Part shown: piece by piece, positions 1-64,000 of the stretch | Numbering within the stretch: the stretch's first letter is position 1 | How the letters are laid out: each line of letters begins with the position of its first letter | DNA from: an uncultured SAR324 cluster bacterium | GTDB taxonomy: Bacteria; SAR324; NAC60-12 | Length of the DNA stretch: 64,000 nucleotides | Assembly: GCA_905182865.1 (NCBI GenBank) | Contig: CAJJCY010000003.1 | Location: 393,740 to 457,739 of the forward strand | Reading direction: 5' to 3' | Made by a program: the position numbers and the translations under genes | The notes under the pieces: generated by a model | What the model saw: the letters and a program-made list of their open reading frames with translations, nothing else | The model's database searches: none | What the model was told of the DNA's origin: nothing

Positions 1-428
1 TCGTAATGACTTGAAGTTTGCTGAGTGTTATCAAACAGGTCCTGAACGGACTCCCCATAGAATTCTCGTTTCCTGGCTAAGATAACGTAGTATTCGTTAT
101 CATCTGAGGACCATTCCACTTGTTGTGTTGTCAAAAGTGTAATATGCGCTTATTGCACTTGCTTATCAGTCCTTCAATAGTTGCAAATGCAGTAGCCAGT
201 TGCCAGTTGCAATATTAGCGGTTCGGACAATCTTCATAGCATGCCAATTTACTTGGTACAGGATCACCTGGAAAGACAGAGTTTTGTGTTGAAAATGACA
301 GTAGAGTTATCTGCGGTGCAGTCTGGATCGTCCAATGCTAGGTAAGACTAGTTAATTAAGCTGAACCATCTCCGCCCAGTGCCTGTGAATAGAAATGCAA
401 ACCTATGGTCCGTCATTTCTGGTAAGAG

Positions 429-1748
429 TTATGTAGATGATACATCTTCCACCCATTGATTGCACTCAGTAGCTTCTAATTTTAAAGTTTGTTCCATCCC
501 AATAAACCTTTGTTCGTAAGCCAGACCGATCAGTCCAATAATGAGGGAATATTCTTGATAGAGCCTAGTGTGATAGTTATTCTTGAGTCCATTTAATGAG
601 CTTTCCACCCCAGGAACGTACGTGTAATTAGTTCCTGTCTGATCAGCTGCTCCACTAAAATCCATTTTTGCAACGGTGCTATTGTCTCCACACCTGCTTG
701 CAGAGGGCATCCATAGTCCATAATATCCTATGTATCCGTAGTAATCAGTTCCGCTAGTCGTTGCTTTGATAGGAAAACCGAGTTAATATTTAGCCTGCTA
801 CCATTATCATGATATAAACCATATCTCCATGCGGATTGTAGATATTTATCACGTCGCAGACAAACAGGGTCACTTGTTGTTGATCCCACTTTTTTCTGCT
901 TGTAAAAATATTTATCACTGAATGCTATTTTATAGGACTTTTGTTCACCCGTCGGCTGACGGCTTTGATTCATCTTCGGCATTGTAGTAATAGCTGTACC
1001 TGCACCACTCTTCTTCCTGACAGCAACAGAAAATTGTGAAGTAGTGCCATCACTTTCAAGTTGTGGATTATAAAACTGAAGAACATTTGAACCGTCTTTT
1101 TTCTTTTTAGTTCTCAAGTAACCTTTAAAAATTTCTGTCCCGGAAGTTGTAGTACCTTGACGCAAACTAAAGGCCATCTTGAAGTGACCCCATGGGTGCT
1201 CATCTGATGGACTCTGATAAACTTTAGACTGTGCATAAATAACAGCGTCTTGTGTGCCGTCTTCATCCATATCAAATGGTATCCAGGCCTTAACAATCAT
1301 TGGCTCGCCATCGGCTCTAGAAGAATTTACAGTCCACATTTCGTATTTTGGTGCATTACTGTTTCCACTCAGATTCGCCGCATTGAGATTTATCAATTTG
1401 AGCTTTATAATTTCCTTGACCAATCATTTGGCCTGCTCTTGTCTGCCCCATCCAACACAAAATACTATTAGCTGTGTCAAATGCATCAGCCGACCTTTCA
1501 TAGACAAACGTTTCGGTTTCGTCGACGTTAATGTCTTCGCCTGATGTGAAGTCGCTTGCGGTTTTAAATGCTGTTCGAGAAGTGGCGGAGGCGCTGCTAT
1601 TTGCCGAGACCAGGCTCACTTTAGAAGAAAGAGTAAGTGCACCGCTACCGGACGAGGCACTGACATCAATATCGGTATCGCCACCGCCGCCATAAGAAGA
1701 AGAAGAAGCAGCAGAAGAAGAACTGCTGTCTGACTTCGCACAGCCCAT
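429..1748 (-). pseudogene. Fragmented gene for a secreted protein or lipoprotein. Three overlapping minus-strand ORFs (429-710, 728-1423, 1356-1748), with coding-like sequence continuing to the window start.
   Basis: Consecutive ORFs overlap in different frames. The upstream piece is Ser/Gly-rich ('MGCAKSDSSSSS...GGGGDTDIDV'). There is no recognisable domain. Confidence 0.35.
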
Positions 1749-2033
1749 GATAAAAAACTTTAGAAGATAGTAAATTAGTAAAATTTTTCTTACTAGATCT
1801 CTTTGAATAATAAAGGTTAATAACCAAAAAACATATAAATAACAGACGACTTGATGTTTCCATACAGAACTGAAAATAGTTTATTCTTTTAAAAAATAAT
1901 TCAAGTAAAAATCAACAATTATAAAACTTTTGGATATACCTTAATTTTCGTAAATATTCCCAGAAAATTTAGGCAGTTGTCCGGTGTTTTCAATTAAAGG
2001 GAATAAAGGCAAGAATTAATTAGGGGTTCAGGA

Positions 2034-2857
2034 CTACCCTTCCATTCCTTCCCGAAAAGTAGGATAGCAGAGTGTGATACCAAGCTCCAGCAAACGTTGA
2101 TTTGAAATAAAACGTTGTGGAGTTCCCGGAAGACAATCGGCAGCATCAGGCAGCATTTCCTCAGTTAAATCATTCCGGTTTTCTACCAGCCAACGCGCGA
2201 CTTCCCAGGACGGTTTTGCTTCAAGGTCAACTGCGTTAACGCAGTTGGGGGCGTCCGGATTATCTACAAGATGACATATTATTCTTGCCAGGTCCTTGAC
2301 ATGGATGCGGTGTACTGGAGTATTTGAAACAGGAATCGGCTTTCCAGACTTGAGTCGTACGTCAATTCCACGTTCGTAGCCATAGATACCTCCAGGACGA
2401 ACGACTTGCAAACTGAAATATTGGGAGAGAATTTTTTCGGTTAACAGGCGTAGTTTTCCAGAATTTGTATCTGCTTCAAATTCTGAATCCTCACTCCAGA
2501 TTCCGTTGCATTTCGGATAAACGCCTGTAGTTGAAATGTAGATCATACGTTTTAGTTCCGGGCGATTATGCTCATCCACTTTCCCCAAAGGTGCAGGCGC
2601 TCCGCTTCCGTTTCCGGATTCTTCAGCAGAGGAGGAATGGTCATAACAAGGGTTACTGGCAGTTTCGGGCAAGGCAGACCAATTATTTTCGTTAGCCCAA
2701 TCAAAGAGAAAAACTGGAAAGTGGTCGGTTCCGTAAGCTTAGTTTTGTGCCATGTGCCCCAGGATTCCGGAACTGCGGAAAATTCACGGGCCAGAATCTG
2801 TCCCAAAAATCCTAAACCAAGAATTCCGACTGGAGGAAAAGCAGCTTTATTAATCAT
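2034..2857 (-). CDS. NAD(P)-binding epimerase/dehydratase-family (SDR-like) protein, split by an apparent frameshift into ORFs 2552-2857 and 2034-2672.
   Basis: The N-terminal piece has the Rossmann motif 'GILGLGFLG'. The C-terminal piece is epimerase-like ('RPGGIYGYERG', 'HVKDLARI'). The two ORFs overlap over 2552-2672. Confidence 0.55.
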
Positions 2858-2977
2858 TTATTTTGTATCAAGCATGTGGAAAATGGAACTTGGTCAAGAT
2901 TAGTTCCAGGTGGTTGTGAAACAATTGAGGGGAGTGAATGAATGGACGTATCCAGAGAAAAGAGTCTTAATCGTTTC

Positions 2978-3760
2978 TCAGGCTCGAATATTGACGCTGC
3001 TGTTATTCTGATTAATTTGAGTAGATTCCTGAAATCCCACCAAACCACCCAGATCCTTGATCATTTCCAGCATTCCAAACATCAGTTTTTCTTCACCGTT
3101 GACTTTCATTGACTCAGCAAAGGAGCGGTGAACACTCTCTGTTGATTCCATCAACACAGCAAATTTGGAATTTTTTAGCAGCGCAAATGCCTTGAGGTAG
3201 TTTTCCGGATCCTGCATCAAGTCACTAATTTCATCACCCAAATCACTGATATCATCCAGCGCAAAACTTTTATATTCAGGAAGTTCTTTTATCTTTCTGA
3301 TTGATTCACCGTTCAACTCGGTTATGCGGGAGTCTACAGTTTTACCAAATTGTTCTGCTCCCTCTGAAGTGAGCTGCTGTTGTTTGGCAACGTTTTCAAA
3401 TCCTGAAACTACCATGCCATAGGTACGGCGCAGAGTCATTGTACTTTCATGAGAGTCTGCTCTGAGAATGTTGTTTAGATCAGGATTTGGTGGCATTGTT
3501 TTCTTTCCCAGTTTTGAGTTTCCAGGGAAACGGGGAGTTTTTTTTGAGACAGGATCTTGTGTTTTATCATTTGCCTCCTTTTTTTCAAGAGACGCCTTTG
3601 GTCTTTCCGTGTTTTGATTATTTACCACCGGAGCAGTTTTTGCTGATACTTGCATGGTTCCTGTATTGGTTATCTGTGGTATGGTTTGCTCTCCGTGTAA
3701 TACAAGAATCCAGCCAAATCCACCTAATTTGACTTGAGACTCCATGTTCTGACAATGCAC
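2978..3760 (-). CDS. hypothetical protein
   Basis: 260-aa ORF with no recognisable motif. The real start may be at an internal Met. Confidence 0.35.
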   Translation of the reverse strand: MHCQNMESQVKLGGFGWILVLHGEQTIPQITNTGTMQVSAKTAPVVNNQNTERPKASLEKKEANDKTQDPVSKKTPRFPGNSKLGKKTMPPNPDLNNILRADSHESTMTLRRTYGMVVSGFENVAKQQQLTSEGAEQFGKTVDSRITELNGESIRKIKELPEYKSFALDDISDLGDEISDLMQDPENYLKAFALLKNSKFAVLMESTESVHRSFAESMKVNGEEKLMFGMLEMIKDLGGLVGFQESTQINQNNSSVNIRA

Positions 3761-4743
3761 ACTGGAAAATTAAAATTAGCTGATTTTATTCTAATCAAAA
3801 AAACTTCTGCACTTTTGAAAAAGATTTATCGTTTTTTTGCCCTCATAACTGTCTGCTCTGTCGTGCTGGGATTATGTCTCAGTCTGGTTGTGATTCCGCA
3901 GCAAATTTTGGCGTATGAAGAACAGGCACTGCCAAAAAACTGGAAAAAAATTTCGCTCAAAAAACTGAAGCTAGTGTTATGATTGGAGACACCTTTGATG
4001 CAGATTTTAATAGAAACGGACGATTTACCAATCCCCAAGAACGAGTCCGGTTGCTCTATGTCGATACTCCGGAATTAAAAAAATCACACAAAGGAAAAGA
4101 TCCCAAACTAGGTTTGCCTGCTAAAGGTTTTTTAAGGACAGTGCTTTCAAAAACAAATGCTGTTTTATGGGTTGACCAAAAAAACAAAACGGGCAACTAT
4201 GGACGGCTTCTTGCGGTTTTGGAAGTCAAGGGGCATAACATTAATTTGGCGCTGATAAAACGTGGTCACAGCTACTTCAACACACGCTACTCCTGGCCCG
4301 AGGGTTTCAAAACCTACGCTCTTGCTGAAGCCGATGCCTTTGAAAAACACCTTGGAATCTGGAGTTTTCGAAAATCACGCAAGCGCTATCTGCTGCGGCT
4401 TAGAGAAGAAGGGAAAACGGTTTATTCCACCAAAAATCCGTATTTTGTGGCAAAAATCCAAAATGCGGAAGTTATTGATTTGTCAAAATACAATGGACGC
4501 TTTGTGCGAGTTCAGGGCAAAATTAAAAAAATTCAGCAGCTGCGAAAAGGTGCTCAGCTTATTTATTTGAAACATAAGCGCATGAAAAAGGGGCTGCCGG
4601 TTATCAGCTTTGAAAATCAGCGAAACTGGCTGGGACTGCAAAAAATTCGTAAAGGTGATCTTTTGCAAATTGAGGGTTTTGCAACTCTCTACAAAAAAAA
4701 GCAGTGGCAAATTAAACTGCATCGGGCGGTAATTTTAAATTAG
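3734..4743 (+). CDS. Membrane-anchored thermonuclease (staphylococcal nuclease/SNase family). The TM anchor ORF 3734-3982 and the SNase domain 3979-4743 are in different frames around an A7 run at 3944-3950.
   Basis: SNase motifs 'GDTF', 'LLYVDTPE', 'GRLLAVL', 'ALIKRGHSY', 'AEADAFEKHLGIWS'. The upstream ORF carries a TM helix 'FFALITVCSVVLGLCLSLVVIP'. Confidence 0.7.
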
Positions 4744-4927
4744 ATGTTGAAGGATTTTAGTTACGAAAATGTTCAGAATCATGTAATAGTGTCACCACAG
4801 AGCCACAGAGAGTACGTAGAGAAAAAAATAATTAAAATAGCTTTCTGTGTATTTTGTCTGCTCTGTGGAAAAATGTTTTTCAATATTTCATGATTATTTT
4901 ATTTCATCAAATTTCATAAAATGATTT

Positions 4928-5416
4928 ATGAAAAGGTTGAATAAATTTCAATTTACTCAAATAAAAATATCAATCTTGATAGGAGTAGTAATTATGTTGT
5001 GGGGTATTAATGGTTTTTCAGTTGGTCGTCCGCATAATATTGGTCTGAAAAATAATCTGCTCGTAGCTTGTCCAAGAAGCCCCAATTGCGTTTTGAGCCA
5101 GGCGAGTGATGCAAAACATAAGATTAAGCCAATTTATTATTCAACATCTGTAGAAGCGGCAAAAGAAAAACTAATCAAGGTAATACAATCGATGGATGGC
5201 ACACGAATTATCACGCAGGACGAAGTCTATTGGCATGTCAAATTCACCACACGCTGGCTGCGTTTTATAGACGATGTTGAGTTTTATTTTCCGGAATCCG
5301 AAGCATTGATTCATCTGCGTTCGGCATCCCGTTCAGGATATTGGGATTTGGGAGCCAACCGGAAACGAGTAGAGGAAATCCGTTCAAGGTTTGAAGAACT
5401 TGCAAAGGAGAACTGA
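4928..5416 (+). CDS. DUF1499-family protein
   Basis: N-terminal TM segment and the 'CPRSPNCVLSQAS' motif typical of DUF1499. Confidence 0.55.
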   Translation: MKRLNKFQFTQIKISILIGVVIMLWGINGFSVGRPHNIGLKNNLLVACPRSPNCVLSQASDAKHKIKPIYYSTSVEAAKEKLIKVIQSMDGTRIITQDEVYWHVKFTTRWLRFIDDVEFYFPESEALIHLRSASRSGYWDLGANRKRVEEIRSRFEELAKEN

Positions 5417-5418
5417 AC

Positions 5419-5622
5419 TTAACGCATTTTGTTCAGCAGATCTCCATCGGATTCTTTGTAATAGTCCTGGTTACGCTGTAGAGTTCCGCTGAGAGCAGAA
5501 GGCGCATCCGGTCCTGGGGCATAAATTTGCTGCTGGGCTTTTTCTGTTCTGTTCCAGTTGCATGCAGTCAGCATCATTAGTACTGCTCCAAAAAGCAGAC
5601 TCATTGTCAGATTGATCTTCAT
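5419..5622 (-). CDS. small lipoprotein
   Basis: Signal peptide with lipobox 'LTAC'. Tail-to-tail with the DUF1499 gene. Confidence 0.4.
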   Translation of the reverse strand: MKINLTMSLLFGAVLMMLTACNWNRTEKAQQQIYAPGPDAPSALSGTLQRNQDYYKESDGDLLNKMR

Positions 5623-5727
5623 TCAGTTTTCCTGTATTTTTATGTGCTCAATGTCATTATCTGCAACTACTTTAAAAAACTCTTTATACTGTCGCAAGCT
5701 ATTTGTCACAATTAGTTCCGGAGACAT

Positions 5728-6651
5728 ATGAAAACCATTGTCATAGTTAATCCTCAAGCAGGAAACGGTAGAACTGAGAAGATTTGGCCAAACATTGAAT
5801 CGGTTTTGGAAAAGAGCATTGGTTCGTTTGAGGTATTGCATACAACTTGTCGGGGCGATGCCACGGATTTAAGCCGCAGAATTTTAGCAGTAGATACTGT
5901 AAGAATAGTGGCGGTTGGTGGAGATGGTCATCTTAATGAAGTGCTGAACGGATTTATTGAAAACGATCTTCCTGTAAATCCGGAAGCAAGATTGAGTTTT
6001 GTGATGACTGGAACAGGATGTGATTTTCAGCGTTCACTGGGCATTTCCGGCAAGTGGCAGAATGCTGCTGCAAAGTTGAAAGATGCAAAAGTGCGCAAAA
6101 TTGATGTCGGAAAAGTTACCTACACTGCAGCAGATAAGACGCAGAAAATCCGTTATTTTGACAACATCGCAAGTTTCGGTCTCAGTGGAGCAGTAGATCA
6201 TTGCCTTGAACACTCAAGACTGCGAGACTATTTGGGCGGATCACCACTCTTCTTGTGGGCCACCATCAAAACCGTTTTCACTCATCCAAACCAGAGTATC
6301 CGTTTTCGTATTGACGATGGTCCTGAAGAGGAAATTTGCTCAAGACTCTGCTTATTGGCCAACGGACGTTATTTTGGTGGTGCAATGCATGCCGCTCCTG
6401 AAGCAGAACTGGACGACGGGTTGCTCGATTTGTTAATGCTGAAAGAAATTTCTGTGGCAAAATTTCTGTGGCATCTGCCAAAAATATACAAAGGTACACA
6501 TTTGAAGATTCCAGAAATATTTTTTCAAAAAGTTCGTAAATTCACTGCCGAAAGTTCTGAACAGGTTATTCTAGATATCGACGGTGAGTCTCCGGGATAT
6601 TTGGCTGCAACTTTTGAAGTCCTGCCAAAGATTTTGAATCTGCAAATATGA
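5728..6651 (+). CDS. Diacylglycerol/lipid kinase, catalytic-domain family (YegS/DagK-like)
   Basis: 'IVNPQAGNG' N-terminus and the 'VAVGGDGHLNEV' DAGK_cat signature. 307 aa. Confidence 0.75.
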   Translation: MKTIVIVNPQAGNGRTEKIWPNIESVLEKSIGSFEVLHTTCRGDATDLSRRILAVDTVRIVAVGGDGHLNEVLNGFIENDLPVNPEARLSFVMTGTGCDFQRSLGISGKWQNAAAKLKDAKVRKIDVGKVTYTAADKTQKIRYFDNIASFGLSGAVDHCLEHSRLRDYLGGSPLFLWATIKTVFTHPNQSIRFRIDDGPEEEICSRLCLLANGRYFGGAMHAAPEAELDDGLLDLLMLKEISVAKFLWHLPKIYKGTHLKIPEIFFQKVRKFTAESSEQVILDIDGESPGYLAATFEVLPKILNLQI

Positions 6652-6678
6652 TTCAGCTTCAAAAAATACTAAAAAAAC

Positions 6679-7491
6679 TCATGAGACTGTTCGCAGGTGT
6701 TTCAACAGGAGTTGATGTCGAGAATTAAACAGTGCCCTGAAGGCCAGGATAACAACTAAGGTCGCGCCTAAAGCTGCACCTGAGGCAATAACAAAAATCA
6801 TCATTATTTGATAACGGACTGCTTCTCCTGGACTGACACCGGCCAATATTTGACCGGTCATCATTCCGGGCAAACTTACAATACCCATCACCAACATTGA
6901 ATTGAGCGTTGGAATCATGCTTGTTCGCAAAGCATCGCGAATTAAGTCATGTGCGGCTTCCCACGATGTCGCACCCAGACTGAGCAGCATTTCAACTTCT
7001 TTGCGTCGCACGGACAAGCTGTCCATAAAACGCTCCAGGGCCAGTGAAATTCCGTTGAGTGTATTTCCCAAAACCATGCCGAGGAGAGGAAAAAGGTACT
7101 GTGGAGAATACCATGGATCAATTTGCAGAACTCCAGAAAGTGCAAAAAACATAACAAAAAATCCGGCACCAAGGATTGAAATGAAACTGTTCAAATAAAT
7201 TGTGGAAAATCGTTTTCGTGTACGTCCAACTGCAGTGATGGAAGCGATTGTTGCCATGAACAATGCAACTCCAAGAATCCAAAAAGGGTTGTTAAGTGCA
7301 AAAACCCAGTCCAATAAAAAGCCGACCAGCAGCAATTGTCCCACCATTCTCAATGAAGCAATACTCCACTGCTTTGCCAGCCCAAGTTTCAAAATAAGCG
7401 ACAAACCAATATTGACTGCCATCAAGACTGAGGCAGTCAGCAACTGTCCGATAGTGAGAAAAATATAATCAGTTTCCATTTTCTGATTCAA
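6679..7491 (-). CDS. fetB: ABC transporter permease, UPF0014/FetB-like
   Basis: Polytopic 270-aa membrane protein immediately downstream of, and overlapping, an ABC ATPase gene. Its length and 'SLGAT' region resemble FetB/YbbM. Confidence 0.6.
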   Translation of the reverse strand: MNQKMETDYIFLTIGQLLTASVLMAVNIGLSLILKLGLAKQWSIASLRMVGQLLLVGFLLDWVFALNNPFWILGVALFMATIASITAVGRTRKRFSTIYLNSFISILGAGFFVMFFALSGVLQIDPWYSPQYLFPLLGMVLGNTLNGISLALERFMDSLSVRRKEVEMLLSLGATSWEAAHDLIRDALRTSMIPTLNSMLVMGIVSLPGMMTGQILAGVSPGEAVRYQIMMIFVIASGAALGATLVVILAFRALFNSRHQLLLKHLRTVS

Positions 7492-8254
7492 GGGAAAACA
7501 TGTTGCGGCACATTCTTTGTAATTGATCCGGATTATGACTGACCCAAATCCAGGCTCGTTGAGGCTTTGTATTTGCTGTATCCGAATTACTATCCGGAAG
7601 TTCTTTTTGCCATTTTTCGAGCAGATATTCGAAACGACCAGTCAGTACTGCGTCCAGTGATGCAGTTGGTTCATCAAGCAAAAGCACCTGCGGTTCCAGT
7701 TGCAGTACCCGGAGTAGTGCTGTAATCTGTGCTTCTCCTCCGGAAAGGTCCTTTGCAGGACGTTGCAAAAATTCAGAATAATCACCAACTCCTGAAGAAT
7801 TGCCGGCTGCGGTCGGCAGCGAAAATTGTTCCAGCCACGCCAGGATTTGTTTTTGGTCGTAGCGGCGATGTTGATGTGCTTTTAACTGGAATGCACGTTT
7901 TAAATTTGTTTCAACGGTTTCATCGAAAAACACAGGATTTTGAGGAATGTAGCTGACTTTGGTGCGGTATTGAGGCATTTCCCAGTTGTGCAGGGATATA
8001 CCGTCAAAATTAATAGTTCCGGTTTCACCGGAAGGTGCGGACTCAATAACATCTAATCCGGCTAATGTTCGTAACAGGAGACTCTTACCGCTTCCGGAAG
8101 AGCCCGACAAAGCAAGTTTATCTCCCGGAGCTAAATGCAGGTTGATCTTACTCCAAATCCAGTTGCCTGAAATTTGACGGCTCAAGTTTTTACAGGATAG
8201 TCCTGCATCAGATTTTTGACTTGTCCTCACAGATGAGATGTCCGTAGAATGCAT
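7469..8254 (-). CDS. fetA: ABC transporter ATP-binding protein (FetA/YbbL-like)
   Basis: Walker A 'SGSSGSGKS', signature 'LSGGE', Walker B 'LLLDEPTASLD'. Confidence 0.7.
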   Translation of the reverse strand: MHSTDISSVRTSQKSDAGLSCKNLSRQISGNWIWSKINLHLAPGDKLALSGSSGSGKSLLLRTLAGLDVIESAPSGETGTINFDGISLHNWEMPQYRTKVSYIPQNPVFFDETVETNLKRAFQLKAHQHRRYDQKQILAWLEQFSLPTAAGNSSGVGDYSEFLQRPAKDLSGGEAQITALLRVLQLEPQVLLLDEPTASLDAVLTGRFEYLLEKWQKELPDSNSDTANTKPQRAWIWVSHNPDQLQRMCRNMFSLESENGN

Positions 8255-8909
8255 TACTTTAGCCTTTGTCTATTCGATTACATTGACAGTCTTTATGCCA
8301 GACAATTATACTCTTTTGCAACGGAAATATTGGATTTTCGATCTCGATGGTACTCTTACTGTAGCAGTACATGACTTCAATGCTATCCGAAATGAGTTAG
8401 GAATTCCAGCAGGACAGCCCATACTTAAAACCATCGAATCTCTTCCAGAAAATGAATCACTTACTCTTCAGCAAAAACTTCAGAAGATAGAAGAAAAACT
8501 GGCACGAAACGCAAGACCTGCAAAGGGTGTAAAAAATTTACTGGAAGCACTCCATCACAGGAATTATCATTTGGGCATACTCACCTTAAACTCTAGAGAA
8601 AATGCATGGCTCACGCTGGAGGCTCTCGATTTGGTAGATTACTTCAACGAAGATTGCGTTATTGGACGCAGTTGTGTAGAACCAAAACCTTCCCCGAAGG
8701 GAATTCACAGGTTGCTGAATCAATGGAAAGTTGAAGCAAACGACGCGTTAATCGTGGGGGACTATCTTTATGACCTGCAGGTGGGACGTGCCGCGGAAAT
8801 TGTAACGGTTCATGTTGATCCCAAAGGAGAATTTTCCTGGCCGGAACTCACGGATATTCAGGCAAATTCTTTAGACGAACTTGCCGATTTATTAGCTGAT
8901 AACAGCTGA
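8238..8909 (+). CDS. HAD-superfamily hydrolase (phosphatase). The likely true start is the internal Met near 8295.
   Basis: Motif I 'IFDLDGTL' and motif IV 'VGDYLYDLQ'. Confidence 0.7.
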   Translation: MSVECITLAFVYSITLTVFMPDNYTLLQRKYWIFDLDGTLTVAVHDFNAIRNELGIPAGQPILKTIESLPENESLTLQQKLQKIEEKLARNARPAKGVKNLLEALHHRNYHLGILTLNSRENAWLTLEALDLVDYFNEDCVIGRSCVEPKPSPKGIHRLLNQWKVEANDALIVGDYLYDLQVGRAAEIVTVHVDPKGEFSWPELTDIQANSLDELADLLADNS

Positions 8910-9090
8910 TGGTATTATCAAATCTTCCTGCTTGTCACTTGCGACTTTCTCCTCTTTGGTGTTAGATGACTCCTGCCTTACTCTTTAATTTGAGGGTAGT
9001 ATCTGGGTTCAATTCTACAGATAATAGAGACCAGCGGAAGAAGTAATTATTTCGTCACATCGGACTTAATCCGGGTTGCAGTTGTGCAGT

Positions 9091-9915
9091 TTATGATTTA
9101 GATTTTTTATCCGGGGTTTTTTGCTTTTCCGGCACCGGAACTTTTTCTTTTTTCCCAGCCATCTGTGAGACAAGAATGCTGATTTCATATAGAATAATAA
9201 GAGGTCCGGCCATTAATGTTTGTGTAAACACATCCGGAGGAGTGAGGATTGCGGCACCAATAAAAATGACGACCAGCGAATATTTACGGTTTTTCCGTAG
9301 CCAGGTTGCATTGATGAGTCCAAGTCTGGTGAGAATGAATGAGACTGTCGGTAACTCAAAAACCAGTCCGAATGCAAATAACAGGTGAATAGTCAGTGAG
9401 AGATAACTGGCCATGCTCAAGGATGGCAAAGTGAATTTATTTTCAAAACCCAAAAAGAAATCATAACCAAAGGGAATCACGACAAAATAACCGAAAAGGC
9501 CTCCGCCGACAAAAAGTGGATATGAAAGTAAAATAAAGGGCCAGACTGCGTTGCGTTCTTTTGAAAAAAGTGCCGGCCGAACAAACAACCAGATTTGACC
9601 AAGCAGGTAGGGGAATGATAAAAAAATTGCAGCATATAGACCGATCCGCAGATATGTGAAGAACGGTTCTGTTAATTCGAGAAAGACTAGGGGGACGTTG
9701 CGTGCATCTAATGGTGCGCGAAAGGCTGAAAGAATTGGTTGATCCAGTTCCATTTCTACAACAGTTGTACCAACGAAAACTACCAGTATTACAATAATTA
9801 TACGGACAAGACGCTTACGCAGTTCACCAAGATGAGAGGTTAAAGGCATAGGGACATCATCTGAATTTTCATTTTTATCTGGATCTTTTTTTTGTTCAGA
9901 TTTGTTTTTGCTCAT
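9091..9915 (-). CDS. tatC: twin-arginine translocase subunit TatC
   Basis: 'LTSHLGELRKRL' N-terminus and the six-TM TatC profile. Confidence 0.85.
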   Translation of the reverse strand: MSKNKSEQKKDPDKNENSDDVPMPLTSHLGELRKRLVRIIIVILVVFVGTTVVEMELDQPILSAFRAPLDARNVPLVFLELTEPFFTYLRIGLYAAIFLSFPYLLGQIWLFVRPALFSKERNAVWPFILLSYPLFVGGGLFGYFVVIPFGYDFFLGFENKFTLPSLSMASYLSLTIHLLFAFGLVFELPTVSFILTRLGLINATWLRKNRKYSLVVIFIGAAILTPPDVFTQTLMAGPLIILYEISILVSQMAGKKEKVPVPEKQKTPDKKSKS

Positions 9916-10060
9916 TATTATAGGCTACAAAAATATGGTAAATAATTATAATTTGAGTTGAATACAAACAGACATTCGAACCTATCTTTCAACTATTTTT
10001 TTATAGTTCCTGATTAACGACTGAACGCCAACCATATTTTGTACCATAAATCGATTTTAT

Positions 10061-13048
10061 TTGCACGACAAACAAATGATTAATTGCCAAAATGAGATGC
10101 AGTATGGAGTGTTGATGAAAAACTTTTTTGTCTTTTTCCGTAAAATAATACCGGAAAAAAGCTGCTGTTTTGTTTTTATCATTTTGCTGCTCTGTTTTTC
10201 TTCATCTACGGCGGCAAAGGAGGAAGACTCTGAAAAACTTAAAAAAGATTATTTCCTATCACAAAGTTTGAAACTGGGAAAGAAACCGGTTCAGTCCGCT
10301 TTTTTCTCACCAAATGACCAGCAGGCTGTCATCTTGTCCGGAAGTTCTTCTCTGGAAATATTCAGAATTCAAAATGGAAAAAGACTGAGTGTAATTTCCA
10401 GTCATGAACATAAGGCCATTTCACTTGTCCTTCATGCTGGAGGAAAGTTGGCGGTGACCGGAGGGCAGGATGACACTGTTAGAATTTGGAGTACTGACCA
10501 GAGCACTGTACAGGCAGTTATGCGGGGTCATCTGAGTGCTGTTTCCGAACTTGCTCTTAATACTGGAGGAGAGATTTTGGCTTCTGGAAGTCTTGACGGA
10601 ACCGTTATCCTGTGGAACATGAAAGAACATGAATTGCTGAAATCTACCAAGGTTATCGGTAAAAGCAGCATAAAAAGTCTGGCCTTCCATCCGAATGGCA
10701 GAATTCTCGCCATTGGTGGAGAAGATGGAAGTTTACAATTTCGAAGTATCCCTGAAATGAAACTGATAACCACCCTCTCTGGTCATAAAAATTCGATTAA
10801 TGATCTTGAATTTAATCCGCGTGGCGATTTATTTGTTTCCGCCTCTGAGGATGGGAAAGTGATTATCTGGGATTGGAAAGTCAAAAAACAACGTTCCAAA
10901 ATAAACTTTGAAGAGGCTGTTTCAACAATAAGCATCAATCCAAAACTTGCAGAGATTGTTGTTGGAACTGCAGGAGGGAGACTTGAAACATGGAGTCTTG
11001 CAAAAGGAACATTGCTGCATCAAATCACTGAATCCGGTCCCTTGATTAGCAGTGCAGGATATGACAGAAACGGAAGCAGGATTATTTCTGCACTGGAAGA
11101 TGGAACTGTGCAGATCTGGGAAAATGGGGTATCACTGCATATGAAAACATTCAGCGGTCATGAGCGGATCGTTGAATCGCTAGAATTTTCGCAAAACAAC
11201 AAGTTTCTCATCAGTTCCTCCTCCGATAAAAGCGTACGTATCTGGGATCTGAAAACAAATGAGAGCGTACACAATTTTGATATCGGTAATCACAGGGTGC
11301 AGGACCTTCGTTTTGCTCCCGGAAGCCAACAATTTGCTACCGCGGGAACGGACAGTTCTGTGATAATCTGGGATGCAAAAGATGGAAGTCGCGTTCGTAC
11401 CTTGAAATTTCACAAAGGAAAAATCAATACCATCAGCTATCATCCTCAAGATTCAGTACTGCTTTCCGCGGGTTCTGACAGGAAGTGGGTACTATGGGAT
11501 TTGGTTTCCGGAAAGTCCCTGCTTTCTCATAAAGGGCATACCTCTCAAATATTAGCGGCATCTTTTTCTCCAGACGGCAAGCGCTTTGCCACTGCCGGCA
11601 GTGACCTTTTCATAAAAATCTGGCAATACCCTCAGGGAGAAGAGCTCGGACAACTCAAAGGACACAAGAAACCTGTTAGAACTCTGGCCTTCAGTCCCGA
11701 TGGTAAATTGCTTGCGAGCGGTTCACAGGACAATCAGATTTTTCTATGGGGACTTGAACCGGAAATTTCAAAGACTCCTTTCCGAAAATTAGTTGGACAC
11801 AGTGACACTGTTACTCAGATATTTTTTTCCATATCTGGAAAAGCATTGATTTCAATTTCCAAAGACAAAACGATGCGCCTGTGGGAAGTAAAAAGCGGTA
11901 ACATGCTGCGCATACTTCATGCTGACGCTACTCCTCTTTTTGCCGCTGCGCTAAGTCCAGACGGGAAATTAATTGCATTAAGCAACCTGACAAATGATAT
12001 TACCATCCTCACATTTCCAACCGATATTCCGGAGTTGCAGGATGATAAAGGTGACGTTTCAGCATCCGGAGAAACTGTTAATTCAGCAAGTTTACAAACT
12101 TCTGAGTCAGATTCGGATGCATCGGATAAATACGGAATTGACTTGGAGAATTTGAAGGAAATGGAAAAACTGCCGATGACTGCAGAAGAATTACGTGCCT
12201 ATGCTGTGACTGAAACCGAAGATTTATCAACAGTTCAATACGACTTGCAGCATCGTCTTAATCTGCTTCTTAAAACAAAAGACACGTGTCTGCATGCTGC
12301 AGAGATGGAAAAACTGGCACTGAAAATATTAGTCATTGTTCCTGATGATTTGGCTGCATATCATGCATTGGTCAAGACGTCTATCCTCAAACAGGATTTT
12401 GCAACACTGAGTCTGTTTGTAAGTTCGGGGTATTTTGCAGAATTGGATCAAGAACTTTATGATTATATTTCCATATTGGAAGTTAGAAATATTTTTGATA
12501 ATTTACGATTTGAGCTTTTTGATCAATCGTTTGTACGTCAGGGTAACAAACAAAAAATAAAATTGGAAAACTGCAAAGTCAATCCTCTCTCAGTCAGCTT
12601 ATCAGGAATTTCCTGGAACTTACGTTATCCAGTTGAGTTTTTAAAAAATATAAATTCTATACCTCGTTTGATTGACTTGCGGGAATATATGAATTTGCCG
12701 CAGAAAGAGTTTCAGGACAGGATGTTTGCTGAGATAGAACGGATTCTCGGAAGCAAGACTCCTCATTCTACTTCATACCTCCCGAAAACACCGGAAGAGC
12801 GGTCAGAAAAGGTTCCGGTAGGAATACTGAATTTAAATCTTGAAAAAGCCCAGACCTGGAAAGATGACGGCATGGCTTCATTTAGCTTACGTAAACTAGG
12901 GGGGCAGTGGCAGAGCTACCAAACCGATCGGGATAACAGAATTGTCATGCATCTTCCTGCAGGAAGTTATTCTCTGAAAGTTGCAGGAGTTTTAAGAAAA
13001 ACATTTTTCCTCATTGACGGCACCCAGCTAGACCTGTCTATTGATTAA
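10061..13048 (+). CDS. Large WD40-repeat protein with an N-terminal signal/TM segment and a ~330-aa C-terminal domain of unknown function. The probable start is the Met near 10115.
   Basis: About 13 tandem WD40 units ('GH..SV..LA....G..LASGS.DGTV..W' pattern repeated). The hydrophobic N-terminus is 'FVFIILLLCFSSSTAA'. Confidence 0.8.
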   Translation: MHDKQMINCQNEMQYGVLMKNFFVFFRKIIPEKSCCFVFIILLLCFSSSTAAKEEDSEKLKKDYFLSQSLKLGKKPVQSAFFSPNDQQAVILSGSSSLEIFRIQNGKRLSVISSHEHKAISLVLHAGGKLAVTGGQDDTVRIWSTDQSTVQAVMRGHLSAVSELALNTGGEILASGSLDGTVILWNMKEHELLKSTKVIGKSSIKSLAFHPNGRILAIGGEDGSLQFRSIPEMKLITTLSGHKNSINDLEFNPRGDLFVSASEDGKVIIWDWKVKKQRSKINFEEAVSTISINPKLAEIVVGTAGGRLETWSLAKGTLLHQITESGPLISSAGYDRNGSRIISALEDGTVQIWENGVSLHMKTFSGHERIVESLEFSQNNKFLISSSSDKSVRIWDLKTNESVHNFDIGNHRVQDLRFAPGSQQFATAGTDSSVIIWDAKDGSRVRTLKFHKGKINTISYHPQDSVLLSAGSDRKWVLWDLVSGKSLLSHKGHTSQILAASFSPDGKRFATAGSDLFIKIWQYPQGEELGQLKGHKKPVRTLAFSPDGKLLASGSQDNQIFLWGLEPEISKTPFRKLVGHSDTVTQIFFSISGKALISISKDKTMRLWEVKSGNMLRILHADATPLFAAALSPDGKLIALSNLTNDITILTFPTDIPELQDDKGDVSASGETVNSASLQTSESDSDASDKYGIDLENLKEMEKLPMTAEELRAYAVTETEDLSTVQYDLQHRLNLLLKTKDTCLHAAEMEKLALKILVIVPDDLAAYHALVKTSILKQDFATLSLFVSSGYFAELDQELYDYISILEVRNIFDNLRFELFDQSFVRQGNKQKIKLENCKVNPLSVSLSGISWNLRYPVEFLKNINSIPRLIDLREYMNLPQKEFQDRMFAEIERILGSKTPHSTSYLPKTPEERSEKVPVGILNLNLEKAQTWKDDGMASFSLRKLGGQWQSYQTDRDNRIVMHLPAGSYSLKVAGVLRKTFFLIDGTQLDLSID

Positions 13049-13137
13049 AATGCAACAGCGGGGGACTCCGGCATGATGTTGCTTTAGTTTCTTGTTTAAG
13101 AGGTAGCCCCTGACGGATCTTGTGCTGAGTCGAAAGG

Positions 13138-14466
13138 CTATTCTATTAAGACGCCAGGTAAAATTGAGCTTCGGAACCAATACCAGGCTAATCCGCCGGT
13201 GGCCAGATTTCCAAGTGCGATGCCGAAAAAGAATCCGGTTGTGCCCCAGATTTGTGATCCCAGATAAACCAGGGGAATTAGGAAGAGAAAGAGGCGCAGG
13301 AGATTGATTGTAGTTGAGTGAAAAGGGCGATGGAGTGCGTTGCATGAGGCACTGACCAGCTGTGATATACCGTGAAAGGCAAAACCGAAAGGAACGATCC
13401 AGAAAAATTGCTGTATTAAGTTTTGAATTTCAGGATCATCTGAAAAGGCCCAGGCAATGCCACCCGAAAATAGTGCAAGGATTACCCAGGCTGTAGTACC
13501 CCAAACTAAAGCAAAGCGCTGCGAAAAGCGGCTTGCATCTTTTATCCTTCCAAACTTTCCTGCACCTAAATTTTGTCCTATAAAAGGTATGAGTACCGAT
13601 GAAAGTGCCATTGATCCGATCATTGCAATAGATTCTATACGTGTGCCCACTCCAAAAGCTGCGACTGTTGCGTCGCCAAGATCTGCCGCAATACGAGTTA
13701 AAACCGCATTTGAGAATGGAAAAAGAAGCTGGGTTACCATGGCAGGAATACCGATATAAAGTAAGGCTTTCCAGGAACGCAGGATTTCAGCAATTCCCGG
13801 CCAGTTTATGGTCAGCATTCTCTCCCGTATTCCAAGTACCCATAAACCTGCAATCATGATACTGATATAAGAAATAACAGTGGCAATGGCCGCACCCTGA
13901 ATTCCGAGTTCCGGAAATGGACCGTAGCCAAAAATCAAAAGTGGATCCAGGACGGCATTAACGCCTGCGGCGATTATCATGATCCAACTGGGGGTTTTTG
14001 TGTCTCCTGTAGCCCGAATCGCACTGTTTCCAACTATTGGTATCACTACAAATACTACTCCTGACAACCATGGAATCATGTATTGCTTGATGAGCGGCAA
14101 CGATTCTGTTGATGCTCCCATCAGTGTGAAAATAGAGTCGAGCGCAAAAAAACTAAGTCCGGCGACACAGATGATAATTAAGGCGACCAGGAGCAGACTG
14201 TCTGTAGTCAGTCGCTGGACTCTGTGCTGGTCCCCTTCGCCGATAGCACGTGAAATAACGGCAGCAGCCCCAATTCCTATGCCAAAGGAAAAGCTCATCA
14301 AAGTAAAAGTAACCGGGAAAGTAAAACTGATTGCAACCAGTTCCCGGACTCCAATCAGGCTGATGTAAAATGTATCCACCAGGTTGAAAAGCATGATTGA
14401 GACAAGTCCGAATATCATTGGAACTGCCAGACGAATCAAGGAAGGGCCAACTGGACCTTCAGTCAT
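13138..14466 (-). CDS. MATE-family efflux transporter. The ORF extends to 14538; the likely start is 'MTEGPVG'.
   Basis: Twelve-TM profile and a typical MATE N-terminus 'LIRLAVPMIFGLVS'. Confidence 0.85.
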   Translation of the reverse strand: MTEGPVGPSLIRLAVPMIFGLVSIMLFNLVDTFYISLIGVRELVAISFTFPVTFTLMSFSFGIGIGAAAVISRAIGEGDQHRVQRLTTDSLLLVALIIICVAGLSFFALDSIFTLMGASTESLPLIKQYMIPWLSGVVFVVIPIVGNSAIRATGDTKTPSWIMIIAAGVNAVLDPLLIFGYGPFPELGIQGAAIATVISYISIMIAGLWVLGIRERMLTINWPGIAEILRSWKALLYIGIPAMVTQLLFPFSNAVLTRIAADLGDATVAAFGVGTRIESIAMIGSMALSSVLIPFIGQNLGAGKFGRIKDASRFSQRFALVWGTTAWVILALFSGGIAWAFSDDPEIQNLIQQFFWIVPFGFAFHGISQLVSASCNALHRPFHSTTINLLRLFLFLIPLVYLGSQIWGTTGFFFGIALGNLATGGLAWYWFRSSILPGVLIE

Positions 14467-14742
14467 GCGCTTTCTGACTGAAGGTTGTCTTGAAGAATTA
14501 GCAGAAGGAGAGGGTGTCAATAAAACCTGAAAGTGCAATGATTGGGAGTTATCTTTCTTAAAACAGTGAGGAAATAAGATAGTAGCATATTATACACTCA
14601 ACTCACAACTGGGATTCGCTTTTGGGTCAGGAATCCTCTTTATTGAAATAACTATTAAAGGCCGGAATCGGCTTGATTGCACGATATATGTGTGGGAGCC
14701 TGTACGCATACTGTGATTCAGAACAATTTTTTGTAAAACCTC

Positions 14743-15999
14743 ATGTCCACCTCAAACCGACACAAATCTGCATCCATACATGAAATTCCAGAGTCGGATT
14801 CGTTGTTTGACGACCTGGCACTGCGTCGGGAATTGAGCGCAAATCTGGTTGGATTCTGCCGTTATCTACGTCAGAACGGACTTCGTACCGGAATGGGTGA
14901 GCAGATGGATGCGCTGCGTTCTTTGGAAGAAGTAGATTTAAAGGATGAACTTGCTTTCAGAATGGCTCTCCGCACTACTTTAGCCAAGAGTATCCGGGAA
15001 CAGGAAATTTTTGATGAGCACTATCATCGTTTCTGGTATATCTGGGAAAGTGCAGAAAATATCCAACAGCGTTTCAAGGCAAAAAAGGAGGAACCTGCCG
15101 CAGTAGTAGTGGATGCACGTCTAAACAAAGAATCATTCATGTCAATCGGAGATTGGCTGGGAGGTACAGAGACAGTCGAAGAGGAAAAAGAAGCTGCAGG
15201 CTACAGTCCTTTTGAGACAGATTCTGAACGAGATTTCAGTTCTTTTCGTGCAGAGGAGCTCAGCGAAGTAATGCACCTCATCAACGAAATAGGTAAGGCG
15301 TTGGCAACTCGTTTCAACCGCAGAACAAAAAGTTCAAAAAAACGAGGACTTATAGATTTACGCAGAACAATGCGCTTAAGTTTGCGTCGTGGAGGAGAAA
15401 TTATTGATTTGGCATATTCCCGGCGCAGGCGCCAACGTCTGAAATTGGTGCTGTTATGTGACGTGAGTAAATCGATGGACCTTTACAGTCGTTTCCTGAT
15501 CCAGTTCATCTATGCTTTTCAGAATGTTTATCGACGTATTGAAACCTTCGTTTTCAGTACTTCACTGCACCGAATTACGGAAACTTTACGCAAGGAAGAA
15601 TTGTACTCTGCGCTAGAACAACTTTCAACAACAGTCCCGGACTGGTCCGGTGGTACAAAAATTGGCGCTTCTTTTAAGCAATTTGTTGAACAGTTCGGTC
15701 TCAAGCTGGTTGATTCTCAAACTGTAGTGCTTATCATCAGTGATGGTTGGGACACAGGTGAAGTAGATTTGCTGGAAGACAGTATGCACTTTTTACATAA
15801 ACATGCCCGTAATGTGATATGGCTCAATCCACTCAAAGGTAGACCAGGATACCAACCTGCTACCCGGGGAATGCAGGCGGCTTTGCCTCATATTGATATT
15901 TTTGCTTCGGCCCATAATCTCAACAGTCTCAGGAGTCTTGTTCACCAGTTGGCTCGCATCCAGGGTGGACAAAGCAGCCGCTTGGCAATCGGAGTTTGA
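14743..15999 (+). CDS. VWA-domain protein, CoxE-like
   Basis: MIDAS region 'LVLLCDVSKSMD' and a CoxE-like C-terminal half ('LIISDGWDTGE'). Confidence 0.7.
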   Translation: MSTSNRHKSASIHEIPESDSLFDDLALRRELSANLVGFCRYLRQNGLRTGMGEQMDALRSLEEVDLKDELAFRMALRTTLAKSIREQEIFDEHYHRFWYIWESAENIQQRFKAKKEEPAAVVVDARLNKESFMSIGDWLGGTETVEEEKEAAGYSPFETDSERDFSSFRAEELSEVMHLINEIGKALATRFNRRTKSSKKRGLIDLRRTMRLSLRRGGEIIDLAYSRRRRQRLKLVLLCDVSKSMDLYSRFLIQFIYAFQNVYRRIETFVFSTSLHRITETLRKEELYSALEQLSTTVPDWSGGTKIGASFKQFVEQFGLKLVDSQTVVLIISDGWDTGEVDLLEDSMHFLHKHARNVIWLNPLKGRPGYQPATRGMQAALPHIDIFASAHNLNSLRSLVHQLARIQGGQSSRLAIGV

Positions 16000-16080
16000 T
16001 ACTAAGCAATCCTGAAATTGAATTGAAAACAATAATTTGTCAAAGTTGACAGCAATCTAACATATTGTTCAGTAGGTACT

Positions 16081-16602
16081 ATGCCTTTATACACACTCGA
16101 TGAATCGAGTCCAGAATTTACAAAAACAACTTTTATTGCACCAGATGCCAGTCTCATAGGAAGAGTACGGATTGGTGCTTATTCTTCAGTTTGGTTTAAC
16201 GCAGTTCTCCGGGGAGATATGGAATACATCAGCATTGGAGACGAAACCAGTTTTCAGGATTTAAGCATGGGACATTCTGATCCCGGATTCCCGCTGATTA
16301 TTGGGAATCGGGTGACGGTAGGACATCACTGCGTAATGCACGGCTGCGAAGTTGAAGACGACTGCCTGATTGGAATGGGTGCGATTTTGATGAATGGAGT
16401 AAAAATTGGTCGTGGGAGTATTGTGGGTGCGGGTGCAGTTGTGCTGGAAGGAACGGAAGTTCCTCCGTTTTCAATGATCGCCGGATCGCCTGCAAAAGTT
16501 CGCAAGACCTATGAAGAAAGCATTTTGGAGAATATCAGAAGTATGTCGCAAATTTATGTAAAGCGTACGATACGATACCTTGAACAAAATATTGGTGGAT
16601 AA
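16081..16602 (+). CDS. Gamma-class carbonic anhydrase family protein (hexapeptide-repeat, YrdA/PaaY-like)
   Basis: Left-handed beta-helix hexapeptide repeats and the 'GHHCVMHGC' His ligand region. Confidence 0.8.
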   Translation: MPLYTLDESSPEFTKTTFIAPDASLIGRVRIGAYSSVWFNAVLRGDMEYISIGDETSFQDLSMGHSDPGFPLIIGNRVTVGHHCVMHGCEVEDDCLIGMGAILMNGVKIGRGSIVGAGAVVLEGTEVPPFSMIAGSPAKVRKTYEESILENIRSMSQIYVKRTIRYLEQNIGG

Positions 16603-16812
16603 AGTAAAGGCTTAATCCATGCCATGTTTGCCTGCGAAACGTTGGACTACAGTAATTTTGTTGGTGTAGTTATATGTTAACAGATTGAAATAATTAATCA
16701 TTTATAATTTATTAATTTATATTTCATGAAAGCTTGTATTTGATCAACTCTTTGTTACAATGTTTGACGGCGAAATCGTTTCGTCTTGGGGTTTCCCGTA
16801 AAAAATTGCTCT

Positions 16813-16918
16813 TTATCCACAATTAAAACTTCGGATAAAGATGAATGAGGGTTTCTTTAAGGGTACCTCACATTGAGTTTGAAAGTTATTTTATTTGGGA
16901 CAAGAATTTTGTGGATAA
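16813..16918. promoter_or_regulatory. Pair of inverted DnaA-box-like 9-mers, TTATCCACA at 16813-16821 and its reverse complement at 16910-16918. They sit in an AT-rich 370-bp intergenic region upstream of the substrate-binding protein gene.
   Basis: Exact matches to the DnaA box consensus TTATCCACA. The flanking 12-14 nt also form an imperfect inverted repeat. Confidence 0.3.
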
Positions 16919-16973
16919 GATGAGATTTCAAACTACATTTATTCTCTAACATTCATTTTCAGGAGACTGCTAA

Positions 16974-18017
16974 GTGACTATAATTGACAAGGCTCCAGAG
17001 GCTTTTAAATTTTTCTTGTCAACAGTTACGGCCGCATGCATCGCCGCACCGACCCTTGCGGGCGAGCTGTTGGTTTATTCCAGTACGGATGCAGATAATC
17101 TCAAATATTATATGGAGGAATTCCAAAAAGATAATCCCGATATTAAAGTCAATGTTGTGCGCGAATCTACGGGAACCATGGCCGCCAAAATGATGGCTGA
17201 AAAAGATAACCCGCAAGCAGATTTCCTTTTTGAAATGGCGGCAACTGTCGCGCTCAACATGGAATCCCAAGGGATGTTTCATGAATACACGCCCGTGGGG
17301 ATGGACAAGATAGACCCTCGTTATGTTGACACAACAGCACCTGTTACCTGGGTTGGAAATTATGGCTGGGCCGGTTGCATCTGCTGGAACAGGATCGAAG
17401 CTGAGAAGCTTGGTTTGCCAAAGCCAACATCTTGGGCAGAGTTGGTAAACCCGATTTATAAAGGTCACATTTCGATGCCAAATCCAGCCTCATCTGGCAC
17501 AGGATTCCTTGATGTGTCCAGCTGGATGCAGATTATGGGCGAAGATAAGGCATGGGAATATATGGATGCGCTGCATGAGAATGTTGGTATTTACACCCAT
17601 TCTGGATCAAAGCCGTGTAAACAGGCCGGCGCAGGGGAATTTCCAATCGGTATTTCGTGGCCGGGTCGGGCGATCAAAATCATCAAGGCGGGTGCACCGA
17701 TTGATATGATCATTCCTGATGAAGGTATCGGTTGGGAAATGCAGGTTGTTGCCATTATTAAGGGCACGGACAACCTGCCAGACGCAAAGCGATTGATGGA
17801 CTGGACACTTGCCCGAGGGATGGAGCTTTTTGGAGAACGCCAATCCATCATAGCTGATGTTTCCAAGGTCAAAAAAGACCCTGAATTGCCTGATTTTTAT
17901 GATGAGGTTGTGGCCAAACTGATCAATAATGATTTCGTTTGGGCAGCTCAGAACAAAACTGAAATCGTCGGCGAATGGAAAAGACGCTATGACGGCAAGT
18001 CAGAGCCAAAAAAATAG
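16974..18017 (+). CDS. ABC transporter substrate-binding protein, Fe3+/2-aminoethylphosphonate (AfuA/PhnS) family
   Basis: Signal peptide plus 'LLVYSSTDADNLK...EKDNPQADFLF', characteristic of the AfuA/PhnS family. Confidence 0.7.
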   Translation: MTIIDKAPEAFKFFLSTVTAACIAAPTLAGELLVYSSTDADNLKYYMEEFQKDNPDIKVNVVRESTGTMAAKMMAEKDNPQADFLFEMAATVALNMESQGMFHEYTPVGMDKIDPRYVDTTAPVTWVGNYGWAGCICWNRIEAEKLGLPKPTSWAELVNPIYKGHISMPNPASSGTGFLDVSSWMQIMGEDKAWEYMDALHENVGIYTHSGSKPCKQAGAGEFPIGISWPGRAIKIIKAGAPIDMIIPDEGIGWEMQVVAIIKGTDNLPDAKRLMDWTLARGMELFGERQSIIADVSKVKKDPELPDFYDEVVAKLINNDFVWAAQNKTEIVGEWKRRYDGKSEPKK

Positions 18018-18168
18018 CCGGCAGTTTGCATAGTGAAAAGATCAAGTATCAGTAAAGCGGAAAGAGGCGGTATCGCCTCTTTCTGGCCCACTTACCTAAT
18101 CTGTTTGTAAAACCAGTTAGCGGTGACGAATATGAATTCCTGTAGATAATACGTTCGACTTCGCTGCT

Positions 18169-19200
18169 GTGGAGACTTTAACATACATGGATTTTCGCAG
18201 GCCTTTGAGTGTAAAAATACATGTGCCAGCCGAGGCAACCGTATGGCTTTTTTGGGGTATCAGGTTGTGGAAAGACAACCCTTTTACGCTGTATTGCAGG
18301 GTTGGAAACACAGTCTTCAGGAACCATTACCCAAAAGAATGTAGAAATTTCCAGGCTTCCTCCATCGGCAAGGGATTTCGGTATTGTTTTTCAATCTTAT
18401 GCTCTTTTTCCCAATTTGACAGTGTTTTCAAATATATCCTATGGCCTGATCAATCATAAGTGGGGGAAAGAAAAAATCAACTCAAGAGTCAACGAATTGC
18501 TTGACCTGGTGGGATTGAAATCCCATTCAACTAAATACCCAGGCCAGTTATCTGGCGGGGAGCAACAGCGTGTGGCTTTGGCAAGAGCTCTTGCAACATC
18601 TCTTACAACTGCTCTAGCTGCCATCGTTCCAAAGGTAGCTATCTGATCTCAGAAAACAGATAAAAGATCTACATCGTAAACTAGGAATTACAACGATCAT
18701 GGTCACACATGATCAAGAAGAAGCATTAGCTGTTTCAGATGAAATTGTAGTTATGCGAAATGCCAATCACTTTTTCATCGTAAGGATGTATGCTTTTTAT
18801 AAAAGCTAATTCGCCTTTTATTGCAGATTTTATCGGAGTTACAAATTTTATCGATGCCAAAGTCCTTGCAAAAAACAAAGTAGCCTGCCATAGCTTTGAG
18901 TTGAATTGTAATACAGAAGATCTGAATACTGATCTTTCTGTCCGACTGGCTATCAGACCTGAATGCATCATCCTGAACCATGCTACTTCGGATTCAGAAA
19001 ACTCCATCGACGCCGTCATCGTGGAGAATGAATTCCTTGGTTCTTTTCAGAGGATTTATGTAGAATCAACTTTACTATCCAATGAGCTACTTATGATTGA
19101 TGTGTCTAGTGCATCTCTCACAGAGATGGATTTAACTCCCGGTTCACAAATCCACATGATACTTCCTCCGGATCAGATAAGAGTTTATCCCTGTGACTGA
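18169..19200 (+). pseudogene. ABC transporter ATPase (PhnT/AfuC-like) pseudogene. Its pieces lie in three frames and the Walker B region is deleted.
   Basis: Walker A 'GVSGCGKTT' and signature '[16 protein letters not shown]' are in frame 2 (18221-18646). The H-loop '[31 protein letters not shown]' is in another frame (~18669-18790). The C-terminal TOBE-like domain is in a third frame (18790-19200). No 'LLLDEP' is present. Confidence 0.7.
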
Positions 19201-19324
19201 TCTATCCCTTTCCAAAATTTACCCGGCCAATATCCAAGTAATAATTCTGAGGAAGTAGAATCTGTATAGTTATTGGTTCTTATGTTTTGAGCTCGCTCTG
19301 TATTCTCTTTTATCACTTGGTACT

Positions 19325-20923
19325 TTGATTTTGAAAAGCGTCCAAGATCAAAAAGGCAATTTCATAGGCTTAAAAAATTATCTAATTTACCTGAATGAAC
19401 CAGCACTTTTTCAATCTTTTTTTAACAGTTTGTTCATTGCAATTGTTTCAACCATTATTGTTGTTATTTTAGCATTTTCATTTGCCTATGCTCTTACGCA
19501 CACTCGGATGCCGTTTAAAGGATTTTTCCGTCTTATTGCGTTAATTCCTCTGCTCAGCCCGTCCATCTTGGCGGCCATCGCTCTGGTTTATTGGTTCGGC
19601 AATCAGGGTGTTTTGAAAGAACTGCTGTTTGGATATTCCATCTATGGTCCGATTGGGATTGTCATGGCGTCTGTCTATTGGACGTTTCCGCATGCTCTGA
19701 TGATTTTGAGTACCTCGCTGTCTTTATCTGATGCACGGCTTTATGAGGCTGCCGAAGTCTTACACACGAGCAAATTGCGCGCATTTTTAACAATCACAAT
19801 TCCCGGAGCGCGGTACGGTATCGTCAGTACAATCTTTGTAATATTCACGCAGGTTTTTACAGATTTTGGGGTCCCCAAAGTGATTGGTGGAAATTACAAT
19901 GTTTTGGCCACAGATATTTATAAAGAAGTCGTTGGCATGCAGAACTTTCAGATGGGGGCCGTTATCTCACTGGTTTTGTTATTACCGTCATTATTTGCCT
20001 TTTTCATTGACCAGTATTCAAGGAAAAAACAAATATCCTTATTGACATCACGCTCAGTTGTTTTTAATCCAAAAAAGAGTTTTGGAGTTGATAGTCTCAT
20101 GCTGAGTTATTGTGTCCTCATAACACTGATCATTCTGATGATGATTGGCATGGCACAATTCGGAGCACTTGTTGAATTCTGGCCATATAACCTCTCGTTT
20201 ACTCTAAAGCATTATCAATTTGAAGTGGCAGGCCTCGGGTGGGAATCGTTTTACAATTCCGTCCGCCTTGCCTTTTATACGGCTATTTTTGGAACTGTTA
20301 TAATTTTCATAGGCTCATACCTTGTTGAAAAACTTAAATCTGATGAAAGATTCCGTGGTATTCTTCAACTATTTGCCTTAATGCCGATGTCTGTTCCGGG
20401 ATTGGTACTGGGGCTTTCCTATATATTTTACTTTAACGCCAAAGACAACCCGATAAACTTTATCTATGCCACCATGAGCATTATGGTTTTCAATACCATT
20501 GTCCATTTTTATACTGTTTCGCATCTTACTGGTGTTACTGCATTGAAGCAAATGGATAAAGAATTTGAGTCAGTATCATTATCTCTCAAAATCCCCATTT
20601 ATAAAATGTTCTGGAGGGTAACACTGCCGGTTTGTTTACCAACTATATTTGATATTGCCATATACCTTTTTGTCAATGCCATGACTACCGTTTCAGGTGT
20701 GATTTTCCTTTATACCTATAATACTACACTGGCTTCAGTATCTGCGATTCATCTCGATGAACAAGGGGATGTAGCAGCAGCAGCAGCAATGGCAATGTTA
20801 ATTGTTTATGTGTCAGTAGTGGTTCGTATCATACACGCCTTTTTCAGCAAAGGTGTTTTGCGTCGAACTCAAGCATGGAGACACAACACTCAAAATGTTG
20901 AAAACGATGCAAACAAAACATGA
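19325..20923 (+). CDS. Fused two-domain ABC transporter permease (iron(III)/AEP PhnU/V-like). Starts with TTG; the N-terminus is uncertain.
   Basis: Two six-TM permease halves and two EAA-like loops ('SLSDARLYEAAEVLHTSKLRAFLTITIPGAR' and a second copy). Confidence 0.75.
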   Translation: MILKSVQDQKGNFIGLKNYLIYLNEPALFQSFFNSLFIAIVSTIIVVILAFSFAYALTHTRMPFKGFFRLIALIPLLSPSILAAIALVYWFGNQGVLKELLFGYSIYGPIGIVMASVYWTFPHALMILSTSLSLSDARLYEAAEVLHTSKLRAFLTITIPGARYGIVSTIFVIFTQVFTDFGVPKVIGGNYNVLATDIYKEVVGMQNFQMGAVISLVLLLPSLFAFFIDQYSRKKQISLLTSRSVVFNPKKSFGVDSLMLSYCVLITLIILMMIGMAQFGALVEFWPYNLSFTLKHYQFEVAGLGWESFYNSVRLAFYTAIFGTVIIFIGSYLVEKLKSDERFRGILQLFALMPMSVPGLVLGLSYIFYFNAKDNPINFIYATMSIMVFNTIVHFYTVSHLTGVTALKQMDKEFESVSLSLKIPIYKMFWRVTLPVCLPTIFDIAIYLFVNAMTTVSGVIFLYTYNTTLASVSAIHLDEQGDVAAAAAMAMLIVYVSVVVRIIHAFFSKGVLRRTQAWRHNTQNVENDANKT

Positions 20924-21441
20924 TCTTAACTGAATTTGATTTTGTCTCGCCATCCAATTCTACCGGGAAACTGTTCCTTATGCGTTTCCCTGGACTCAAT
21001 GAAGAGAAAGTCTTTGAACATATTATTCTTCAAAGCACTTTCTCGGCCTTGGTAAAATTAGGCTGTTCTACGGTTGTCTCTCTGGTTGAGGACATAGAGT
21101 TTGAAAAAATCTGCGGCAAAGAGATTTTTCACGAACAGATCAGTAAACATGATTTACAATGGCATCATCTTCCAATAGTTGATTACAAGGTGCCTGATAC
21201 AGAGTTCATCCGCAATTGGAGGACTGTATGTAAGTCACTTAAGCAGGAACTTCAGAAGGGGAACAGCATCGGGTTGCACTGTAAAGGTGGTATTGGCCGT
21301 TCAGGAACAGTAGCAGCCATGTTACTCATTGAAAATGGTGAAGAAAATACAGAAGCCATCCAGCATGTTCGGCAGAAAAGAAAAGGTGCTATTGAGAACC
21401 AACTGCAGGAAGATTTCGTTTTAAATTTCAGTATCAAATAA
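20920..21441 (+). CDS. Cys-based protein-tyrosine/dual-specificity phosphatase-fold protein
   Basis: CX5R P-loop 'HCKGGIGRSG'. The start overlaps the permease stop (ATGA), which suggests co-translation. Confidence 0.7.
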   Translation: MILTEFDFVSPSNSTGKLFLMRFPGLNEEKVFEHIILQSTFSALVKLGCSTVVSLVEDIEFEKICGKEIFHEQISKHDLQWHHLPIVDYKVPDTEFIRNWRTVCKSLKQELQKGNSIGLHCKGGIGRSGTVAAMLLIENGEENTEAIQHVRQKRKGAIENQLQEDFVLNFSIK

Positions 21442-21626
21442 GATTCGATTGAAAAAAGCGAACTGGGCCATACTTTTCCCATATAATTCAACAGCGCATT
21501 AAGCTGTCAATTTCGACATCGACTTGACCTACATGGTTTTTAGTGCAATTGTAAGGAAGTCGTTCAGTAGAATTATTATTTTGGTTAAAGTTTTCAGAAG
21601 AATTTTCTTACTTATTGTAGAGTAAA

Positions 21627-22886
21627 ATGAGTTCAAATACATTGCCAAATACAAAAAATGTACACATCATCGGTGCAGGTATCGTTGGATTGTGCTGTGC
21701 GCTCCATCTACAACGAGACGGTTGGCAGGTGACTCTAATCGACAAGGTTGGACCCGGTGAATCTTGCTCTTTCGGCCATGCCGGAGTTCTTTCCGAAACT
21801 TCCGCTCTGCCAAATGCGATGCCCGGAGTAATGGTAAAAGTCCCCAAATGGTTACTTGATCCGGAAGGTCCGCTTTACATTCGTTTTAGATATTTGCCCC
21901 AACTTTTGCCTTGGTTATTGCGCTTCCTCAAAGCTGGAACCGCAAGCGAATCTGAAAATACGGTGCGGAGTCTATTAGCACTTAACGCCGGTACAGTTGA
22001 GAAATATCAGACCTTAGTTAATGGTTCACAAGTCAGAAGTTTAATCCGACCTTCCGGGTATTTGAATGTCTATCAAAATGAATCTTCATTCAATCATGCT
22101 TCCAGGGGATGGGAATTATTACGGAGACATGGTGCTCAACTACGTATGCTATCCGGAGAAGAATTGCATGAGTTAGAACCAACACTATCCCCTTCTTATA
22201 TCCGAGCAGTTTTAATCGAAAATCAAGGCTATACCACCAATCCTTTTCGGCTGGCGCAGGTGTTGAGCGAACAGTTTTCTCAAACAGGTGGAATAATTTT
22301 GCGAAGGGAGGTTAGAGAAGTACGCTTATCAGCAGAAGGAAATGTGAGACTGAATTTAGACCTAGGTTATGTTGAGTCCAAGAAACTTGTGGTGGCTGCC
22401 GGAGCGTGGTCGCACCGATTCACAGCCCAACTAGGAGTCAGTATCCCCTTGGAAACAGAGCGTGGCTATCACGTCACCATCGCTCATCCCGAGGTGCTGC
22501 CAAGCCATGTCATCATGGAAGCGGAACGTAAATTTGTGGCAACTCCAATGGAAATAGGGTTACGGTTTGCTGGAACAGCAGAACTAGCTGGATTAGAGGC
22601 TCCTCCAAACTATAAGCGTGCAGAAATTTTGTTGCGTTTAGGTAAACGTATGTTTCCAGGAATTTCAGGAACAGAAAAAACAGAATGGATGGGACATCGA
22701 CCCAGTCTCCCGGATTCACGTCCAGTGATCGGAAAGTGTCCGGATGCACCCAACATACTATTTGCTTTCGGACATGGTCACCGAGGTTTGATTGGCGCCC
22801 CAATGACTGGAGAAATTATCACTGACCTGATAGCAAATCGTCCACCTAAAATTGACATCACTCCATTTAGTCCAGAACGTTTCTAG
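21627..22886 (+). CDS. FAD-dependent oxidoreductase (DadA/glycine oxidase/D-amino-acid oxidase family)
   Basis: Dinucleotide-binding 'VHIIGAGIVGLCCALHL' and a DAO-family C-terminus 'GHGHRGL'. Confidence 0.75.
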   Translation: MSSNTLPNTKNVHIIGAGIVGLCCALHLQRDGWQVTLIDKVGPGESCSFGHAGVLSETSALPNAMPGVMVKVPKWLLDPEGPLYIRFRYLPQLLPWLLRFLKAGTASESENTVRSLLALNAGTVEKYQTLVNGSQVRSLIRPSGYLNVYQNESSFNHASRGWELLRRHGAQLRMLSGEELHELEPTLSPSYIRAVLIENQGYTTNPFRLAQVLSEQFSQTGGIILRREVREVRLSAEGNVRLNLDLGYVESKKLVVAAGAWSHRFTAQLGVSIPLETERGYHVTIAHPEVLPSHVIMEAERKFVATPMEIGLRFAGTAELAGLEAPPNYKRAEILLRLGKRMFPGISGTEKTEWMGHRPSLPDSRPVIGKCPDAPNILFAFGHGHRGLIGAPMTGEIITDLIANRPPKIDITPFSPERF

Positions 22887-23014
22887 TCAATTTATGAAAA
22901 TATTTATCTACAGATCAATTCCAGAATTATATTTGAAAGATCAGTGATAATATATGATCAATTAGTTAAAACAGATTGAGTAGATTACAAAAATTTTTGA
23001 TATATTTTTCTGAA

Positions 23015-23491
23015 TCAGGCTGCAATATCGTTGGATTCTTGAGTCTGGGAAATTACGGTAAATGCAGTTTGCAGTTCAATGGGAGTAAGTTCTTCAAGTT
23101 CAGTATGTTCACTGTTCAGGGTTCTGTTTATGAACTGAAGCTGAGGTTCTTTGGTAACATAACCCAATTGATTCAGTTGTCGATCCAAGGTTTCAAACAC
23201 CCTGTTACGTAACTGCTCATTGGTGTTTTTATCTTTTGCGAGAATTTGCTGTCCATGAAAATTAATAGTGTTTATCTCACCTTTATAAGACTGCTTCGAC
23301 AGAGTTTTGTCTCCTCTTAACTCTAATGCGACAATCACCGAAGTGATCGCCACTGAAGTCGGCAAAAAAACAATAAAATCATTTCCATAGTAACCCATTT
23401 GCTGGTTTTTACTAGTTTTACAGGGTTCAAAAGTCAGTTCTAATTTTATCTCAAATTCCTTAGATTCTGATTCGGACCAAGTGCTGTGCAA
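23015..23491 (-). CDS. hypothetical protein
   Basis: 158-aa ORF with one predicted TM segment and no motif. Confidence 0.3.
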   Translation of the reverse strand: MHSTWSESESKEFEIKLELTFEPCKTSKNQQMGYYGNDFIVFLPTSVAITSVIVALELRGDKTLSKQSYKGEINTINFHGQQILAKDKNTNEQLRNRVFETLDRQLNQLGYVTKEPQLQFINRTLNSEHTELEELTPIELQTAFTVISQTQESNDIAA

Positions 23492-23853
23492 TTAACTAGC
23501 TCAAATTTCTTCTCCCGGAGACAATGCAGAAAACAGACCAGCAAAAAATTAATGGCTTCACAAAAAGTCTGAAATCTTTGTGATATTAGTGAAGTAGTTT
23601 ATGAGAAATTTCTCGCTGTGCTCGGAATGACATGGTTTTAGAACTTTTTGCAGATTCATCAAAATTGTTAGAAAAATTAGCTGATGTCAATCAGAATTTC
23701 CTCAAATATGTTCCCATTGTTTTTAAACAACGACATTTTATGAAGCTGAATTTTTTTCTTCAATGCACAATTCAAGGCGGTTTTAACCGGAATTATACTC
23801 ATGCGATTGATGCAGTTAATGAGCGCAAACTGAATAGCAGAACTGCGTTAATC

Positions 23854-23869
23854 TGGCATTGAACTTGTA
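23854..23869 (+). promoter_or_regulatory. Sigma-54-like promoter TGGCAT-N5-TTGTA, 43 bp upstream of flgI
   Basis: Matches the -24 GG and -12 region spacing of TGGCAC-N5-TTGCW, but with T instead of C at -12. Confidence 0.3.
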
Positions 23870-23911
23870 TTACAAACTGGACACCAAAATCTTGAAGAAC
23901 ATTCATTTTTT

Positions 23912-25039
23912 ATGACCATGAAAAACCAACTGCCTTTTTTACGATTGGGTACTGCAGTGCTGTATTTCTTCCTGTTGGCTGTTTTGACAACACCAGCCTG
24001 GGGTGTGCGAGTAAAGGATATTGCAGCATTGCGGGGTGCACGTGACAACGCACTTATCGGCTTTGGTATTGTAGTTGGTTTGGACGGTACAGGCGATTCA
24101 CAGGAGAGTTTACTAACCAGAAAGCCGATTGTGAATGCCTTGGAAAGGATTGGGATTAGCTTAAAGAGCCAGGATATTTTAGGACGAAGTATTGCTGCAG
24201 TATGGCTGACAGCGACTTTACCACCTTTTGCAAAATCAGGACAACGTTTAGACATTACTGCCGCAACAATTGGTGATGCGGTTTCACTTCGTGGAGGAAT
24301 TTTGATAATGACTCCGTTACGGGGACCGGATAGACTTGTTTATGCCCTCGGGCAGGGTCCCATTGCGGGAATACCGAAAGGAGTCAGCAGAGCCGAAGCA
24401 CCACTGCCTACAGAAGAATTGGCTAATTTGTCGATAGGATCACGGATGGTGGCCTCAGTTGGACAGATTCACGGAGGAGCGATTGTAGAACGTGAGATTA
24501 GTTTAAATCTTAACAGCCGGGCCCGACTGTATATGAACTTGCATTCTCCAGACTTTACTACAGCATTCCGTTTGGCAAAGCTGATTAATCAGAATTTAGG
24601 TATCCGGAGTGCCCGGGCCCAGGATGCCGGCACTGTCGAAGTCTCAGTTCCTGATAGTTACTTGGGCAATACAGTGGAGTTGCTTTCCTTCATTGAAAAT
24701 ATGGAAATTACTCCAGATCATACTGCTAAAGTTGTTCTTGACGAACGGTCTGGAACTGTAGTGATGGGAGGCAGTGTCAGGATTTCGCCAATTGCAATTT
24801 CTCAAAACGGTTTGAATATTCAAGTTAAACTTCCAACTCTAAATGTAGAAGGAACCCAGGGTGAGCTGACTGAAGGAAGAATACTTGCTTCCAGTGTTTT
24901 TATGCTTAAAGGAGGTACTGACTTGAAGGAAGTTGTAGATGGCTTTAATAAAATAGGTGCTTCCAGCAGAGATTTAATTGAGGTGCTCAAGGCTGTAAAA
25001 ACTGCCGGCGCTCTTCATGCAGAACTTGTCATTCGATAA
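23912..25039 (+). CDS. flgI: flagellar P-ring protein FlgI
   Basis: Signal peptide followed by 'RVKDIA...GLDGTGDS' and the full-length FlgI profile. Confidence 0.9.
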   Translation: MTMKNQLPFLRLGTAVLYFFLLAVLTTPAWGVRVKDIAALRGARDNALIGFGIVVGLDGTGDSQESLLTRKPIVNALERIGISLKSQDILGRSIAAVWLTATLPPFAKSGQRLDITAATIGDAVSLRGGILIMTPLRGPDRLVYALGQGPIAGIPKGVSRAEAPLPTEELANLSIGSRMVASVGQIHGGAIVEREISLNLNSRARLYMNLHSPDFTTAFRLAKLINQNLGIRSARAQDAGTVEVSVPDSYLGNTVELLSFIENMEITPDHTAKVVLDERSGTVVMGGSVRISPIAISQNGLNIQVKLPTLNVEGTQGELTEGRILASSVFMLKGGTDLKEVVDGFNKIGASSRDLIEVLKAVKTAGALHAELVIR

Positions 25040-25045
25040 ACTAAA

Positions 25046-25366
25046 ATGAAAGTATCAATGCCGTTACCTTTATCTGTACTGACCTTAGGTGCAGATCGAT
25101 TTAAGGCGGCTCCTGAAATAAAAGGAGTCACCGAAGATGCAAAACTGCGTGAAACTGCCAGTGAGTTTGAGGCGATTTTTATCCAGCAGATGTTGAAAAC
25201 AATGCGGAAATCATCTTTTGAGTCTGATCTTCTTCCTAAGTCAGAAGGTGAAAAAATGTTCCAATCTCTACTGGATGAACAATATGCGAAAATTTCTGCA
25301 AAGTCCGGGAGTCTGGGCCTAGGAGAGATGATTTATCAGCAGTTGAAAACTAATTTAGATAAATAA
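25046..25366 (+). CDS. flgJ: FlgJ-type rod-binding protein (N-terminal domain only; no muramidase domain)
   Basis: 'ASEFEAIFIQQMLKTMRK...SLLDEQYAKISAKSGSLGLGEMIYQQL' matches the FlgJ N-terminal rod-binding domain. Confidence 0.7.
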   Translation: MKVSMPLPLSVLTLGADRFKAAPEIKGVTEDAKLRETASEFEAIFIQQMLKTMRKSSFESDLLPKSEGEKMFQSLLDEQYAKISAKSGSLGLGEMIYQQLKTNLDK

Positions 25367-25377
25367 TAATAAAACGC

Positions 25378-25405
25378 TAAAGTTTTGTGATTGATTGGCC
25401 GATAC
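25378..25405 (+). promoter_or_regulatory. Sigma-28 (FliA) class III promoter TAAAG-N15-GCCGATA, about 285 nt upstream of flgM
   Basis: TAAAG at 25378-25382 and GCCGATA at 25398-25404, close to the consensus TAAA-N15-GCCGATAA. Confidence 0.5.
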
Positions 25406-25689
25406 ATGCAATAAGGTGTTTCTGTGATTTGTCAGGAAAGCAAATATATGGTATTTCCAGACCCGGTAACATCTAACCTGAGGCCCAAGACTGAAGTGTC
25501 TGTATACGCATTTTAGGAAGCAAACGCTTCTTGAATCATGTTAGTTTACACGCCCTATGGGCCTTCTCAGGCTAGCGAACTGCACATTTTTAGTTGTGCT
25601 CGTCAGAGTCTGCGGGTATGCTTGTCGGCTTACACCGGACATTTCCGCAGAGATAGGGATCTAAACTATTTAACATTTACAGGTGAATT

Positions 25690-25986
25690 ATGAAAATAAC
25701 AGGTCAACAGTCCCCCGAGTTTCATGGTGTCAAGGGAGGGACTGCTAAAGACAGTCAGAAAACTGCAGAGCGTTCTGGATTGACATCCGGAACATCAGAA
25801 CCTCCAGTTAAGACTTCGACATTTGTGATGAATAAAATAAAAGATAGGATTTCAACTGAGCCGGAAGTACGTGCAGACCGGGTTGCAGAACTTAAAGATA
25901 AAATAAAAAATGGTGAATATCAGGTTGATGCGCAACGTCTTGCCAAAACAATGCTGGAGGATGCTCTTCAGGAAGATATAAGCTGA
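25690..25986 (+). CDS. flgM: anti-sigma-28 factor FlgM
   Basis: 98 aa with a C-terminal FlgM domain 'RADRVAELKDKIKNGEYQVDAQRLAKTMLE'. Confidence 0.75.
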   Translation: MKITGQQSPEFHGVKGGTAKDSQKTAERSGLTSGTSEPPVKTSTFVMNKIKDRISTEPEVRADRVAELKDKIKNGEYQVDAQRLAKTMLEDALQEDIS

Positions 25987-26049
25987 ATCTTAAGTGCTGA
26001 AAAATAACACGGCGGCCTAACTAAGTCCGTTAGATGGTGTCCTTTTAAG

Positions 26050-26532
26050 ATGCAAGAATTATTAAATATTATGCGACAGGAAGTGGAACTGCATGAGCAG
26101 TTGATTTCACAGTTGCAAAAAGAATCCGAGGGATTTGGGCGTTTACGCGGTTCAGAGTTGCTTAAAATTCAAGGCGAAAAGTCTCGTTGTGTACGTGCAA
26201 CTGCCAGACTCGAGAGGGAGCGGATTAAGTTTGTGGAAAAGCTTGCAGATTCCTGGAACACTAAACCAAAGGAACTGACTTTAAGCGTTATTATTGACAG
26301 GACTGAGGATGAATACTCAGAACCACTTCAGCATTGTTTTGAACGGTTGAAAAGCCTGGTTGCCGAAATCCGCAAAATTGCGGATGAAAACGCTCTCCAG
26401 GCATCAGGTCGCTTAAAATCTGTTGAATCCTCTATTAGGTTCATGAGTCAACTCCAGAACGGTCCTCCGACTTATTCAGATGCGGGGAAACTGCAAAATG
26501 GTACCAGCACAATGTCCCGTACCGAAGCCTGA
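26050..26532 (+). CDS. flgN: FlgN-family flagellar export chaperone
   Basis: Position between flgM and flgK and a coiled-coil FlgN-like N-terminus. Confidence 0.55.
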   Translation: MQELLNIMRQEVELHEQLISQLQKESEGFGRLRGSELLKIQGEKSRCVRATARLERERIKFVEKLADSWNTKPKELTLSVIIDRTEDEYSEPLQHCFERLKSLVAEIRKIADENALQASGRLKSVESSIRFMSQLQNGPPTYSDAGKLQNGTSTMSRTEA

Positions 26533-26585
26533 CTTTATAAGTCACTAAAATCGTTTAGGAACCCTAACCATTTCAGCATTGTCAC

Positions 26586-28277
26586 ATGCCTTCGCTCAAT
26601 AGTTCCCTAAATCTGGGACAACGCGCCCTGAGTATCAATCAGCGTTCAATGCAAACGGTTGGGCATAACATTGCCAATCAAGAGACTGAAGGTTTCTCCC
26701 GCCAGCAAGTTAGCTCAGGCACGTCTGCACCAGATCCCACTGGAGTAGGAGGAGGTGCTGACGCCGAGCCGACTACACGGGTTTATGATAAATTCGTGCA
26801 GCGCAAAATCCTCCAGGAAAATCCTCGTTCAGGCATGTTTAAGTCTAGAGGAGAATTCCTGCAAAAAATTGAAATTATTTTTAGTGAAACAGAGGGAAAC
26901 GGCTTACACCAAGCTCTAAACGAGTTTTGGAACTCATGGAGCCAGCTTTCGAATCAGCCGGAATCTGAATCAGCCAGAATGCAGGTAAAGGTGCATAGTG
27001 ATGTGCTGGCACGCCGTTTTCGTAACATGCACTCTCAACTTGACGGGCTGCGTAAAGAAATTAACGGCCGTCTGAATGCAAATATAAATAAAGTAAATGA
27101 ATTGGGCCAGAAAGTAGCCGAGTTGAATAGACAGATTAACTTATACGAGGGCGGCGGTCAGCGGAATGCCAACGATATGAGGGATGCCCGTAATCAGGCA
27201 GTTGAGGAGTTGTCAGACTTGGTGGATATTAACTCTTTTGAAGATCCCAACGGAAGAACTACAGTTATCATCGGCCGGGATTGGACTCTGGTAGAAGGAA
27301 ATAACCGCTATCAGCTTGAAGGTACAATGAAAGGCGGTGAATTGGGTATGCTCAGAGTCGATGGCGTTTCAACAAATGACAATCGCCGTGATTTGACCCG
27401 TACTTTTCGAGAAGGAGAAATGAGTGAAATGTTAAGAATTCGCGATGAAACAATTGTGAGCTACCAGCATAATCTCGACGAAATTGCCTTCAGTCTTGCA
27501 AGAAAAGTTAACAGGACTCACGCAACAGGTACTGGAATAAATTCTGCCGCAGAAATGATGAAGAGTACTTTCGGCTTAAATCCGGATGCACTTAATCAGC
27601 CCCTGCCCTTCCTGAAAGATGGAATATTTCAGCTTCATTTAGTTGATCCTAATAATGAAATTCTGGAAACTTATGAAATTGAGATACAGGCTGGGAAAGA
27701 TTCCTTACCCGATATTGTCCAACGCCTGAATCAAACCATCAACGATCCAGGATTGTTACAGGCTTCCATAGAGTCAGACGGCTCGCTGCTTTTACAAAGT
27801 GCACCTGACTACAAGTTCATTTTTGGTGAAGATCAATCCAGCATCACACAGGTTCTAGGTTTGAATAGTTTTTTTGATACACTCAAAGGAGCAGAAGATA
27901 TCCGGCTAAGTGAGCATATTCGTGAAAACACGAATAACATTTCAACAGGCAAGGACCTTATTCCTGGAGATAACCGAGTTGCACTGGAAATTGCGAAGCT
28001 TCAAACAAGTCCGACTATGAGAGATGAAACCATGACTTTTGATGAGTATTATAATGGTGTGCTCACAGGAATGGGTTTGAAAATTCAAAGAAATAAAACG
28101 GAACAGGCACAACAAGAAAGTATGGTGAGGCAGTTTAAGGAAATCAGGAGCTCTATCAGTGCAGTCAATATGGACGAAGAACTGACGGATATGATGCAGT
28201 ATCAGAAAGCATACGAAGCATCTGCACGTTTTATCAGTACAGTAGATAAAATGATGGAAACCGTTATTAATATGTAA
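26586..28277 (+). CDS. flgK: flagellar hook-associated protein 1 FlgK
   Basis: 'SLNLGQRALSINQRSMQTVGHNIAN' N-terminus and a conserved C-terminal helix. Confidence 0.9.
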   Translation: MPSLNSSLNLGQRALSINQRSMQTVGHNIANQETEGFSRQQVSSGTSAPDPTGVGGGADAEPTTRVYDKFVQRKILQENPRSGMFKSRGEFLQKIEIIFSETEGNGLHQALNEFWNSWSQLSNQPESESARMQVKVHSDVLARRFRNMHSQLDGLRKEINGRLNANINKVNELGQKVAELNRQINLYEGGGQRNANDMRDARNQAVEELSDLVDINSFEDPNGRTTVIIGRDWTLVEGNNRYQLEGTMKGGELGMLRVDGVSTNDNRRDLTRTFREGEMSEMLRIRDETIVSYQHNLDEIAFSLARKVNRTHATGTGINSAAEMMKSTFGLNPDALNQPLPFLKDGIFQLHLVDPNNEILETYEIEIQAGKDSLPDIVQRLNQTINDPGLLQASIESDGSLLLQSAPDYKFIFGEDQSSITQVLGLNSFFDTLKGAEDIRLSEHIRENTNNISTGKDLIPGDNRVALEIAKLQTSPTMRDETMTFDEYYNGVLTGMGLKIQRNKTEQAQQESMVRQFKEIRSSISAVNMDEELTDMMQYQKAYEASARFISTVDKMMETVINM

Positions 28278-28359
28278 TGAATCAAGCAAAAGAAACAGAA
28301 GAAAGGATGCTGCAACTCAAGACTTTTGTCAAAAACTTAAACCACAAGTCCTTTAAAAA

Positions 28360-29661
28360 ATGCGTGTAACTGAGGTCACTAAGCGTGACCATGTAGTAGA
28401 CAATATTCAAAAATCTTCAGGGAAGCTTCAGGATATTCAAATCCAGATGGCTTCCGGCCGTCGTTTGAACAAAACCTCGGATGATCCAATTGGTGCAGCC
28501 AGATCACAGGATATTGTAACCACACTTTCTTCACAGAAACAGCAACTCCAAAACATTGAAGACAATATTGCCTGGTTGCAGCGTTCAGAGTTGGAAATTG
28601 GACATATTAATGAAATATTGGGACAAATTCGTACTCTTGCTATTTCACAGGCCGGCAGTGATTCAAACGAAGAAACCAGGCAAATGGTGGCTCGAGAGTT
28701 TGCTGTGGCCCGAAAAACTTTATTTAACACCGGAAATGCACGTGAAGGAAAACTTTATTTGTTTTCGGGCATAAAAAGTCTTTCTCCTGCTTTGAAAAAA
28801 AATGGTATATTTCAACCGGCAAAAGTTGAGAAAAGCGGAGTTACGCAGAAAGATATCAGGGAATTACTGGATGTGAAACAATTTAGAGCGCAATTTGAGG
28901 GTTTTTCTACTAATAACTATCGAATAAAAGTCACAAAAGGTGGAGTTTGGGGACAAGCCAGAATAAAGATTTCAGACGATGGCGGACGAACCTGGAGTAA
29001 AGAACAGACATTACGTCCGGTGATTCACGTATTTAACCAGGATGGAAAACTTAATGACCAGGTTTTGCTTAAATTTTCTGACCAAGAAGGTCGTTTGGGC
29101 AACATTCTACCAAAACAATTTGATTTTAATTCAGAAAAATCGGCAGAATTTGACTTAGATGAACTTGGTGTTTTGTTTCCTGAAGGAATTGAGTTTGTGT
29201 ATCAACCAAACCCGGAAGTATCATATAATGGATCAATACATAAAAAAGAATCTTTGATTTCAAATGGACTTTCAATTCCGGTAAATATTACTGCTCAGGA
29301 ACTGCTGCTTGGAGAAGATGAGGATGGCGTAGACACTTTTTCTTTACTTGCTGTAATGGAGAGAGCTCTTCTTGAAAATGATGGCATTGCGATTGCAAAA
29401 CGTTTAGATCAGCTTAACTTGGCACAAAATCAGGTTCTGAAGCAGCAGGCAGACGTTGGAAATATTGTTCGTGAACTCTATTCAACTCAGTCCAGGCTGG
29501 AAAATCAGCAGTTTGAAAAGGAGAGTCAGCTTTCTGATATCCAGGATTTAGATGTTGCGGAAGCAACTGTGGACCTTAAAGTCGCAGAGGCTAACAACAG
29601 ACTTTCACTGAATACCGGAGCTCGCTTGATCCAACCGTCACTGTCGGATTTTCTCCGTTAA
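28360..29661 (+). CDS. flgL: Flagellar hook-associated protein 3 FlgL, with a ~200-aa central insertion
   Basis: Flagellin-like N- and C-terminal helices ('SGRRLNKTSDDPIGAARS', C-terminal 'QLSDIQDLDVAEATVDLKVAEANNRLSL'). Confidence 0.85.
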   Translation: MRVTEVTKRDHVVDNIQKSSGKLQDIQIQMASGRRLNKTSDDPIGAARSQDIVTTLSSQKQQLQNIEDNIAWLQRSELEIGHINEILGQIRTLAISQAGSDSNEETRQMVAREFAVARKTLFNTGNAREGKLYLFSGIKSLSPALKKNGIFQPAKVEKSGVTQKDIRELLDVKQFRAQFEGFSTNNYRIKVTKGGVWGQARIKISDDGGRTWSKEQTLRPVIHVFNQDGKLNDQVLLKFSDQEGRLGNILPKQFDFNSEKSAEFDLDELGVLFPEGIEFVYQPNPEVSYNGSIHKKESLISNGLSIPVNITAQELLLGEDEDGVDTFSLLAVMERALLENDGIAIAKRLDQLNLAQNQVLKQQADVGNIVRELYSTQSRLENQQFEKESQLSDIQDLDVAEATVDLKVAEANNRLSLNTGARLIQPSLSDFLR

Positions 29662-29666
29662 TTTAT

Positions 29667-29693
29667 CCTGTGAATGATAATCACAGGTTTTTA
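29667..29693 (+). terminator. Rho-independent terminator after flgL
   Basis: Perfect 7-bp stem CCTGTGA/TCACAGG with a 7-nt loop, followed by TTTTTAT. Confidence 0.5.
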
Positions 29694-29728
29694 TAATTTG
29701 GAATTAATTATCTAGAAGACAGATCATT

Positions 29729-29959
29729 ATGCTCATACTGACAAGGAAGTCGGGAGAAAGTATAACCATTGGGGATGATGTAAAAATCATGGTGGTTGAG
29801 GTCAAGGGCAAACAAGTTCGAATTGGAATCGATGCACCCCGAAGTTATATAATCCACAGAGAAGAAGTATATATAAGCATTCAGGAAGAAAACAGGCGTG
29901 CAGCAGAAGGGTCGCCACTTTCGTTATCCGGAATCAAACACCTTTTTGGTAAACTCTAA
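29729..29959 (+). CDS. csrA: Carbon storage regulator CsrA (long, FliW-partnered type)
   Basis: '[48 protein letters not shown]' plus a C-terminal extension. Confidence 0.9.
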
Positions 29960-29973
29960 TCAATAAAACATTA

Positions 29974-30477
29974 ATGCTTGTTCAAACCACACGCTTCGGT
30001 GAGATCGATGTTAAAGACGATCAAATAATTAGTTTTCATTCAGGATTGATAGGTTTTTCGGAAGCCCAACGTTTTGTGATCCGGGAAGATGAAGCAGCAG
30101 CACCTTTTCGCTGGCTCCAGTCCATTGATAGTGAAGATCTTGCTTTTGTGATGATTGAACCGCATGTCTCTATTTCAAATTATGAGCTTGAGTTAACAAA
30201 TGTTCACCTGAAAAAACTTCATGCAGAAAAAACTGAAGATCTGTCAGTCTATACCCTGGTCACCATGGCCAAAATAATGAAGGATGTGACTATTAATTTA
30301 CAGGGCCCCCTGCTTTTTAATCTTGAAAAGCGCCTTGGAATTCAGATCATTGTTCAAGATGGTAGATACTCTACACGTCATTCACTGTTTGCTGAAAAAT
30401 TAAAAAATAGTACTCCTGAGTCTTCATCACAGGAAGAGCCGGAGAACAGCAGCAGGTCTTTAGAACAAGTCGGGTAA
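29974..30477 (+). CDS. fliW: flagellar assembly factor FliW
   Basis: 'FGEIDVKDDQIISFHSGLIGF' FliW N-terminus, and the adjacent csrA. Confidence 0.85.
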   Translation: MLVQTTRFGEIDVKDDQIISFHSGLIGFSEAQRFVIREDEAAAPFRWLQSIDSEDLAFVMIEPHVSISNYELELTNVHLKKLHAEKTEDLSVYTLVTMAKIMKDVTINLQGPLLFNLEKRLGIQIIVQDGRYSTRHSLFAEKLKNSTPESSSQEEPENSSRSLEQVG

Positions 30478-30553
30478 TCCGGCATCAGTCCTTAATCGGC
30501 AATGAAACTGAAGTTCTCATGCTGACAAAATTCCTTCCTGCAAACACTCAATA

Positions 30554-31240
30554 ATGAGTGAAATACAAAAACCCCTTAAATCTATTGAAGTCAGACAAAT
30601 CTGTTTAGAGAATGATTTGGAGATTTCAGATTCCCAATGGCAGCTGCTGGAAAAGTGGGCTGTGATGTTGCTGGATGTCAACCAGAAAGTAAATTTAATT
30701 TCCCGTAAAGAAACAGATTTATTGTGGGAAAAACAAATATTGCCCTGTCTTTCATTACTGGTTTTACGTAAAATTGAAAAAGGTGCAGATGTTTGTGATT
30801 TTGGTACAGGAGGAGGATTGCCGGGAATGATACTGGCCATAGTACGTCCTGATTTGCGGCTGACTTTGTTGGATTCACGTCAGAAAAAAATTGTTGTACT
30901 TCAACAAATGATTGATGAATTAAAACTCAAAAATGTTCAGACTGTCCCTGGGCGAGGGGAAGAGTTAGGCAAACAACGTCCCTGGTGTCATAGATTCCCG
31001 TTTGTGACAGCACGTGCAGTTGCACCTTTGATCGATTTAGTACGCTGGACCTCTGATTTGAGAAAACCGGATTCAGTACTGCATATTTTTAAGGGTGGAG
31101 AAATCAGGAATGAAGTAACTGCACTGACTAAAATAGTTTCCGGCATCAAAGTCAAGAAGTCTTTGATGGTACTAAAGGGATATCCACATTTTGCAGAGAA
31201 TCAAAAATATTTAATATCTTTAGAATTTTCCTCTAAATAA
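30554..31240 (+). CDS. rsmG: 16S rRNA (guanine527-N7)-methyltransferase RsmG
   Basis: SAM motif 'DFGTGGGLPGMILAI' and full-length RsmG similarity. Confidence 0.85.
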   Translation: MSEIQKPLKSIEVRQICLENDLEISDSQWQLLEKWAVMLLDVNQKVNLISRKETDLLWEKQILPCLSLLVLRKIEKGADVCDFGTGGGLPGMILAIVRPDLRLTLLDSRQKKIVVLQQMIDELKLKNVQTVPGRGEELGKQRPWCHRFPFVTARAVAPLIDLVRWTSDLRKPDSVLHIFKGGEIRNEVTALTKIVSGIKVKKSLMVLKGYPHFAENQKYLISLEFSSK

Positions 31241-31423
31241 CTCGTTAGTCACGAGTTCTCGTAAGATAATGATATTGTTGTTTACGGTTTGTCATCTCGA
31301 CCGAAGAAAGGGACCTGATAAAATACTTATATCGGGCAAGATTCTTCACATACTTTCGGGATGACATGACAAAGCTAGTGTTTGTCCAGTAAATAAATAC
31401 ACAAATTTTACCTTATATTTAAC

Positions 31424-32197
31424 ATGCGGATTATTTCTGCCAATCTTAATGGAATTCGTTCGGCAAGTTCAAAGAGTTTTTTTGAATGGCTACACACACA
31501 AAAAGCAGATCTGGTTTGCCTGCAGGAAACCAGAATTCAGCCGGACCAACTAACTGAAATCATGCTCAATCCACCAGGTTTAAAGAGTGCCTTTGTATTT
31601 GCTGAGAAAAAAGGTTATTCCGGAGTTGGGCTATATTTCCGGAAAAAACCGGATCGAGTTCATGAAGGTATCGGCTGGTCTGAGTTGGACAAAGAGGGCC
31701 GCTTCATTCAGGCAGATTTTGGCAAATTGAGTATTGTCTCACTTTATCTACCCTCCGGAAGCAGCGGAGATATCCGGCAAAATTTTAAGTACAAGGTGCT
31801 AGATTATTTAGATAAATGGCTTTTGGAAGCTAAATTATCCGGAAGGGAAATTATAATCTGCGGAGACTGGAATATTGCGCACAAGGAGATTGATTTGAAA
31901 AACTGGAGAAACAACCGTAAAAATTCTGGGTTTTTACCCGAGGAACGTGCGTGGATGACAAAAATATTTTCTGAACTTGGTTATGTGGATGTATTCCGGA
32001 CACTTAATCCTGATCCCGATCAATATACCTGGTGGTCAAACCGCGGTAGATCGTGGGATAATAATGTTGGTTGGAGACTAGATTACCAGGTTGCCACTCC
32101 TGGAATTGGAGCCAAAGCAGTTAAGCAGTCAATTTACAAAAAGCAGCGTTTTTCAGATCATGCCCCACTGATCATTGATTATGATTACAGACTTTAA
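31424..32197 (+). CDS. xth: exodeoxyribonuclease III
   Basis: 'MRIISANLNGIRSA' N-terminus and the C-terminal 'SDHAPL' motif. Confidence 0.9.
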   Translation: MRIISANLNGIRSASSKSFFEWLHTQKADLVCLQETRIQPDQLTEIMLNPPGLKSAFVFAEKKGYSGVGLYFRKKPDRVHEGIGWSELDKEGRFIQADFGKLSIVSLYLPSGSSGDIRQNFKYKVLDYLDKWLLEAKLSGREIIICGDWNIAHKEIDLKNWRNNRKNSGFLPEERAWMTKIFSELGYVDVFRTLNPDPDQYTWWSNRGRSWDNNVGWRLDYQVATPGIGAKAVKQSIYKKQRFSDHAPLIIDYDYRL

Positions 32198-32236
32198 TCA
32201 CATTGAATTTGTGTAACAGACGTTTTCCCTCCTACG

Positions 32237-32680
32237 CTATTCCAGTTTAAATACCCTATCAAAGACTCGGCGTAAAAAATCTGGCTGCTGCTCTCCATTT
32301 AAGGTGCTGATTTTTGTCCCGTCAGGTTTAAAAAAGAGCAGAGTGACTTTGCTGACGTTGTGATATTCTGCAAACCAGCGTCCTTCTTTGGAGTTCAGAT
32401 TAGCAACTAGGAAACGTATTTTCCCTTTATATTCCGGCTGGAGCGAGTTGACCACCCGCTTGAGTGCACGGCAGGAAGGTCAACCGGGGTCATGAATCTG
32501 GACTACTATGTTTTCTCCCTTGCCGATTGCTGACAGGTCTTTGTCTTCTTCTGTGCTGTCAAGCCATATCCAACCAGCAAGAACAAGTATCAGCACGCTC
32601 GTAATGGAAACCAGCCAACGAACATTTTGTCTTCGGTGAGCTTTTTTGGAAGAACCTTTTACCCTTCGATGTTTGCTCAT
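32237..32680 (-). CDS. Membrane-anchored thioredoxin-fold protein with an in-frame TGA (putative selenocysteine) at the CxxC position. Reads '...VVQIHDPG-U-PSC-RALK...'.
   Basis: ORFs 32480-32680 and 32237-32455 are in the same frame, separated only by TGA at 32480-32482. The join aligns residue-for-residue with the thioredoxin WCGPC region. There is an N-terminal TM helix. Confidence 0.65.
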
Positions 32681-32786
32681 ATAAATTTCCTTTCAGTTAA
32701 TTCTTCAATAATCCGGATTGATCATTGTGTCAATCATGCTATATTAACCTGAACTTAAAATACACACAAACCATGAACAGGTTTTT

Positions 32787-33194
32787 ATGGAAATTATTAC
32801 ATGGGGCGATATTCGTCGGGGTACATTAGCCATCGTTCTTGTGATCGTGCCAACTGTTTTGCTTGGAACATATATGGGTCCGGTACTGAAAAGTTACCAG
32901 ATTACAGGGCCTGGACTGTGGGAACTGAAACGCAAAGGTGCTCCGGATACCCTGATTGAACCACTGCATGAGTTGCGGCTAAAACCATTCTTTTTTAAGT
33001 TTCGACTAATGAGTGAAGTGGAGTCCAGAATTTCTAATGAAGATTTATTCAAAAAATATGAAAAGAAAATAGAGCGTCAAATCTCAGGTATAGCCATGCC
33101 TGCAGTTGAGTATATTTTTCTTACTGTTTTAGCAGCTTATTATTGGATTTTATGGTTTGTAACTAGGAGATGGTTCCCTGATGGAAAAGTATGA
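32787..33194 (+). CDS. hypothetical membrane protein
   Basis: Two predicted TM helices and no motif. Confidence 0.3.
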   Translation: MEIITWGDIRRGTLAIVLVIVPTVLLGTYMGPVLKSYQITGPGLWELKRKGAPDTLIEPLHELRLKPFFFKFRLMSEVESRISNEDLFKKYEKKIERQISGIAMPAVEYIFLTVLAAYYWILWFVTRRWFPDGKV

Positions 33195-33306
33195 ATAAGT
33201 TCACGGGTTTTTTACCTTTAAAACCGTTGCTTTTTCATGGTTATATCTCATTTTGGGTTCCCGGATGAAGATCCACGCTTTCAGGTTCAGCTTGAAATCT
33301 GTCACT

Positions 33307-33879
33307 CTATTCATCTTCCGATTCAAGGGGTAGTTCAAGCTGGCTGTCTTCGGGAAGCTTGTCCATGTCGAGTTCACTTAAAGCAGGCAGGTGTTTGAGT
33401 CTGGTGAGTCCAAAAACTTCAAGGAAACCCTTTGTTGTTCCATAAAGTCCGGGCCGTCCAGGTAGCATTTCACGACCCACGATCCGCACCAGTTTTTGCT
33501 GCATAAGGCGGCGGATAGTGTGGGAAGAATCGACTCCTCGAATGAACTCTATTCCAGCCCGGGTAAGGGGTTGTTTGTAGGCAATTATAGCTAAAGTTTC
33601 CATAACTGCAGGTGAAAGTTTGATTACTTTTACTGTTTCTAGAGATTGTGCCCATTTTTTATATTCCGGAAGTGTGTGCATCTGTAAACCGTCTGCAACA
33701 GATTCAATCCGAAAAACACGGTCGGTTTTTTCGTAAGCTGCATTCAGTTCAGAAACCAGTTCCCGAACAAGTCCTGTTTCACAACCACCAATCATTTCCG
33801 CAAGTTGTTTGGGAGATAGTGATTTGGTTGCAACGAACAATATAGTTTCAAGAGCTTGTTTTTGTTCCAGTTTTGTCAT
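33307..33879 (-). CDS. scpB: segregation and condensation protein B
   Basis: Tandem winged-helix ScpB profile ('ALETILFVATKSLSPKQLAEMIG', 'TLAIIAYKQPLTRAGIEFIRGV'). Confidence 0.85.
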   Translation of the reverse strand: MTKLEQKQALETILFVATKSLSPKQLAEMIGGCETGLVRELVSELNAAYEKTDRVFRIESVADGLQMHTLPEYKKWAQSLETVKVIKLSPAVMETLAIIAYKQPLTRAGIEFIRGVDSSHTIRRLMQQKLVRIVGREMLPGRPGLYGTTKGFLEVFGLTRLKHLPALSELDMDKLPEDSQLELPLESEDE

Positions 33880-33899
33880 AGAATCCCAATCAGTAAATA

Positions 33900-34205
33900 T
33901 TAATGCACATCTTTCTGTATGAGTGATATGATAAGGACTGCAATTCCGGTTATCAAAACAATAAACATCAAAGCGGTAAAATGCATGTCTGCATTAAATC
34001 CACAGGAAACATCACCGAGAATACCATCCACAGGCTGCAGATAAAGTTCCCCGCATAATAACCGGCTAAAATAAGAAGAAATTATGTATGAAAACCTGTT
34101 GATTAACCAGAGCAAAACTGAACCGGCGATGAGTATGGTTCCCAGCCTTCTTTTATTCATTTGCCCCTTTTTGTTTGCACAGCAGCAAATTATGCAAGCA
34201 AACAT
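33900..34205 (-). CDS. hypothetical small membrane protein
   Basis: Two TM helices. The start is uncertain. Confidence 0.3.
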   Translation of the reverse strand: MFACIICCCANKKGQMNKRRLGTILIAGSVLLWLINRFSYIISSYFSRLLCGELYLQPVDGILGDVSCGFNADMHFTALMFIVLITGIAVLIISLIQKDVH

Positions 34206-34261
34206 ACTCCGTAGTTAAAACTCAACATTATCCCAATTCTTATCTATAACGCAACCCTTTT

Positions 34262-34684
34262 TTGAGCAATTTGATGGATACATCCAGTATAGATTATGCA
34301 GAAGGCCGTGTTTTTACCTTTGAGGATGAAAGCGCAATTCGGCCCGGCTTTCTGGAAACAATTGAGTATTCAGGTCCACGGCAGCATGTAAGCTACCAAA
34401 TGAATGAATTTGCGGCAGTTTGTCCTTTTTCCGGTCTTCCGGACACAGGAATTGTCTGGGTCGACTATGTACCTAAACAGAAACTTATTGAACTCAAGGC
34501 ACTGAAATATTATTTCCTTTCATTCCGCAATGTTGGAATTTTCCAGGAAGCTGTAACTTCCAGGATTTTTAAGGACTTGTATCCACTTCTTGAACCGGAA
34601 GAATTGCTGATCAAAACTAGCTACAATACTCGTGGCGGCATTGACACCACCTGCACCATTGATTCCAATGAACAAAAAAACTGA
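34262..34684 (+). CDS. queF: NADPH-dependent 7-cyano-7-deazaguanine reductase QueF (type I)
   Basis: Catalytic Cys motif 'AVCPFSGLPD' and the QueF motif 'ELKALKYYF'. Confidence 0.85.
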   Translation: MSNLMDTSSIDYAEGRVFTFEDESAIRPGFLETIEYSGPRQHVSYQMNEFAAVCPFSGLPDTGIVWVDYVPKQKLIELKALKYYFLSFRNVGIFQEAVTSRIFKDLYPLLEPEELLIKTSYNTRGGIDTTCTIDSNEQKN

Positions 34685-35873
34685 CTCATCTGTTCTCCGG
34701 GAAGATACCAAAGTTGTTGTTTCCGGACGTGATACAAAAAATTACGGAGGTGTGATTAATCCACCTGTTTATCATGGCTCGACTATCCTCGCAGAAAGTG
34801 TGGAGAGCTACAATTCTCGATATCTTGAAGCAAAGGAGGGTGAGCAGGTAATGGTTTATGGAACAATGGGAAATCCCACAGCATGGGCTCTGGAAAATGC
34901 AATTGCAGAACTGGAGGGTGGTTATCACTGTTCAACATATCCTTCCGGACTGGCAGCAATTTCGGTTGCGTTGATGGCTTTTTTGAAAAGCGGTGACCAT
35001 TTGCTGATGACAGACAGTATTTATGCTCCAACCCGGAGATTTTGCGACACAGTTTTGCGGCGCTTCGGAGTGGAAACAACATACTATGATCCATTAATTG
35101 GCGCAGAAATTGAGTCTTTGATGCGCCCCAATACAGCGGTAATCTTCACCGAGTCACCAGGTTCAAATACTTTTGAAGTCCAGGATATTCCTGCCATTGC
35201 AGAAGTTGCCAGAAAACATGGAGCAATTACTCAACTAGACAACACCTGGGCCTCACCGCTTTATTTCAAGCCTTTTGAACATGGAGTCGATATTTCCATT
35301 CAGGCGGCTACAAAATACATTGTCGGACATTCGGATGTTTTGCTCGGATCTGTTACTACTACCAGGGAGAATTGGAAAATTTTGCGGGACTGTACATGGC
35401 ACTTCGGACAATGTGTCGCTCCTGATGATCTTTACCTAGCTCAGCGCGGTTTGCGGACTATGGCTGTGCGCCTGCGTCAACATCAAAAAAGTAGCCTTGA
35501 AATTGCAGAATGGCTCAGTAATCGTAATGAAGTACGGCAGGTTTTGTATCCAGCTCTTCCGGATGCTCCAGGACATGAAATATGGAAACGTGATTTTTTG
35601 GGAGCCAGCGGATTATTTGGTGTTGAGTTGGAAACATTTTCCAAAAAGGCTGTGGAAAAAATGATTGACGAAATGCGATTGTTTGGAATTGGATCATCAT
35701 GGGGGGGCTACGAAAGTCTGATACTGCCGGTTAATGTTCGTGATCTGCGGACTGCTTCGCCGTGGCGTTTTGAAGGTCCACTGCTGCGCCTGCACATCGG
35801 ACTTGAGGATGTTGACGATTTAAAGGATGATTTAAACGATGGATTGGAACGTCTGCGGAATTTTCAAAGTTGA
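34668..35873 (+). CDS. metC: PLP-dependent trans-sulfuration enzyme (cystathionine beta-lyase/gamma-synthase family). The ORF opens at 34632.
   Basis: Cys/Met-metabolism PLP family. A Lys-containing 'ATKYIVGHSDVLLG' region and ~400 aa length. Confidence 0.75.
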   Translation: MNKKTDSSVLREDTKVVVSGRDTKNYGGVINPPVYHGSTILAESVESYNSRYLEAKEGEQVMVYGTMGNPTAWALENAIAELEGGYHCSTYPSGLAAISVALMAFLKSGDHLLMTDSIYAPTRRFCDTVLRRFGVETTYYDPLIGAEIESLMRPNTAVIFTESPGSNTFEVQDIPAIAEVARKHGAITQLDNTWASPLYFKPFEHGVDISIQAATKYIVGHSDVLLGSVTTTRENWKILRDCTWHFGQCVAPDDLYLAQRGLRTMAVRLRQHQKSSLEIAEWLSNRNEVRQVLYPALPDAPGHEIWKRDFLGASGLFGVELETFSKKAVEKMIDEMRLFGIGSSWGGYESLILPVNVRDLRTASPWRFEGPLLRLHIGLEDVDDLKDDLNDGLERLRNFQS

Positions 35874-35918
35874 TTTTCTTCTGTAGGAATACTCACAACC
35901 CAACTAAAAAACCTCATA

Positions 35919-36803
35919 ATGAATTTTCTGGTTGCCGATGATTCAGTAGAAGTCTTGGAATTTCTTAAAAAATTCCTGGAAAAAGAGGGACATTCCGTGC
36001 GTTGCACAGGTGATGGTGAAGAAGCTTTGCAGATTTTTCGAGGAGAGGAAATCGACGCAATTTTTTGTGCTCTGACACTGCCTAAGTTGGGAGGATTGGA
36101 ATTGCTTCAGGAAGTTAAATCTGCCAACAGTCGTCGTCCATTTGTAATGATTTGCCCGCAGAATGATACTGAAAGTGCACTCAATGCGTTGCAGCTTGGA
36201 GTCTGTGATTTTCTCATTAAATCGATTCAGCCGATCGAACTCCAACGCACTCTTGACAGAGTTGTTTCACTTAACGAAGGCTTCCACTCAAATGCTTATG
36301 CTATGGATCACCTGCTACAGGAATCACGGACATTGGAAATCGGTAACGATTTTGAAGACGTAAACCGGATTGTTGCATTTATGACGCAGGATTTGCCCAG
36401 CTTTGGTATTTTGGAACAATCACAATTGTTTCGTATGAATGTATTGCTCAAGGAAGCCCTGGAAAACGCTATTTTTCACGGCAACCTGGAATTGAATCCG
36501 GAAATGCGTCGTGAAAATCCTATACTGTTTTATGAAACGGCAAAACGAAAAATGGACATTGATCCATATGACAACCGCAAACTTCTTCTTCAAATTGATA
36601 TCAGCCGAAATTCTGCAAAATACTTGGTTCGTGATGAAGGAAAGGGATTTGCACACTCAGATATACTGGATCCGAAAGATCCTGAAAACCTGCCCCGCAT
36701 CAAAGGACGGGGTCTGCTGATGATAATGAATTTTATGGATGAAGTATTTTGGAACGACCGGGGAAACGAAATGACGATGGTCCGCTACCGGAAGCGTAAC
36801 TAA
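35919..36803 (+). CDS. Response-regulator receiver domain fused to an HATPase_c (RsbW/SpoIIAB-like serine-kinase) domain
   Basis: REC 'LVADDSVEVLEFLKKFLE...DAIFCALTLPKLGG'. The C-terminal 'LKEALENAIFHGN', 'RDEGKGF' and 'GRGLLMIMNFMDEV' are GHKL-ATPase N, G1 and G2 boxes. Confidence 0.7.
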   Translation: MNFLVADDSVEVLEFLKKFLEKEGHSVRCTGDGEEALQIFRGEEIDAIFCALTLPKLGGLELLQEVKSANSRRPFVMICPQNDTESALNALQLGVCDFLIKSIQPIELQRTLDRVVSLNEGFHSNAYAMDHLLQESRTLEIGNDFEDVNRIVAFMTQDLPSFGILEQSQLFRMNVLLKEALENAIFHGNLELNPEMRRENPILFYETAKRKMDIDPYDNRKLLLQIDISRNSAKYLVRDEGKGFAHSDILDPKDPENLPRIKGRGLLMIMNFMDEVFWNDRGNEMTMVRYRKRN

Positions 36804-37624
36804 TGAGTAAAGTTTCAGTACTTGATATTGTTAAAATGAAGTGTTTCACAAGTCTCAAACGGAATATATTTTGTTTCCAAATTTTCATTCTGCTCTTGTT
36901 TTACGGACTTTTGCAAAGCTGTTCTGAAACAGCAAATGTTCAAATTCGTTTGCCAGCCAAAGAGTTGTATCAAAAGGCAATGGTTGCAGTTGAAGACGAA
37001 TTTTACCAGGAAGCATTGAAAAACTTTGAAATCCTGGTTGACGAACATTCTGGAACACGTCTGGCAACTCTTGCGCATTTGAAAATGGGTGAAGTGTATT
37101 TTTTGCAAAGTAAATGGGAAGAGTCCGAGACCAGCTACAGGCGGTTTCTCCTGCTCAATCCCCGCAGTCACCTCACACCTTATGTACTCAACCGTTTGAT
37201 TGCACTTAATTACGAGCGTAACATCTATGGTTTATTTGCAAAGTCACGGGATTACGACCGTAATATGGAACCTAACAGGACTCTCATTCGCGAATACCAG
37301 CGTTTTTATTTGCTTTTTCCACAAAGTCCATATCTGGCAGATGTGAAGGAATATCAGAAAGGAGCATTGGCAGATCTTGCAGAACATGAGCTGCATGTGG
37401 CGAACTACTATTTCGAGAATGAGTCTTACCACTCAGCGATTGGACGCTATCTGTATTTGCTCAAAAATTATCCCGGTTTTCCCCGCACTGGAGTCGTTGC
37501 AGAAAAGCTGATTGAGGCCTACCGCTTGAATCAGCAGCCGGAACTTGCTGACGAAATGCAAAAAATTCTTAAATCTTTGCGGGAGCGAAAAATACTGGCA
37601 CAACTTACAACGAGAGAGGAATGA
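36803..37624 (+). CDS. bamD: Outer-membrane assembly lipoprotein BamD-like (TPR)
   Basis: Lipobox 'LLQSC' and a BamD-like TPR core ('ELYQKAMVAVEDEFYQEALKNFEILV...GEVYFLQSKWEES'). Confidence 0.6.
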   Translation: MSKVSVLDIVKMKCFTSLKRNIFCFQIFILLLFYGLLQSCSETANVQIRLPAKELYQKAMVAVEDEFYQEALKNFEILVDEHSGTRLATLAHLKMGEVYFLQSKWEESETSYRRFLLLNPRSHLTPYVLNRLIALNYERNIYGLFAKSRDYDRNMEPNRTLIREYQRFYLLFPQSPYLADVKEYQKGALADLAEHELHVANYYFENESYHSAIGRYLYLLKNYPGFPRTGVVAEKLIEAYRLNQQPELADEMQKILKSLRERKILAQLTTREE

Positions 37625-38802
37625 CCAAACCGTCAGTTCGTTTTTCACTTGGAAGATATCTGATCCTTTTGACGGTGATTCAATTTTTCTTCTCCGGATG
37701 TGCCCAACTGGATGGTGTTTTTCCAAAATTCAAACCCCAAAAGACCACTAAAAATTCCACTTCCAGTGCTGAAACTGTAACAGAACAACAGGAATCTTTT
37801 ACTGAAGAAAATCTTCTGTTGAAGGCAAAAATTGAGCAGCTGGCACAGCAAATCAGTGAACTCCAAAAACAGCAAAAAGTACAGAGCGATGATTTCCTAT
37901 TGCTTCAGGAACAATGGGAAACTAATTTTGTTTTGCTGGAGCGTTCTGTTGAGGAATCATTGAGATCAGCAAAGGCCTCAGAATCCACTGCTTTAATGGT
38001 TACACAGGTGCTGGAGAATCAGTCGCTTAATTCATCTGCAGATAGATCAGGAACAAATTCACAGGGTTCACTTCCACCGCTTGAAAATTATTCATTGCTG
38101 GGCAAACCTGAAACCAGTGTCCAGAAAGCATCTGCTGTCGCAACCACGAAGGAAATGGAGAAAATCAATAATCTGGAAATCAGTGAGGAGGAAATGGGTG
38201 TTGAAGAAGAGCCGAGTTTTCCTGAAGCTGGACTGGTGAATATGCAGGATTTGGAAGATCCGGAAGATTTACCGGATCCTGATGTTCGTGCTATTCAAGT
38301 TGAAATTGCAGGCAGTGAAACTTCGCAAGAATCTGTGAAAACTGTGGAAATATCAGACAACGGTTTTTCGGATCCGGACCTCAATCCTCCGGAGGATCCG
38401 TTTATTTTAATTCGTCATCCTGGAGTAAAGAAGATATATAATCAGGGTATGACTGCAGTTATTCAAAAAAATCATGAACAGGCCATTTTGATTTTTGAGA
38501 ATTTTACGGAAAGATTTCCGGACAATCTTGATAGCGATAACGCCTTTTACTGGATTGGGCGCTCTCATCTGGAACTGAACGATTTGAAAAAAGCAGAAAC
38601 GGCTTTTCGCACTGTACTGAGGTATTATGAGCACCGACCGACCTCACAGGGCTATAAAACTCCGGACGTTATATACATGCTGGGCAAACTGCAGGAAAAG
38701 CAAAATCTTGACCAGCAGGCGGCTTATTATTTTGGGGAAGTAATCAAGCGCTTTCCAGGCTCTGCGGCAGCCAGTAATGCAAAACGTGATATGGACAGAT
38801 GA
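37621..38802 (+). CDS. Lipoprotein with a coiled coil and a C-terminal TPR domain, YbgF/CpoB-like
   Basis: Lipobox 'FFSGC', a coiled coil 'LKAKIEQLAQQISELQKQQ', and C-terminal TPR repeats resembling CpoB. Confidence 0.55.
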   Translation: MTKPSVRFSLGRYLILLTVIQFFFSGCAQLDGVFPKFKPQKTTKNSTSSAETVTEQQESFTEENLLLKAKIEQLAQQISELQKQQKVQSDDFLLLQEQWETNFVLLERSVEESLRSAKASESTALMVTQVLENQSLNSSADRSGTNSQGSLPPLENYSLLGKPETSVQKASAVATTKEMEKINNLEISEEEMGVEEEPSFPEAGLVNMQDLEDPEDLPDPDVRAIQVEIAGSETSQESVKTVEISDNGFSDPDLNPPEDPFILIRHPGVKKIYNQGMTAVIQKNHEQAILIFENFTERFPDNLDSDNAFYWIGRSHLELNDLKKAETAFRTVLRYYEHRPTSQGYKTPDVIYMLGKLQEKQNLDQQAAYYFGEVIKRFPGSAAASNAKRDMDR

Positions 38803-38803
38803 T

Positions 38804-39061
38804 TCAGTAAAGTATAAAAGAGCGAATCATCTCAATCAGCAGGAGTGCCGCAATCACCGAAACATCAATTCCGGCTATGGGCGGGATGACTTTTCTAATC
38901 CGACTTAGCACTGGTTCCACCATGCTCTGCAGCCAGCGTATAGCGGGAGGATAGTGTTGCTCGTGCATGACCCATGAAAGCAATGCATAGACAACCAGCA
39001 TCAAGCTGTAAAGCCGTAACATTGCCGCAAGTACCTGTATTAATGTTCCGGAAATAGGCAT
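38804..39061 (-). CDS. yggT: YggT-family membrane protein
   Basis: 85 aa with two TM helices and the YggT/Ycf19 pattern 'VYALLSWV...PVL..IR..IPP..GIDVS'. Confidence 0.7.
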   Translation of the reverse strand: MPISGTLIQVLAAMLRLYSLMLVVYALLSWVMHEQHYPPAIRWLQSMVEPVLSRIRKVIPPIAGIDVSVIAALLLIEMIRSFILY

Positions 39062-39195
39062 TATTAATTTTCCTGTTTATTTGTTATAGTGACAATCTCG
39101 CAGAAGGCACGCGGGTGGGATCCAGGAACTCTGAAACTGTCCCCCGCTACCGTATTCTCCAATACAATAATGTACGGGCACTGTGCGCTGTATCC

Positions 39196-40296
39196 CTATT
39201 GTGAAGAATCCTTGCGAGATTCCAGCTTACGTACTCGCTCAAAAAGTTCTCCTAATCGGTTAATGAGTGACTGAAGCTGCCTCCATTGGTTGACCGGTCG
39301 TCCAGGCATTCCGCCCAAGACCTCGTTGTCCTGTGTGTTTGCGGTAATTACGGCTCGTGCTACAGCAGTGACGTTGTTTCCTACAATCACATTATCCCTG
39401 ATTCCAGACTGCCCACCCATAATCAGGTGATGTCCAGCCTTAACGCTGCCTCCAATTGCAGTTTGCGCTGAGATCAGGGATTGTTCACCCACACTTACAT
39501 TATGAGCAATTTGCACCTGATTGTCCAGTTTACTGCCCCGCTTTATAACAGTCGTACGGAATCGTGCCCTGTCGATAGTCGTACATGCGCCAACCTCAAC
39601 ATCGTCTTCAATGCACACTGTTCCAACTTGCGGTATTTTCAGGTTAACACCACCACGCTGAAAATAACCATGTCCGTCTGAACCGATCACAACTCCGGAT
39701 TGCAAAATTACCCGATTTCCAATTTCACATTTCTCCCGCACCACTGTATTTGGGAAAAAAGTGCAATCTGCGCCAATTACAACTTCTGACATGATTACAA
39801 CTCCTGCATGCAGGATGGTATTCTCACCAATGTTTACTCCATCGTAAATCACAACATTGGGACCGATTTTCACATTTTTACCAAGTTTTGCACTTTTACT
39901 CACAACCGCGCTAGGATGAATTCCGGATTTCATGGAAACATCAGGAATGAACGGCTCTGCAGGATGAAAAAGTTTTGTGGCCTCAACGTGTGCCGCCAGA
40001 GGATCATCCGCGTAAATCAGGTTGTGCTCCGGATGCTGAACACCTGGAGAAACAACTAATGCCACCTTGCTCGAATTAATTTCATCTACAGTTGTCCCAA
40101 CATGCCTGGACATTCCTGCAGGTGTCGGAACACTTGTTAATCCATCCGGACTTGTCAGATAGGCCAGTCCACCTACCTGAAGTGAATCCAATCCACAGAC
40201 ATGTGTGATTAGAAAATCTCCGTTGCCGGAAAACTTCAATTCGAGTTGTTCTGCAAGTTCTTTCATTGAATATGAAACAGCAGCCATATATCTCAC
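39196..40296 (-). CDS. lpxD: UDP-3-O-acylglucosamine N-acyltransferase LpxD
   Basis: Hexapeptide repeats plus the LpxD N-terminal domain. Confidence 0.85.
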   Translation of the reverse strand: MRYMAAVSYSMKELAEQLELKFSGNGDFLITHVCGLDSLQVGGLAYLTSPDGLTSVPTPAGMSRHVGTTVDEINSSKVALVVSPGVQHPEHNLIYADDPLAAHVEATKLFHPAEPFIPDVSMKSGIHPSAVVSKSAKLGKNVKIGPNVVIYDGVNIGENTILHAGVVIMSEVVIGADCTFFPNTVVREKCEIGNRVILQSGVVIGSDGHGYFQRGGVNLKIPQVGTVCIEDDVEVGACTTIDRARFRTTVIKRGSKLDNQVQIAHNVSVGEQSLISAQTAIGGSVKAGHHLIMGGQSGIRDNVIVGNNVTAVARAVITANTQDNEVLGGMPGRPVNQWRQLQSLINRLGELFERVRKLESRKDSSQ

Positions 40297-41513
40297 CCAA
40301 TTTCATTTCGAAGGGGCCGTACCAGGACCTGGCTTCCTTCAGGAAGAACAGGAGAATCTGCCTCTACCCGGATCAGGGCATTTGATTCTACCAGCGAACT
40401 AATACTGTGGGAGCCCTGAAATGCGAGGGGGCGTACCCGGAATTTTCCATTCTTTTCACGGAGTTGCCCTCGCATGAAATGCAGCCGATTTAAGGTTTCC
40501 GTGATCGGTTCATCCAGCGTAGCTTTAACCATAGTTTCTTCCAAAATTTTTCGTCCCATCAATTTTCGCAGTGCAGGGCGCACAAATTCTTCAAACAAAA
40601 CGTAACTTGATGCAGGATTTCCCGGCAACCCAAAGACCAGTGTTTTACCCCGCCGACCAAAAAAAAGCGGCTTGCCTGGTTTGAATTTTATTTTCCAAAA
40701 TATTTCCTCTACACCCATTTTCTTTAGAAGCGGCCTGGCAAAATCCTTGTCACCAACTGACATTCCTCCGGAAATAAGTGCTACATCTGTCTGAAGTGCT
40801 TCTTCAAATGCTTGTATCAAGATTTCCGGAATATCTGGAACCAGCGAAATTTTTACTAGTTCACAAGACTCCTGCCTTACCATGCCTGCCAGCATGAAGC
40901 GGTTTGACTCCCGGATTTGTCCAGCTTGCGGCTTCCCCTCAACGTCAACCAATTCGCTTCCTGTGGAAACAATACTTATTTTTGGTAGGCGGTGAACCGG
41001 AACCTGTGCATAACCAAAAGTCGACAGCACGGCGATTTGTGCCGGCCCAATCAAGGTTCCTGCCGGAATCATTATTCGGCCCTTCTGAATGTCTTCACCT
41101 TTATTACGCACGTTTTGCGTTTTCAGGATCGCTTGAGTGAAGTATACAAAGGACTCATTGAATTCGATATCTTCCTTCATCACAACCGTATCAGCTCCAG
41201 GCGGAAGTGGTGCTCCTGTAGCGATTTGCAGGCATTGTCCGGAATTCATCTGCTCCTCTCCAGTATCACCTGCAGCAATGTAACCCAGCTTTTTCAGGCG
41301 CACCGGATTATCTTTACTGGCTCTAGACAGGTCTGTTGCCTGAACAGCATAACCATCCACAGCAGAATTGTCAAAAACCGGAAGTCCGTGTGGAGCTATG
41401 ATGTTTTCTGAAAGAGCCAAACCTTGAGATTCAGTCAGGGGCCGCTTCACTTTTTCCCGAGGCTTTACATGTTCAAACACCAGGGCTCTGGCTTCTTCAT
41501 AAGATAGCATCAC
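40293..41513 (-). CDS. moeA: molybdopterin molybdotransferase MoeA
   Basis: 'FDNSAVDGYAV' N-domain motif and MoeA length. Confidence 0.9.
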   Translation of the reverse strand: MMLSYEEARALVFEHVKPREKVKRPLTESQGLALSENIIAPHGLPVFDNSAVDGYAVQATDLSRASKDNPVRLKKLGYIAAGDTGEEQMNSGQCLQIATGAPLPPGADTVVMKEDIEFNESFVYFTQAILKTQNVRNKGEDIQKGRIMIPAGTLIGPAQIAVLSTFGYAQVPVHRLPKISIVSTGSELVDVEGKPQAGQIRESNRFMLAGMVRQESCELVKISLVPDIPEILIQAFEEALQTDVALISGGMSVGDKDFARPLLKKMGVEEIFWKIKFKPGKPLFFGRRGKTLVFGLPGNPASSYVLFEEFVRPALRKLMGRKILEETMVKATLDEPITETLNRLHFMRGQLREKNGKFRVRPLAFQGSHSISSLVESNALIRVEADSPVLPEGSQVLVRPLRNEIG

Positions 41514-41901
41514 GTTTTACATGTTTTTTAATGTCGTTTTGTTTCTAGATAAAACCCAATTTCTCTTTGTCCTAACCCTGAAGTACTCCATTCATGAAAA
41601 CCCAGCTTCGTCAAATTTTCAAGCAGATTCATCCATTCAATGTGATCCCACGTCTGGTGTACTTTGAGCCTGGCGTTTAGTTCTTTTTTGGGAAAACGGT
41701 TTTTAATTTTTGCAGGCAAGATTATTCTTTTATTTTTAGCTTATGTTTTAGTGAAAAATTTTATCGGTAACTATCCATTTTACGCATTTTTCACAAACTC
41801 AAAAGTCTCTTGTTCATTTTTTTTGTGAGTTGCAGAATCATGCAGTAAAACTTGAAACAGTTATGATGAAATGTTAGAATAAGGGATAATTTTAGAGGAG
41901 A

Positions 41902-42321
41902 TTGATTATGTATATTTTTGCTTTAACACTGCACGTAATTGCGGTGATGCTGGTAATCGGCACTCTGTTTGTGCAGTCTTTGTCGGTTGTTTTTCGCTTA
42001 CGTTTAAGCAATCAGGTGCAGATTGAGGGAATTCAGTTTGTACAGCGTCGTATTCATCGACTGCTTTATTACCCTGTTCTGACTGTGGCAGTTGCTTCCG
42101 GGGCCTATCTGGCCCTGATTCAGGAACGGATCAGTAGTCCTGGCAACGGCTGGCTGCACACAAAGGTCACACTTTTGCTGATCTTGATTATTTTGGGTTT
42201 TGTAAACAGACGTCAAATTATGAACATTGATTTGCGCAAGTCTCAGGCCTTGTTGGTTCACATTGGTATTTTTTTAGTTTCAGCAGCAATGATTTTTCTG
42301 GCACAGGCAAAACCGTTCTGA
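41902..42321 (+). CDS. Small polytopic membrane protein (CopD/HemJ-like topology). Function unknown.
   Basis: Four TM helices. Similarity to the named families is weak. Confidence 0.4.
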   Translation: MIMYIFALTLHVIAVMLVIGTLFVQSLSVVFRLRLSNQVQIEGIQFVQRRIHRLLYYPVLTVAVASGAYLALIQERISSPGNGWLHTKVTLLLILIILGFVNRRQIMNIDLRKSQALLVHIGIFLVSAAMIFLAQAKPF

Positions 42322-42342
42322 ATTCAGTCTCAATTACTACCC

Positions 42343-42430
42343 GGAGAGTTGTCAGAGTGGTCGATTGTGGTAGATTTGAAATCTGCTGTACGGCAACGTA
42401 CCGGGGGTTCGAATCCCTCCCTCTCCGCCA
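42343..42430 (+). tRNA. tRNA-Ser (anticodon UGA), class II with a long variable arm
   Basis: Acceptor GGAGAG/CTCTCC. Anticodon stem GTAGA/TCTGC with loop TTTGAAA. T-arm GGGGG-TTCGAAT-CCCTC. 3' end GCCA. Confidence 0.8.
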
Positions 42431-42546
42431 CACATATTTCAGTGTTAATCCTAAATACATCCGCTAAAATATTAAATAACAAAGTGTATTGAATTATTTA
42501 GCTGTCCAAAAGTGTCCACATTCTTCCATTGCAATAGCTGGGCTAA

Positions 42547-42909
42547 ATGGATTCGAAAAATCTACGAAACCGCCCCCTGACCTGCAGCGCTTGCGGGGAG
42601 TCAATGCGGATCATCGCCTTCATCACCGATCCGTGTGAAGTAGTGAAGATCCTTGAACACATCGGGGAACAAACCTCGCATGCGCCACCACTGATGCTAA
42701 CCGATCCTGTTCCCTCCTTTAGTGACTCAGGTGATACGAACTTCCAATACCCTGATGTTCCCTGGTATCCCGATCTTTACCGAGTTCGAGCATTGAACGC
42801 GGTAAAGGGATCTGCGTGCTCAGCGGCCCTTTTTGCAGATTCTCAGAGCCATCAAAAGCCATGGAGATACCTTCCAAAAAGGGACGACACCGAAAACCAA
42901 ACACAGTAA
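42547..42909 (+). CDS. Hypothetical protein (GC-rich) with an N-terminal Cys pair
   Basis: 120-aa ORF with no assignable family. Its composition differs from the flanking chromosome. Confidence 0.3.
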   Translation: MDSKNLRNRPLTCSACGESMRIIAFITDPCEVVKILEHIGEQTSHAPPLMLTDPVPSFSDSGDTNFQYPDVPWYPDLYRVRALNAVKGSACSAALFADSQSHQKPWRYLPKRDDTENQTQ

Positions 42910-43132
42910 AATTAAATCCGTCAACCCTCCACCAGATGCCATTGGAGTCATGGTAATATTCCCTTGACTCATTTTGATTTTCCTATATTATTATTTCTTA
43001 TGCAAAGTGAGGATTTTTACTACATACACCTGATAGGACACACTGTGGATTCTGAGTTCATGACATGCTTGTTTTAAAGCTAGACTGTTCAATGGATCCG
43101 TCCCGTGTTTTCCTGCCCTTCCGACAGAGAAT

Positions 43133-44191
43133 TTGATGGCGAAAAAGATTCTGATCACCGGTGGCGCCGGGTTTATCGGATGTCACACTACAAGATATTT
43201 TGCGTCAAAAGGCCATGAAGTCGTCATCATTGACAACCTTTCGCGCAAAGGAACACCGGAGAATCTGGACTGGCTCCGGGAGGGGCATCCCGTCACTCAT
43301 TACGAAACCGATATCCGCGATTTTGAAGCCGTCACTGACATCTTCAAAAGGGAAAAGGGTTTCAGCGACGTCATTCATCTTGCTGCCCAGGTGGCAGTGA
43401 CTACTTCAGTCGCCAATCCCCGTGACGATTTTGACATCAATGCCCTCGGCACCTTCAACATGCTCGAAGCAGTCAGGAATTTTTGTCCTCATGCCCCCTT
43501 CATTTATGCATCCACCAACAAGGTCTACGGCCTTCTGCCCCATATTGAAGTAGTGGAGGGAGCTCGCCGTTATGAGATCAAGGGTAAAAAGGGGGTTAGT
43601 GAGTCTGAACCGCTGGACTTCCATTCACCCTACGGCTGCTCGAAGGGAAGCGCCGATCAATATGTTGTTGACTACGCACGCATCTACGGCCTGAAGACGG
43701 TTTCCTTCCGCCAGTCCTGTATTTATGGTGAGCGCCAGTTCGGCGTTGAGGATCAGGGATGGATGGCCTGGTTTATCATTGCAGGCATCCTCGGAAGGTC
43801 TGTTTCGATATACGGTGACGGCAAACAGGTCAGGGATGTGCTCTACGTTCACGATCTGGTGAAACTCTACGAAAAGTCCATGGAACAGAGGAATGCCCTA
43901 AGCGGTAAAGCCTATAATGTGGGTGGGGGTTTAGAAAATTCGCTCTCTCTGCTTGAGTTCATCGAAATTCTCAAAGATCAGGATCTTCAACTTTCCTTCA
44001 CCTTTGGGGATTGGCGTCCAGGGGATCAAAGGGTTTTTATCAGTGACAACACCAAGGTGGAGAAGGAACTAGACTGGAAGCCTGAGACGGCTCCGGATCA
44101 GGGCATCCGGAACCTGATGTCCTGGGTCAGGGAGAACAAGAAAATGTTAAACTTCCTGCTGGGCGATTCGAACGATGCGGATCGGAATTGA
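43133..44191 (+). CDS. NAD-dependent sugar-nucleotide epimerase/dehydratase
   Basis: 'KILITGGAGFIGCH' Rossmann motif, the 'YGCSKGSADQY' catalytic YxxxK, and ~56% GC. Confidence 0.85.
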   Translation: MMAKKILITGGAGFIGCHTTRYFASKGHEVVIIDNLSRKGTPENLDWLREGHPVTHYETDIRDFEAVTDIFKREKGFSDVIHLAAQVAVTTSVANPRDDFDINALGTFNMLEAVRNFCPHAPFIYASTNKVYGLLPHIEVVEGARRYEIKGKKGVSESEPLDFHSPYGCSKGSADQYVVDYARIYGLKTVSFRQSCIYGERQFGVEDQGWMAWFIIAGILGRSVSIYGDGKQVRDVLYVHDLVKLYEKSMEQRNALSGKAYNVGGGLENSLSLLEFIEILKDQDLQLSFTFGDWRPGDQRVFISDNTKVEKELDWKPETAPDQGIRNLMSWVRENKKMLNFLLGDSNDADRN

Positions 44192-45308
44192 CGGCAAACG
44201 GTATTACCTCAACAGTTCGGGTCTGGGTCGATACAGCAGGAGCCTAGTTGACCATCTGCTTGGACTCGATGATGCTGAGGATCTGGATATCTGTCTTTAC
44301 CGTCCGAAAGGAGAGGTAAAGTTCCAGCCTAAAGCTCACCAGCACCTGACAGAACTAACCGCAGAATATCTCCTTCCGGGCCACATCGGCAATGCATTCT
44401 GGCGTTTCACCAAACTTCCCGCACTAATCAACAGCGGCAGCTATGACCTATTTCACGGTCCCAGCCATGTTCTACCGGGCAGGCTGGAATGCCCCTCGGT
44501 AGTAACTATGTTGGACCTGATCTTCATGCGCTATCCACAATATTTCAGGGCGTGGGACAGGAACTACTACCGAATCAGTTTCAGCAGGTCGGCCCGCCTT
44601 GCGGATCATATCATCAGCATATCAGAAGCGACGAAAGCGGATCTCGTCAACCTCTTCGGAATCAGGGAGGAAAAAATCAGTGTCATTTATCCGGGCTTCG
44701 ATGATGTCTTTACCAGGCTGCCCCAGAATCGGCTCGATGAAATAAGAAAAAAATATGAACTCCCCCGGGACTACGTCCTCTATGTGGGAAACATTGAACC
44801 CCGTAAAAACGTCCTAGAACTGGCCCAGGCCTTCAACTCAATGAAGGAGTCCTCCTCTATTGACAAAGATGTGCATCTGCTAATCGTCGGCCAAAAGGGT
44901 TGGTTCTACAAGGACATTTTTGACGGGATTGATGCCCTGCCTTGTCGGGAACAAATCAGGTTTGTGGGCCCGGTCTATGGCGAGGACCTCGCCGGAGTCT
45001 ATCAGATAGCCAGGGTGATGGCTTATCCTTCGATGTTCGAGGGATTCGGTTATCCGGTCCTCGAGGCGATGCGCCAGGGCACGCCAGTTCTCACTTCCGG
45101 TATTTCATCCATGCCAGAGGCGGGCGGGGATGCCGCCCATTACGTCAATCCCGAAAGTCTGGACGATATTGCGTCCGGCCTGTGCAGGATTTTGAATGAT
45201 GAAAGCTACCGGCAGGAACTGATCGAAAAAGGAACCCGACACGCCGAGGGATTTACCGCGGAGAAGATGGCTAAGGAAACCATGGAGGTCTACAGAAAAC
45301 TGGCCTAA
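44175..45308 (+). CDS. Glycosyltransferase family 4 (GT-B, RfaB-like)
   Basis: 'EPRKN' and 'EGFGYPVLEAMRQGTPVLTS' GT4 motifs. Overlaps the epimerase gene by 17 bp. Confidence 0.85.
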   Translation: MRIGIDGKRYYLNSSGLGRYSRSLVDHLLGLDDAEDLDICLYRPKGEVKFQPKAHQHLTELTAEYLLPGHIGNAFWRFTKLPALINSGSYDLFHGPSHVLPGRLECPSVVTMLDLIFMRYPQYFRAWDRNYYRISFSRSARLADHIISISEATKADLVNLFGIREEKISVIYPGFDDVFTRLPQNRLDEIRKKYELPRDYVLYVGNIEPRKNVLELAQAFNSMKESSSIDKDVHLLIVGQKGWFYKDIFDGIDALPCREQIRFVGPVYGEDLAGVYQIARVMAYPSMFEGFGYPVLEAMRQGTPVLTSGISSMPEAGGDAAHYVNPESLDDIASGLCRILNDESYRQELIEKGTRHAEGFTAEKMAKETMEVYRKLA

Positions 45309-45600
45309 GTGATGCTATTTGTTGGCTCCCAAAAGCCGGACAAAGCAGGTTGATGATCATTACTGCCCTATACAATTCCGGCATCGGTTCAGAAAAGTGA
45401 ATCTCGAACAAAAAAGCTGTCATTCCCGCTCCCAGATCAGGTCGAGGATAAGCTTCGCGGGAATGACAAACAAATTAGAGACGGTTTAATAAATCTCTTG
45501 GGGGTTTAACTCCCCGCCCCTTGGGGCGAAAGTATTTGATTACCTTTCCAATACCCCACTGCTTGCGGCGGGGTATTTTATTCTTAGTTATGAAAATATT

Positions 45601-46068
45601 ATGAATAATCCCAATCCTCCGTCACTGCCGCTTAAATCGGATGGATCAATCAGCAAAATTTGGTTTGCCGATGATTCGCAGGGCATTGAGCTGCCGTTTT
45701 ATGATACAAAGGTTCAGGCAGGTTTCCCCTCTCCCGCAGAAGATCATCTGGAGCAGAGGCTTGATTTAAACACACTGATGATCGAAAACCCAAGCGCTAC
45801 TTTTTTTGTGCGTGTGGCCGGTGAGTCAATGAAGGACATCGGCATTACTGACGGCGACATCCTGGTTGTGGACCGCAGTATTGAAAGCTGGGGAAACCGC
45901 ATTGTGGTGGCTGTGATTGATTCCGAATTTACAATTAAGCGTTTTACCACACAAAATGAAACGGTAGTTCTGGAAGCAGAAAATCCAGACTATCCGGCAA
46001 TTAAAATTACGCCTGAAATGGATTTCTCTGTCTGGGGAGTGGTTAGCTGGACCTTAAAAAAACTATGA
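45601..46068 (+). CDS. umuD: Translesion polymerase accessory protein UmuD (LexA-like S24 peptidase)
   Basis: Ser/Lys dyad context 'GESMKD...TIKRF'. Confidence 0.85.
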
Positions 46069-47327
46069 TTGCCCTGATTGACTGCAATAATTTTTACGCG
46101 TCCTGTGAACAGGTTTTTCAGCCCCAACTGGCGGGAAAGCCACTGGTTGTGCTTTCCAACAATGACGGCAATGTCATTGCCCGCTCCAGTGAAGCAAAGA
46201 AACTGGGCATTGGAATGGGGGTGCTGACCGGCAGTGTCCGTGGATTTGTCCGGAGCCACGAACTGCAGATACGCTCATCGAACTATGCTCTTTACGGTGA
46301 TATGAGCAGCCGGGTGATGGAAACACTGGAAGAGCTTTTACCCAACGTGGAACGCTACAGCATCGATGAGGCTTTTGCGGATCTTTCCGGTTTATCACGC
46401 GCACGGATGCTGGAACTTTGTCAGCATGTACGGCACCGAGTGCAGCGTCACACAGGTCTTCAGGTTTCTATAGGAGTCGCAGAAACAAAAACGCTGGCCA
46501 AAGTTGCAAACCGGCTGGCAAAACGCCGTCCGGAATTATCCGGAGTCTGCATCGGAACTGAGACTGAAAGTTTTGGTAAGGTACTGGAGCAAATGGAAAC
46601 CGGAGATGTTTGGGGAATTGGGAGAAAGATCAGCAAAAAATTAACTGGATTCGGCATCTACAATGCAAAGCAGTTGCGGGACGCGGATCCTGTCTGGATT
46701 AAAAAACAATTTTCTGTGGTGCTGATGCGTACAGTTCTGGAGTTACGTGGTGAAAGCTGCCTGGAACTGGAGGAGCCCGAAGAATCGAGAAAGTCCCTCA
46801 TGTGCGGACGTTCATTCGGCAAGCCACTAAAGGAACTGGAAGATATCCGGCCGGCATTGACTCATTTTGTGCAAAATGCTGTTACACGGCTCTGGAAATA
46901 CAAGCAGGCGACTTCGGCCCTTACCGTGTATTTGTCAACAAACCGGTTCCGCAAAAACATTGCTCAACGCAGTGTTTCCGCATCTGTTGAAATGGAAGCG
47001 ACTGATAATGTGCTTCAGCTCAATGCCGAGGCTCAGCGCGTGCTGGAGCAGGCTTTTGAGTTCGGATTTGAATACCACAAAGTGGGTGTTCTGCTGCACG
47101 ATCTTGTTGCAGTAAAAAATATTCCAGCCTCGCTTTTTGAAACAGAATCGGGAATTAAAAACTCACCGGAACTGATGTGGGCTGTAAGAGAGATCAATGC
47201 GAAATTCGGACGCTATACCGTGGCTTCCGCTTCTGTTTCCGGAAGTTCAGACTGGAGGGCGCGCAGCAAATTCCGGAGCCCCGCCTTTACAACCTGCTGG
47301 AATGAATTGCCGCTCGTGCAGGCTTGA
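46065..47327 (+). CDS. umuC: Y-family DNA polymerase V catalytic subunit UmuC
   Basis: '[14 protein letters not shown]' N-terminus. Overlaps umuD by ATGA. Confidence 0.9.
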
Positions 47328-47630
47328 AAAATCATTGCGCAATTACAAGCATAACAAATCATGACATAGTTTTTTTCGAAACCTTCAGCTTTGCACAGCA
47401 AAAACTGTAAACCAATAAATCGGTTTGAAAGTATCGTGGTTTTCTCAGTCTTCCGAATAAATTCAGTGGCTGTTCTCAAAATCAGTGCTACTCAATCCGG
47501 CAAAGATCCAAAAATAATCGCTAAACTGTGAAAACAAAAAACGAGGTGGAATAAGTGGTAGAAATTGCTATGCTGAAAACAGGTAAAAGAAACGCTGAAC
47601 TGATGAAAACAGGATTGGCCTGTTCCGTCA

Positions 47631-47710
47631 TATGCACCCGTAGCTCAGTTGGATAGAGTGTCAGTTTCCGATCCCGCGACCGCAGGTTCGACTCCTGCCG
47701 CCCCTGCCAC
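47631..47710 (+). tRNA. tRNA-like element with canonical D- and T-arms but unpaired anticodon and acceptor stems (pseudo- or chimeric tRNA, Arg-like halves)
   Basis: GCACCCG-TA-GCTCAGTTGGATAGAGT...GCAGG-TTCGACT-CCTGC-CGCCCCT-G-CCA. No 5-bp stem with a 7-nt loop exists in the anticodon region. The 3' acceptor strand is not complementary to GCACCCG. Confidence 0.5.
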
Positions 47711-47728
47711 CATAATACTCTAGTATCC

Positions 47729-47824
47729 TACAGTATTACTGTAAGTTACAAGCCACTGCGACACACTGCGACAAAGCTAAAATAAGGGGGTAAACCAAGC
47801 AAACATTGCGACATTATTGCGACA
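47729..47824 (+). promoter_or_regulatory. Candidate operator region: a perfect palindrome TACAGTA-T-TACTGTA at 47729-47743, plus four direct TGCGACA repeats at 47757, 47767, 47807 and 47818 (10-11 bp phasing)
   Basis: Seen directly in the sequence upstream of the PLP-dependent dehydratase gene. Confidence 0.35.
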
Positions 47825-47928
47825 AAAATTGCATGTAGGTAGCAGTAATTTTACATTCTTTTTTTTGCAAAATTCTCCACAAATTTCTCAGTTTACGGCA
47901 CCTTATTCGACGATATTAAGGAACAAAC

Positions 47929-48879
47929 ATGATAACACTCAATGATGTGAAAGCAGCTGCGGTAGAGATTTCGTCGTATGTACGGCGGACGCCCTTATGG
48001 AAAAATGAAACCCTGAGTACAAGGTTGGGGACTAATGTCTATCTGAAGATGGAAATGTTCCAGAAAACGGGGTCGTTCAAGTCACGTGGAGCCTTTAACC
48101 AGATGTTGGCAAGAGGAAAGGATGCGCTAGATAAAGGGGTGGTGGCCGTCAGTGGCGGAAATTTCGCACAGGGAGTTGCTTATGCCAGTCGCATGTTGGG
48201 TGTGGATGCTATTATTTGTATGCCAGAAGGTACGCCACAGAATTATATCGACGCGACCCGTGGTTATTCAGCAACCATCGACTTGTCGCCCGATATTCAG
48301 ACTGCAATTATCCGATACAATGATTTAGCTGATCAAGGTCGCGCCGCTTTACATCCATTTGATAATCCCCATCAGATGGCCGGGGCTGGTACTGTCGCGC
48401 TGGAAATTTTCGAAGACCTTCCAGAAATAACTGACCTCGTTATCAGCATCGGCGGTGGTGGACTGATTAGTGGAAACACAGTTGCTATCAAGGGCTTGAA
48501 CCCGCAAGTTCGTGTATGGGGTGTGGAAACTGAGGGGGCTGCCACAATGAAAACAGCCATGGATGCCGGGGAAGTCGTCAACATCACGCCAACCTCATTA
48601 GCGAAGACACTTGGCGCACCATTTGTTGCTCAGGATGCGCTTACTATTGCACAGGAACATCTAGAAGAATTGCTCATTGTCAGTGATAAACAGGCTATTG
48701 ATGCACAACGTCTTATTCTTGAAAGAGCGAAGGTGCTGCCAGAATTGGCTGCATCCTGTACGTTGGCTGCTGCTCAGACTATCAAAGACAGGTTTGGCCC
48801 AGATGACCATCTGGTTTTATTGATGTGTGGCGGAAATGACTCGGTGGCGAATCTGGTGAATTATGCACAGATGGCCTGA
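47929..48879 (+). CDS. PLP-dependent serine/threonine dehydratase-family enzyme (threonine dehydratase/serine racemase-like)
   Basis: PLP-lysine motif 'SFKSRGA' and a Gly-rich 'GGGGLISG' loop. Confidence 0.8.
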   Translation: MITLNDVKAAAVEISSYVRRTPLWKNETLSTRLGTNVYLKMEMFQKTGSFKSRGAFNQMLARGKDALDKGVVAVSGGNFAQGVAYASRMLGVDAIICMPEGTPQNYIDATRGYSATIDLSPDIQTAIIRYNDLADQGRAALHPFDNPHQMAGAGTVALEIFEDLPEITDLVISIGGGGLISGNTVAIKGLNPQVRVWGVETEGAATMKTAMDAGEVVNITPTSLAKTLGAPFVAQDALTIAQEHLEELLIVSDKQAIDAQRLILERAKVLPELAASCTLAAAQTIKDRFGPDDHLVLLMCGGNDSVANLVNYAQMA

Positions 48880-49047
48880 ATTATTTATCCCAGCTACCTT
48901 TAACCTCAGCCCATACGAATTTTGGATCAGCATCTAATCCAGACATTATTTGTGCTACCCAACCATCTGGACCTTCACTTTCCCTAAATTCTTACTAATA
49001 TATTAATGTATATGAAATATTGGCTAGGTTGTGGAGGTTGTCTTAAA

Positions 49048-49200
49048 GTGAAGGATTAAGTGGGAGGTTACTTGGAATTCCTCTGACTCTGTGAAGAATT
49101 AAGTGGGAGGTTAGTGGAGGGTGTCTGACTGTGAAGAATTAGTGGGAGTTACTTGGGAGGGTGTCTGACTGTGAAGAATTAGTGGGTGTAATCACAGGAG
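49048..49200. repeat. Imperfect ~40-bp tandem repeat, about 3.7 units of GTGAAGAATTA(A)GTGGGAG(G)TTA..GG(G)AGGGTGTCTGACT
   Basis: Units start at 49048, 49091, 49131 and 49171. It lies in the gap between convergent genes. Confidence 0.7.
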
Positions 49201-49355
49201 ATGAGGGGGTTTGTATTAGGGTGTATTCTTAGAATCCGAAAGTCCCGGACCCTCAGATGTACACAAATGCTATGGTTTTTCACTTAAATATAAAGCAGAA
49301 ATTTCATCATCACTAAGTGAGCGGCTATAGATTCTTACGTCATCAATTTTACCTA

Positions 49356-51763
49356 TCATAAAATCATTTTGGTGAGACTACTACCATTTCCATCAAAACT
49401 TGAAGCTTCAGAACCCCAACCTATGAAACCATATCTGTCAGAAGAAGTACCAAGATTTCTTCCCGAATGTGTATTACTGTTAGAGGCCACCATATCTCCG
49501 TCAACAAATATCTTTTTATCTACTGTACTGGATGAATTATACCATCCACAAATGTGATGCCAATTCCCATCTTCATAAGATTCAGTTCGCAAAACGGCTG
49601 GATATTTCAGAGGCAGTTAATGCTCTGTTGTAGATTCTTAATTCATCTATTGCTCCCGTGAAAAAAGTACTGCCGTTTCTGTTTCTTCCTATTCTGAAAC
49701 GGTTGAATTCAGTCGTACCTCCTGATCACTTTCAGTTATCATCTATTAATATAACCTATGGAATTAGTACCATCGTAAGTGAAGGCGATGAATGTCCAAG
49801 CATCTAGTTGTGCTGTGCTCAAAACGATGTTGCCTCCGCTTGATTTTCTGATATGAAAATTGCTTCCATTAAGATCAATCTGAAAGCCACTACCTGAGTC
49901 ATTGTAGCTTGAAAACATAGCTTCATAAGTTCCCGAACTGGCGGGCTTGGCCCAGAGTGAAATAGTGTAATTGTCAAAACTTGGGATATTTGCCGTTTCC
50001 AGATAATCTCCATCGCCATCGAAATAATAGGCACTGTTGCTGGAGTTATCCTTGCCGTCGGTTAAGGTTGTATCACCATAAACTGTAAAATCTCTTCCGT
50101 TGCTAGTTAAATCTTTAGCATTTCCATTGAATGGATAGTATGCAACCAATGAGTTATCAAATGTGTTAAATGATGTTTCATAGGGGCTTTCCAGTGAAAC
50201 TCATTTTCGTCTTTGGTATCTGTGGTTAATTTAATTTTATATTTATTATCATAAGAAAGATTGTCAGATGGATCAAACGTAAAGGTCTTGGCCGAGTTGG
50301 AAATGTAAGGTGAGGATGACATCTGGACACATGTGCTGAAATTGTCTGAGGAAACCTGAAAACTACCATAACAAGATGTATTGTCGGTATTAGTAGTTAT
50401 AGAACTGTTGTCCATAATCTCCGAGAAGATTAAAGATATGTTTTCACTTACTGAAACTGAACTTTGGTTGTCTCTCGGAGAGATAGAAGAAACAGTTGGC
50501 GCCGTGGTGTCCGTCACAGTTGTCGCAACAGTCACGCTGTTGCTCGATGCGCTGGAGAGGTTGTGTACGGCGTCCTCTGCATAAACTTTGTAGGTACCGT
50601 CCTCAAGTTCCGTAGCTGGCAAATTAGTATCGGAATTTGCTAAGATGATGGGAACACTGTTCCACTGGCTGTCCGCAGCTCCCGTGATGCTGGTAAAATT
50701 ATTACTGACCGAGACAGTGGTTTTGACCAGGTAGGCCGTGCCGGTCTCTGTGCTCTGTACCACGGCACTACCGGAGGTGGTTATAGTAGCTGTGGTGACA
50801 CTGGCAGCCGGTGGAGTGGAATCTGACATAACAGTCACGCTGTTGCTCGATGCGCTGGAGAGGTTGTGTGCGGCGTCCTCTGCATAAACTTTGTAGGTAC
50901 CGTCCTCAAGTTCCGTAGCTGGCAAATTAGTATCGGAATTTGCTAAGATGATGGGAATACTGTTCCACTGGCTGTCCGCAGCTCCCGTGATGCTGAGAAA
51001 ATTATTACTGACCGAGACAGTGGTTTTGACCAGGTAGGCCGTGCCGGTGTCTGTGCTCTGTACCACGGCACTACCGGAGGTGGTTATAGTGGCTGTGGTG
51101 ACACGGGCAGTTGGCGCCGTATTGTCAGTGCCCCCGCCAGTATCAGTGCCCCCACCTGTTTCCGTATCTCCGCCAGTATCAGTGCCCCCACCTGTTTCCG
51201 TATCTCCGTCAGTATCAGTGCCCCCATCATTGCCATCGTCACTACCAGTATCTGTATCAGTGCCTGTGCCTGGAACCGGTATCAGTGTGATAGGTAAACT
51301 GAGATTATTGGTATTTGTACCGATAGAAAAAGGTTGTGATTCTCCGTAGTAGCCAACTTCTTGGTATCCTGAAATCAAGTCAGACAAGCTGTAGTTCTCT
51401 TTGAACAGAAAGGCGAAGATTTTCATCTGTGTGTTGAGTGGAATCTCCAGGCTAACCTTCTTGTCAGCCGTATTCATCAATCCTTGTGCAAAACTGCTGT
51501 AATAATTCCTGTAGCTGCTTGTCAAGTATTCCAGCGAGGGCAGAGCGAGGATAAGGTGGGTATTATACTGGCTCAATTCGAATGCAGAAACACTTCGAGC
51601 TACTGCGTGAGGAAGATCTTTGATCGAAGTCCATATTCAGGATAACAGTCCGTGTATCCTGCATTTCCGGCTCTAGATCACCGCAGCCCGTAAAAATAAA
51701 TAAGGGTATTACTAAAAGAAACGTACACCTTAACATTCTTTTGTTTCGTATTAATCTAATCAA
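49356..51763 (-). CDS. Large cell-surface lipoprotein. The domain order is lipobox, Thr/Asp-rich linker, two Ig-like domains, SbsA-Ig/Big_5-like domain, LamG (concanavalin-like) domain. It is broken into at least four ORFs by apparent frameshifts.
   Basis: Minus-strand ORFs 51563-51763 (signal plus 'FTGC'), 50107-51576 (two ~101-aa near-identical repeats; 'SSISPRDNQSSVSVSENISLIFSEIMD'), 49739-50149 ('VAYYPFNGNAKDLTSNG') and 49356-49592 ('WHHICGWYNSSSTVDKKIFVDGDMV'). Confidence 0.65.
50531..51107. repeat. Two ~276-bp near-identical (>95%) tandem copies, period ~303 bp, encoding duplicated Ig-like domains
   Basis: 'gtcacgctgttgctcgatgcgctggagaggttgtg...' recurs at 50531 and 50834, with only a few substitutions. 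Confidence 0.8.
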
Positions 51764-51805
51764 TCGTAATTTATTTCAATGATCACACGCAGGTTCGTCT
51801 CAATG

Positions 51806-53674
51806 TCACCCATGCGTGTCATCAATCTCACCAAGAATGTCACCATAATCACTATAATCATCACCGCCACCATAATCACCGTAATCATCACCGCCACCAT
51901 AATCGCCGTAATCATCACCACCACCATAATCACCTAACTCACCACCTCCTAATCTCCTAATCAGTCACCACCCCCTAAGTCTCCTGGGTCTCCTCCAAAG
52001 TCACCACCTCCTAAGTCTCCTGTCTCCTCCAAAGTCCCCACCACCTAAGTCCTCCTGTCATCCTCCAAAGTCCCCTGGGTCTCCTCCAAAGTCCCCACCA
52101 CCTGAAGTCCCCTGGTCTCCTCCAAAGTCACCACCACCTAAGTCTCCTGTGTCTCCTCCATGGTCACCTGATCCACCTAATCTCCTGGATCCTCCTGGAT
52201 CACCTCCAAAGTTTCCTCCTGGATCACCTCCTGGATCCCTCCTGGATCACCTCCGGATCACCGTCCTGGATCACCTGCCTGGATCACCTGGTTCCTCCTG
52301 GATCACCTGGTCACCTGGATCACCTCCGATCACCTGGATCACCTCCGAAGTCTCCTGTCCTGGATCACCTCCGAAGTCACCTCCGAAGTCTCCTCCTGGA
52401 TCATCCTCCAAAGTTTCCTCCGAAGTCTTCGTCTCCACCGAAACTTGCTCCGAAGTCGTCATCATCGCCGAAACTACCATCTGGGCTGAACTCTGTGCCC
52501 ATAGGTTTAAATGTGTCTGCGCCAGGTCCAACACTTTCAGGCCCCATCATCATTCCACCTTGTTCACCTTCAGGTCCCATCTCCCCCTTGTCACCTCGGC
52601 CCATCATCATTCCACCTTGTTCACCTTCAGGCCCCATCATCATTCCACCTTGTTCACCTTCAGGCCCCATCATCATTCCACCCTCTTCACCTTCAGGACC
52701 CATCATCATTCCACCCTCTTCACCTTCAGGCCCCATCATCATTCCACCCTCTTCACCTTCAGGACCCATCATCATTCCAGGTCCTCCTCGGACCTTCATC
52801 ATCTCCTGGTTTTCCTTCACTTCCAGGTCCTATTATGCCTTCTTCATCTTCCTCTCCCTCTCCAGGCATTCCAGGTCCTTCTTTTCCTTCAGGTCCAGGA
52901 CCTTTCTCATCTCCCGGTTTTGGTTCTCCTTCTTTGTCCTGAGGTTCATAGCTGTTTCTTTTGTTCTTCCTCTTCCTCCTTTTTCTTTTTTTCATTTTCT
53001 TTGCGTACTTCTTCCGGCTTTACCGCCTCTCCGAATTTGACGATTCTAAAAGCTTTGGGCGAGTCGGCCTTGAGGATCTGTGCACGCATTTTTGGGGCAA
53101 CTTCAACAGGCGCAGTTGGAGTGGAGTTCTTCTGAACTGTGGAAGCCTGGTTTGCAGGTACTTCAATTTCGATGTCAGGCATGTTCACCGGCGCTAATGA
53201 AACTGTACCGGAAATAGTGAGAAGACTCGTTTGTGTGTTGGAAGCGCCAACCACAAAATCGGTCCCCCTCACACCTACCAGCGCAGTAACGGTACGAATC
53301 TGAAATCGTTTCCTTTTGCTCTTCTTTTTGAGTTTGCCTTGAATCTTAAAACGGGCTTTTCCGGTCAGCAGGGAAATACTGCTGGTTTGCCGGGTAATCT
53401 TTCCCATTCGAAAAAAGGAACGGGAGGAGAGTTCAATTATTTCAGGTTTACCCTTGATCTTGATTTTAACGGTTGTATCTTTGCCGGTCTGTACACGGTC
53501 TTTGGCATGGAGGGCCATTTTGGCGCCGGGCTTGCGTAGCAGACGTGTGCGTTCCGGGCCGATCACCTTGACCGAACCTTTTTCCAGCAACAGTAGTCCC
53601 TGCTGTGCCTGCAGGGGAATTGCAGGAATGACAGCCAGGAACAGGGCCAGCAGGAGTAAAAATCGAAATTTCAT
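51806..53674 (-). CDS. Secreted FecR-domain protein with a very long low-complexity tail. The tail is KE-rich, then collagen-like GP-rich, then seven copies of GPEGE(E/Q)GGMMM, then (GGDFGGD) and (DYGGGDDYG) repeats. It is split across at least four frames.
   Basis: ORF 52946-53674 has a signal peptide and a FecR-like beta-domain ('IRTVTALVGVRGTDFVV'). Downstream minus-strand ORFs 52759-52995, 52401-52820 and 52271-52534 continue a Gly/Asp/Met-rich reading across 33-bp and ~27-bp DNA repeats. Confidence 0.5.
52541..52780. repeat. 33-bp tandem repeat of about seven units (ccccatcatcattccacc(t/c)t(g/c)ttcaccttcagg)
   Basis: Directly visible in the sequence. It encodes GPEGExGGMMM on the minus strand. 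Confidence 0.85.
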
Positions 53675-53745
53675 GAGTATGTTTGGTTTTTCTTTAAATC
53701 TAATTTCATTAATTGATCGACTGTGTCAAGCAGATAGTTTAATTT

Positions 53746-55002
53746 TCAATAAATGAGAATTACCTGCAGTTGTGTTGAGTTCAAAGTGTATGTTTTTCCA
53801 ACAATGTTTGAACTCTGTCTTTCCTGTTTCTGTGTCAGTCCAAAGATACACCATGCTGCGGCAGGGTAGTTTAAGCTAAGAGTATAAACTTGATTCCGGT
53901 TCTTTGTCTTTCCATCCAGAGATGGATCAGCAACTTTATCTTCAGTTTGAGAAAAATCATACTGGATACCAAGAGAAATCGGCGGAATTGAATAATCTAC
54001 TTTTAGTTTGGCTTTTTTTGCTTCGGTGTCCTTGTATGCTCCATTGAGGTTTGTGTCTTCAAGCGTTCCTCCAAAAGTTGTCTTTACGCCAAATATAGGA
54101 GTAACATAACCGGCTGTAAGTGCAGTGGATTTACCGCTGTCGTCGTTTGATCCCTCTACCAGTTTTTTCTTGCGGTCAATTTGCCAGTTCCACGTCGTTC
54201 CTTCGCCAAGTTCCTGCTTGGCCTTGAGGGTGTAGACGTTGTCACGGGTCGCCCGTTTGTATTTTTTGGAAAGGCTGTCTCTGGGAGTTGAGGTTTCTGG
54301 AATTTCCCTGGTTCCTGCTTCATTTGTACCCAATGATAGCGTTAAGACTCCTGCCCAGCTCTCTCGTTCCTCCCACTCAATGCTTGCCTGTTTAAACAAA
54401 ATCTTTTTGGATTCATATTCACCATTGTGGTGCTGGTCTCCCATCAGGACTCCCCGTAAAAAAATGCTGGAATCATCGAAGAGATCGAAGCGGTAGGAAG
54501 GCACAAAGAGGATACTTGTAGAAAATGCTTTGGACTTACTACTGTTGTCCTCGACCTTGTCAATGTTATCTTTGGTAACGCCGCTGAGGATAGTTATCAA
54601 CTGAAAGGAGTCACCAAGTTTTGCTTGTTTAAGAAGTTCAGGAGTTTCATAGATTGTCCGGATTATCTTCTTTGCTTCGCCGAGCGTGGTCTTAACATAA
54701 ACTTCAAAGACATTTATACCGGGCTTGAGCATGTAAGGTATTTTCAGCCATACCAGGCTTGCTCCTTTAGGAAAATTACGGGGCTTACCCTTAACCGTCA
54801 CTTGCTGAATTGGACTGAAGGTGCTGATCTGAATTTTGAGAATACCCTGCTGTTCTTCAACTTTTTCAGGCGAGAGGCTGAAAATTAGAATTTCAGCTTC
54901 ATCTTCAGCAGACCACGCTGATTGAAAGCTCAGCAGAAAGAGAAACAGCATCAGCAAGATCATGCTTCCAGCCGATTTTGTGTTTTTAAGCTGTTTATCC
55001 AT
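53746..55002 (-). CDS. Secreted beta-rich protein (possible outer-membrane protein) of unknown function
   Basis: Signal peptide 'MILLMLFLFLLSFQSAWSA', alternating amphipathic beta-strand-like segments, and operon position with the surface genes. Confidence 0.45.
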   Translation of the reverse strand: MDKQLKNTKSAGSMILLMLFLFLLSFQSAWSAEDEAEILIFSLSPEKVEEQQGILKIQISTFSPIQQVTVKGKPRNFPKGASLVWLKIPYMLKPGINVFEVYVKTTLGEAKKIIRTIYETPELLKQAKLGDSFQLITILSGVTKDNIDKVEDNSSKSKAFSTSILFVPSYRFDLFDDSSIFLRGVLMGDQHHNGEYESKKILFKQASIEWEERESWAGVLTLSLGTNEAGTREIPETSTPRDSLSKKYKRATRDNVYTLKAKQELGEGTTWNWQIDRKKKLVEGSNDDSGKSTALTAGYVTPIFGVKTTFGGTLEDTNLNGAYKDTEAKKAKLKVDYSIPPISLGIQYDFSQTEDKVADPSLDGKTKNRNQVYTLSLNYPAAAWCIFGLTQKQERQSSNIVGKTYTLNSTQLQVILIY

Positions 55003-55211
55003 TGGTGAGAAATCTTCCGGATGATTGTGATCGTTTTCTGGCAGCAGTAAAACGAGTTGAATCAGACCGGTACAATTTTTTCTTTAAATGATATCTATGA
55101 ATGCCTCAAAATTTAATTCAAGTTTTTTTCAGAAAAATAACAATTGTTCTCACCTCGTGCAGGTTCTCTGCCAATATTAACTTCCTGAGATGAATGTGTC
55201 AATTGATAAGT

Positions 55212-56795
55212 TTAAATTGCTTGAAAATTGGTAGAAAAAGGGCTGCTGGCATCAAATTTTTGTACCCTGTCGTTGGCTGCCAGGTGAAGCAAAAGCTGGA
55301 AAACTGTTTCTGTATTTATTGTTTTTTGGAGAATATCAGCAAGCTCAGTTGCAGTAAATTTTTGTTCCGGATGTGAGCGGAGGTGGTGTTGAATTTTTAC
55401 CGCAAGTTCTAACACATCACCAGCAGCTTGTTTTCCAGATTCTACACCAGGTTGGTGATAGGCATTTATACCAACCAGAAATGCATATAAGCCGACTGTC
55501 CTTTCAAAAAGTGCAATCAAGGCTCCCAGAGTTTGGGTGTTAATTTCTTCAAGTGTGATAGTGAGGGAAGTACGCCCGTTTTGAAAAAGGGCTTCGCGGG
55601 TTCCAAGCAAAAAACCCTGTAGAAAATCTCCGGATGTGACTCCTGGTTCAACTTCAAGACTCTTGTTTTCACGGTCTTTTAGAACTTCAATGAAAGTTAC
55701 AAAAAAATTGTCAGTACCGTCGCGGAGCTGTTGAACAAAAGCATGCTGATCGGTTGAACCTTTGTTGCCGTAAACAGTCAATCCCTGGTTTACTTTTTTG
55801 CCGACCAAATCTTTTTCCTTACCGATTGATTCCATTACCAGTTGCTGTAGATAACGGCTGAAGAGCAGTAATCTGTCTTTGTAAGGCAACAACACCATCG
55901 CTTTTTCACCTTGGCCTCTGCCTGAATGGTGCCACATCCAGGCCAGCAGAGCAGCAGGATTATTGCTGACTTCCGGACTACGGGTAATTTCATCCATCTT
56001 TTTTGCGCCAGCTAGAAATTCATATATATTCAAACCCTGTAAAGCCGCAGGAAGCAGTCCAACTACAGAAAATACCGATGTTCTCCCTCCAACCCAGTCC
56101 CACATTGGAAAGCAGTCAAGCCAGTTTTCCTGTGCTGCAAGTTGATCAAGTTGACTGTTTGCGCCTGTGACTGCAACAGCGTGTTTTGTGAAATCCAGTC
56201 CGTTCTTTTCATAGACATCTCGAACCTCCAGCATTGCGTTCCGGGTTTCTTTTGTTCCTCCGGACTTGGAAATAACCAGTGTCAAAGTTTCCCCTAATCC
56301 TTTGCCGATTGAGGCCATGACCTGATCTATTCCGTCAGGGTCGGTATTGTCGATATAATAAAACTGCATGCTGTCCGTCCCAGAACCAAGCGCACTTAGT
56401 ACGAACTGCGGACCAAGCGCGGAACCTCCGATTCCGAGCAGCAGCACATTCCGGAAAGAAGCAGCTTTTTGCGGTTGGATTTTGTTCTGGTGAATTTCTG
56501 CTACAAAATTTTGAATCTTTTCAAGTGTGCTGCTGATCACCGTTTGAATATCTTTAGAGGGGGCAAGTTCAGGATTCCTCAGCCAGTAATGTCCAACCAT
56601 GCGGTTTTCATCAGGATTTGCGATACCTCCCTTTTCCAGGTTCTGCATTTGTTGAAAAGCATTACGGAAAAGTATTCCCAGTTCATTTGGCAGTTTATCC
56701 GGAACATTCATGCGAGATGTATCAAGTGCAATCCCCAACTCCGGAAGGTCAAGGTAATGCTGCTGAAAATTTTGCCAGGTTACTGATTTTGTCAT
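55212..56795 (-). CDS. pgi: Glucose-6-phosphate isomerase. The ORF opens at 56849; the likely start is 'MTKSV'.
   Basis: PGI signatures 'DYSKN'-like region, 'GGRYSLWSAIG'-like 'GGRTSVFSVVG', and ~530 aa length. Confidence 0.9.
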   Translation of the reverse strand: MTKSVTWQNFQQHYLDLPELGIALDTSRMNVPDKLPNELGILFRNAFQQMQNLEKGGIANPDENRMVGHYWLRNPELAPSKDIQTVISSTLEKIQNFVAEIHQNKIQPQKAASFRNVLLLGIGGSALGPQFVLSALGSGTDSMQFYYIDNTDPDGIDQVMASIGKGLGETLTLVISKSGGTKETRNAMLEVRDVYEKNGLDFTKHAVAVTGANSQLDQLAAQENWLDCFPMWDWVGGRTSVFSVVGLLPAALQGLNIYEFLAGAKKMDEITRSPEVSNNPAALLAWMWHHSGRGQGEKAMVLLPYKDRLLLFSRYLQQLVMESIGKEKDLVGKKVNQGLTVYGNKGSTDQHAFVQQLRDGTDNFFVTFIEVLKDRENKSLEVEPGVTSGDFLQGFLLGTREALFQNGRTSLTITLEEINTQTLGALIALFERTVGLYAFLVGINAYHQPGVESGKQAAGDVLELAVKIQHHLRSHPEQKFTATELADILQKTINTETVFQLLLHLAANDRVQKFDASSPFSTNFQAI

Positions 56796-56815
56796 TCCTT
56801 TATTTTGTTTGTGAT

Positions 56816-57874
56816 TCATTCGTGAATGGTTTTTAATCTTTGAGTACACAAAATATCAGTAATCTCATCGTCTGAAAGCTGATTCAGGCATCCGCCATGC
56901 GGACAATTTTTCAATTCACAAATCTCGGGCCAGTCCAGATTTGGTGTCGCCACCCATTGTTGCTGATCGTACGGTCCCCAGCGAGATGGCGTATGTGGTT
57001 TTGCAGGACAGAAAAATCCAAGCAGCGGAGTTCCAGCAGCATTTGCCAGATGCAAAGGGCCCGTGCTGCTGGCAATCAACAACGAAGCATTCCGAATTAC
57101 AGTAAATAATTCTGCAAGTGAAAATCGTCCAACAGTCTTCTTTACTCTCTCTTCTGGAAAATCCGCAGCCAGTGCATTCACCACATTTTCTTCTCCGGGA
57201 ACTCCTGTTAATAAAACCGTCCAGTCAGTTTTTTCCAGTAACAGTCGTATTATCAGTTTGTATTGCTCCTCATTCAAATTTGGAGCAGAAGCACCGCATC
57301 CGGAATGCAATATAACATAATCCTTAGATTTTAGTTCTGTCTTGAAATCATCCCACCACGGTTCTGGTGTCCATTGCTTAAACTCGTAATGAGGCTGGGT
57401 TATTTTGTCCGGTATAAGTGATTCAAGCAAGGAAAGATTGTATTCAGACTCATGTTTCCGGCAGTCTTTTCGGTGTTCGTAAATGCGCCTGTTCAGAAGG
57501 AATGAATACCAGCGGTAACCTGTACCGATCCGGATAGGAATTTTTGCCTTGAGCAGAGCAAAGGCTAATTCCGGTCGGGGATAAAACAGTATTGCCGCGT
57601 CAAAATTAAGTTCCCGCAGCTGATGACTCAGTTTCATTACTCCCTTCCAGCCTCTGTGATGTCCCTCAGGTTCATAACTCAGCAACAGGTCAATCCCCGT
57701 ATATTGCTCAAACAGGGGAACAGTGTAAGGCTGTGCTAAAAATGAGATGAACGCTTCTGGGTAATTATTGCGTAAAGCTGTAACTGCAGGAAAAGTCAGA
57801 ATGGTATCACCAACCCGATCCGTGCGGATCAGCAGGAAACGTTTGCGGGAATCGGATGAAGGATTTGTTGACAT
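56816..57874 (-). CDS. Glycosyltransferase family 9 (ADP-heptose:LPS heptosyltransferase-like)
   Basis: 'RFLLIRTDRVGDTILTFPAVTALR' N-terminus and the GT9 C-terminal 'GPLHLANAAGTPLLGFF'. Confidence 0.8.
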   Translation of the reverse strand: MSTNPSSDSRKRFLLIRTDRVGDTILTFPAVTALRNNYPEAFISFLAQPYTVPLFEQYTGIDLLLSYEPEGHHRGWKGVMKLSHQLRELNFDAAILFYPRPELAFALLKAKIPIRIGTGYRWYSFLLNRRIYEHRKDCRKHESEYNLSLLESLIPDKITQPHYEFKQWTPEPWWDDFKTELKSKDYVILHSGCGASAPNLNEEQYKLIIRLLLEKTDWTVLLTGVPGEENVVNALAADFPEERVKKTVGRFSLAELFTVIRNASLLIASSTGPLHLANAAGTPLLGFFCPAKPHTPSRWGPYDQQQWVATPNLDWPEICELKNCPHGGCLNQLSDDEITDILCTQRLKTIHE

Positions 57875-57906
57875 GAATACATTATTAAATATTCAGGAAA
57901 AAACAT

Positions 57907-58656
57907 TTACTTTGCCTGAAAAATATTGCTCCAAAGTTTTCCTGAAACTTGGCGTCCTATTTCGGCAATGGATTCAGTAAGAGGGATGGATTTTGGACAG
58001 GCTTCAACACAGTTTTGCGCATTGCCGCAATCGGCAATTCCACCTTCCTGCATAAGAGTGTCTAGCCGCTCATCTGCTATGTTTTTTGCAGTAGGATGCA
58101 TGTTGAAAAGGCGTGTTTGACTGATGGCCGCAGCACCAAGGAAGTTGTTGTTGAGACTGTATTGTGGACAAGCTTCCAAGCAGCATCCGCAAGTCATGCA
58201 CTCAGAAAGTTTGTAGGCAATTTCCTGATGACTTTGAGGTTCACGGTTTCCAGGTCCAAGATCGTGGTAGCCGTCTGCTGTGACCCATGCCTGTACTTTT
58301 TTCAAGGCACCAAACATCCGGGATCGATCCACTGCTAAATCACGAATTACCGGGAACTTGCTCATGGGTTCCAAAGTGATCGGTTTTTCAAGTTGATCCA
58401 CTAATGCACTGCAGGACTGACGTACCTTTCTGTTAATCACCATTGTGCACGAACCGCAAACTTCTTCCAGGCAGTTGCAGTCCCAGACCACCGGTGCGAC
58501 TTTTTCTCCTTTGGAATTTTCTGGATTTGCCTGAATATCCATCAAGCAGGAAATTACATTGGAGTTTGGCACATGTGGAATGACGAAAGTTTCCCAGTAA
58601 GGTTTTGTGTTTTCCGAATCCTGGCGTTTTATTTTGAAAGTAATTGTATCCGGCAT
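57907..58656 (-). CDS. sdhB: Succinate dehydrogenase/fumarate reductase iron-sulfur subunit
   Basis: 2Fe-2S Cys cluster 'CNCLEEVCGSC', and 'CMTCGCCLEACP' and 'CGNAQNCVEACP' ferredoxin motifs. Confidence 0.9.
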   Translation of the reverse strand: MPDTITFKIKRQDSENTKPYWETFVIPHVPNSNVISCLMDIQANPENSKGEKVAPVVWDCNCLEEVCGSCTMVINRKVRQSCSALVDQLEKPITLEPMSKFPVIRDLAVDRSRMFGALKKVQAWVTADGYHDLGPGNREPQSHQEIAYKLSECMTCGCCLEACPQYSLNNNFLGAAAISQTRLFNMHPTAKNIADERLDTLMQEGGIADCGNAQNCVEACPKSIPLTESIAEIGRQVSGKLWSNIFQAK

Positions 58657-58724
58657 AATATCATTTATGATTTAAGTTTTCGGATTTCGTTTTTCAAAAT
58701 CCAATTTTGCAGATGTTATGTGAA

Positions 58725-60681
58725 TTAGTCGTATTTTCTAGGACGTGGAGCAATGAGCGAAGTGTCCACTGCTTCATAAGAAATATCCGGCCCTCCGTTT
58801 TGATAAGTCGCAATGGTGCTTTTGAGCCATTTTACATTATTTTCGGCAAAGCGTTTCATATACGTCAAGTGTTCCGGATTAAAGCCTTCTTCATTGACTT
58901 TTCCGGCGTCTTTCTGTTTTTCATATTCCAGATAAGATTCTGGTCGGAAATCGCTCGGCTGATTGAGGTCAAATTCCGGTTTGTAATGTGAACCCCGGAA
59001 TTCGTCTCTTAACAACGCACCCTTGGTGATTATCTTGGAAAGCTGAATCATGTTCCAGAGTTGGTTGATGAAACTTGGAACCGGATTTGACCAATCTGTT
59101 GTATCAACACAGTTTATGTTCTTCCAACGCTCTTCAAATTCGTCAATTTTTTCGAGCGTTGCCTTCAACTTAGAATTTTCTCGGACAATCAAAACATTGG
59201 AAATCATTTCCTCTGCCATTTCTCTGTGCAGTGCATAAGGGTTCTCATTTCCGGACATTTTCTTAATTTCTGCATATTTTTCCTGCCATTGTTTAGTTGC
59301 CTCCGTAAACAATTTTTCAGGAACATCATCAGCCAGCTTCAGGGACATTTTTGACATAATTGAGCACGCCCGGACTCATCATCAAACCTGTGTAAATGCA
59401 ACTCAACAAAGAATTTGCTCCCAGGCGGTTTCCGCCGTGATACTGATAATCCGCTTCTCCCGCCGCATAAAGCCCAGTGATTGAAGTCATTTGATTTTGT
59501 GGCGATTGGTGGTCGATTAAACCTTCCTCAGTTCTCGTGTAATCTGTCCAAATGCCACCCATTGAATAATGCACCGCGGGAAAGATTTCCATCGGCTCTT
59601 CACGGGGATCAGCACCGGTGAACTTTTCGTAAATCTCAAGAATTCCACCCAGACGATGATCAAGAAATTCACGCGAGAGATGAGTCAAATCCAGATAGAC
59701 TTTCATTTCTCCGTGAACGCCTAATTTATCGTTCACGCAAATATCGTAAATTTCACGTGCTCCAACGTCTCTCGGCACCAAATTTCCAAAAAGCGGATAG
59801 CGCTCTTCAAGGAAATAAAAACGTTCTGTTTCAGGTATATCTTTGGGCTTACGTGAATCACCGGCTTTTCGCGGTACCCATACTCTTCCGCCCTCTCCTC
59901 GTGCGGATTCACTCATCAAACGTAATTTATCACGACCGGGAATGGCTGATGGATGAATTTGGATAAATTCGCCGTTCCCATATTTTGCGCCCTGTAAATA
60001 TGCAGAAGTAACTGCAGTTCCTGTGCAAACCATGGAATTGGTGGAACGTCCGTAAACCAGACCTGGGCCTCCGGTGGCTAAAATAACGGCATCCCCTTTT
60101 TCGGAGCTAATTTCGCCTGAACGCAAATTGTGGATGACCGCACCAATGCAGCGTCCATCACCGTTTAGTACAGCGCCAAGATATTCATGACACTCCATTT
60201 TTTTGACCAGGCCCTGTACTTCGTAATGGCGTACCTGTTCGTCGAGTGCATACAAAAGCTGCTGGCCTGTAGTTGCACCGGCGAATGCAGTGCGGTGATA
60301 GAGCGTTCCTCCAAATCTACGAAAATCAAGATTGCCTTCAGGAGTTCGGTTGAAAGTAACTCCGAGCCTGTCCATCAGGTTGATGATATACGGTGCATGA
60401 TGGCACATATCTTTGCAAAGCGGCTGGTGTGCTAAAAAATCACCACCCTTCACGGTATCATAAAAATGAATGTCCGGAGAATCTCCCTCGCCTTTGATAT
60501 TGACTGCCCCGTTGATGCCTCCCTGGGCACAAACTGAATGCGAGCGTTTTACCGGTAGAAACGAAACCAGCAAAACTGACATACCCAGTTCAGCCATTTT
60601 CATGGTTGCGGCCAATCCGGCTAAACCACCTCCAATTACAATTACTCGTTGTTTGCTCATCTGAAAAGATCTGTTTACCAA
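58725..60681 (-). CDS. sdhA: Succinate dehydrogenase/fumarate reductase flavoprotein subunit, split into 59329-60681 and 58725-59357 by a one-base indel in a C3/G3 run near 59342
   Basis: FAD motif 'VIVIGGGLAGLAA' and the covalent-FAD region 'RSHSVCAQGGIN'. The downstream ORF continues the C-terminal domain. Removing one C restores 'KNVLKLADDV'. Confidence 0.85.
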
Positions 60682-61292
60682 ATTGCAGACAGTGCATACA
60701 GGGCACTTGCCGATAAAATAAAGAAAAGAAGAATGCTAAAAATACGAACCCGTATTTGGGATTTTGGAGTGAGGGCTATACCCCAGGTCATGCAAAAGGT
60801 GTTGAGGCCATTTGCAAAATGAAAGACTGCTCCCAGGACACCAAGCAGGTAAACCGTCTTGGTTATTATACCCGATTCAGGGTCACTAAATCCGCTGGAA
60901 AGATGCTCAAAATGGGTTCCCCAGGTCCCGGATATCCAAGGCCCAAACTTGGTGTTCCAAACATGTGCGAGAATGAAAAGTAGTACGCCGACACCGCTGA
61001 TTCGCTGTAGCCAATACAACAGGTGTGAAAAATATGTGTAAGAAGGTTGTACGGTGGATTCAAATATAAGGCGAACACCAAGGAAGGCGTGAAAGAAGAG
61101 AGGAATATAAACAACTATGACTAGGGTCCAAATCGCCAAGGGACTGTCATAGAAACTGTTGACTTCAGCATTGTATGTTTCTGCCCCTGAATGCAGATAC
61201 AATTGCAAATAGAGATGATACACTAGAAACAATCCCACCGGCACAACACCCGTCAAACTGTGAATGCGCCGCATTAGAAAATGTGAGTCCAT
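60675..61292 (-). CDS. sdhC: Succinate dehydrogenase/fumarate reductase cytochrome b subunit, b558 family (Bacteroides type)
   Basis: Five-TM protein of 205 aa with His ligands. It sits immediately upstream of the flavoprotein gene. Confidence 0.8.
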   Translation of the reverse strand: MDSHFLMRRIHSLTGVVPVGLFLVYHLYLQLYLHSGAETYNAEVNSFYDSPLAIWTLVIVVYIPLFFHAFLGVRLIFESTVQPSYTYFSHLLYWLQRISGVGVLLFILAHVWNTKFGPWISGTWGTHFEHLSSGFSDPESGIITKTVYLLGVLGAVFHFANGLNTFCMTWGIALTPKSQIRVRIFSILLFFILSASALYALSAIW

Positions 61293-61438
61293 AAATCACC
61301 CTTAACTAAAATAAATACGTTAAATAAACCAGCAGATCTGCATTTATTTTAGCACGAAAGGCAGAAAATTAGAAAGTGGTTATTTCTGTGACTATCGGAT
61401 CAGAATGATCTAATGCAATTATGAAAGCGACAGAAATC

Positions 61439-61708
61439 TCAGCTTGCGACAGTATTTGAAAGGGACAGTGCAAGGCGCGACTTGTAGCGTGCGCCGGTAC
61501 GTTTGTGCAGGATTCCTTTAGTGACAGCTTTATCGATATTTTTTTGAACTCCAGAATAAGCTTCACGTGCCTGATCCATATTTTTTCCATCCACTATCAG
61601 GCGGAACTTTTTGATGACTGTGCGCAGATCTGCTCGCTGAGAACGTTTCTGTGCAGTACGTTTTATTGTTTGTCGAACACGCTTAAGCGCTGACTTGTGA
61701 TGAGCCAT
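61439..61708 (-). CDS. rpsT: 30S ribosomal protein S20
   Basis: 'MAHHKSALKRVRQTIKRTAQKR...'. Confidence 0.9.
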   Translation of the reverse strand: MAHHKSALKRVRQTIKRTAQKRSQRADLRTVIKKFRLIVDGKNMDQAREAYSGVQKNIDKAVTKGILHKRTGARYKSRLALSLSNTVAS

Positions 61709-61726
61709 AAGTGTTTTCCTTTTTTC

Positions 61727-62086
61727 TTAAAAAGCGTTGATAAAATGATCAATGTTCGGCGGTTTTCCATCCACCAGCTGTACAGCAATCACGTCAAAAC
61801 GAGGTTGCAGGTACGTTAGATGCTTCCGACTGAGATAAAGTTCACCCAGTTTGCGCAACTTTCCAATTTTTTTCGCAGTTACCGATAAAGACGGGTGCGG
61901 TCCACTGCTGCCCCTGCGGGTTTTTACTTCACAAAATACAAGAAACTCACTGTAAGCTGCAATAATGTCAAGTTCACCAAGTCTTGAACGGTGATTCCGT
62001 TCAATAATTCGATATCCTTGCTCTTGCAAAAAATTACAGGCAATTTGCTCTCCTGCTGCTCCAGTTTGCTGTCGTGCCTTTGTCAA
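61727..62086 (-). CDS. yraN: YraN-family (UPF0102) endonuclease
   Basis: 'GELDIIA' and 'CEVKTRR' motifs. Confidence 0.8.
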   Translation of the reverse strand: MTKARQQTGAAGEQIACNFLQEQGYRIIERNHRSRLGELDIIAAYSEFLVFCEVKTRRGSSGPHPSLSVTAKKIGKLRKLGELYLSRKHLTYLQPRFDVIAVQLVDGKPPNIDHFINAF

Positions 62087-62094
62087 AGCAAATT

Positions 62095-62700
62095 CTATTG
62101 AGCAGTAGACGATCTGTCCAGTTTTGACAGAGATTTGAGCCTGAAAGATCGTCTATGTAAGGGTGACAATCCATATTTCTCAATGGCTGCCCTATGTTGT
62201 TTTGTCGGATATCCTTTGTGACCTTCAAAGTGCCATTCCGGATAACGTTTTGCATTTTCGACCATTACTCGGTCCCGTGTGACTTTGGCCAAAATTGAAG
62301 CTGCAGCAATGCTTTTGGAACGAGCATCTCCCTTAACTACTGCCTCACCCCGAATTGTAGTTTGCGGGAACCTGTTTCCGTCAACAAGAGCATAATCCGG
62401 AGCAGGTTCTATTTCAGTCAGGCAGCGTAACATTCCATGAAGCGTAGCCTGCAAAATATTTAGCCTGTCAATTTCTTCTGCAGAAATTGTGACGATTTTA
62501 AATGCCAGAGCCTCAGAACAAATAACTTCAAATAACTGTTCCCGTTTTGTTGAAGAAAGCTTTTTAGAATCGTTCAGAGGATGCTCGGCATTCCAATCTT
62601 TTCCTAAAATAACTGCTGCATAACATCTGCTTGGCTACCGGCCAGTTGGCCTCTTCCTCCTAATCATCTACACCAGCAACTTGCTGTAACAAATCTGCAA
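62095..62700 (-). CDS. rnhB: Ribonuclease HII. The N-terminal ~80 codons are frameshifted near 62635-62645.
   Basis: The C-terminal ORF 62095-62454 matches RNase HII. Upstream, 'GRGQLAGS' and 'AAVILGKDW...' lie in adjacent frames. Confidence 0.75.
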
Positions 62701-62720
62701 CGTTTGTAGCAGCACTGTTT

Positions 62721-63107
62721 TTAATAAATTCCGCAGAAATAACCTGATGGCCGCGCCGTAATACGTTCTTTGATCCGGGCTGCTTTTCCACTACGGTCTC
62801 TCAGGTAATAAAGTTTTGCCTGGCGCACTTTCCCGACTTTAATGACATCAATACTATCAATCCGGGGAGAGTGTAGTGGAAAAATTCGTTCAACACCATA
62901 CCCCTGGGTTACTTTTCGTACAGTGAAAGTGGCTTTATTGTTACTTGCACTGCAGTGCTTGCCAATGATGACACCCTCAAATGCTTGTATGCGTTCTTTG
63001 TTTCCTTCAGTAATTCGGTAATTAACCCGGACGCTGGATCCGACTCTTAGCTCCGGCAACCCGCTGCGTAATTGCGATTGCTCAATCTTTTCCATTACAG
63101 TAGACAT
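62721..63107 (-). CDS. rplS: 50S ribosomal protein L19
   Basis: '[25 protein letters not shown]...'. Confidence 0.9.
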
Positions 63108-63146
63108 TTTTTCTCGTTTGCAAAGGTGAATAATTAGTTATCTGTA

Positions 63147-63854
63147 TTATTTAATTTTAGTTTTGCATTGAAGCAACTCCGGACGGCGATTTTTTGTCCG
63201 CTCTAAAGCTTGTTCTTCACGCCACTGGGCGATAATTTTATGGTTTCCTGACTTTAATTCTTTCGGAACTTCCATACCCTCAAAACTTGCAGGTCGTGTG
63301 TATTGCGGAAATTCCAGCATGGGCTGCGTGAAAGATTCATGTACAGCTGATTCTTGGTTACCAAGAACGTCGGGTACAAGTCGACTGATGGTTTCAATCA
63401 TTGTCATAGTAATGACCTCACCTCCCATACAGATGAAATCTCCACCCGAAATTTCCTCATCCACCAAACTGCGTAACCGTTCGTCGAATCCTTCGTAACG
63501 GCCGCAGATCAGTGTCAAGACTGCTTTTTTACTACTTAACTCTCTTGCTTTTTCCTGTGAAAAAGGTCGTCCCTGCGGAGTCACTAAAATTGTGTGAGTT
63601 TCCCGGCCACTGCTGAGGTGAAACTCTTTTTGCTCCTTAAGTGTCTGAGCAATCGGCTCAATCTGCAAGACCATTCCCGGTCCGCCTCCGTAAGGTTTAT
63701 CATCTACCTGTAGATGCTTCCCGTGTCCGTGCTTGCGAAAATTGACCAGACTTACATTCAGGTACTGCTTCTCAATTGCCCGTTTAATCAGGCTTTCTTC
63801 CAGAAAAGAAGTAAAAATATCTGGAAATAATGTTAAAACTTCAAAGCGTAACAT
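63147..63854 (-). CDS. trmD: tRNA (guanine37-N1)-methyltransferase
   Basis: 'MLRFEVLTLFPD', 'DDKPYGGGPGMVL', 'ICGRYEGFDER'. Confidence 0.9.
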   Translation of the reverse strand: MLRFEVLTLFPDIFTSFLEESLIKRAIEKQYLNVSLVNFRKHGHGKHLQVDDKPYGGGPGMVLQIEPIAQTLKEQKEFHLSSGRETHTILVTPQGRPFSQEKARELSSKKAVLTLICGRYEGFDERLRSLVDEEISGGDFICMGGEVITMTMIETISRLVPDVLGNQESAVHESFTQPMLEFPQYTRPASFEGMEVPKELKSGNHKIIAQWREEQALERTKNRRPELLQCKTKIK

Positions 63855-64000
63855 TACTCACCGGTGCTGTTTCTTCAATCAATCCAGGTAACGGGTCAAT
63901 TTTCATCCGCCGGCAATCAACATCCAGTTCAAGTACTACATGCGGAACATCCGGAATCATGAAACTGCTTTTACCGTTACGCACCTCATAAACGTTGTTT
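63841..64000 (-). CDS. rimM: Ribosome maturation factor RimM (C-terminal part; the gene runs off the window)
   Basis: PRC-barrel-like 'YEVRNGKSSFMIPDVPHVVLELDVDCRRMKIDP'. The stop overlaps the trmD start, giving the classic rimM-trmD-rplS order. Confidence 0.6.
   Translation of the reverse strand, partial: NNVYEVRNGKSSFMIPDVPHVVLELDVDCRRMKIDPLPGLIEETAPVSNVTL

Follow-up and report, generated by a model that had tools for sequence, protein, structure and literature searches.

A patchwork at a PhnS2/PhnT2/PhnU2-type importer locus of a SAR324-like bacterium, probably a consensus chimera

The operon in the window and in the species

The locus described here raises the question of whether a SAR324-like bacterium carries an ABC importer whose ATPase has decayed between two intact partners, as a preliminary description of the DNA proposed, or whether the broken reading frames have another origin. 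The window, a stretch of 64,000 nucleotides from an 862,857-nt contig, comes from a SAR324-like genome and contains a PhnS2/PhnT2/PhnU2 (AepXVW-type) ABC importer operon in the order substrate-binding protein (SBP), ATPase, one fused 12-helix permease, PTP-fold phosphatase and DadA-like FAD oxidoreductase (Table 1). The PhnS-type family first assigned was correct and can be narrowed to the PhnS2/PhnT2/PhnU2 equivalogs: the SBP (TIGR03261, 407 bits against a cut-off of 392.75) and the permease (TIGR03262, 741 bits, from model position 25) pass the curated NCBIfam cut-offs, as do all three proteins (TIGR03261/03265/03262) of the intact copies (same-species, B-type and SAR116). Among solved SBPs, AfuA comes closest. 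A Pfam scan of 20 further large ORFs showed no phnW/X/A/Y/Z-type gene. A UmuC-like polymerase gene lies near the importer locus.

Table 1. Features of the importer locus, in window positions.
Feature	Positions	Strand	Evidence
Upstream intergenic region, native (A-type)	16603..16972	+	97-99.7% identity to L002-L009
SBP PhnS2 (AepX-type), 347 aa, GTG start, foreign B-type allele	16974..18017	+	TIGR03261
Foreign B-type spacer, 245 nt	18018..18262	+	95.5-96.3% identity to L016-L021 after SBP stop
ATPase remnant 1, native	18263..18601	+	100% identity to L002-L009; TIGR03265 model 35-152
Patch B2	18602..18645	+	Alignments against intact copies
ATPase remnant 2, native, 26 aa with H-loop	18646..18725	+	100% A-type identity; TIGR03265 model 172-211
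Patch B3	18726..18800	+	38 nt FbpC-like + 37 nt unmatched
ATPase remnant 3, native, TOBE domain, ends at native stop	18801..19200	+	100% A-type identity; PF08402 TOBE_2
Patch B4	19221..19313	+	Comparison with natural family members
Fused permease PhnU2 remnant, 532 aa, TTG start	19325..20923	+	TIGR03262
PTP/dual-specificity-fold Cys phosphatase, 173 aa	20920..21441	+	PF22784, PF22785, PF00782
DadA/glycine-oxidase-like FAD oxidoreductase, 419 aa	21627..22886	+	PF01266

ATPase-like sequence does occupy three frames between the end of the SBP gene (18017) and the start of the permease ORF (19325), and the region 18018-19324 has neither a start nor a Walker B motif. Frame 2 (18221-18646) runs from Walker A to the signature motif (PF00005, 91 bits; TIGR03265 PhnT2 model 35-152), remnant 1 comprising the end of Walker A (SGCGKTT), the Q-loop and the LSGGEQQR signature; frame 0 (about 18650-18827) holds the H-loop 'VTHDQEEAL' (model positions 172-211), and frame 1 (18790-19200) the TOBE domain (model positions 225-352), preceded in remnant 3 by an 11-aa stretch. 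The loss of Walker B, noticed earlier, corresponds to the absence of model positions 153-171 (Walker B and D-loop); positions 1-34 and 212-224 are absent as well, and the gene is, as was supposed, beyond repair by one base change.

The operon is nevertheless intact in the species. Contigs of the same species from many samples (flanks about 99.1-99.9% identical) carry an SBP of 349 aa, an ATPase of 361 aa and a permease of 579 aa, with the same phosphatase and oxidase neighbours as in the window. Within the same 90% cluster, intact ATPases occur on 179, 84, 17 and further contigs, so that at the population level the ATPase is effectively a single intact ORF, present on hundreds of contigs, with broken ORFs on 2. 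All differences from these A-type contigs fall within 16973-19912, where about 2 kb of native blocks show 0 substitutions, a pattern incompatible with decay. The window also represents a somewhat divergent strain, with 0.5-0.9% SNPs in the flank to the left of the mosaic, and some of its private differences are therefore genuine. The only other record with the mosaic, a 6.4-kb 'contig_6795' (L001) covering just the importer locus, is identical to the window across the whole mosaic and differs at 2 SNPs, both outside it.

Layout of the patchwork

The first 3 kb of the locus are a patchwork of two clean foreign blocks, three noisy or unmatched patches of 43-93 nt and native blocks, which removes the start and first 44 codons of the ATPase, Walker B, the segment after the H-loop, and the start and first helix of the permease. 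Block B1 (16973-18262) comprises the SBP gene and a 245-nt spacer, with about 99% identity to the operon of another organism. The SBP had been called intact; its ORF is indeed open, but the allele is non-native, its DNA being 99.1% identical to L016 and 98.9% to L228 but only 75.7% to the same-species contigs. It lacks 13 N-terminal codons called in the B-type proteins, the hydrophobic signal core being kept. In the B-type operon the SBP and ATPase genes are 350 nt apart (in L016 the ATPase start is not before position 1662), and the foreign spacer is the first 245 nt of this intergenic region. It stands where the A-type operon has its own intergenic region and codons 1-44 of the ATPase. Both clean blocks, B1 and B5 (below), are about 99% identical to L016 and L228, where GC3 is 0.48-0.62, compared with 0.36-0.41 in the window; their donor is an organism of about 48% GC whose MAG is labelled Paracoccaceae.

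The left junction of B1, J1 at 16972/16973, reads 'CAGGAGACTGCTA|AGTGACTATAATTG', and the parents have 1-2 nt in common there. It falls exactly at the start codon and, with an AGGAG ribosome-binding site at 16961-16965 in the native upstream region, yields a good RBS-GTG-SBP fusion; the 26-mer across it is absent from the metagenome_contigs collection. The right junction, J2 at 18262/18263, shows microhomology (TTTTTGGG..GG).

Patch B2 puts about 43 nt in place of the 57 nt for Walker B and the D-loop (PGLLLLDEPLSALDAKVRV), giving a frameshift and a stop. Its resemblance to the homologous segments is no more than noisy, with 27/45 positions shared with the B-type (z 3.6) and 25/45 with the A-type (z 2.7), and it had no match in 227 fetched loci or IMG/VR. 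The first 38 nt (13 aa) of patch B3 agree at 37/38 positions with the gene for an FbpC-like ATPase on low-GC marine contigs, a value obtained with a degenerate pattern that fixed the amino acids, leaving about 11 wobble positions alone free to differ; in the FbpC-like locus L095 the gene order is SBP, 738-aa permease, ATPase. The remaining 37 nt of B3 were unmatched, and the patch destroys the ATPase frame. Between its lesions the ATPase keeps about 840 nt with 0 substitutions relative to the intact same-species alleles.

The permease, also described as intact, is damaged too: it has lost its first 47 codons and with them the first membrane helix (532 against 579 aa in the same-species copies), and its TTG start has no ribosome-binding site. 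Patch B4 puts 93 nt in place of the 103 nt for permease codons ~10-43 (DLSD.VG motif and first membrane helix) and holds an in-frame stop, the window reading 'RK*NLYSYWFLCFELALYSLLSLG', whereas 'SD.VG...FLLFLV.PLG' is kept in all natural members of the family. Its resemblance to the homologous sequence is marginal (z 1.8-1.9), and its source sequence was not found. Further downstream, block B5 (19495-19912) is foreign and in frame (99.3% identity to L016, 75% to A-type), with both borders inside stretches common to the two parents. The permease outside B5 is native, and only 13 residues distinguish the protein from its A-type counterpart.

Origin of the patchwork

On balance, and judging from sequence comparison, we favour a chimera of the consensus, made in assembly or polishing, over a state of the genome. 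Conserved stretches would have recruited reads that stem from homologous genes in co-occurring taxa, and these reads would have overwritten or garbled the draft of a long-read assembly; that long reads were used is implied by a contig of this length from an uncultured SAR324 bacterium. Several patch borders coincide with conserved ABC motifs: Walker A, the ends of ALARALATS and THDQEEA, and the beginning of the 11-aa stretch. One patch, B3, matches the ATPase of a different family (FbpC-like). Similar private damage in two other genes of the same contig points to consensus error: the 5' end of rnhB (62620-62743) contains two noisy patches whose indels destroy the catalytic DEAGRG motif, and sdhA is split by an additional G (+1) at 59336. 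Private indel events number 11 in about 38 kb of the contig, whereas each of 13 short-read contigs of the species has 0-1. The identity of L001 across the mosaic fits a redundant contig built from one and the same set of reads.

Watson and Warr are said to have reported in 2019 that residual long-read consensus errors create false pseudogenes. The present case resembles the false pseudogenes of long-read metagenome assemblies in that private indels and garbled patches break phnT2/U2, rnhB and sdhA while short-read contigs of the same species are clean. It differs in scale, since typical long-read errors are 1-2-nt indels and the locus has clean foreign blocks on the kilobase scale and patches of 40-95 nt, for which recruitment of other taxa's reads would be needed. 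J1 counts against a chimera, because a join of parents with 1-2 nt in common could not be made by a k-mer graph; it needs spanning molecules or window-based consensus on long reads. The cleanness of B1 and B5 (99%, not noisy) and the position of the sdhA insertion outside any homopolymer also speak against a chimera, as does the presence of the mosaic in two records, the allele being real if their samples are separate.

A real, recent, strain-specific allele, derived from the homologous operon of an alphaproteobacterium-like organism, is possible but appears the less probable origin. The SBP gene and the 5' end of the ATPase would have been replaced by microhomology-mediated (illegitimate) joining at J1 and J2, the 418-nt permease tract converted by homologous recombination, and the small patches produced by template switching or ectopic conversion from other ABC genes, leaving a dead importer and an orphan, possibly still expressed, foreign SBP. 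The in-frame B5, bordered by shared stretches as in homologous recombination, argues for this, as do the microhomology at J2, the plausible RBS-GTG fusion with its kept signal-peptide core, the occurrence of the mosaic in two records that differ at two flanking SNPs, and the nearby UmuC-like gene; moreover, the SBPs of this transporter clade are 77-83% identical between SAR324 and SAR116, which suggests that the operon moves between phyla. For such an allele, however, at least 2-3 donors would have to supply at least five distinct segments, foreign or noisy, to a 3-kb region whose intervening 2 kb stay free of substitution; the patches are not clean imports but noisy copies, the J1 26-mer was absent from the metagenome_contigs collection, the rnhB and sdhA damage would be costly if real, and the broken ORFs stand on two contigs against hundreds with intact variants.

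An old pseudogene, decaying neutrally by independent frameshifts and a deletion while SBP and permease stayed under selection, would account for the three frames and the lost Walker B but is very improbable, since the kept ATPase sequence is free of substitutions, each lesion swaps one block for another of similar length and is not a point indel, the 'decayed N-terminus' is another organism's intergenic spacer, and the permease is damaged as well. Gradual decay of the ATPase is contradicted by the same-species contigs, and the earlier reading of several independent lesions in a true pseudogene, as opposed to a sequencing error, gives way to one of foreign blocks and noisy patches, with the same private damage in rnhB and sdhA. 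If the favoured chimera is the true origin, the organism has a working importer.

Partner genes and comparison with known systems

AepXVW is a 2-aminoethylphosphonate (AEP) ABC importer (Murphy et al. 2021, PMC8316502), and the same paper reports AepX, which we infer to be equivalent to TIGR03261, from marine members of the Alpha- and Deltaproteobacteria. The gene order SBP, ATPase, one permease gene is the same in the window. AepXVW typically adjoins phnWX or phnWAY, whereas in the window and in the SAR116 and Paracoccaceae-like loci the neighbours are the PTP-fold phosphatase and a DadA-like or agmatinase-family enzyme, with no phnW/X/A/Y seen. As the SBPs score barely over the cut-off (403-411 against 392.75), their ligand may differ from that of AepXVW. 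The closest solved SBPs, the sugar-phosphate-binding AfuA of AfuABC (PDB 4r72-4r75; E 2e-41) and the PLP-binding P5PA (6wce; E 3e-30), share the SBP_bac_6/FbpA-like class with the window SBP and have phosphate-bearing small molecules as ligands, but belong to another NCBIfam family, and no sugar-phosphate or iron genes lie near the window operon. The importer would take up a small amino-organophosphorus compound, 2-aminoethylphosphonate being the reference ligand of the family, and the coupled phosphatase and FAD amine oxidoreductase would then process it in the cytoplasm; a catabolic module for a phospho-amine or phosphonate substrate is plausible.

The FAD enzyme follows the phosphatase after exactly the 185-nt gap first described, and an FAD enzyme also comes after the phosphatase in every SAR324-group locus (82-85% identity in L148-L150). 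It is conserved mainly in that group, a DadA-like gene of 32% identity recurring in two alphaproteobacterial loci, whereas the phosphatase partner is conserved together with the transporter in SAR324, SAR116 and Paracoccaceae-like genomes. It scores 209 bits with PF01266 and 212 bits with the DadA subfamily model NF001933 (cut-off 383), and a negligible 20 bits with TIGR03329 ('putative aminophosphonate oxidoreductase'; cut-off 632.8); its closest solved structure is glycine oxidase 4ysh. In AEP-degradation clusters, the PF01266 FAD oxidoreductases PbfB, PbfC and PbfD form phosphonoacetaldehyde by oxidising N-methyl-AEP or AEP (Zangelmi et al. 2023, PMC10590968). The window enzyme is likewise a PF01266 amine oxidoreductase adjoining an AEP-type transporter, but its best match is the DadA subfamily, below cut-off, and the locus has no PhnX or PhnA to use the product.

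The phosphatase start overlaps the permease stop exactly (ATGA, 20920-20923), and the CX5R motif noted earlier is present as HCKGGIGRSG. The protein is identical in A-type contigs, and it is a real operon partner, lying 3' of the fused permease in SAR324-like, SAR116, Puniceispirillum, Paracoccaceae-like and other contigs; our literature search found no report of a PTP/DSP-fold phosphatase as operon partner of a small-molecule ABC importer. A regulatory role, in which it acts on the transporter or signals its state rather than acting on the imported substrate, much as PRL phosphatases bind the Bateman domain of CNNM magnesium transporters, seems unlikely: PRL structures are among the best fold matches (query-normalised TM 0.71-0.76) and the gene is translationally coupled to the permease, but among 26 homologues the catalytic residues Cys, Arg and Asp vary hardly or not at all, with HC(X5)R and the Asp of 'PI.D' conserved, and the neighbours in other lineages, which are hydrolases and oxidoreductases or phosphate genes (agmatinase family, M24, DadA-like, PHO4/PhoU), fit catabolism better.

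The AlphaFold model of the phosphatase (pLDDT 94) has TM-scores of 0.79 to KAP/CDKN3 and 0.70-0.76 to SsoPTP and PRL, and its fold matches those of KAP/CDKN3 (1fpz), SsoPTP (2i6i), PRL-1/2/3 and VHZ/DUSP23 (TM 0.65-0.80), with the HCxxGxGRSG P-loop and general-acid Asp of small PTP/DSP-fold phosphatases present. KAP, SsoPTP, PRL and VHZ act on proteins, whereas the window phosphatase is the conserved partner of a small-molecule importer, and this uncharacterised importer-phosphatase-FAD enzyme module is the remaining point of interest at the locus.

The importer operon of the window and of its species

The layout of the operon was derived from open reading frames and three-frame translation, with Pfam and NCBIfam scans, and is tabulated below with the altered blocks. 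The PhnS-type assignment of the preliminary description held and can be made more precise: the transporter genes belong to the PhnS2/T2/U2 family, which is already known. Every substrate-binding protein (SBP) scored passed the TIGR03261 cut-off, with 407.0 bits for the window, 402.8 for the A-type operon (the normal allele of the same species), 407.4 for the B-type operon (its homologue in another organism) and 410.7 for SAR116. No single ORF of the window spans the PhnT2 model TIGR03265 above its cut-off of 457.7 bits; three fragments score 201.7, 59.8 and 75.4 bits at model positions 35-152, 172-211 and 225-352. The ABC ATPase (PF00005) motifs are not found in one frame but are split, with Walker A (GVSGCGKTT), the Q-loop and LSGGEQQR in frame 2 and the H-loop in frame 0, and a 43-nt patch stands in place of the Walker B (hhhhDEP) and D-loop codons. 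A promoter and terminator scan of 16500-23300 gave nothing exceeding shuffled controls.

The exact phosphatase protein was present in 184 index blocks of the metagenome collection. From the MatE gene as far as the flagellar genes, the window is collinear with eight A-type contigs (L002-L009), and outside the locus it differs from them by no more than scattered SNPs. The operon is intact in all eight, with an SBP of 349 aa, an ATPase of 361 aa and a permease of 579 aa; their phosphatase is identical to that of the window, and their FAD enzyme (419 aa) differs at one position. The comparison of orthologous loci recommended earlier thus showed that relatives keep an intact ATPase, which scores 484.6 bits against TIGR03265 at model positions 4-352, and it settled that the species has an intact operon. 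The broken ORFs of the window are recorded on two contigs only, and intact ATPases belonging to the same 90% cluster on 179, 84, 17 and more. By the names in its protein clusters, which include 'SAR324 cluster bacterium', 'Deltaproteobacteria bacterium' and 'Candidatus Lambdaproteobacteria', the organism belongs to the SAR324 group. Adjoining the MatE exporter gene, both in the window and in the same-species contigs, is a gene for a 995-aa protein consisting mostly of WD40 beta-propeller repeats (10061-13048).

A column-by-column comparison of the window with the A-type contigs confined all differences to 16973-19912, in five blocks (B1-B5). The native segments (18263-18601, 18646-18725, 18801-19219, 19314-19494 and 19913 onward) are 100% identical to all eight contigs. 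The SBP gene in B1 is 99.1% identical to that of the B-type contig L016 and 98.9% to that of L228, compared with 75.7% to the A-type, and the final 245 nt of B1 correspond, at 95-96% identity, to the spacer that follows the SBP gene in L016-L021. Both borders of B5 lie within stretches common to the two parents.

Features of the importer locus and further altered sites (window positions)
Feature	Position	Strand	Description
SBP gene, PhnS2	16974-18017		TIGR03261, 407.0 bits (cut-off 392.75)
Block B1	16973-18262		Foreign; whole SBP gene and 245 nt of spacer
ATPase-like sequence	18018-19324		No complete ORF; three TIGR03265 (PhnT2) fragments in three frames
Block B2	18603-18645		43 nt for 57 nt of A-type; matches neither parent
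Block B3	18726-18800		75 nt for 77 nt of A-type; matches neither parent
Block B4	19221-19313		93 nt for 103 nt of A-type; matches neither parent
Fused permease gene, PhnU2	19325-20923		TIGR03262, 741.4 bits (cut-off 593.25), match beginning at model position 25
Block B5	19495-19912		Foreign permease block, 99.3% identical to L016, in frame
PTP/dual-specificity-fold phosphatase gene	20920-21441		HCKGGIGRSG; ATG overlaps permease stop (ATGA)
FAD oxidoreductase gene	21627-22886		PF01266; 185 nt after phosphatase gene; best match DadA subfamily, below cut-off
sdhA split	59336	minus	One extra G; ORFs 59329-60681 (450 aa) and 58725-59357 (210 aa)
rnhB 5' end and rplS 3' end	62620-62743	minus	Two noisy replacement patches, private against four same-species contigs

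The first junction (J1, 16972/16973) lies exactly at the native start codon, so that the native AGGAG now stands before a GTG and the foreign SBP gene, which begins at its codon 14 and retains the hydrophobic signal core. The second (J2, 18262/18263) joins the foreign spacer to about codon 45 of the ATPase, within Walker A, at a microhomology (TTTTTGGG..GG), and the ATPase is therefore left without a ribosome-binding site, a start and its first 44 codons. The stretch 18018-18262, which looks ABC-like by eye, was considered as a frameshifted ATPase N-terminus and rejected, being B-type intergenic spacer at 95-96% identity. Block B2 deletes Walker B and the D-loop, and B3 substitutes for the segment after the H-loop. 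The scans bore out what had been said of the ATPase, of the overlap between permease and phosphatase genes and of the spacing to the FAD enzyme, but not the claim that the permease is intact, because B4 replaces its codons ~10-43, with loss of the family-wide motifs 'DLSD.VG' and 'FLLFLV.PLG', and adds a stop; the remaining ORF starts at a TTG without a ribosome-binding site and is 47 codons short, including helix 1, of the same-species protein.

Origin of the mosaic

The contigs L016 and L228 belong to another organism. Their base composition (GC 48%; GC3 0.48-0.62, against 0.36-0.41 here) and flanking genes differ; the flanks hold an amino-acid ABC transporter and neither the phosphatase nor the FAD enzyme, and L228 is from a MAG labelled Paracoccaceae. 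The same differences in GC3 and flanking genes make an intragenomic paralogue an unlikely B-type donor. Several patch borders fall at conserved ABC motifs, namely Walker A, the end of the signature helix, the H-loop and an 11-residue motif. Block B2 is the homologous sequence in noisy form, matching B-type at 27 of 45 positions (z 3.6) and A-type at 25 of 45 (z 2.7), and the likeness of B4 to homologous sequence is marginal (z 1.8-1.9). The first 38 nt of B3 (B3a) encode 13 residues in frame and agree at 37 of 38 positions with the ATPase gene in an operon resembling FbpABC (SBP, 738-aa permease, ATPase) on 37%-GC marine contigs, although the degenerate search pattern fixed the amino acids, so that only ~11 wobble positions are informative; the corresponding peptide search returned at least 120 loci, all of another ABC family, and by its construction cannot prove a donor. 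Apart from this likeness to FbpC-like genes, no source of the patches was found in B-type, C-type or other PhnT2/U2 operons among 227 fetched loci, nor in IMG/VR viral contigs (no matches) or elsewhere in the 64-kb window (9-12-nt chance matches only), and the 26-mer across J1 had no match in the metagenome_contigs collection. The patches are not inverted, reversed or complemented forms of the sequence that they replace, there being weak forward similarity only. Nor does the pattern, which is not adenine-specific, suggest a diversity-generating retroelement.

Elsewhere in the window, comparison with contigs of the species over ~38 kb revealed further private damage of the same kind, with 11 private indel events compared with 0-1 in each of 13 short-read contigs. 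In the two patches at rnhB and rplS, 57 nt stand for 54 and, with indels, 43 nt for 36, and 25 identical bases lie between them. They abolish the catalytic DEAGRG motif of RNase HII and shift the frame, and rplS gains six codons, lengthening L19 from 122 to 128 aa; none of four same-species contigs shows either change. In sdhA, encoding the succinate dehydrogenase flavoprotein (644 aa in four same-species contigs), the extra G lies outside any homopolymer, and the 210-aa product is recorded for the contig of the window only.

More private indels or dense substitution clusters were seen at 39106-39148, 52788, 52944-52954, 53706-53719, 31327-31347 (intergenic by ORF coordinates) and 23360, where a deletion extends the ORF 23015-23491 from 124 to 158 aa. 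The window is collinear with the four contigs of the species compared there (L229-L232) as far as a tRNA-Ser gene (anticodon TGA, 42343-42430). Past it, L232 has small ORFs and an integrase of phage type, whereas L229-L231 have a sugar-type ABC transporter; the site looks like a variable integration hotspot. The window also has a gene for a UmuC-like Y-family (error-prone) DNA polymerase (46065-47327; IMS, IMS_C and DUF4113 domains) and, at 50500-53100, a dense tandem-repeat array (periods 9-57 nt and 303 nt), with an extreme GC skew (-0.49) at 52-53 kb. Among the ORFs of the array are one for a 489-aa protein carrying a Big_5 Ig-like domain and others without a Pfam match; they probably encode repetitive proteins.

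We lean, with modest confidence, towards an artefact of consensus building (assembly or polishing) as the origin of the mosaic. Reads of homologous genes from co-occurring taxa would have been recruited at conserved stretches during polishing, and consensus error is the simpler explanation because three conserved genes are broken, all privately to this contig, within the ~40 kb compared. The dead ATPase is a private feature of the contig and probably not a biological one.

That the mosaic is instead a real recombinant allele is a serious but less probable reading. It is also present in a second record, L001 (ERZ1699694 contig_6795; 6413 nt, spanning 16596-23008 of the window), with two SNPs and no indel; the parents share almost no sequence at J1, so that a k-mer graph could not have created this junction and a De Bruijn-graph chimera is unlikely there; and B5 resembles a textbook conversion tract. 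However, L001 carries less weight than an independent confirmation would: it spans just the operon locus, both SNPs lie upstream of the mosaic, and the source of the window is a single contig of 862 857 nt, which points to a long-read assembly, in which short redundant contigs from the same reads would be common. One strain would also have to carry all the lesions without a point substitution in between. If real, the mosaic would stand out as an example of patchwork recombination between phyla that inactivates a nutrient importer.

Classical gradual decay, the preliminary reading of several independent lesions in a decayed importer, is highly improbable, since decay would scatter substitutions and small indels, whereas ~2 kb of retained native sequence has none, and every lesion is one of five discrete block replacements of similar length. 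A 'pseudogene' with many lesions in a long contig may look convincing from its sequence alone and yet be a chimera.

Conservation of the phosphatase and its neighbours

The phosphatase family is small, with 72 proteins at E <= 1e-5. Its alignment was searched against GTDB species representatives, followed by tblastn of the five A-type proteins. The order SBP-ATPase-permease-phosphatase-FAD enzyme recurs in three MAGs of the SAR324 group (L148-L150), with 76-78% identity for the phosphatase and 82-85% for the FAD enzyme. Nine alphaproteobacterial genomes (a Paracoccaceae SAG, Hyphomicrobiales, Ca. Puniceispirillum/SAR116 and Ca. Salinivivens) have ATPase, permease and phosphatase genes in the same order, with a divergently oriented SBP gene in front; protein identities are 37-41% for the phosphatase, 69-73% for the permease and, strikingly, 77-83% for the SBP, which alone shows either unusually strong conservation or recent exchange across the SAR324, SAR116 and Paracoccaceae-like genomes. 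The ATPase is 55-60% identical between the SAR324 group and the SAR116/Paracoccaceae-like loci (L148-L161 against L003). The transporter-phosphatase link is also found in two metagenome contigs (L143 and L147), but no such transporter lies near the distant phosphatase homologues, which are at most 42% identical over most of their length, with a few short partial matches reaching 45-52%. The suggestion that the phosphatase and oxidase neighbours travel with the transporter is therefore upheld across phyla for the phosphatase, and for the FAD enzyme within the SAR324 group, with recurrences elsewhere.

Other companions depend on the lineage, and comprise agmatinase-family amidinohydrolases, M24 (creatinase/peptidase-fold) and DadA-like FAD enzymes, a DMT exporter and PHO4/PhoU. 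An agmatinase-family gene directly follows the phosphatase gene in L147, L154 and L159-L161, and L153 and L155 have a copy on the other strand, a few kb downstream; among the SAR116-type loci, numbering six, five (L153-L155, L159 and L161) have a second such gene upstream and all six an upstream DMT transporter gene. In L154 (2953-10509), L159 and L161, two agmatinase-family genes and the DMT gene flank the PhnS2T2U2-phosphatase module, and the DMT protein of the SAR116-type loci resembles the 'phosphonate utilization associated' TIGR03340, below its cut-off. A DadA-like gene, with a product 32% identical to that of the window, occurs in L151 and L156, together with an M24 enzyme gene in L151. 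In L143 (3378-5109), from another lineage, genes for PHO4-family phosphate transporters and a PhoU-like protein come after the phosphatase gene, on the other strand, which ties the module to phosphate acquisition.

The phosphatase carries the C(X)5R P-loop (HCKGGIGRSGT); His120, Cys121, Gly124, Gly126, Arg127, Ser128, Gly129 and Thr130 are invariant in 26 homologues, and the general acid Asp88, in 'PIVD', is kept in at least 90% of these sequences. The predicted model (pLDDT 94.2) best matches the folds of KAP/CDKN3 (TM 0.79) and SsoPTP (0.70), both with probability 1.00, and of PRL phosphatases, and P-loop, aspartate and predicted fold together place the protein in the PTP/dual-specificity phosphatase superfamily. 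The closest solved relatives of the SBP, AfuA (4r72) and P5PA (6wce), bind phosphate esters.

Proposed function and relation to known phosphonate systems

The gene order, couplings, family memberships and conservation of the module are established, and on them a function may be proposed. The SBP would capture a small amino-organophosphorus compound in the periplasm, PhnT2/U2 would import it, the coupled Cys-phosphatase would free phosphate from the compound or a derivative, and the DadA-like enzyme, or the amidinohydrolases in other lineages, would degrade the nitrogenous remainder. A regulatory phosphatase, acting as PRL does with CNNM, is a minor alternative. We know of no PTP-fold enzyme that cuts a C-P bond. 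The ligand of the PTP-linked sub-clade may be a P-O or P-N compound, because 2-AEP would need C-P cleavage. That the recurrent amidinohydrolases point to a guanidino substrate is speculative and rather improbable.

We tentatively propose, while thinking it rather unlikely, that abundant marine bacteria (SAR324, SAR116/Puniceispirillum and Paracoccaceae-like) share by horizontal transfer an unrecognized module for scavenging organophosphorus compounds, represented by the intact operon. In it the permease gene of an AepXVW-like importer would directly precede the gene of a PTP-fold cysteine hydrolase, and the substrate would be an amino- or guanidino-organophosphate rather than plain 2-AEP. Such a substrate could be an N-phosphoguanidine (as in zooplankton phosphagens) or a phospho- or phosphono-amine, from which the PTP-fold enzyme would free phosphate. 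A literature search on SAR324 and phosphonate, or on bacterial phosphagen uptake, returned nothing relevant.

The PF01266 enzymes PbfB, PbfC and PbfD are partners in AEP catabolism and oxidize N-methyl-AEP or AEP (PMC10590968). The FAD enzyme of the window does not match the PbfD-like aminophosphonate oxidoreductase model TIGR03329 (20.3 bits; cut-off 632.8), falls short of the DadA model NF001933 (212.3 bits; cut-off 383) and belongs only to the broad PF01266 DAO family (209 bits). In gene order the PhnS2/T2/U2 operon matches AepXVW, the experimentally characterized 2-aminoethylphosphonate importer (PMC8316502); we infer that AepX belongs to TIGR03261. The co-localized phnWX, phnWAY or other known 2AEP catabolic genes of AepXVW were not found here: 20 further large ORFs scanned against Pfam included no phnW/X/A/Y/Z-type gene, and an NCBIfam scan of 10 neighbouring ORFs of L154 and L151 found agmatinase-family, DMT, HisN-like, DadA-like and M24 proteins and no 2AEP catabolic gene. 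The biologically useful result of this analysis is that an AepXVW-type importer and a PTP-fold phosphatase are conserved as a pair, and the phosphatase partner, an undescribed variant, merits modest follow-up. The AepX type ranks among the most expressed of the ocean's phosphonate transporters (Murphy et al. 2021, PMC8316502), and a PTP-paired sub-clade without nearby PhnWX or PhnWAY suggests either another substrate or a dephosphorylation step new to the marine phosphorus cycle.

Follow-up and report, generated by a model that had tools for sequence, protein, structure and literature searches.

Two small open reading frames on the minus strand of the 64,000-nucleotide stretch of DNA analysed here (the window) are best read as a single gene for a membrane-anchored, outward-facing thioredoxin-like protein, with selenocysteine (Sec) predicted at the position of the active-site Cys. 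On the evidence of the sequence and its homologues, the UGA at 32482-32480 that separates the two frames very probably encodes Sec. A selenoprotein with a UxxC redox motif had been proposed for this locus in the original prediction, and this reading is now supported by a TGA shared throughout the clade, by Cys at the same position in homologues, by selection on the sequence that follows the TGA and by a thioredoxin fold.

Translation of the minus strand between 32680 and 32237 gives one frame of 147 codons, from an ATG at 32680 to a TAG at 32237, with the TGA at 32482-32480 as its sole internal stop, which confirms that the two frames are in register and split by this codon only. The part upstream of the TGA comprises 66 codons (from ATG 32680-32678 onward) and 80 further codons lead to the TAG at 32239-32237, the whole translation being MSKHRRVKGSSKKAHRRQNVRWLVSITSVLILVLAGWIWLDSTEEDKDLSAIGKGENIVVQIHDPG-*-PSCRALKRVVNSLQPEYKGKIRFLVANLN...FKLE-*. 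The product joined across the TGA, ...GENIVVQIHDPG-[TGA]-PSCRALKRVVNSL..., reproduces exactly the one first reported for this DNA, and the TGA stands where a thioredoxin CxxC motif has its first Cys (HDPG-U-PSC). A Shine-Dalgarno-like AGGA motif precedes ATG 32680 by about 9 nt, and reading of the minus strand of 32100-32900 showed no comparable motif before the GTG at 32455. The mechanical list of open reading frames splits the gene into halves of 66 and 72 amino acids. The features of the locus are collected in Table 1.

Table 1. Features of the predicted selenoprotein locus (window coordinates)
Feature	Position	Strand	Basis or remarks
Complete gene, predicted selenoprotein	32237..32680	-	147 codons; Pfam Thioredoxin match; same architecture in 94 SAR324-clade copies
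Basic tail, predicted cytoplasmic, residues 1-21 (MSKHRRVKGSSKKAHRRQNVR)	32618..32680	-	Net charge of +9 over the 20 residues before the helix
Predicted single transmembrane helix / signal anchor, residues 22-40 (WLVSITSVLILVLAGWIWL)	32561..32617	-	Mean Kyte-Doolittle hydropathy 2.18
Thioredoxin-fold domain, residues ~47-147	32240..32542	-	AF2 model of the TL4 orthologue, PDB matches, profile alignment
Predicted Sec codon TGA, residue 67	32480..32482	-	Aligns with the first Cys of WCGPC
Resolving Cys codon TGC, residue 70 of UxxC	32471..32473	-	Invariant column; Cys in 48/48 sequences
Candidate bacterial SECIS hairpin, AGCGGGU-GGUCA-ACUCGCU	32442..32460	-	7 bp, 5-nt loop at 32453-32449; overlaps codons K74-L80
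Previously proposed stem, GGUUGACC (32485-32478) with GGUCAACU (32453-32446)	32446..32485	-	Forms here, not conserved; excludes the conserved hairpin

Homologues were collected by family-alignment scans of genome and metagenome collections, which brought in 160 loci. At the codon that follows V-Q-[IV]-H-D-P-x, the 162 gene copies found on all the fetched loci carry TGA (94 copies), TGC (43) or TGT (25), and no other codon. The TGA is present in 94/94 copies from the SAR324 clade, whose protein identities range from 57 to 98% and which represent 52 distinct 102-nt contexts; among them are all 18 species-level genome representatives retrieved for the SAR324 / 'Lambdaproteobacteria' clade. Cys had been expected at this position in homologues, and a Cys codon (TGC or TGT) is what all 68 others have, these being from 'Deltaproteobacteria bacterium TL4' (TL4) and from alpha- and gamma-proteobacteria. 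Cys70 and the HDP residues, which flank the TGA, are invariant across the Sec and Cys forms. These scans place the window in a SAR324-cluster bacterium, the best match being the metagenome-assembled genome SAR324-CTD7B at 97% identity. A copy is also carried by one GOS contig (L130, AACY023701436.1), and in another contig, L003, the active site has been removed by a 30-nt deletion.

Protein searches returned matches of three kinds: full-length proteins with a 'W' at the critical position, fragments that end or start near the TGA, and full-length proteins with Cys. Every such 'W' (ENA gene calls on short contigs, P0002-P0008) corresponds to TGA in the DNA, and W also stands for the genuine terminal TGA of L002; these records are therefore code-4 gene calls and not Trp codons. 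The exact 66-residue N-terminal product occurs in 390 blocks of a public collection, on contigs of up to 862,857 bp. Its recurrence there, and that of the TGA in 94 copies of independent genomic or metagenomic origin, rule out a base-call error or a nonsense mutation private to this DNA.

To both sides of the TGA the gene shows a similar pattern of divergence. Across the 78 codons that follow it, differences between the window and 15 homologues fall mostly at third positions, and the upstream pattern is alike; in L013, for example, the region after the TGA has 6, 4 and 30 changes at codon positions 1, 2 and 3, respectively, with 24 synonymous and 10 non-synonymous codon changes. Judged from these substitutions, the part after the TGA evolves like a translated protein under purifying selection. 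TGA is the commonest stop in the window, ending 19 of the 41 open reading frames of at least 200 amino acids, which implies the standard genetic code. A scan of the window for frames split by TGA gave no second candidate for an interrupted gene, and a search of the window for hairpins with a GGUC loop 15-30 nt after a TGA revealed nothing credible besides this gene.

Read with Cys in place of U, the protein matches the Pfam Thioredoxin model (PF00085) with 29.1 bits, above its gathering score of 23.5. Alignment of the family profile with PDB sequences sets HDPgCgsC against the WAPWCGPC of solved thioredoxins, with the TGA on the nucleophilic Cys of the redox motif, just where the original prediction had located it, and the invariant 'rVT' of the family against the thioredoxin 'IPT'. 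The cis-Pro that thioredoxins have opposite the active site is absent, the family having an invariant V112-T113 in place of I-P-T. An AF2 model of the TL4 Cys orthologue (62% identical), built with the family alignment, has pLDDT > 90 at residues 50-149 and displays the order beta-alpha-beta-alpha-beta-beta-alpha; the CxxC motif lies where helix 1 begins. The top PDB matches to this model in Foldseek were all thioredoxins, with E values of about 3e-7, target-normalised TM scores of about 0.8 and rmsd values of 1.9-3.1 Å. Together with the Pfam match, the model and these structural matches support the thioredoxin fold that had been assigned to the protein. No NCBIfam model reached its cut-off, the models for named proteins and selenoproteins included; the scores were 28 bits against a cut-off of 96.8 for TrxA (TIGR01068) and 11.7 against 359 for DsbE.

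An N-terminal membrane anchor is predicted ahead of this domain. In 19/19 Sec forms examined, a strongly hydrophobic 19-mer is preceded by charges of +6 to +9 and followed by charges of -3 to -5, and by the positive-inside rule these flanking charges predict an N-in/C-out orientation. The thioredoxin domain is accordingly predicted to face the periplasm, and the transmembrane helix with a periplasm-facing domain that had been suggested for this protein agrees with the charge pattern. In the model of the TL4 orthologue a helix is found at the equivalent place, with low pLDDT. The Cys homologues are likewise predicted to be exported; 48 of the 61 that were considered have an RRxhh twin-arginine-like motif ahead of a weaker hydrophobic stretch.

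Downstream of the UGA the nucleotide sequence is under a further constraint. RNAalifold, applied to an alignment of 49 distinct SAR324 sequences (A2), returned a single consensus structure, in which columns 44-50 pair with columns 56-62 (32460-32442). This conserved hairpin starts 19 nt after the UGA. Its cells are paired in 96.9% of cases, a value that drops to 26-53% if the 3' arm is shifted 1-3 columns out of register. Pair 46-60 changes from C-G to A-U in 3 sequences, through the joint replacement of Arg CGN by AGR and of Ser TCG by TCT; pair 47-59 is kept as G-U despite a replacement of Ser by Leu; and pair 48-58 is found as G-U, as A-U or, in 9 of the 49 sequences, as a U-U mismatch. The covariation amounts to few events, and the single C-G to A-U switch is common to one sub-clade (the 3 sequences mentioned). 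The codons that form the hairpin are nearly frozen (AAG 48/48, GTG 48/48, GTC 47/47, AAC 45/46, TCG 42/45, CTC 42/48), while elsewhere in the gene the same amino acids use 2-4 codons, with Lys, Val and Ser free to vary. In agreement with this, the seven codons from +7 have the lowest synonymous entropy of 93 sliding windows, 0.168 against a median of 0.62.

The hairpin in register is reduced to at most 3 of its 7 pairs in 64/68 Cys homologues. It is intact in the Cys-encoding TL4 gene, the closest Cys relative, and for this reason the presence of the hairpin alone is no proof of Sec decoding. Its 19-mer occurs once in the window. Searches with Rfam, over the whole window at the gathering threshold and over 32350-32560 at E values up to 10, gave no SECIS match and chance matches only. 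The programme bSECISearch reportedly accepts distances of ~16-37 nt between UGA and loop, a range into which the spacing of this hairpin presumably falls.

A different SECIS-like structure had originally been put forward, a stem that includes the UGA itself and pairs GGUUGACC with GGUCAACU. This stem does form in the window sequence and belongs to the minimum free energy (MFE) structure predicted from that single sequence, the folding energy of which is indistinguishable from that of shuffled sequence (z = -0.36). As a functional element, taken together with an inner CCUGC/GCGGG helix, it was rejected for its lack of compensatory change and for its broken pairs. In alignment A2 the stem is 84% paired; pair 21-56 is disrupted in 13 of the 49 sequences, and 25-52, 26-51 and 30-48 fail in about half (29, 25 and 26, respectively). 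The hairpin at 32460-32442, and not the UGA-containing stem, is in our assessment the candidate SECIS, and with the UGA in the A site of the ribosome the latter stem would be melted.

These observations can be accommodated in a mechanism of the following kind. The gene would specify a 147-residue type-II membrane protein composed of a cytoplasmic tail rich in basic residues, a single membrane-spanning helix and a periplasmic thioredoxin-fold domain of minimal size with a U-x-x-C motif. With a ribosome at the UGA, the GGUCA-loop hairpin at 32460-32442 would sit just outside the mRNA channel, where it could serve as a bacterial SECIS that recruits SelB-GTP-Sec-tRNA(Sec), and the UGA at 32482-32480 would be decoded as Sec rather than as another residue. 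On the outer side of the inner membrane, the mature protein would work as a selenol/thiol-disulfide oxidoreductase, with Sec as the attacking nucleophile and Cys70 as the resolving residue. The analysis demonstrates the single frame, the Sec/Cys pairing over 162 copies, the coding constraint beyond the UGA, the thioredoxin fold and the conserved hairpin with its covariation and frozen synonymous sites; SelB binding, the insertion of Sec in preference to another residue, the topology and the oxidoreductase role are inferred.

SAR324 is a pelagic marine lineage and one of the most abundant bacterial groups of the dark ocean, and the remark that Sec/Cys replacement is a pattern of anaerobes, which accompanied the original prediction, is for that reason not needed to account for the gene. 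Regarding the machinery for Sec insertion, ARAGORN identified only tRNA-Ser in the 64-kb window and in 19 related loci, and neither tRNA-Sec nor selA, selB or selD was found in the window or in the SAR324 loci of ~20 kb. According to Pfam, none of the ten size-matched open reading frames of the window is SelA, SelB or SelD; they include a WD40 protein, an ABC permease, FlgK, PGI and MatE, among others. In a survey of Sec utilization, SAR324 cluster bacterium JCVI-SC AAA005 is listed as Sec-utilizing, with six known selenoproteins, and two other SAR324 single-cell genomes are listed as 'orphan SelD' (Peng et al., 2016, PMC5029168). The 'orphan SelD' listing is weak evidence against Sec, because single-cell genomes are partial, and the family of the present gene may have been outside the query families of that survey. 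Our search of one paper library for literature linking SAR324 with selenocysteine or selenoproteins found this survey alone, and what it reports on Sec use in SAR324 is mixed but favourable.

Several alternatives to Sec must be considered. If the TGA were a genuine stop, the locus would give a 66-residue membrane peptide and, separately or never, a 72-residue C-terminal fragment initiated at GTG 32455. This is how public gene calls present it, as separate 'hypothetical proteins' of 66 and 72 amino acids or, on several contigs, as the 66-residue half only, and the GTG is indeed invariant (48/48). The invariance, however, continues into the adjoining GTC AAC TCG CTC and is explained by the hairpin, and the GTG has no Shine-Dalgarno motif. 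Moreover, the eight codons from the TGA to the GTG (xSCRxLKR) are conserved as protein, the invariant resolving Cys included, the thioredoxin fold, active site and all, extends across the TGA, and every homologue outside the clade has Cys here within an uninterrupted frame, all of which makes termination at this codon very unlikely. An explanation by a pseudogene, by a sequencing or assembly error, or by an alternative code in which TGA is Trp or Gly is refuted by the data already described and retains practically no credibility: TGA is found in 94 independent copies under purifying selection and ends 19 of the 41 long frames of the window, and the W that ENA gene calls place at the TGA (P0002-P0008), which might seem to favour such a code, stems from code-4 gene calling on short contigs, as the W at the terminal TGA of L002 illustrates. 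The deletion in the single contig L003 likewise stands on the side of this explanation.

Another alternative is translation through the UGA without selenium, the product of which would be a WxxC, CxxC or RxxC protein. A standard tRNA (near-cognate Trp, Cys or Arg) would then read the codon, and the hairpin would be a read-through stimulator or a pause element; in favour of this are its persistence in the Cys-encoding TL4 gene and the two SAR324 single-cell genomes reported with SelD only (PMC5029168). Against this, a UGA retained throughout a clade in place of a catalytic Cys, when every outgroup has Cys there, is the pattern by which Sec/Cys replacement is classically recognised, and the hairpin resembles bacterial SECIS elements both in where it lies and in its GGUC loop, which contains G. 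In addition, the survey catalogues one SAR324 genome as a Sec user with 6 selenoproteins (PMC5029168), and were Cys the product, a change from TGA to TGC or TGT would be favoured, a change never seen within the clade except in TL4. We consider selenium-free read-through very unlikely on these grounds, and decoding of the UGA as Sec remains the reading that we prefer.

In marine metagenomes, few prokaryotic selenoproteins are commoner than those with a thioredoxin fold and a UxxC motif, and the families catalogued from such metagenomes and from Deltaproteobacteria include Trx-like 1-3, DsbA-like, Prx-like and UGSC-containing proteins (Zhang and Gladyshev, 2008, PMC2398784). The SAR324 protein resembles these UxxC selenoproteins in having predicted Sec as the first residue of UxxC, a thioredoxin fold, an origin in marine bacteria and Cys homologues that are far more widespread; a predicted SECIS just after the UGA, its apical loop containing guanosines, is also shared. 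It is a poor fit to the 'UGSC-containing' family, judging by description only, since that family is described as lacking a Pfam domain and as commoner in non-marine samples (PMC2398784), whereas the SAR324 protein matches PF00085 and its copy in the window reads UPSC. UGSC is nevertheless a common form in the clade, with Gly following U in 20/48 distinct SAR324 sequences. The peptides of the gene were not found in the part of GOS Dataset S1 that was compared.

The candidate SECIS can be set beside that of E. coli fdhF (NC_000913.3, UGA140). In both cases a hairpin lies within the coding sequence just 3' of the UGA and presents an apical GGUC, and its lower part can melt as the ribosome reaches it. 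In the SAR324 gene the GGUC occupies nt 30-33 from the U of the UGA (loop GGUCA, 30-34), in contrast to nt 22-25 in fdhF, where it is 8 nt closer. The SAR324 hairpin is also simpler, a 7-bp helix with a 5-nt loop and no conserved bulged U (9/49 sequences have a U-U mismatch at 48-58 instead), and it has no conserved lower helix containing the UGA.

At the protein level, an anchor or export signal at the N-terminus and, after it, an extracytoplasmic thioredoxin-fold domain with a CxxC-type motif are shared with membrane-anchored periplasmic thiol-disulfide oxidoreductases of the TlpA, ResA and CcmG-DsbE type. The SAR324 protein differs from these in its minimal thioredoxin fold of ~100 residues, in the absence of a Redoxin or AhpC-TSA Pfam match and in the low DsbE score given above; its nearest solved folds are soluble thioredoxins, and its neighbourhood is not one of cytochrome-c maturation or copper-chaperone genes. 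It has the fold of TrxA (TIGR01068 / PF00085), and its redox motif likewise lies at the start of helix 1. Unlike TrxA, it is predicted to be membrane-anchored, it has HDP-x-U/C-x-x-C instead of W-C-G-P-C and Val-Thr in place of the cis-Pro, and it scores far below the TIGR01068 cut-off.

In the NCBI, JGI, ENA and Tara entries examined, the two halves appear as separate 'hypothetical proteins' or as a product mistranslated with Trp, and never as a selenoprotein; the gene thereby joins, so far without annotation, a class of selenoproteins that is well known from marine bacteria. Its recognition corrects these split or mistranslated annotations and gives SAR324 genomes a further marker of the Sec trait. 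Selenium use in this group is barely documented, and the gene is present in dozens of contigs from ocean metagenomes as well as in all 18 clade genome representatives retrieved. It points to a selenium-dependent redox chemistry at the outer face of the inner membrane. The putative SECIS, with its GGUCA loop and 19-nt spacer, could be the starting point for finding the other selenoproteins of SAR324. The finding is mechanistically unsurprising and does not change the understanding of how selenoproteins are made or work.

A more far-reaching proposal, to which we give tentative and rather doubtful standing, is that these proteins constitute a selenoprotein family absent from curated catalogues, PGAP/NCBIfam having no model for it, universal in the SAR324 phylum and of unusual design. 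The Sec forms would be signal-anchored, extracytoplasmic minimal thioredoxins without cis-Pro, the Cys orthologues would have Tat-type signals, and TL4, nested within the clade, would have reverted to Cys with its 'fossil' SECIS intact. If this proved true, the family would lend itself, as a small natural model, to studies of how Sec and SECIS are gained and lost, and also of how a selenoprotein is exported by the Sec/SRP route rather than by Tat.

The genomic context gives no clue to the substrate, and no neighbour is conserved among the loci of the Cys homologues. Next to the gene in SAR324 are scpB, an exonuclease-III-like (xthA-like) gene, rsmG (GidB), fliW, csrA and flagellar genes, together with a conserved membrane protein of 135 amino acids encoded by a divergently transcribed frame. 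This arrangement is common to 0/62 loci from outside SAR324, and its synteny is kept across SAR324.

The nearest Cys-encoding homologue of the selenoprotein, found in the genome of Deltaproteobacteria bacterium TL4, carries TGC at the Sec position (motif HDPNCPYC) and keeps an intact SECIS-like hairpin, AGCGAGU-GGUCA-ACUCGCU, with 7/7 pairs. A neighbour-joining tree placed this gene within the Sec clade, a tentative placement given that only about 99 residues were available. The TL4 gene looks like a Sec-to-Cys reversion with a retained "fossil" SECIS. In a KiloMoana metagenome contig, a clean 30-nt in-frame deletion takes out exactly IHDPGUPSCR, that is, the active site together with the TGA, while the rest of the gene is identical to the copy of the MAG SAR324-CTD7B. 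The result is an unbroken ORF of 137 aa, the clade's only "full-length" NCBI/JGI protein. The deletion is known from this single contig, and is either a loss-of-function allele that occurs in nature or an artefact of assembly.

Coordinates of the selenoprotein residue, homologous genes and neighbouring features discussed in the text
Feature	Location	Strand	Remarks
Val112 of the selenoprotein, replacing the cis-proline	window 32344-32346
Nearest Cys-encoding homologue	L005:2919-3368		TL4; locus L005 / L029, JBBCAX010000198.1
In-frame deletion copy	L003:5001-5414 (= L102)		JYMV01021840.1
135-aa ORF	window 32787-33194	+	divergent to the selenoprotein gene; hydrophobic segments
tRNA-Ser, anticodon UGA	window 42343-42430	+	about 9.7 kb upstream of the selenoprotein gene
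WD40 protein, 995 aa	window 10061-13048	+

In proteins P0002-P0008, called on the short ENA contigs L001, L002 and L006-L010, the Sec-TGA is rendered as Trp, and in the L002 call the genuine terminal TGA is likewise rendered as Trp. Evidently, a code-4 model was picked for these short contigs because a longer ORF results. "WxxC" proteins of such origin in metagenome protein catalogues are a systematic artefact, one that could be mined for selenoproteins. Regarding the selenium trait of SAR324, a previous survey placed two single-cell genomes under "orphan SelD", a class lacking any known selenium trait, and counted a third, with six selenoproteins, as Sec-utilising (PMC5029168, Table 1 vs Table S2). 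The presence of this gene points to incomplete genomes or unrecognised selenoprotein families behind the "orphan SelD" calls.

At the N-terminus, 48/61 of the alpha- and gamma-proteobacterial Cys homologues (L030-L090) display a twin-arginine-like RRxhh motif followed by a weakly hydrophobic segment, a predicted Tat-like signal, whereas in all Sec forms (19/19; compared region, window 32561-32680) the signal anchor is highly hydrophobic and the RRxhh motif is missing. Judging from these sequences, the Cys and Sec versions seem to be exported by different routes. The cis-proline is near-universal among thioredoxin-fold oxidoreductases; the entire family, in both its Sec and Cys forms, has an invariant Val-Thr in its place (alignment A1, columns V112-T113).

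The 135-aa ORF is the immediate upstream neighbour of the selenoprotein gene in the gene calls of the SAR324 contigs inspected and was matched in 18/18 SAR324-clade genome loci; it had no match in Pfam and was not found near Cys homologues from other phyla. The tRNA gene upstream is a tRNA-Ser, not a tRNA-Sec. Its syntenic counterparts in related SAR324 genomes bear anticodon CGA (L011:215-303, L017:45-133, L023:979-1068, L025:1204-1293), in L011 despite a thioredoxin-like protein 97% identical to that of the window, and differ from it also in the D-arm and variable arm, which suggests that one tRNA-Ser isoacceptor gene was swapped for another at the same site. Elsewhere in the window, the 995-aa protein, of a size unusual for a bacterium, is built mostly from beta-propeller repeats of the WD40 type and matches Pfam WD40 very strongly.

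Follow-up and report, generated by a model that had tools for sequence, protein, structure and literature searches.

The window analysed here is a stretch of 64,000 nucleotides from an uncultured bacterium of the deep-ocean SAR324 lineage; the relatives of its MoeA protein all come from SAR324 MAGs or SAGs. The features that concern us, some of them grouped into modules B, C and D, are as follows.

42343..42430, + strand: tRNA-Ser, anticodon UGA (ARAGORN; Rfam, 39.5 bits)
42431..42529, + strand: ancestral flank downstream of tRNA-Ser, ~79-81% homologous in three distant SAR324 lineages (L024, L031, L032)
~42530-45581: module B, comprising a transposase relic, an epimerase and a GT4 gene
42547..42909, + strand: "Cys-pair ORF" at the left edge of B, relic of an IS91/ISCR transposase C-terminus (profile matches of its relatives)
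43133/43136..44191, + strand: CDP-tyvelose-2-epimerase-like extended SDR (Pfam Epimerase, GDP_Man_Dehyd)
44175..45308, + strand: GT4 glycosyltransferase (Pfam Glycos_transf_1, Glyco_transf_4)
45309..45581, no strand: B/C junction zone, with a 12-nt perfect inverted repeat, 45418-45429 / 45457-45468 (repeat search)
45582-47861: module C, comprising umuD, umuC, tRNA-Arg(CCG) and a repeat-bearing spacer
45601..46068, + strand: umuD, S24 self-cleaving subunit (NF007621, 161 bits against a cutoff of 110)
46065..47327, + strand: umuC-like Y-family polymerase (Pfam IMS, IMS_C, DUF4113)
47634..47709, + strand: degenerate tRNA-Arg(CCG) gene, the "chimeric tRNA-like element" (27.8 bits; no ARAGORN call)
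47661..47755, + strand: private diverged tract of 95 bp (alignment to relatives)
47756..47861, + strand: module C spacer, with four TGCGACA direct repeats (47756, 47766, 47806, 47817)
47929..48879, + strand: PLP-dependent serine/threonine-dehydratase-like gene, module D (Pfam PALP)

An earlier note on this DNA had listed the tRNA-Ser, the Cys-pair ORF, an epimerase/dehydratase, the GT4 gene and a umuD-umuC pair, and all of these are present. It had also reported that no integrase or transposase is present. Indeed, no integrase or recombinase domain is found in the ORFs between 42.4 and 55 kb, but the second half of the statement has to be withdrawn since the Cys-pair ORF derives from the C-terminus of an IS91/ISCR transposase. 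Its relatives P0012 and P0024 carry PF14319, and P0007 (E 1.8e-6) and P0001 (E 8.8e-6) match positions 443-493 of the 509 in NF052416 (ISCR_clade_Ia). P0012 additionally matches positions 62-110 of the ISCR_clade_Ia profile as well as transpos_IS91. On its own, the window ORF matches NF052416 weakly (E 0.038), and the match is confined to the C-terminal ~50 residues. It bears a 1-nt deletion at 42572 with respect to its relatives, lacks the HUH/Y2 catalytic domain (PF04986) and is assigned to no family by Pfam. The best solved relatives of the epimerase are CDP-tyvelose 2-epimerases (PDB 9rl0, E 8e-100; 1orr, E 2e-88), and the start of the GT4 gene overlaps its end by 17 nt. Module B probably modifies a surface glycan.

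The umuD-umuC pair of module C is predicted to be a complete Pol V-type translesion polymerase operon, the two genes overlapping by ATGA. UmuD has the S24 fold, the cleavage site and the Ser-Lys dyad: alignment with E. coli UmuD (8gmt) reveals the A-G site (VQAGFPSPA) and the GESM serine, while the lysine, in EFTIKRF, is taken from the window's own sequence, the corresponding residue of the 8gmt chain being alanine. UmuC scores 367 bits with NF002955, under the cutoff of 431. No recognised LexA box was seen upstream of umuD.

According to the earlier note, the composition of the region rises to 50-58% GC over a background of ~42%. The GC content is raised, 42431-47633 having 48.2% and the remainder of the window 42.7%, but the range was overstated since the coding parts lie at 45.5-52% and the highest 300-nt window reaches 55.7%. 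Most core genes have GC3 values of 0.38-0.46. The epimerase (0.59) and GT4 (0.60) genes alone deviate clearly from these, unlike umuD (0.455) and the PALP gene (0.454). By composition, this part of the segment does look foreign, as had been proposed, and the epimerase and GT4 genes are also missing from other SAR324 lineages. Module B, lying between tRNA-Ser and umuD, is both compositionally foreign and lineage-specific.

Comparison with ~90 related contigs (ENA, JGI) reveals that the modules have been distributed differently. A block from inside tRNA-Ser (42414) through the tRNA-Arg locus to 48.9-49.2 kb is conserved; 42414-49239 is found at 98.4-99.2% identity in 16 ENA contigs with different flanks, and at 97.8% in the JGI contig L067. 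In this 99% lineage B, C and D are co-linear. Two contigs, L066 of the 94% lineage and L022 of a ~77% lineage, have tRNA-Ser followed by a 120-175-nt spacer and umuD, module B being absent and C retained. Module C alone (45423/45582-47861) occurs at 91-94% identity in more than 15 JGI contigs, where it is mostly followed by NfeD and SPFH genes rather than by PALP, and across the whole comparison set it recurs at 94-99% identity with other neighbours and in other orientations. In L053 it is inverted beside B, together with a 14-nt fragment of tRNA-Ser. Module C is the older at this site. Homology breakpoints of other contigs fall in the junction zone at 45388, 45423 and 45582 (BLAST), and a terminator-like hairpin lies at 45550-45577 of the same zone. 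At the other end of C, homology to the 94% lineage stops at 47861. The PALP unit (47890-48885) in turn stands alone in other contexts, four contigs (L011, L012, L013, L020) sharing only 47890/47904-48885, at 99%.

These distributions bear on the earlier proposal that 42343-47710 is a single old, decayed island, its ends formed by tRNA-Ser and by a chimeric tRNA assembled from two Arg-tRNA halves. The raised GC over the stretch, the tRNA genes at both ends and the lack of an intact mobility gene inside would all agree with it. However, the conserved block does not end at the tRNA-Arg locus but continues through it to 49.2 kb, modules B and C differ in distribution, and 42431-47710 is not lost as a unit, only B being missing in the contigs mentioned above. 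Nor does the far end carry a repeat of tRNA-Ser: at the right end of B the best match reaches a score of 15, where the 95th percentile of shuffles is 17, and none occurs elsewhere up to 53 kb. The direct repeats of a tRNA 3' end that the earlier note had suggested looking for are absent from the window for both tRNAs. Taken together with the state of the tRNA-Arg gene in relatives (see below), this makes a single island highly improbable. The proposal does stand in that the tRNA genes mark recombination hot spots, but the segment is not one unit between two of them.

Insertion is active at the 3' end of tRNA-Ser, where new DNA enters. This is evident from sister contigs that encode the identical HemJ-like protein, in which the tRNA gene is followed by a 590-aa DUF6538+integrase element, by a 524-aa integrase element or by an 8.3-kb island with ABC-transporter, ADP-kinase and GntR genes (sugar uptake) and then module B. 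L021 has a 610-aa Phage_integrase gene directly 3' of tRNA-Ser. In four others (L004, L005, L007, L008) a 17-nt copy of the tRNA-Ser 3' end separates the end of the element from B. The flanks of L005 and L008 show that this element has a gene with a Resolvase domain (a serine-recombinase element), and the shorter flanks of L004 and L007 match the same element at 98-99.8%. In these sister strains the elements are inserted upstream of the flagged segment, and B-C-D is displaced intact. Altogether, contigs whose left flanks are 98.3-99.7% identical differ in what comes after tRNA-Ser, at least four alternatives being represented. The same site, a conserved flank, variable content and recombinases are the features expected of a flexible (additive) island at a tRNA hotspot.

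The tRNA-Ser gene itself is unusual in the window. Its anticodon is UGA, whereas CGA is found in 21 of 21 related genes, and its Rfam score of 39.5 bits compares with 50-55 bits in relatives. An internal patch (42349-42396), private to this assembly, converts the gene from Ser(CGA) to Ser(UGA) type. When the window is compared with L083 over 10.5 kb, 15 of the 44 differences lie in this patch, which retains compensated pairs in the D stem and the anticodon stem.

The tRNA-Arg locus is likewise affected. The element, placed by the earlier note at 47631-47710, has corrected coordinates of 47634-47709. Rfam RF00005 yields a local match only (model positions 6-65, E 0.015), whose 27.8 bits fall short of the gathering score of 29, and ARAGORN calls no tRNA there. 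As had been noted, the D arm, the T arm and the 7-nt CCG anticodon loop (TTCCGAT) are intact, indeed the same as in the native gene, and a GCCA tail is present, but the stems cannot pair: three of seven pairs are possible in the acceptor stem (GCACCCG versus CGCCCCT) and two of five in the anticodon stem (TCAGT versus CCCGC). The predicted fold (MFE -16.4 kcal/mol) is no better than that of shuffled sequences (z +0.44), against a z of -2.42 for the native gene. Judged by its sequence, the element is a non-functional derivative of tRNA-Arg(CCG), and the valid fold under a covariance model that the earlier note had named as counter-evidence is not seen.

At the same position, relatives carry an intact and identical tRNA-Arg(CCG) gene of 69.3 bits (41/41 contigs). 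Alignment with them shows that the element is this resident gene with one diverged but homologous 95-bp tract that destroys both the acceptor and the anticodon stem, and that the lesion is private to this assembly. The tract extends from the 5' strand of the anticodon stem to ~45 nt past the CCA, leaving the anticodon loop and T arm within it unchanged, and accounts for 33 of the 64-73 differences to relatives over 6.8 kb. It is ~65% identical to the native sequence, and the homology of its downstream part is significant (score 8 versus -6 +/- 3.1 for shuffles, 0/2000 of which reach 8). The fusion of two Arg-tRNA halves, or an island-end fragment, does not account for these facts: the gene is an intact resident in all relatives, and the 5' strand of the anticodon stem is altered too (ACGGA in the native gene, TCAGT in the window). 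A crossover in the anticodon loop or T loop would have left that strand native, and a single anticodon-loop junction therefore fails as an explanation. Likewise, no single functional tRNA can have been the donor since the TCAGT and CCCGC strands do not pair. Searches of IMG/VR, GTDB representative genomes, JGI metagenomes, phage records and plasmid records found no donor for the tract.

Genuine loss of tRNA-Arg(CCG) should be costly, given that CGG makes up 8.7 of every 1000 codons in core genes and that the gene does not vary among 41 relatives, unless another gene outside the 64 kb decodes this codon. The implausibility of such a loss is one reason to consider that both tRNA lesions were introduced by the source assembly, for example through errors of consensus or polishing where tRNA sequence is conserved in a long-read metagenome, and that the genome holds the native tRNA-Arg(CCG) and tRNA-Ser(CGA). 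Both variants are absent from independent contigs of 94-99.7% identity (0/41 for tRNA-Arg, 0/21 for tRNA-Ser), and the two tRNA genes of the window are affected with little besides; otherwise only one hairpin indel is seen in 17 kb. The tRNA-Ser patch is limited to the tRNA body. Moreover, all short-read contigs break off in hypervariable, repetitive DNA through which the window continues without a gap, which suggests long reads, and sdhA and rnhB are frameshifted in it. On the other hand, the coding genes between the two tRNAs are free of frameshifts, and outside the tract there are just 2 single-base indels over 6.8 kb. The tract reaches 45 nt past the tRNA and is still homologous to the native flank there, which cross-mapped foreign reads would not produce, and on inspection the stem bases are not a two-way mix of native and any single alternative tRNA. 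We regard an artefact as possible but, on the whole, unlikely.

A further explanation, which we hold to be doubtful, is that an element using tRNA-Arg(CCG) as its attB replaced the 3' part of the gene with tRNA-like sequence from a heterologous attP, and that recombination within the common downstream spacer later removed the remainder of the element. Two stretches remain identical to native within the tract, the 7-nt anticodon loop and the 21-nt T arm, and it is there that integrases targeting tRNA genes usually cross over (Islander, PMC4383910). Downstream of tRNA-Arg the region is allelic: L007, L054 and L059 have a second type of spacer, ~65% identical, followed by different genes. The new sequence includes two short perfect palindromes, and active integrases are present at the neighbouring tRNA-Ser in sister strains. 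However, the altered 5' anticodon-stem strand lies on the chromosomal side of a loop crossover, where it should be unchanged, neither an integrase nor remnants of an element nor the displaced 3' half of the native gene occur in the window, and the searches mentioned above yielded no matching attP. If this explanation were true, the source genome would be expected to hold an element with TCAGTTTCCGATCCCGC... or the displaced native 3' half.

The reading that we favour, and consider probable, is that tRNA-Ser anchors a hypervariable region and that the flagged stretch, its tRNA-proximal part, is made of blocks with separate histories, with an insertion hotspot at the 3' end of tRNA-Ser and a tRNA-Arg(CCG) gene bearing a 95-bp tract. 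Insertions at the hotspot would be driven by site-specific recombinases, while the modules may be shuffled by homologous recombination among diverged alleles and small hairpin repeats. The lesions of tRNA-Arg and tRNA-Ser may have arisen by short-tract recombination with a diverged tRNA or att-like allele. The finding is ordinary in kind.

Several known systems offer points of comparison. The umuD-umuC pair resembles umuDC (DNA polymerase V) operons in the A-G cleavage site and Ser/Lys dyad of UmuD and in the overlapping umuC with IMS, IMS_C and DUF4113 domains; unlike typical ones, its UmuC is under the NCBIfam UmuC cutoff and the operon travels with a tRNA-Arg gene. The Cys-pair ORF shares with IS91/ISCR transposases the C-terminal CxxC...IIAFI...KILEH tail, and its relatives are internally deleted derivatives with an N-terminal zinc domain. 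It differs from them in lacking the catalytic domain, and neither oriIS nor terIS was identified at the relic. Any part played by the relic in bringing in the epimerase and GT4 genes next to it is conjectural. tRNA pseudogenes and fragments are known to be mistaken for tRNA genes (PMC9897764). Like them, the tRNA-Arg element is a low-scoring tRNA-like sequence adjoining mobile-element hot spots; unlike them, it is not truncated, its loops, D arm and T arm being perfect and both long-range stems scrambled.

In tRNA-targeting islands (Islander database, PMC4383910), attL is the regenerated tRNA gene and attR a displaced tRNA fragment. The locus is similar in that integrase-bearing elements lie directly after tRNA-Ser in L021, L076 and L079-L083, and that 13-17 nt of the tRNA-Ser 3' end are repeated at the far end of the inserted DNA in L004, L005, L007, L008 and L014. 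The flagged segment does have an intact tRNA gene at one end (tRNA-Ser), but it differs in having neither integrase nor terminal tRNA repeat, the integrases at tRNA-Ser being found only in sister strains; presence or absence of the whole unit is not observed either, and the tRNA-Arg-like element is not a displaced fragment but a gene of full length, though damaged. Marine bacteria build islands by successive integrations at tRNA genes, as described for the tycheposons of Prochlorococcus (bioRxiv 10.1101/2020.12.28.424599), and Alteromonas has additive flexible genomic islands (PMC3698932, PMC4119200). The present case differs from both in its lineage, SAR324, and in having a serine-recombinase element besides tyrosine integrases. 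It agrees with them in its fixed tRNA-adjacent site, whose content varies among near-identical strains, in its glycosylation and cell-surface cargo accompanied by remnants of mobility genes, and in the way that incoming elements push older cargo inward.

The segment between the tRNA-Ser gene and the tRNA-like element is a real but ordinary part of a tRNA-anchored flexible region. The features concerned are listed here in window positions.

42343-42430: tRNA-Ser, anticodon tga, the sole tRNA called in the window (ARAGORN)
42349-42396: diverged patch within tRNA-Ser
about 42530-45581: module B (transposase relic, epimerase, GT4 glycosyltransferase)
42547-42909: Cys-pair ORF, the transposase relic
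45582-47861: module C (umuD, umuC, tRNA-Arg(CCG), spacer)
47634-47709: tRNA-like element, the window's copy of tRNA-Arg(CCG)
47661-47755: 95-bp diverged tract private to this copy
47890-48885: PALP unit, a PLP-dependent dehydratase gene with its edges (module D)

The gene content proposed in the earlier note was borne out: a Cys-pair ORF, an epimerase, a GT4 glycosyltransferase and a coupled umuD-umuC pair. The epimerase is an extended SDR whose top solved relatives are CDP-tyvelose 2-epimerases (E 8e-100), and its gene shares a 17-nt overlap with that of the glycosyltransferase. The umuD and umuC genes overlap by ATGA, and in UmuD the Ala-Gly cleavage site is present together with the GESM serine and the lysine. 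The segment is indeed raised in GC, at 48.2% in 42431-47633 versus 42.7% in the remaining window, less than had been claimed. At the third codon position only the epimerase (0.59) and GT4 (0.60) genes deviate clearly, most core genes lying at 0.38-0.46; umuC takes a middle value (0.51), and nothing unusual is seen in umuD or PALP.

As the earlier note had stated, no integrase is found in the window up to 55 kb. Its denial of any transposase was not strictly correct, since the Cys-pair ORF, judged by its relatives, is an IS91/ISCR transposase relic. These relatives include internally deleted IS91 derivatives with PF14319, and the last ~50 residues of the NCBIfam ISCR clade Ia transposase are matched by close relatives at E 2e-6 and 9e-6 and by the window ORF, which bears a 1-nt deletion, at 0.038. 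That the relic delivered the neighbouring cargo genes is conjecture. In three relatives (P0007, P0012 and P0024) an N-terminal zinc domain is joined to the C-terminal tail. Such internally deleted derivatives form a large ocean-metagenome family (one cluster, n=542), some of whose members are also joined to fragments of epimerase or Ig-like surface proteins.

The comparison set of ~90 related contigs comes from ocean metagenomes, Tara included, and was obtained by exact-protein look-ups and one pattern scan. Every relative of the flanking MoeA is a SAR324 MAG or SAG, and the closest of them is SAR324-CTD7B (L021), with 96.5% identity across 12 kb. The relic ORF and a TTG-start HemJ-like ORF have no exact-protein match on record. 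Three contigs sharing a 32-nt 5' anchor were rejected as relatives: L051 and L073 come from unrelated organisms of 56-61% GC, and L046 has tRNA-Arg(ACG) and matches the window across the tRNA only.

This population comparison divides the segment into modules of differing histories, and the single-island model is not supported. Sixteen ENA contigs are 98.4-99.2% identical to window 42414-49239, a block that begins within the tRNA-Ser T arm and extends without a break across tRNA-Arg and PALP; contrary to the earlier proposal, it is therefore not bounded by the two tRNA features. From 49239 onward relatives part sharply from the window, and short-read contigs break there. Beyond lies a surface-protein gene with Big_5/Laminin_G_3 (49356-51576), split into at least three overlapping ORFs, and then 51760-53135, low-complexity tandem repeats of extreme GC skew (-0.49) whose minus strand encodes GGMMMGPEGE-type repeats and hydrophobic repeats of 27-nt period.

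Module B is missing in contigs of a 94% (L066) and a ~77% lineage (L022). Both lack the relic, the epimerase and GT4, and a spacer of 120-175 nt separates tRNA-Ser from umuD. The first ~100 nt past tRNA-Ser (42431-42529) are common to distant lineages and represent ancestral flank, so that B proper starts at the relic ORF. Module C alone (45423/45582-47861) is common to >15 JGI contigs at 91-94%; most of these carry NfeD and two SPFH genes after it in place of PALP, and in some it has other genes upstream. In L053 (1-3100) and L059 the umuDC-tRNA-Arg module lies in reverse orientation to the epimerase/glycosyltransferase block. Its edges in L053 are a 14-nt fragment of the tRNA-Ser 3' end and, at the junction, a 7-nt CTAAAAT, an arrangement that points to rearrangement via the tRNA-Ser attachment site. 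The PALP unit, comprising ~40 nt upstream and 5 nt downstream at 99% identity, occurs in at least four unrelated neighbourhoods (L011, L012, L013, L020) with no obvious repeat at its flanks, and so far as its distribution goes the gene behaves as a single-gene module. Hairpins of the TGTCATTCCCGC...GCGGGAATGACA type turn up repeatedly where modules meet in several contigs of SAR324 (window 45418-45468; spacers of L022, L048 and L069) and may be recombination-prone REP-like elements.

The tRNA-like element exists, with its coordinates shifted to 47634-47709, and reads GCACCCG TA GCTC AGTTGGATA GAGT G TCAGT TTCCGAT CCCGC GACC GCAGG TTCGACT CCTGC CGCCCCT G CCA. It has a canonical D arm, T arm and anticodon loop. 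The unpairable stems noted earlier proved real, only 2/5 anticodon-stem and 3/7 acceptor-stem pairs being possible. A local match to the Rfam tRNA model reaches 27.8 bits (E 0.015), below the gathering score of 29, and the predicted fold (-16.4 kcal/mol, z +0.44) is no better than that of shuffles. An intact, identical tRNA-Arg(CCG) of 69.3 bits occupies the same position in all 16 ENA and 25 JGI SAR324 contigs (one of the latter with a 5-nt assembly gap, one with Ns). The odd tRNA is thus a damaged resident tRNA-Arg gene, as read in one assembly. What sets the window apart from contigs otherwise ~99.5% identical is 47661-47755 only, which holds 33 of its 64-73 differences across 6.8 kb. The window allele carries TCAGTTTCCGATCCCGC...CGCCCCTGCCACC, its native counterpart ACGGATTCCGATTCCGT...CGGGTGCACCA, and the 31-mers GTGTCAGTTTCCGATCCCGCGACCGCAGGTT and CTAGTATCCTACAGTATTACTGTAAGTTACA mark the former.

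Changes within the 95-bp tract, native to window
5' anticodon-stem strand: ACGGA to TCAGT
3' anticodon-stem strand: TCCGT to CCCGC
Variable loop: altered
3' acceptor strand: CGGGTGC-A to CGCCCCT-G
Downstream flank: ~45 nt altered

Inside the tract, the anticodon loop and a 21-nt stretch of the T arm are unaltered. Since the 5' anticodon-stem strand is altered as well, the gene is not the fusion of two Arg tRNA halves envisaged in the earlier note, and a single crossover in the anticodon or T loop was rejected. Neutral pseudogene decay was likewise rejected, with 28 nt of loop and T arm intact within a 35%-diverged tract. The downstream part is significantly homologous to the native flank (score reached by 0/2000 shuffles); the donor is therefore a diverged homologue of the same locus, not an unrelated tRNA. 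Exact patterns found no donor in IMG/VR, where the 8 matches of one pattern are not tRNA-like, nor was one found in GTDB representative genomes or JGI metagenomes; BLAST against phage and plasmid records gave generic T-arm matches only. The window itself holds no native tRNA-Arg 3' half, no 5' half of a second tRNA and no repeats of either tRNA 3' end. Four TGCGACA direct repeats with 10-11-bp spacing (47756-47824) lie 3' of tRNA-Arg, are kept in 94-99% lineages and could be a protein-binding site (arm-type or regulator).

The tRNA-Ser gene is also aberrant. Its 21 related genes are Ser(CGA) without exception and score 50-55 bits; the window gene is Ser(UGA) and scores 39.5 bits. Within 42349-42396 fall 15 of the 44 differences from the related contig L083 over 10.5 kb. 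In this 48-nt internal patch the D stem (A12-T23) and the anticodon stem (G27-C43) stay paired through compensatory changes, the variable arm is still GCAA-capped, and only the 7-66 pair is broken, because the partner falls outside the patch. Conversion by a genuine tRNA-Ser(UGA) gene would be expected to leave such a pattern. Window-specific differences cluster at one further place in the 10.5 kb, a private 8-nt insertion or rearrangement in a small REP-like hairpin between yggT and lpxD (39106-39119).

Whatever altered both of the window's two tRNA genes, and little besides, is tRNA-specific. A slight preference goes to short-tract recombination, or conversion, with tRNA/att-like sequences. 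An integrase-generated attachment-site scar is attractive: the anticodon loop and T arm are usual crossover sites, and the spacer 3' of tRNA-Arg has a second diverged allele (L007, L054, L059), ~65% identical, with degenerate repeats and then an HTH gene; the altered 5' stem strand, however, contradicts it. It was also considered that both lesions are artefacts of the source assembly. They occur in no independent contig, CGG has a frequency of 8.7 per 1000 in core genes, and two other genes carry frameshifts: sdhA/frdA (58725-60681), where an A-run near 59340 marks the break between ORFs of 450 and 210 aa, and rnhB (62095-62560), whose N-terminus apparently has two; these may be either pseudogenes or assembly indel errors. 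Yet the coding sequence between the two tRNAs is clean, the tract reaches homologously past the tRNA, and the stem bases are no simple mixture; those of the anticodon stem neither match the native ones nor pair with the new strand opposite, so that a two-way read mixture was rejected.

It is unlikely that both private rewrites are real and due to a tRNA-gene-directed process in this lineage. In such a process, tRNA-like sequences of integrative elements might convert short tracts of chromosomal attB-tRNA genes. In this way tRNA-Ser(CGA) would have become a gene of the Ser(UGA) type, and tRNA-Arg(CCG) would have been inactivated. CGG decoding would then be supplied elsewhere, possibly by the responsible element. 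A damaged tRNA from a single assembly should not be taken as biology without read-level support. The segment is also a cautionary case, in which higher GC and two tRNA-like features resembled one island until population comparison broke it up.

The 3' end of tRNA-Ser is an insertion hotspot. Immediately 3' of it L021 has a gene for a 610-aa tyrosine recombinase. Ten contigs encode the identical HemJ-like protein and match the window at 98.3-99.7% identity in the left flank; each has one of three inserts after tRNA-Ser: a 590-aa DUF6538+integrase element, a 524-aa integrase element, or an 8.3-kb ABC-transporter/ADP-kinase/GntR island followed by B. In ENA contigs L004, L005, L007 and L008, B is preceded by a 17-nt repeat of the tRNA-Ser 3' end, and ahead of that repeat lies an element encoding a Resolvase-domain recombinase; the same element end sits before umuD in the 94% lineage. 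In a SAG (L032) gpsA, which is absent from the window, follows tRNA-Ser. The window holds no distal tRNA-Ser repeat, a 12-nt inverted match to the tRNA-Ser end within PALP (48823-48834) being read as chance. A tRNA-Ser-anchored hotspot is thereby documented for the abundant, uncultured SAR324 of the deep ocean, where no fewer than four different inserts, along with several rearrangements, are found among 98-99.7% identical strains, and the variable zone holds surface-glycan genes and a mutagenic polymerase. The inserts after tRNA-Ser differ and some lie ahead of B; B-C-D is thus resident flank, pushed inward by newcomers. Such displacement matches the pattern described for tRNA-anchored islands in other marine bacteria (bioRxiv 10.1101/2020.12.28.424599; Islander, PMC4383910).

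Follow-up and report, generated by a model that had tools for sequence, protein, structure and literature searches.

A predicted exported FecR-domain protein with a long acidic repeat tail in a SAR324 bacterium, encoded beside a probable porin-like protein

Organization of the locus

We analyzed a 64,000-nucleotide stretch of DNA from an uncultured SAR324 cluster bacterium (hereafter, the window). Its minus strand carries a gene for an FecR-domain protein, the neighbors of which are pgi and the genes for a probable porin-like protein, a lipoprotein, and a PALP enzyme (Table 1). After indel correction, the gene encodes approximately 636 aa and closes with a TGA stop codon at 51762-51760. The parts of the encoded protein follow one another in this order: signal peptide, FecR-type beta domain, Lys/Glu segment, polyanionic region, and a C-terminal acidic segment with an amphipathic beta-strand.

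Table 1. Features of the FecR-domain gene and its neighbors, in window coordinates
Feature	Position	Strand	Basis
Promoter-like site, TTGACA-17-TAATAT, between pgi and partner gene	55174..55202	-	Consensus scan only
Upstream partner gene, 418 aa	53746..55002	-	Porin_4, blastp, AF2
Whole gene, FecR-domain/acidic-tail protein	51760..53674	-	Three-frame translation, frameshift-aware reconstruction, intact orthologs
Signal peptide, aa 1-25 (MKFRFLLLLALFLAVIPAIPLQAQQ)	53600..53674	-	Read from sequence, conserved in orthologs
FecR-type beta domain	53105..53599	-	Pfam PF04773, homolog AF2 model, Foldseek
Lys/Glu block, EEVRKENEKKKKEEEEEQKK	52955..53014	-	Translation and family alignment
First frame break, replaced patch	52945..52958	-	DNA alignment with two independent assemblies
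Gly/Pro/Glu-rich stretch (PQDKEGEPKPGDEKGPGPEGKEGPGMPGEGEEDEEGIIGPGSEGKPGDDEGPGGPG)	52780..52944	-	Translation, alignments with L001 and L084
33-bp tandem array, GPEGE(E/Q)GGMMM	52532..52779	-	TRF and translation
Non-repetitive conserved tail segment, GPGADTFKPMGTEFSPDGSFGDDDDFGASFGGDEDFGGNFG	52407..52529	-	Comparison with five other assemblies
Degenerate GGDPGG(D/N)F and GGGDFGGDPGDL repeats; most small indels here	51945..52406	-	TRF
DYGGGDDYG repeats, 27-bp period	51845..51944	-	TRF
Conserved C-terminal module	51760..51844	-	Alignment with L085, profile search
Downstream lipoprotein gene (MLRCTFLLVIPLFIFTGC...)	50107..51736	-	Alignment with intact 573-aa gene of L085

As read, the first minus-strand ORF of the gene (53674-52946) comprises 242 aa and opens with a signal-peptide-like sequence that contains no lipobox Cys. 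This cleavable-type signal peptide of 25 residues leads directly to the beta domain from approximately aa 26. The Pfam profile PF04773 matches aa 59-158 (53500-53201) over profile positions 1-96 of 97 (E = 1.4e-10, 41.9 bits versus a cutoff of 24), and it also scores above its cutoff in all four intact orthologs scanned. These results bear out the signal peptide and FecR-type domain described in an earlier note on this DNA. Within the domain, Gly137-Thr138 is invariant across the family alignment and lies in the motif VGVRGTDF (V(R/K)GT(D/E)F in the family). For the fold, we used family member P0042, a homolog 39-45% identical, as a stand-in for the window protein. The AF2 model of P0042 has a pLDDT of approximately 90 over residues 24-186, and Foldseek matched it to the PupR CCSSD (6ovk, E = 4.7e-7) and to BDI_1681 (4m0n, E = 3.3e-6). 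AF2 also predicts a helix of low confidence in P0042 residues 225-255, the place equivalent to the Lys/Glu block; judging by this model, the block is probably helical.

The gene is an intact ORF of 547-782 aa in at least 17 independent SAR324 assemblies. Five GTDB SAR324 genomes (L003, L004, L006, L007, and L008) hold intact ORFs of 604-745 aa, and 11 further intact orthologs come from JGI metagenomes (within L088-L111). The syntenic 75.6-kb contig L085 has the same gene order and an intact 619-aa ORF, and its flanks share 95.8% identity with the window. Exact look-ups with the proteins encoded in the window returned no record, and the best match among GTDB representatives was 88% identical. 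A sequence-profile search against solved structures yielded low-complexity matches alone, and a literature search on SAR324 FecR proteins and on GGMMM/GGDDFGG repeats found nothing relevant. The earlier statement that the protein is not assignable to a known family holds insofar as the family is uncharacterized, but databases already list "FecR family protein [SAR324 cluster bacterium]".

Reading frame and frame breaks

In the window sequence, a path from the ATG to the true stop that avoids all stop codons needs a minimum of nine frame changes, and a composition-guided path contains 18. The N-terminal 720 nt are free of breaks, and 16 of the 18 events are confined to 600 nt of repeats (between 52406 and 51814); 15 of them fall within 51945..52406, a region that has an intact equivalent in L085. 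At least three frame changes at homopolymers had been proposed earlier; the breaks exist, but they number at least nine and probably approximately 18. Moreover, the first was misplaced at A7 and A5 runs (~52960), which are identical in L001 and L084. Alignment with these two assemblies instead locates it in a replaced patch with a net change of -5 nt, where the window reads ...GAAACAGCTATGAACCTC versus ...GAAAGAGGAAGAAAAACCTCCTC in both. The patch yields the TGA that closes the 242-aa ORF, and homologs P0001, P0002, and P0005 continue in frame across the first breaks. On the plus strand, the 13-mer TCATAGCTGTTTC (52946-52958) equals a pUC/M13-reverse primer site. We considered vector contamination as the source of this break; the match is suggestive but unproven, with 0.25 such matches expected by chance per window. 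The second break, an extra G at approximately 52789 in the Gly/Pro/Glu-rich stretch, resembles a hybrid of two alleles, those of L001 and L084. Near the 3' end of the gene, alignment with L085 reveals an extra base at approximately 51814. This base creates the stop that led to an earlier reading of the protein end as ...DDTHG at 51806; the real end is ...GDIETNLRVIIEINYD.

The most likely source of these 9 to approximately 18 breaks, which cluster in the repeats, is error in the assembly or consensus rather than biology, because two other genes of the window also carry single-base frameshifts. In an sdhA-like flavoprotein gene, an extra T at 59335 leaves two pieces of 450 and 210 aa in place of a 644-aa product, and, in the alignment with L085, an extra G at approximately 51596 disrupts the frame of the downstream lipoprotein gene. 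Were the frameshifts real, the gene in this strain would be a recent pseudogene, or a phase-variable gene switched off via repeat slippage. The number of frame changes required by the sequence as read favors such an explanation, as does the broken tail frame in eight other assemblies (L011, L100, L102, L103, L113, L114, L116, and L118). However, the defects in the housekeeping sdhA-like gene and in the neighboring lipoprotein gene argue against it, as does the number of intact orthologs. The repeat units of 33, 27, and 36 bp are multiples of 3, so slippage would preserve the frame. In addition, scattered 1-2 nt indels beside a flawless N-terminal half, with flanks so close to those of the intact L085 gene, are unlike gene decay. 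We therefore regard real frameshifts as very unlikely.

Long plus-strand ORFs span the repeats (52149-53135, 328 aa; 52495-53040, 181 aa), which raises the question of whether these are the real genes or whether the tail is simply non-coding repeat DNA. Antisense ORFs are expected within stop-poor Gly/Asp/Pro codon repeats, however, and the intact orthologs have them too, on the opposite strand. Plus-strand coding is further opposed by the orthologs, which hold one minus-strand frame from the FecR domain through the conserved C-terminus, and by the clustering of variable sites at minus-frame third positions. In the segment 52407..52529, compared across five other assemblies, variable sites are distributed 1/1/5 over the three codon positions of the minus frame, indicating purifying selection in that frame. 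We consider the probability of a non-coding tail or of plus-strand genes to be negligible. Judged from sequence, 53674-51760 on the minus strand is one conserved SAR324-type gene with a single predicted exported product of approximately 636 aa. This agrees with the continuous chain of ~620 aa suggested earlier (here, ~620-640 aa), and close orthologs read through in one frame.

Repeats of this kind are systematically mis-assembled, giving broken contigs, chimeras, and frameshifts; as a result, annotation pipelines truncate or miss the family.

Composition and variation of the repeat tail

The polyanionic region of approximately 400 residues contains approximately 33% Gly and 28% Asp plus Glu, with a net charge of approximately -100, and short hydrophobic elements (MMM, F, L, or Y) recur in it every 11-12 residues or so. 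The acidic tail is probably disordered. Translation and TRF recovered the succession of elements that had been noted before, namely the Lys/Glu block, the GP/E-rich stretch, the (F/L)GGD-type repeats, and the DYGGGDDYG repeats. The seven 33-bp GPEGE(E/Q)GGMMM repeats of the earlier note were likewise found: TRF reports period 33 with 7.8 copies and 88% matches (score 363, 52532-52779), and the array encodes seven Met triplets, with one degenerate unit (GRGDKGEM). The degenerate repeats in 51945..52406 have TRF periods of 12, 36, 47, and 57 with 4-21% indels. The last array has period 27 with 4.9 copies and 86% matches (51841-51969), and its DYGGGDDYG repeats are shared with L085, L107, L110, and L112. 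Between the arrays, the non-repetitive segment at 52407..52529 differs at one residue among five other assemblies and is otherwise identical; the unique, non-repeat part of the protein includes GADTFKPMGTEFSPDGSFGDDDDFGASFGGDEDFGGNFGG.

Two likenesses suggested earlier for the tail did not survive. The GP stretch had been called collagen-like, but the longest Gly-X-Y run is six triplets in the window protein (3 in L085 and 29 in L106, a more distant ortholog), and Pfam Collagen has no match in the four orthologs scanned. The Gly-X-Y register is lost because the repeat unit is 11 residues long. The Gly/Asp repeats had been likened to RTX or beta-roll sequences, but the window protein, as reconstructed, contains no GGxGxDxUx nonapeptide, ten orthologs contain 0-1 each, and HemolysinCabind has no match at E <= 1 in the four orthologs scanned. 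RTX proteins likewise have Gly/Asp-rich tandem repeats near the C-terminus, with an acidic segment after them; the SAR324 repeats differ in having periods of 8, 9, and 12 residues without the nonapeptide, and in following a Sec-type signal peptide.

Repeat copy number varies, a possibility raised in the earlier note: closely related assemblies contain 0 to 7 Met triplets, a range to which short-read repeat collapse may contribute. In orthologs, the MMM position is occupied by MF (L106) or by TF/AF/EF (L003, L004), or is missing (L006). This variation makes a dedicated Cu(I)/Ag(I) Mets site less likely. It bears on a reading in which the protein handles metals in the periplasm: the Met triplets would bind Cu(I)/Ag(I) in the manner of Mets motifs, and the Gly/Asp repeats would form a Ca2+-binding beta-roll. 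The seven Gly-flanked triplets of the window, the extreme Asp/Glu content of the tail, and export of the protein are all consistent with metal handling. Against it stand the variable count and identity of the triplets, the missing RTX nonapeptide array and HemolysinCabind match, and the surroundings of the gene, with no copper-resistance or transport genes adjoining the locus. A conserved copper site at the Met triplets is unlikely, because the triplets occur in 0-7 copies and are Phe or Met-Phe in orthologs, and we consider periplasmic metal handling as a whole distinctly improbable.

The partner gene, the C-terminal module, and possible functions

In the 418-aa protein encoded directly upstream, a signal peptide precedes a beta-sandwich at the N-terminus, and the C-terminal part is porin-like and ends in ...QLQVILIY. 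All 10 loci examined have a homolog of it directly upstream of the FecR gene; in the eight distant loci, these homologs have blastp E values of 1e-20 to 1e-36 and include larger versions with Big_5/PEGA domains. The protein has a weak Porin_4 match (E = 0.0017), and some orthologs carry a precomputed PF13609 match; no match to Plug or TonB_dep_Rec domains was found in it. Its AF2 model shows at least 12 long strands but is poor (pLDDT 46), a consequence of a shallow alignment in which sequences are at least 78% identical, and we do not take it as proof of a barrel. Given the weak Porin_4 matches, the strand pattern, and the C-terminal aromatic residue, the upstream protein is a probable porin-like outer-membrane protein. 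On the other side of the FecR gene, the lipoprotein gene contains a duplicated 303-bp unit, and its product combines a Big_5 domain with an acidic Thr/Asp/Gly linker. The promoter-like site upstream of the partner gene is possibly the start of a three-gene operon, although the count of such sites is not above shuffled expectation.

Both the partner gene and the amphipathic C-terminal beta-strand of the FecR protein were missed in the earlier note. In the C-terminal module, the acidic amphipathic sequence GDILGEIDDT(M)GDIE leads into NLRVIIEINYD-COOH, the terminal strand. The ends of the module are near-identical in L107, L110, and L112, and of 40 matches from a profile search, nearly all carry the motif at the very C-terminus. 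Most distant homologs end in [IV]x[IL]x[IL]xx-COOH, whatever the length of the tail (70-550 aa). Viral contigs, scanned for a possible phage connection of the module, yielded no relatives. Docking of the strand on the protein's own FecR domain found no support: in the short family member P0042, modeled with AF2 from a 51-sequence alignment, residues 283-312 have pLDDT < 50 and are undocked. Given this low confidence, the model is uninformative about strand placement.

We propose that the FecR-tail protein works with the probable porin-like protein. The FecR domain, the C-terminal strand, or both would dock on this partner via beta-strand addition, by analogy with FecR-type regulators that contact outer-membrane transducers. 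The acidic tail, judging by its composition, would be a flexible spacer that binds divalent cations, and the Met triplets would be a lineage-specific, copy-number-variable form of a hydrophobic element for which sister lineages use Phe, rather than a conserved metal site. We put this combination of partnership, docking, and cation-binding spacer forward tentatively, as possible rather than probable. The broader explanation, in which one gene encodes one chain, the breaks are errors, and the protein has a partner-linked role in the envelope, appears moderately probable.

Alternatively, the C-terminal segment and strand could be an export or anchoring tag, with the upstream barrel translocating or holding the chain. 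The acidic tail would then be exposed at the cell surface and serve there as a polyanionic brush or adhesin, a role comparable to that of the Leptospira surface FecR-domain proteins Lsa33 and LipL45. These two proteins are the best, albeit weak, NCBIfam matches of the orthologs, the strand persists in most distant family members independently of tail length, and the adjacency to a homologous outer-membrane-type protein gene is invariant. A few short contigs also place the C-terminal module on other N-terminal domains: in P0079-81, P0206, and P0226, N-termini of the neighboring lipoprotein, porin, or partner protein are joined to the tail end. However, these contigs are 0.7-2 kb mosaics of this locus, with the same junction at both ends or running into pgi, and they are probably assembly chimeras; we therefore rejected the module as a sorting tag common to several families. 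All full-length carriers of the module in a metagenome scan are FecR orthologs, and no known secretion-system genes, including those of type I, are adjacent to the locus. Surface display through such a tag is unlikely, if somewhat less so than metal handling.

Pursued further, the proposed partnership with the porin-like protein suggests a more speculative picture, to which we assign a low probability. Together, the two proteins may constitute an envelope module not described before, encoded by a pair of genes in SAR324, Lambdaproteobacteria, and certain uncultured lineages related to them. The C-terminal strand would plug into the partner in a donor-strand-like manner, anchoring or surface-threading a polyanionic chain of the sticker-and-spacer type, in which Phe, Tyr, or Met triplets are the stickers. 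At the outer membrane, this chain would serve as a gel that binds cations or as a selective filter.

Few bacterial groups of the dark ocean are as abundant as SAR324, and to our knowledge almost nothing is known of its envelope biology. The conserved pair described here joins a probable outer-membrane protein to a secreted FecR-domain protein with a hyper-acidic, fast-evolving repeat tail and a fixed C-terminal strand, a departure from the textbook anti-sigma role of FecR domains. Should the two proteins function as a unit, they would widen the range of uses for FecR domains and offer a tractable case of a long disordered polyanion within the envelope of a Gram-negative bacterium.

Compared to the cell-surface-signaling anti-sigma factors FecR, PupR, and FoxR, the periplasmic domain of which is PF04773, the SAR324 protein has the same Pfam match above the curated cutoff, a family model that superposes on 6ovk and 4m0n, and a gene beside that of an outer-membrane-type protein. 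FoxR self-cleaves at a Gly-Thr site (PMC11637429), to which the invariant Gly137-Thr138 bears a likeness at the level of the residue pair. Unlike these regulators, the SAR324 protein lacks both a cytoplasmic anti-sigma domain and a membrane-spanning helix, and neither an ECF sigma factor nor a TonB-dependent transducer is encoded near its gene. The transducer-contacting STN-like subdomain appears, in the model, to be replaced by a charged helix and the 400-residue acidic tail. LipL45 and Lsa33 (NF033165, NF047849) are also exported and have a FecR domain without anti-sigma parts, but the SAR324 protein lacks their lipobox, and they have no counterpart of the acidic repeat tail, C-terminal strand, or partner gene. 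Ortholog scores for these families are far below the cutoffs (37.9-42.4 bits versus 420 for Lsa33 and 22.4-30.3 versus 350 for LipL45). LysM-FecR periplasmic proteins (COG4254) pair with CHASE2 histidine kinases, as in a Burkholderia biofilm operon (PMC5192318). They share with the SAR324 protein a signal peptide and a FecR domain without an anti-sigma module, accessory to an envelope system, whereas the SAR324 protein lacks a LysM domain and its locus lacks a CHASE2 kinase and response regulator.

Low-complexity linkers of the envelope include the Pro-rich spacer of TonB and the helical domain of TolA, and FG repeats are sticker-and-spacer disordered regions. The SAR324 tail has no sequence relationship to any of these, is strongly acidic rather than Pro/Lys-rich, and has no inner-membrane anchor. 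What it appears to share with them is architecture: a charged helix and a long, flexible region of biased composition, with regularly spaced hydrophobic or aromatic residues, between two interaction modules.

Gene structure and origin of the frame breaks

The ORF that opens the gene has an N-terminus typical of signal peptides and a FecR domain (PF04773, aa 59 to 158, E=1.4e-10, 41.9 bits against a cutoff of 24), as the earlier note had proposed. It is followed by a Lys/Glu block, a Gly/Pro/Glu stretch, a 33-bp array, degenerate repeats, and 27-bp repeats, spread by turns over three minus-strand frames. All the repeat elements previously described were found in the minus-strand translation and are far beyond chance.

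Features of the FecR gene and of neighboring genes in the window
Feature	Position	Strand	Details
242-aa ORF	start ATG 53674	minus	signal-peptide-type N-terminus, FecR domain
33-bp array	52532-52779	minus	7.8 copies, 88% matches, score 363; codes for GPEGE(E/Q)GGMMM
Degenerate repeats GGDPGG(D/N)F and GGGDFGGDPGDL	between 33-bp array and DYGGGDDYG repeats	minus	
DYGGGDDYG repeats		minus	27-bp period
Lipoprotein gene (downstream)	51736-50107	minus	frame broken by extra G at ~51596 (window GCTCGAAGTG, L085 GCTC-AAGTG)
Thr/Asp/Gly-rich linker of lipoprotein gene	51134-51226		36-bp period
Duplicated 303-bp unit of lipoprotein gene	50527-51110		97% identity
sdhA/frdA-like flavoprotein gene	58725-60681	minus	extra T at ~59335

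Searching with the 242-aa ORF gave 76 relatives, the named ones listed as 'FecR family protein [SAR324 cluster bacterium]'. In the three closest (P0001, P0002, and P0005; 94 to 99% identical), the Lys/Glu block continues through the GP-rich stretch into the GGMMM repeats in one frame. A GTDB genome scan with a family alignment found intact single ORFs of 604 to 745 aa in SAR324 (five genomes or single-cell assemblies: L003, L004, L006, L007, and L008), and JGI metagenomes contained eleven more intact orthologs (547 to 782 aa). L085, a metagenomic contig of 75.6 kb, serves best for comparison: over 8.3 kb of flanking sequence it is 95.8% identical to the window, and its genes come in the same order (sdh genes, glycosyltransferase, pgi, 418-aa protein, 619-aa protein, lipoprotein, and PALP enzyme). 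The ORF of 619 aa has the same signal peptide at the start and ...GDIETSRRIIIEINYD at the end. The proposal of a single continuous chain is thus borne out by one-frame read-through in close relatives and by these intact ORFs. Three JGI fragments have ends almost exactly like that of the window, ...DYGDILGEIEDTMGDIE(Q/T)N(R/M)RVIIEINY(E/N). From these comparisons we place the true gene at 53674 to 51760. The stop after ...DDTHG (51806), earlier taken as the protein's end, is produced by a single extra base at ~51814.

In the window sequence, a reading that starts at the ATG and reaches the true stop with no stop codon on the way requires at least nine frame changes, and a composition-guided path uses 18, 16 of them between 52406 and 51814; the earlier figure of at least three was therefore too low. 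The A7 and A5 runs are the same in two independent assemblies and are not where the first break lies; that break is a patch replaced at ~52958 to 52945 (net -5 nt). The second comes from an extra G at ~52789, where the window resembles a blend of the alleles in contigs L001 and L084. The 13-mer TCATAGCTGTTTC (plus strand, 52946 to 52958), identical to the pUC/M13-reverse primer site, coincides exactly with the first patch; such a 13-mer is expected by chance about 0.25 times in the whole window, and vector-derived read ends at the patch are possible, if unproven.

The extra T in the sdhA-like gene splits a protein of 644 aa, intact in L084, L085, and L086, into 450 and 210 aa, so indel errors of the window assembly reach beyond the repeats. 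Three observations favor assembly or consensus error over decay or phase variation: this housekeeping gene is broken too, the FecR gene is flawless over its N-terminal half, and the indels of 1 to 2 nt cluster densely in repeats with units that are each divisible by three in length. On the same grounds it is quite improbable that the FecR gene is a pseudogene in the window strain, and we regard its conspicuous frame breaks as most likely artefacts.

Long plus-strand ORFs also span the repeats, and similar ones lie opposite intact orthologs, as expected of stop-poor Gly/Asp/Pro codon repeats. Across six assemblies, the only nonrepetitive tail segment (52529 to 52407) has 1/1/5 variable sites at minus-frame codon positions 1/2/3, with five synonymous changes and one codon variable in amino acid. 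Given this predominance of third-position sites, the segment, though a small sample, points to selection acting on the minus-strand protein.

Composition and repeats of the acidic tail

Across 17 full-length sequences, tail length is 327 to 554 residues (Gly 25 to 36%, Asp 11 to 21%, Glu 8 to 17%) and net charge is -62 to -142; for the window tail as reconstructed, the values are 416 residues and -100. The likeness to RTX or beta-roll sequences did not hold, since the window protein has none of the GGxGxDxUx nonapeptides of RTX and intact orthologs gave no HemolysinCabind match at E<=1. The collagen-like reading of the window protein also fails: its longest Gly-X-Y run is six triplets, the 11-residue unit putting longer runs out of register. 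A more distant ortholog (L106:165-2519 and L105) has 29 such triplets in succession (GPEGEEGPEGMF repeats), in collagen-like register.

Met triplets number seven in the window, at least seven in L001, six in L101 and L095, five in L090, four in L007, two in L085 and L088, and zero in seven orthologs (L003, L004, L006, L106, L108, L109, and L111). The equivalent repeat position reads GPEGMF in L106, GPEGTF, GAEF, or GAF in L003 and L004, and GPEGEQ in L006. As sister lineages carry MF, TF, EF, AF, or none at this position, the triplet behaves as an exchangeable variant of a hydrophobic element that recurs at intervals in an acidic, Gly-rich chain. The tail beyond the Met repeats follows the same plan with Phe, Leu, and Tyr, and autocorrelation peaks at 11 to 12 residues. 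The seven triplets that had been compared to Cu(I)/Ag(I) Mets motifs are real, but their interchangeability and absence from some orthologs weaken the case for a dedicated metal site; the Met repeats are a curiosity of one lineage. Variation in repeat copy number among near-identical strains is supported, although arrays of this kind are collapsed by short-read assemblers.

FecR domain, C-terminal module, and upstream partner gene

An AF2 model of the short family member P0042 (312 aa, 51-sequence alignment) has a beta domain at residues 24 to 186 (pLDDT about 90), then helices across the Lys/Glu region and low-confidence sequence. Foldseek matches this domain to periplasmic domains from the anti-sigma regulators PupR (6ovk, E=4.7e-7) and BDI_1681 (4m0n); a sequence-only search against solved structures gave no match for the protein. 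The above-cutoff PF04773 match and this fold match, obtained with P0042, place the protein in the FecR domain family. It is not an anti-sigma factor for cell-surface signaling, because it lacks a cytoplasmic domain and membrane helix, neither an ECF sigma factor nor a TonB-dependent transducer lies near the gene, and the STN-like subdomain is absent. FoxR cleaves itself at a Gly-Thr site (PMC11637429); a Gly-Thr pair is invariant in the family studied here, inside V(R/K)GT(D/E)F. The best curated-family matches, the Leptospira FecR-domain proteins Lsa33 and LipL45, score far under their cutoffs.

The earlier note could assign no known family. The searchable literature indeed holds no description of the family or its repeats, but the family is already public under a generic name and belongs to a known domain family. 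Its architecture is a novel form within that family, with a conserved partner gene, and, judged by the evidence so far, not a new kind of system.

Two conserved features had been missed. One is the gene directly upstream, homologous in 10/10 loci, Lambdaproteobacteria and other uncultured lineages included (blastp 1e-20 to 1e-36 in eight distant loci). The window version codes for 418 aa, with a signal peptide, an N-terminal beta-sandwich (residues 50 to 118, AF2 pLDDT 72 to 87), a series of long strands, and ...VILIY at the C-terminus, and its similarity to Porin_4 is weak; larger homologs also bear Big_5 or PEGA Ig-like domains. It is probably an outer-membrane protein, its barrel putative, as the AF2 model there is poor.

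The other is the extreme C-terminus, where RRVIIEINY(D/E/N)-COOH comes after the acidic amphipathic segment DDILxDLDDTLxDIE. Among 1.84 billion proteins, a profile built on this module picked out 40 representatives, in which it stands nearly always at the extreme end of the chain. Far homologs mostly have other, shorter tails of about 70 to 300 residues, and most still finish as [IV]x[IL]x[IL]xx-COOH (for example, ILELNIERE, IRIKINHN, IRLKLKRK, VQIKITY, IEIQVLH, and VQIVITH). That the module is an export or anchoring tag, with the tail displayed on the cell surface, seems unlikely. Going beyond the observed gene structure, domain, and conservation, we infer as the likeliest mechanism, still a tentative one, that the FecR/tail protein would be a soluble partner of the upstream protein, held to it through the FecR domain, the terminal strand, or both by beta-strand addition, and that the acidic tail would be a flexible spacer predicted to bind divalent cations. 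Docking of the terminal strand on the protein's own FecR domain was unsupported by the P0042 model.

Probable misassembly in related contigs

Public assemblies routinely fail in this gene. The near-identical scaffold L084 breaks within the tail repeats (9150-9598) into unrelated sequence that resembles, on the reverse strand, a ribonucleotide-reductase-type gene, suggesting that the join is chimeric. The end of P0013 is a translated Nextera adapter (LLYTSPSPRD). In L011:6001-7488, a 47%-identical homolog is likewise split (378 aa + 121 aa), likely by an assembly frameshift in the acidic tail; its conserved C-terminal end (...RIKKVILEIEISYE) lies on the second ORF.

Several very short metagenomic contigs (L119, L120, L121, and L083, the contigs of P0206, P0224, P0081, and P0080, together with P0079 and P0226) join other N-termini, namely those of the lipoprotein, a porin, or the upstream partner, to the C-terminal module. 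Several have the same tail-end/lipoprotein-start junction at both ends, and L120 continues into pgi. We rejected the idea of a module common to unrelated proteins, as these contigs are mosaics of one locus, probably assembly chimeras through low-complexity repeats; a real family of paralogs with a lipoprotein domain and the same tail was considered less likely. L120:1-738 has a tail variant with PEGFGPD repeats, a Pro-rich run, and an extra globular-looking segment of ~100 residues (MRIESTNHNLNEGDVIRFTT...GIHFWSSEDMGLYRIY) directly before the module; P0220, P0224, and P0233 are fragments of this variant.
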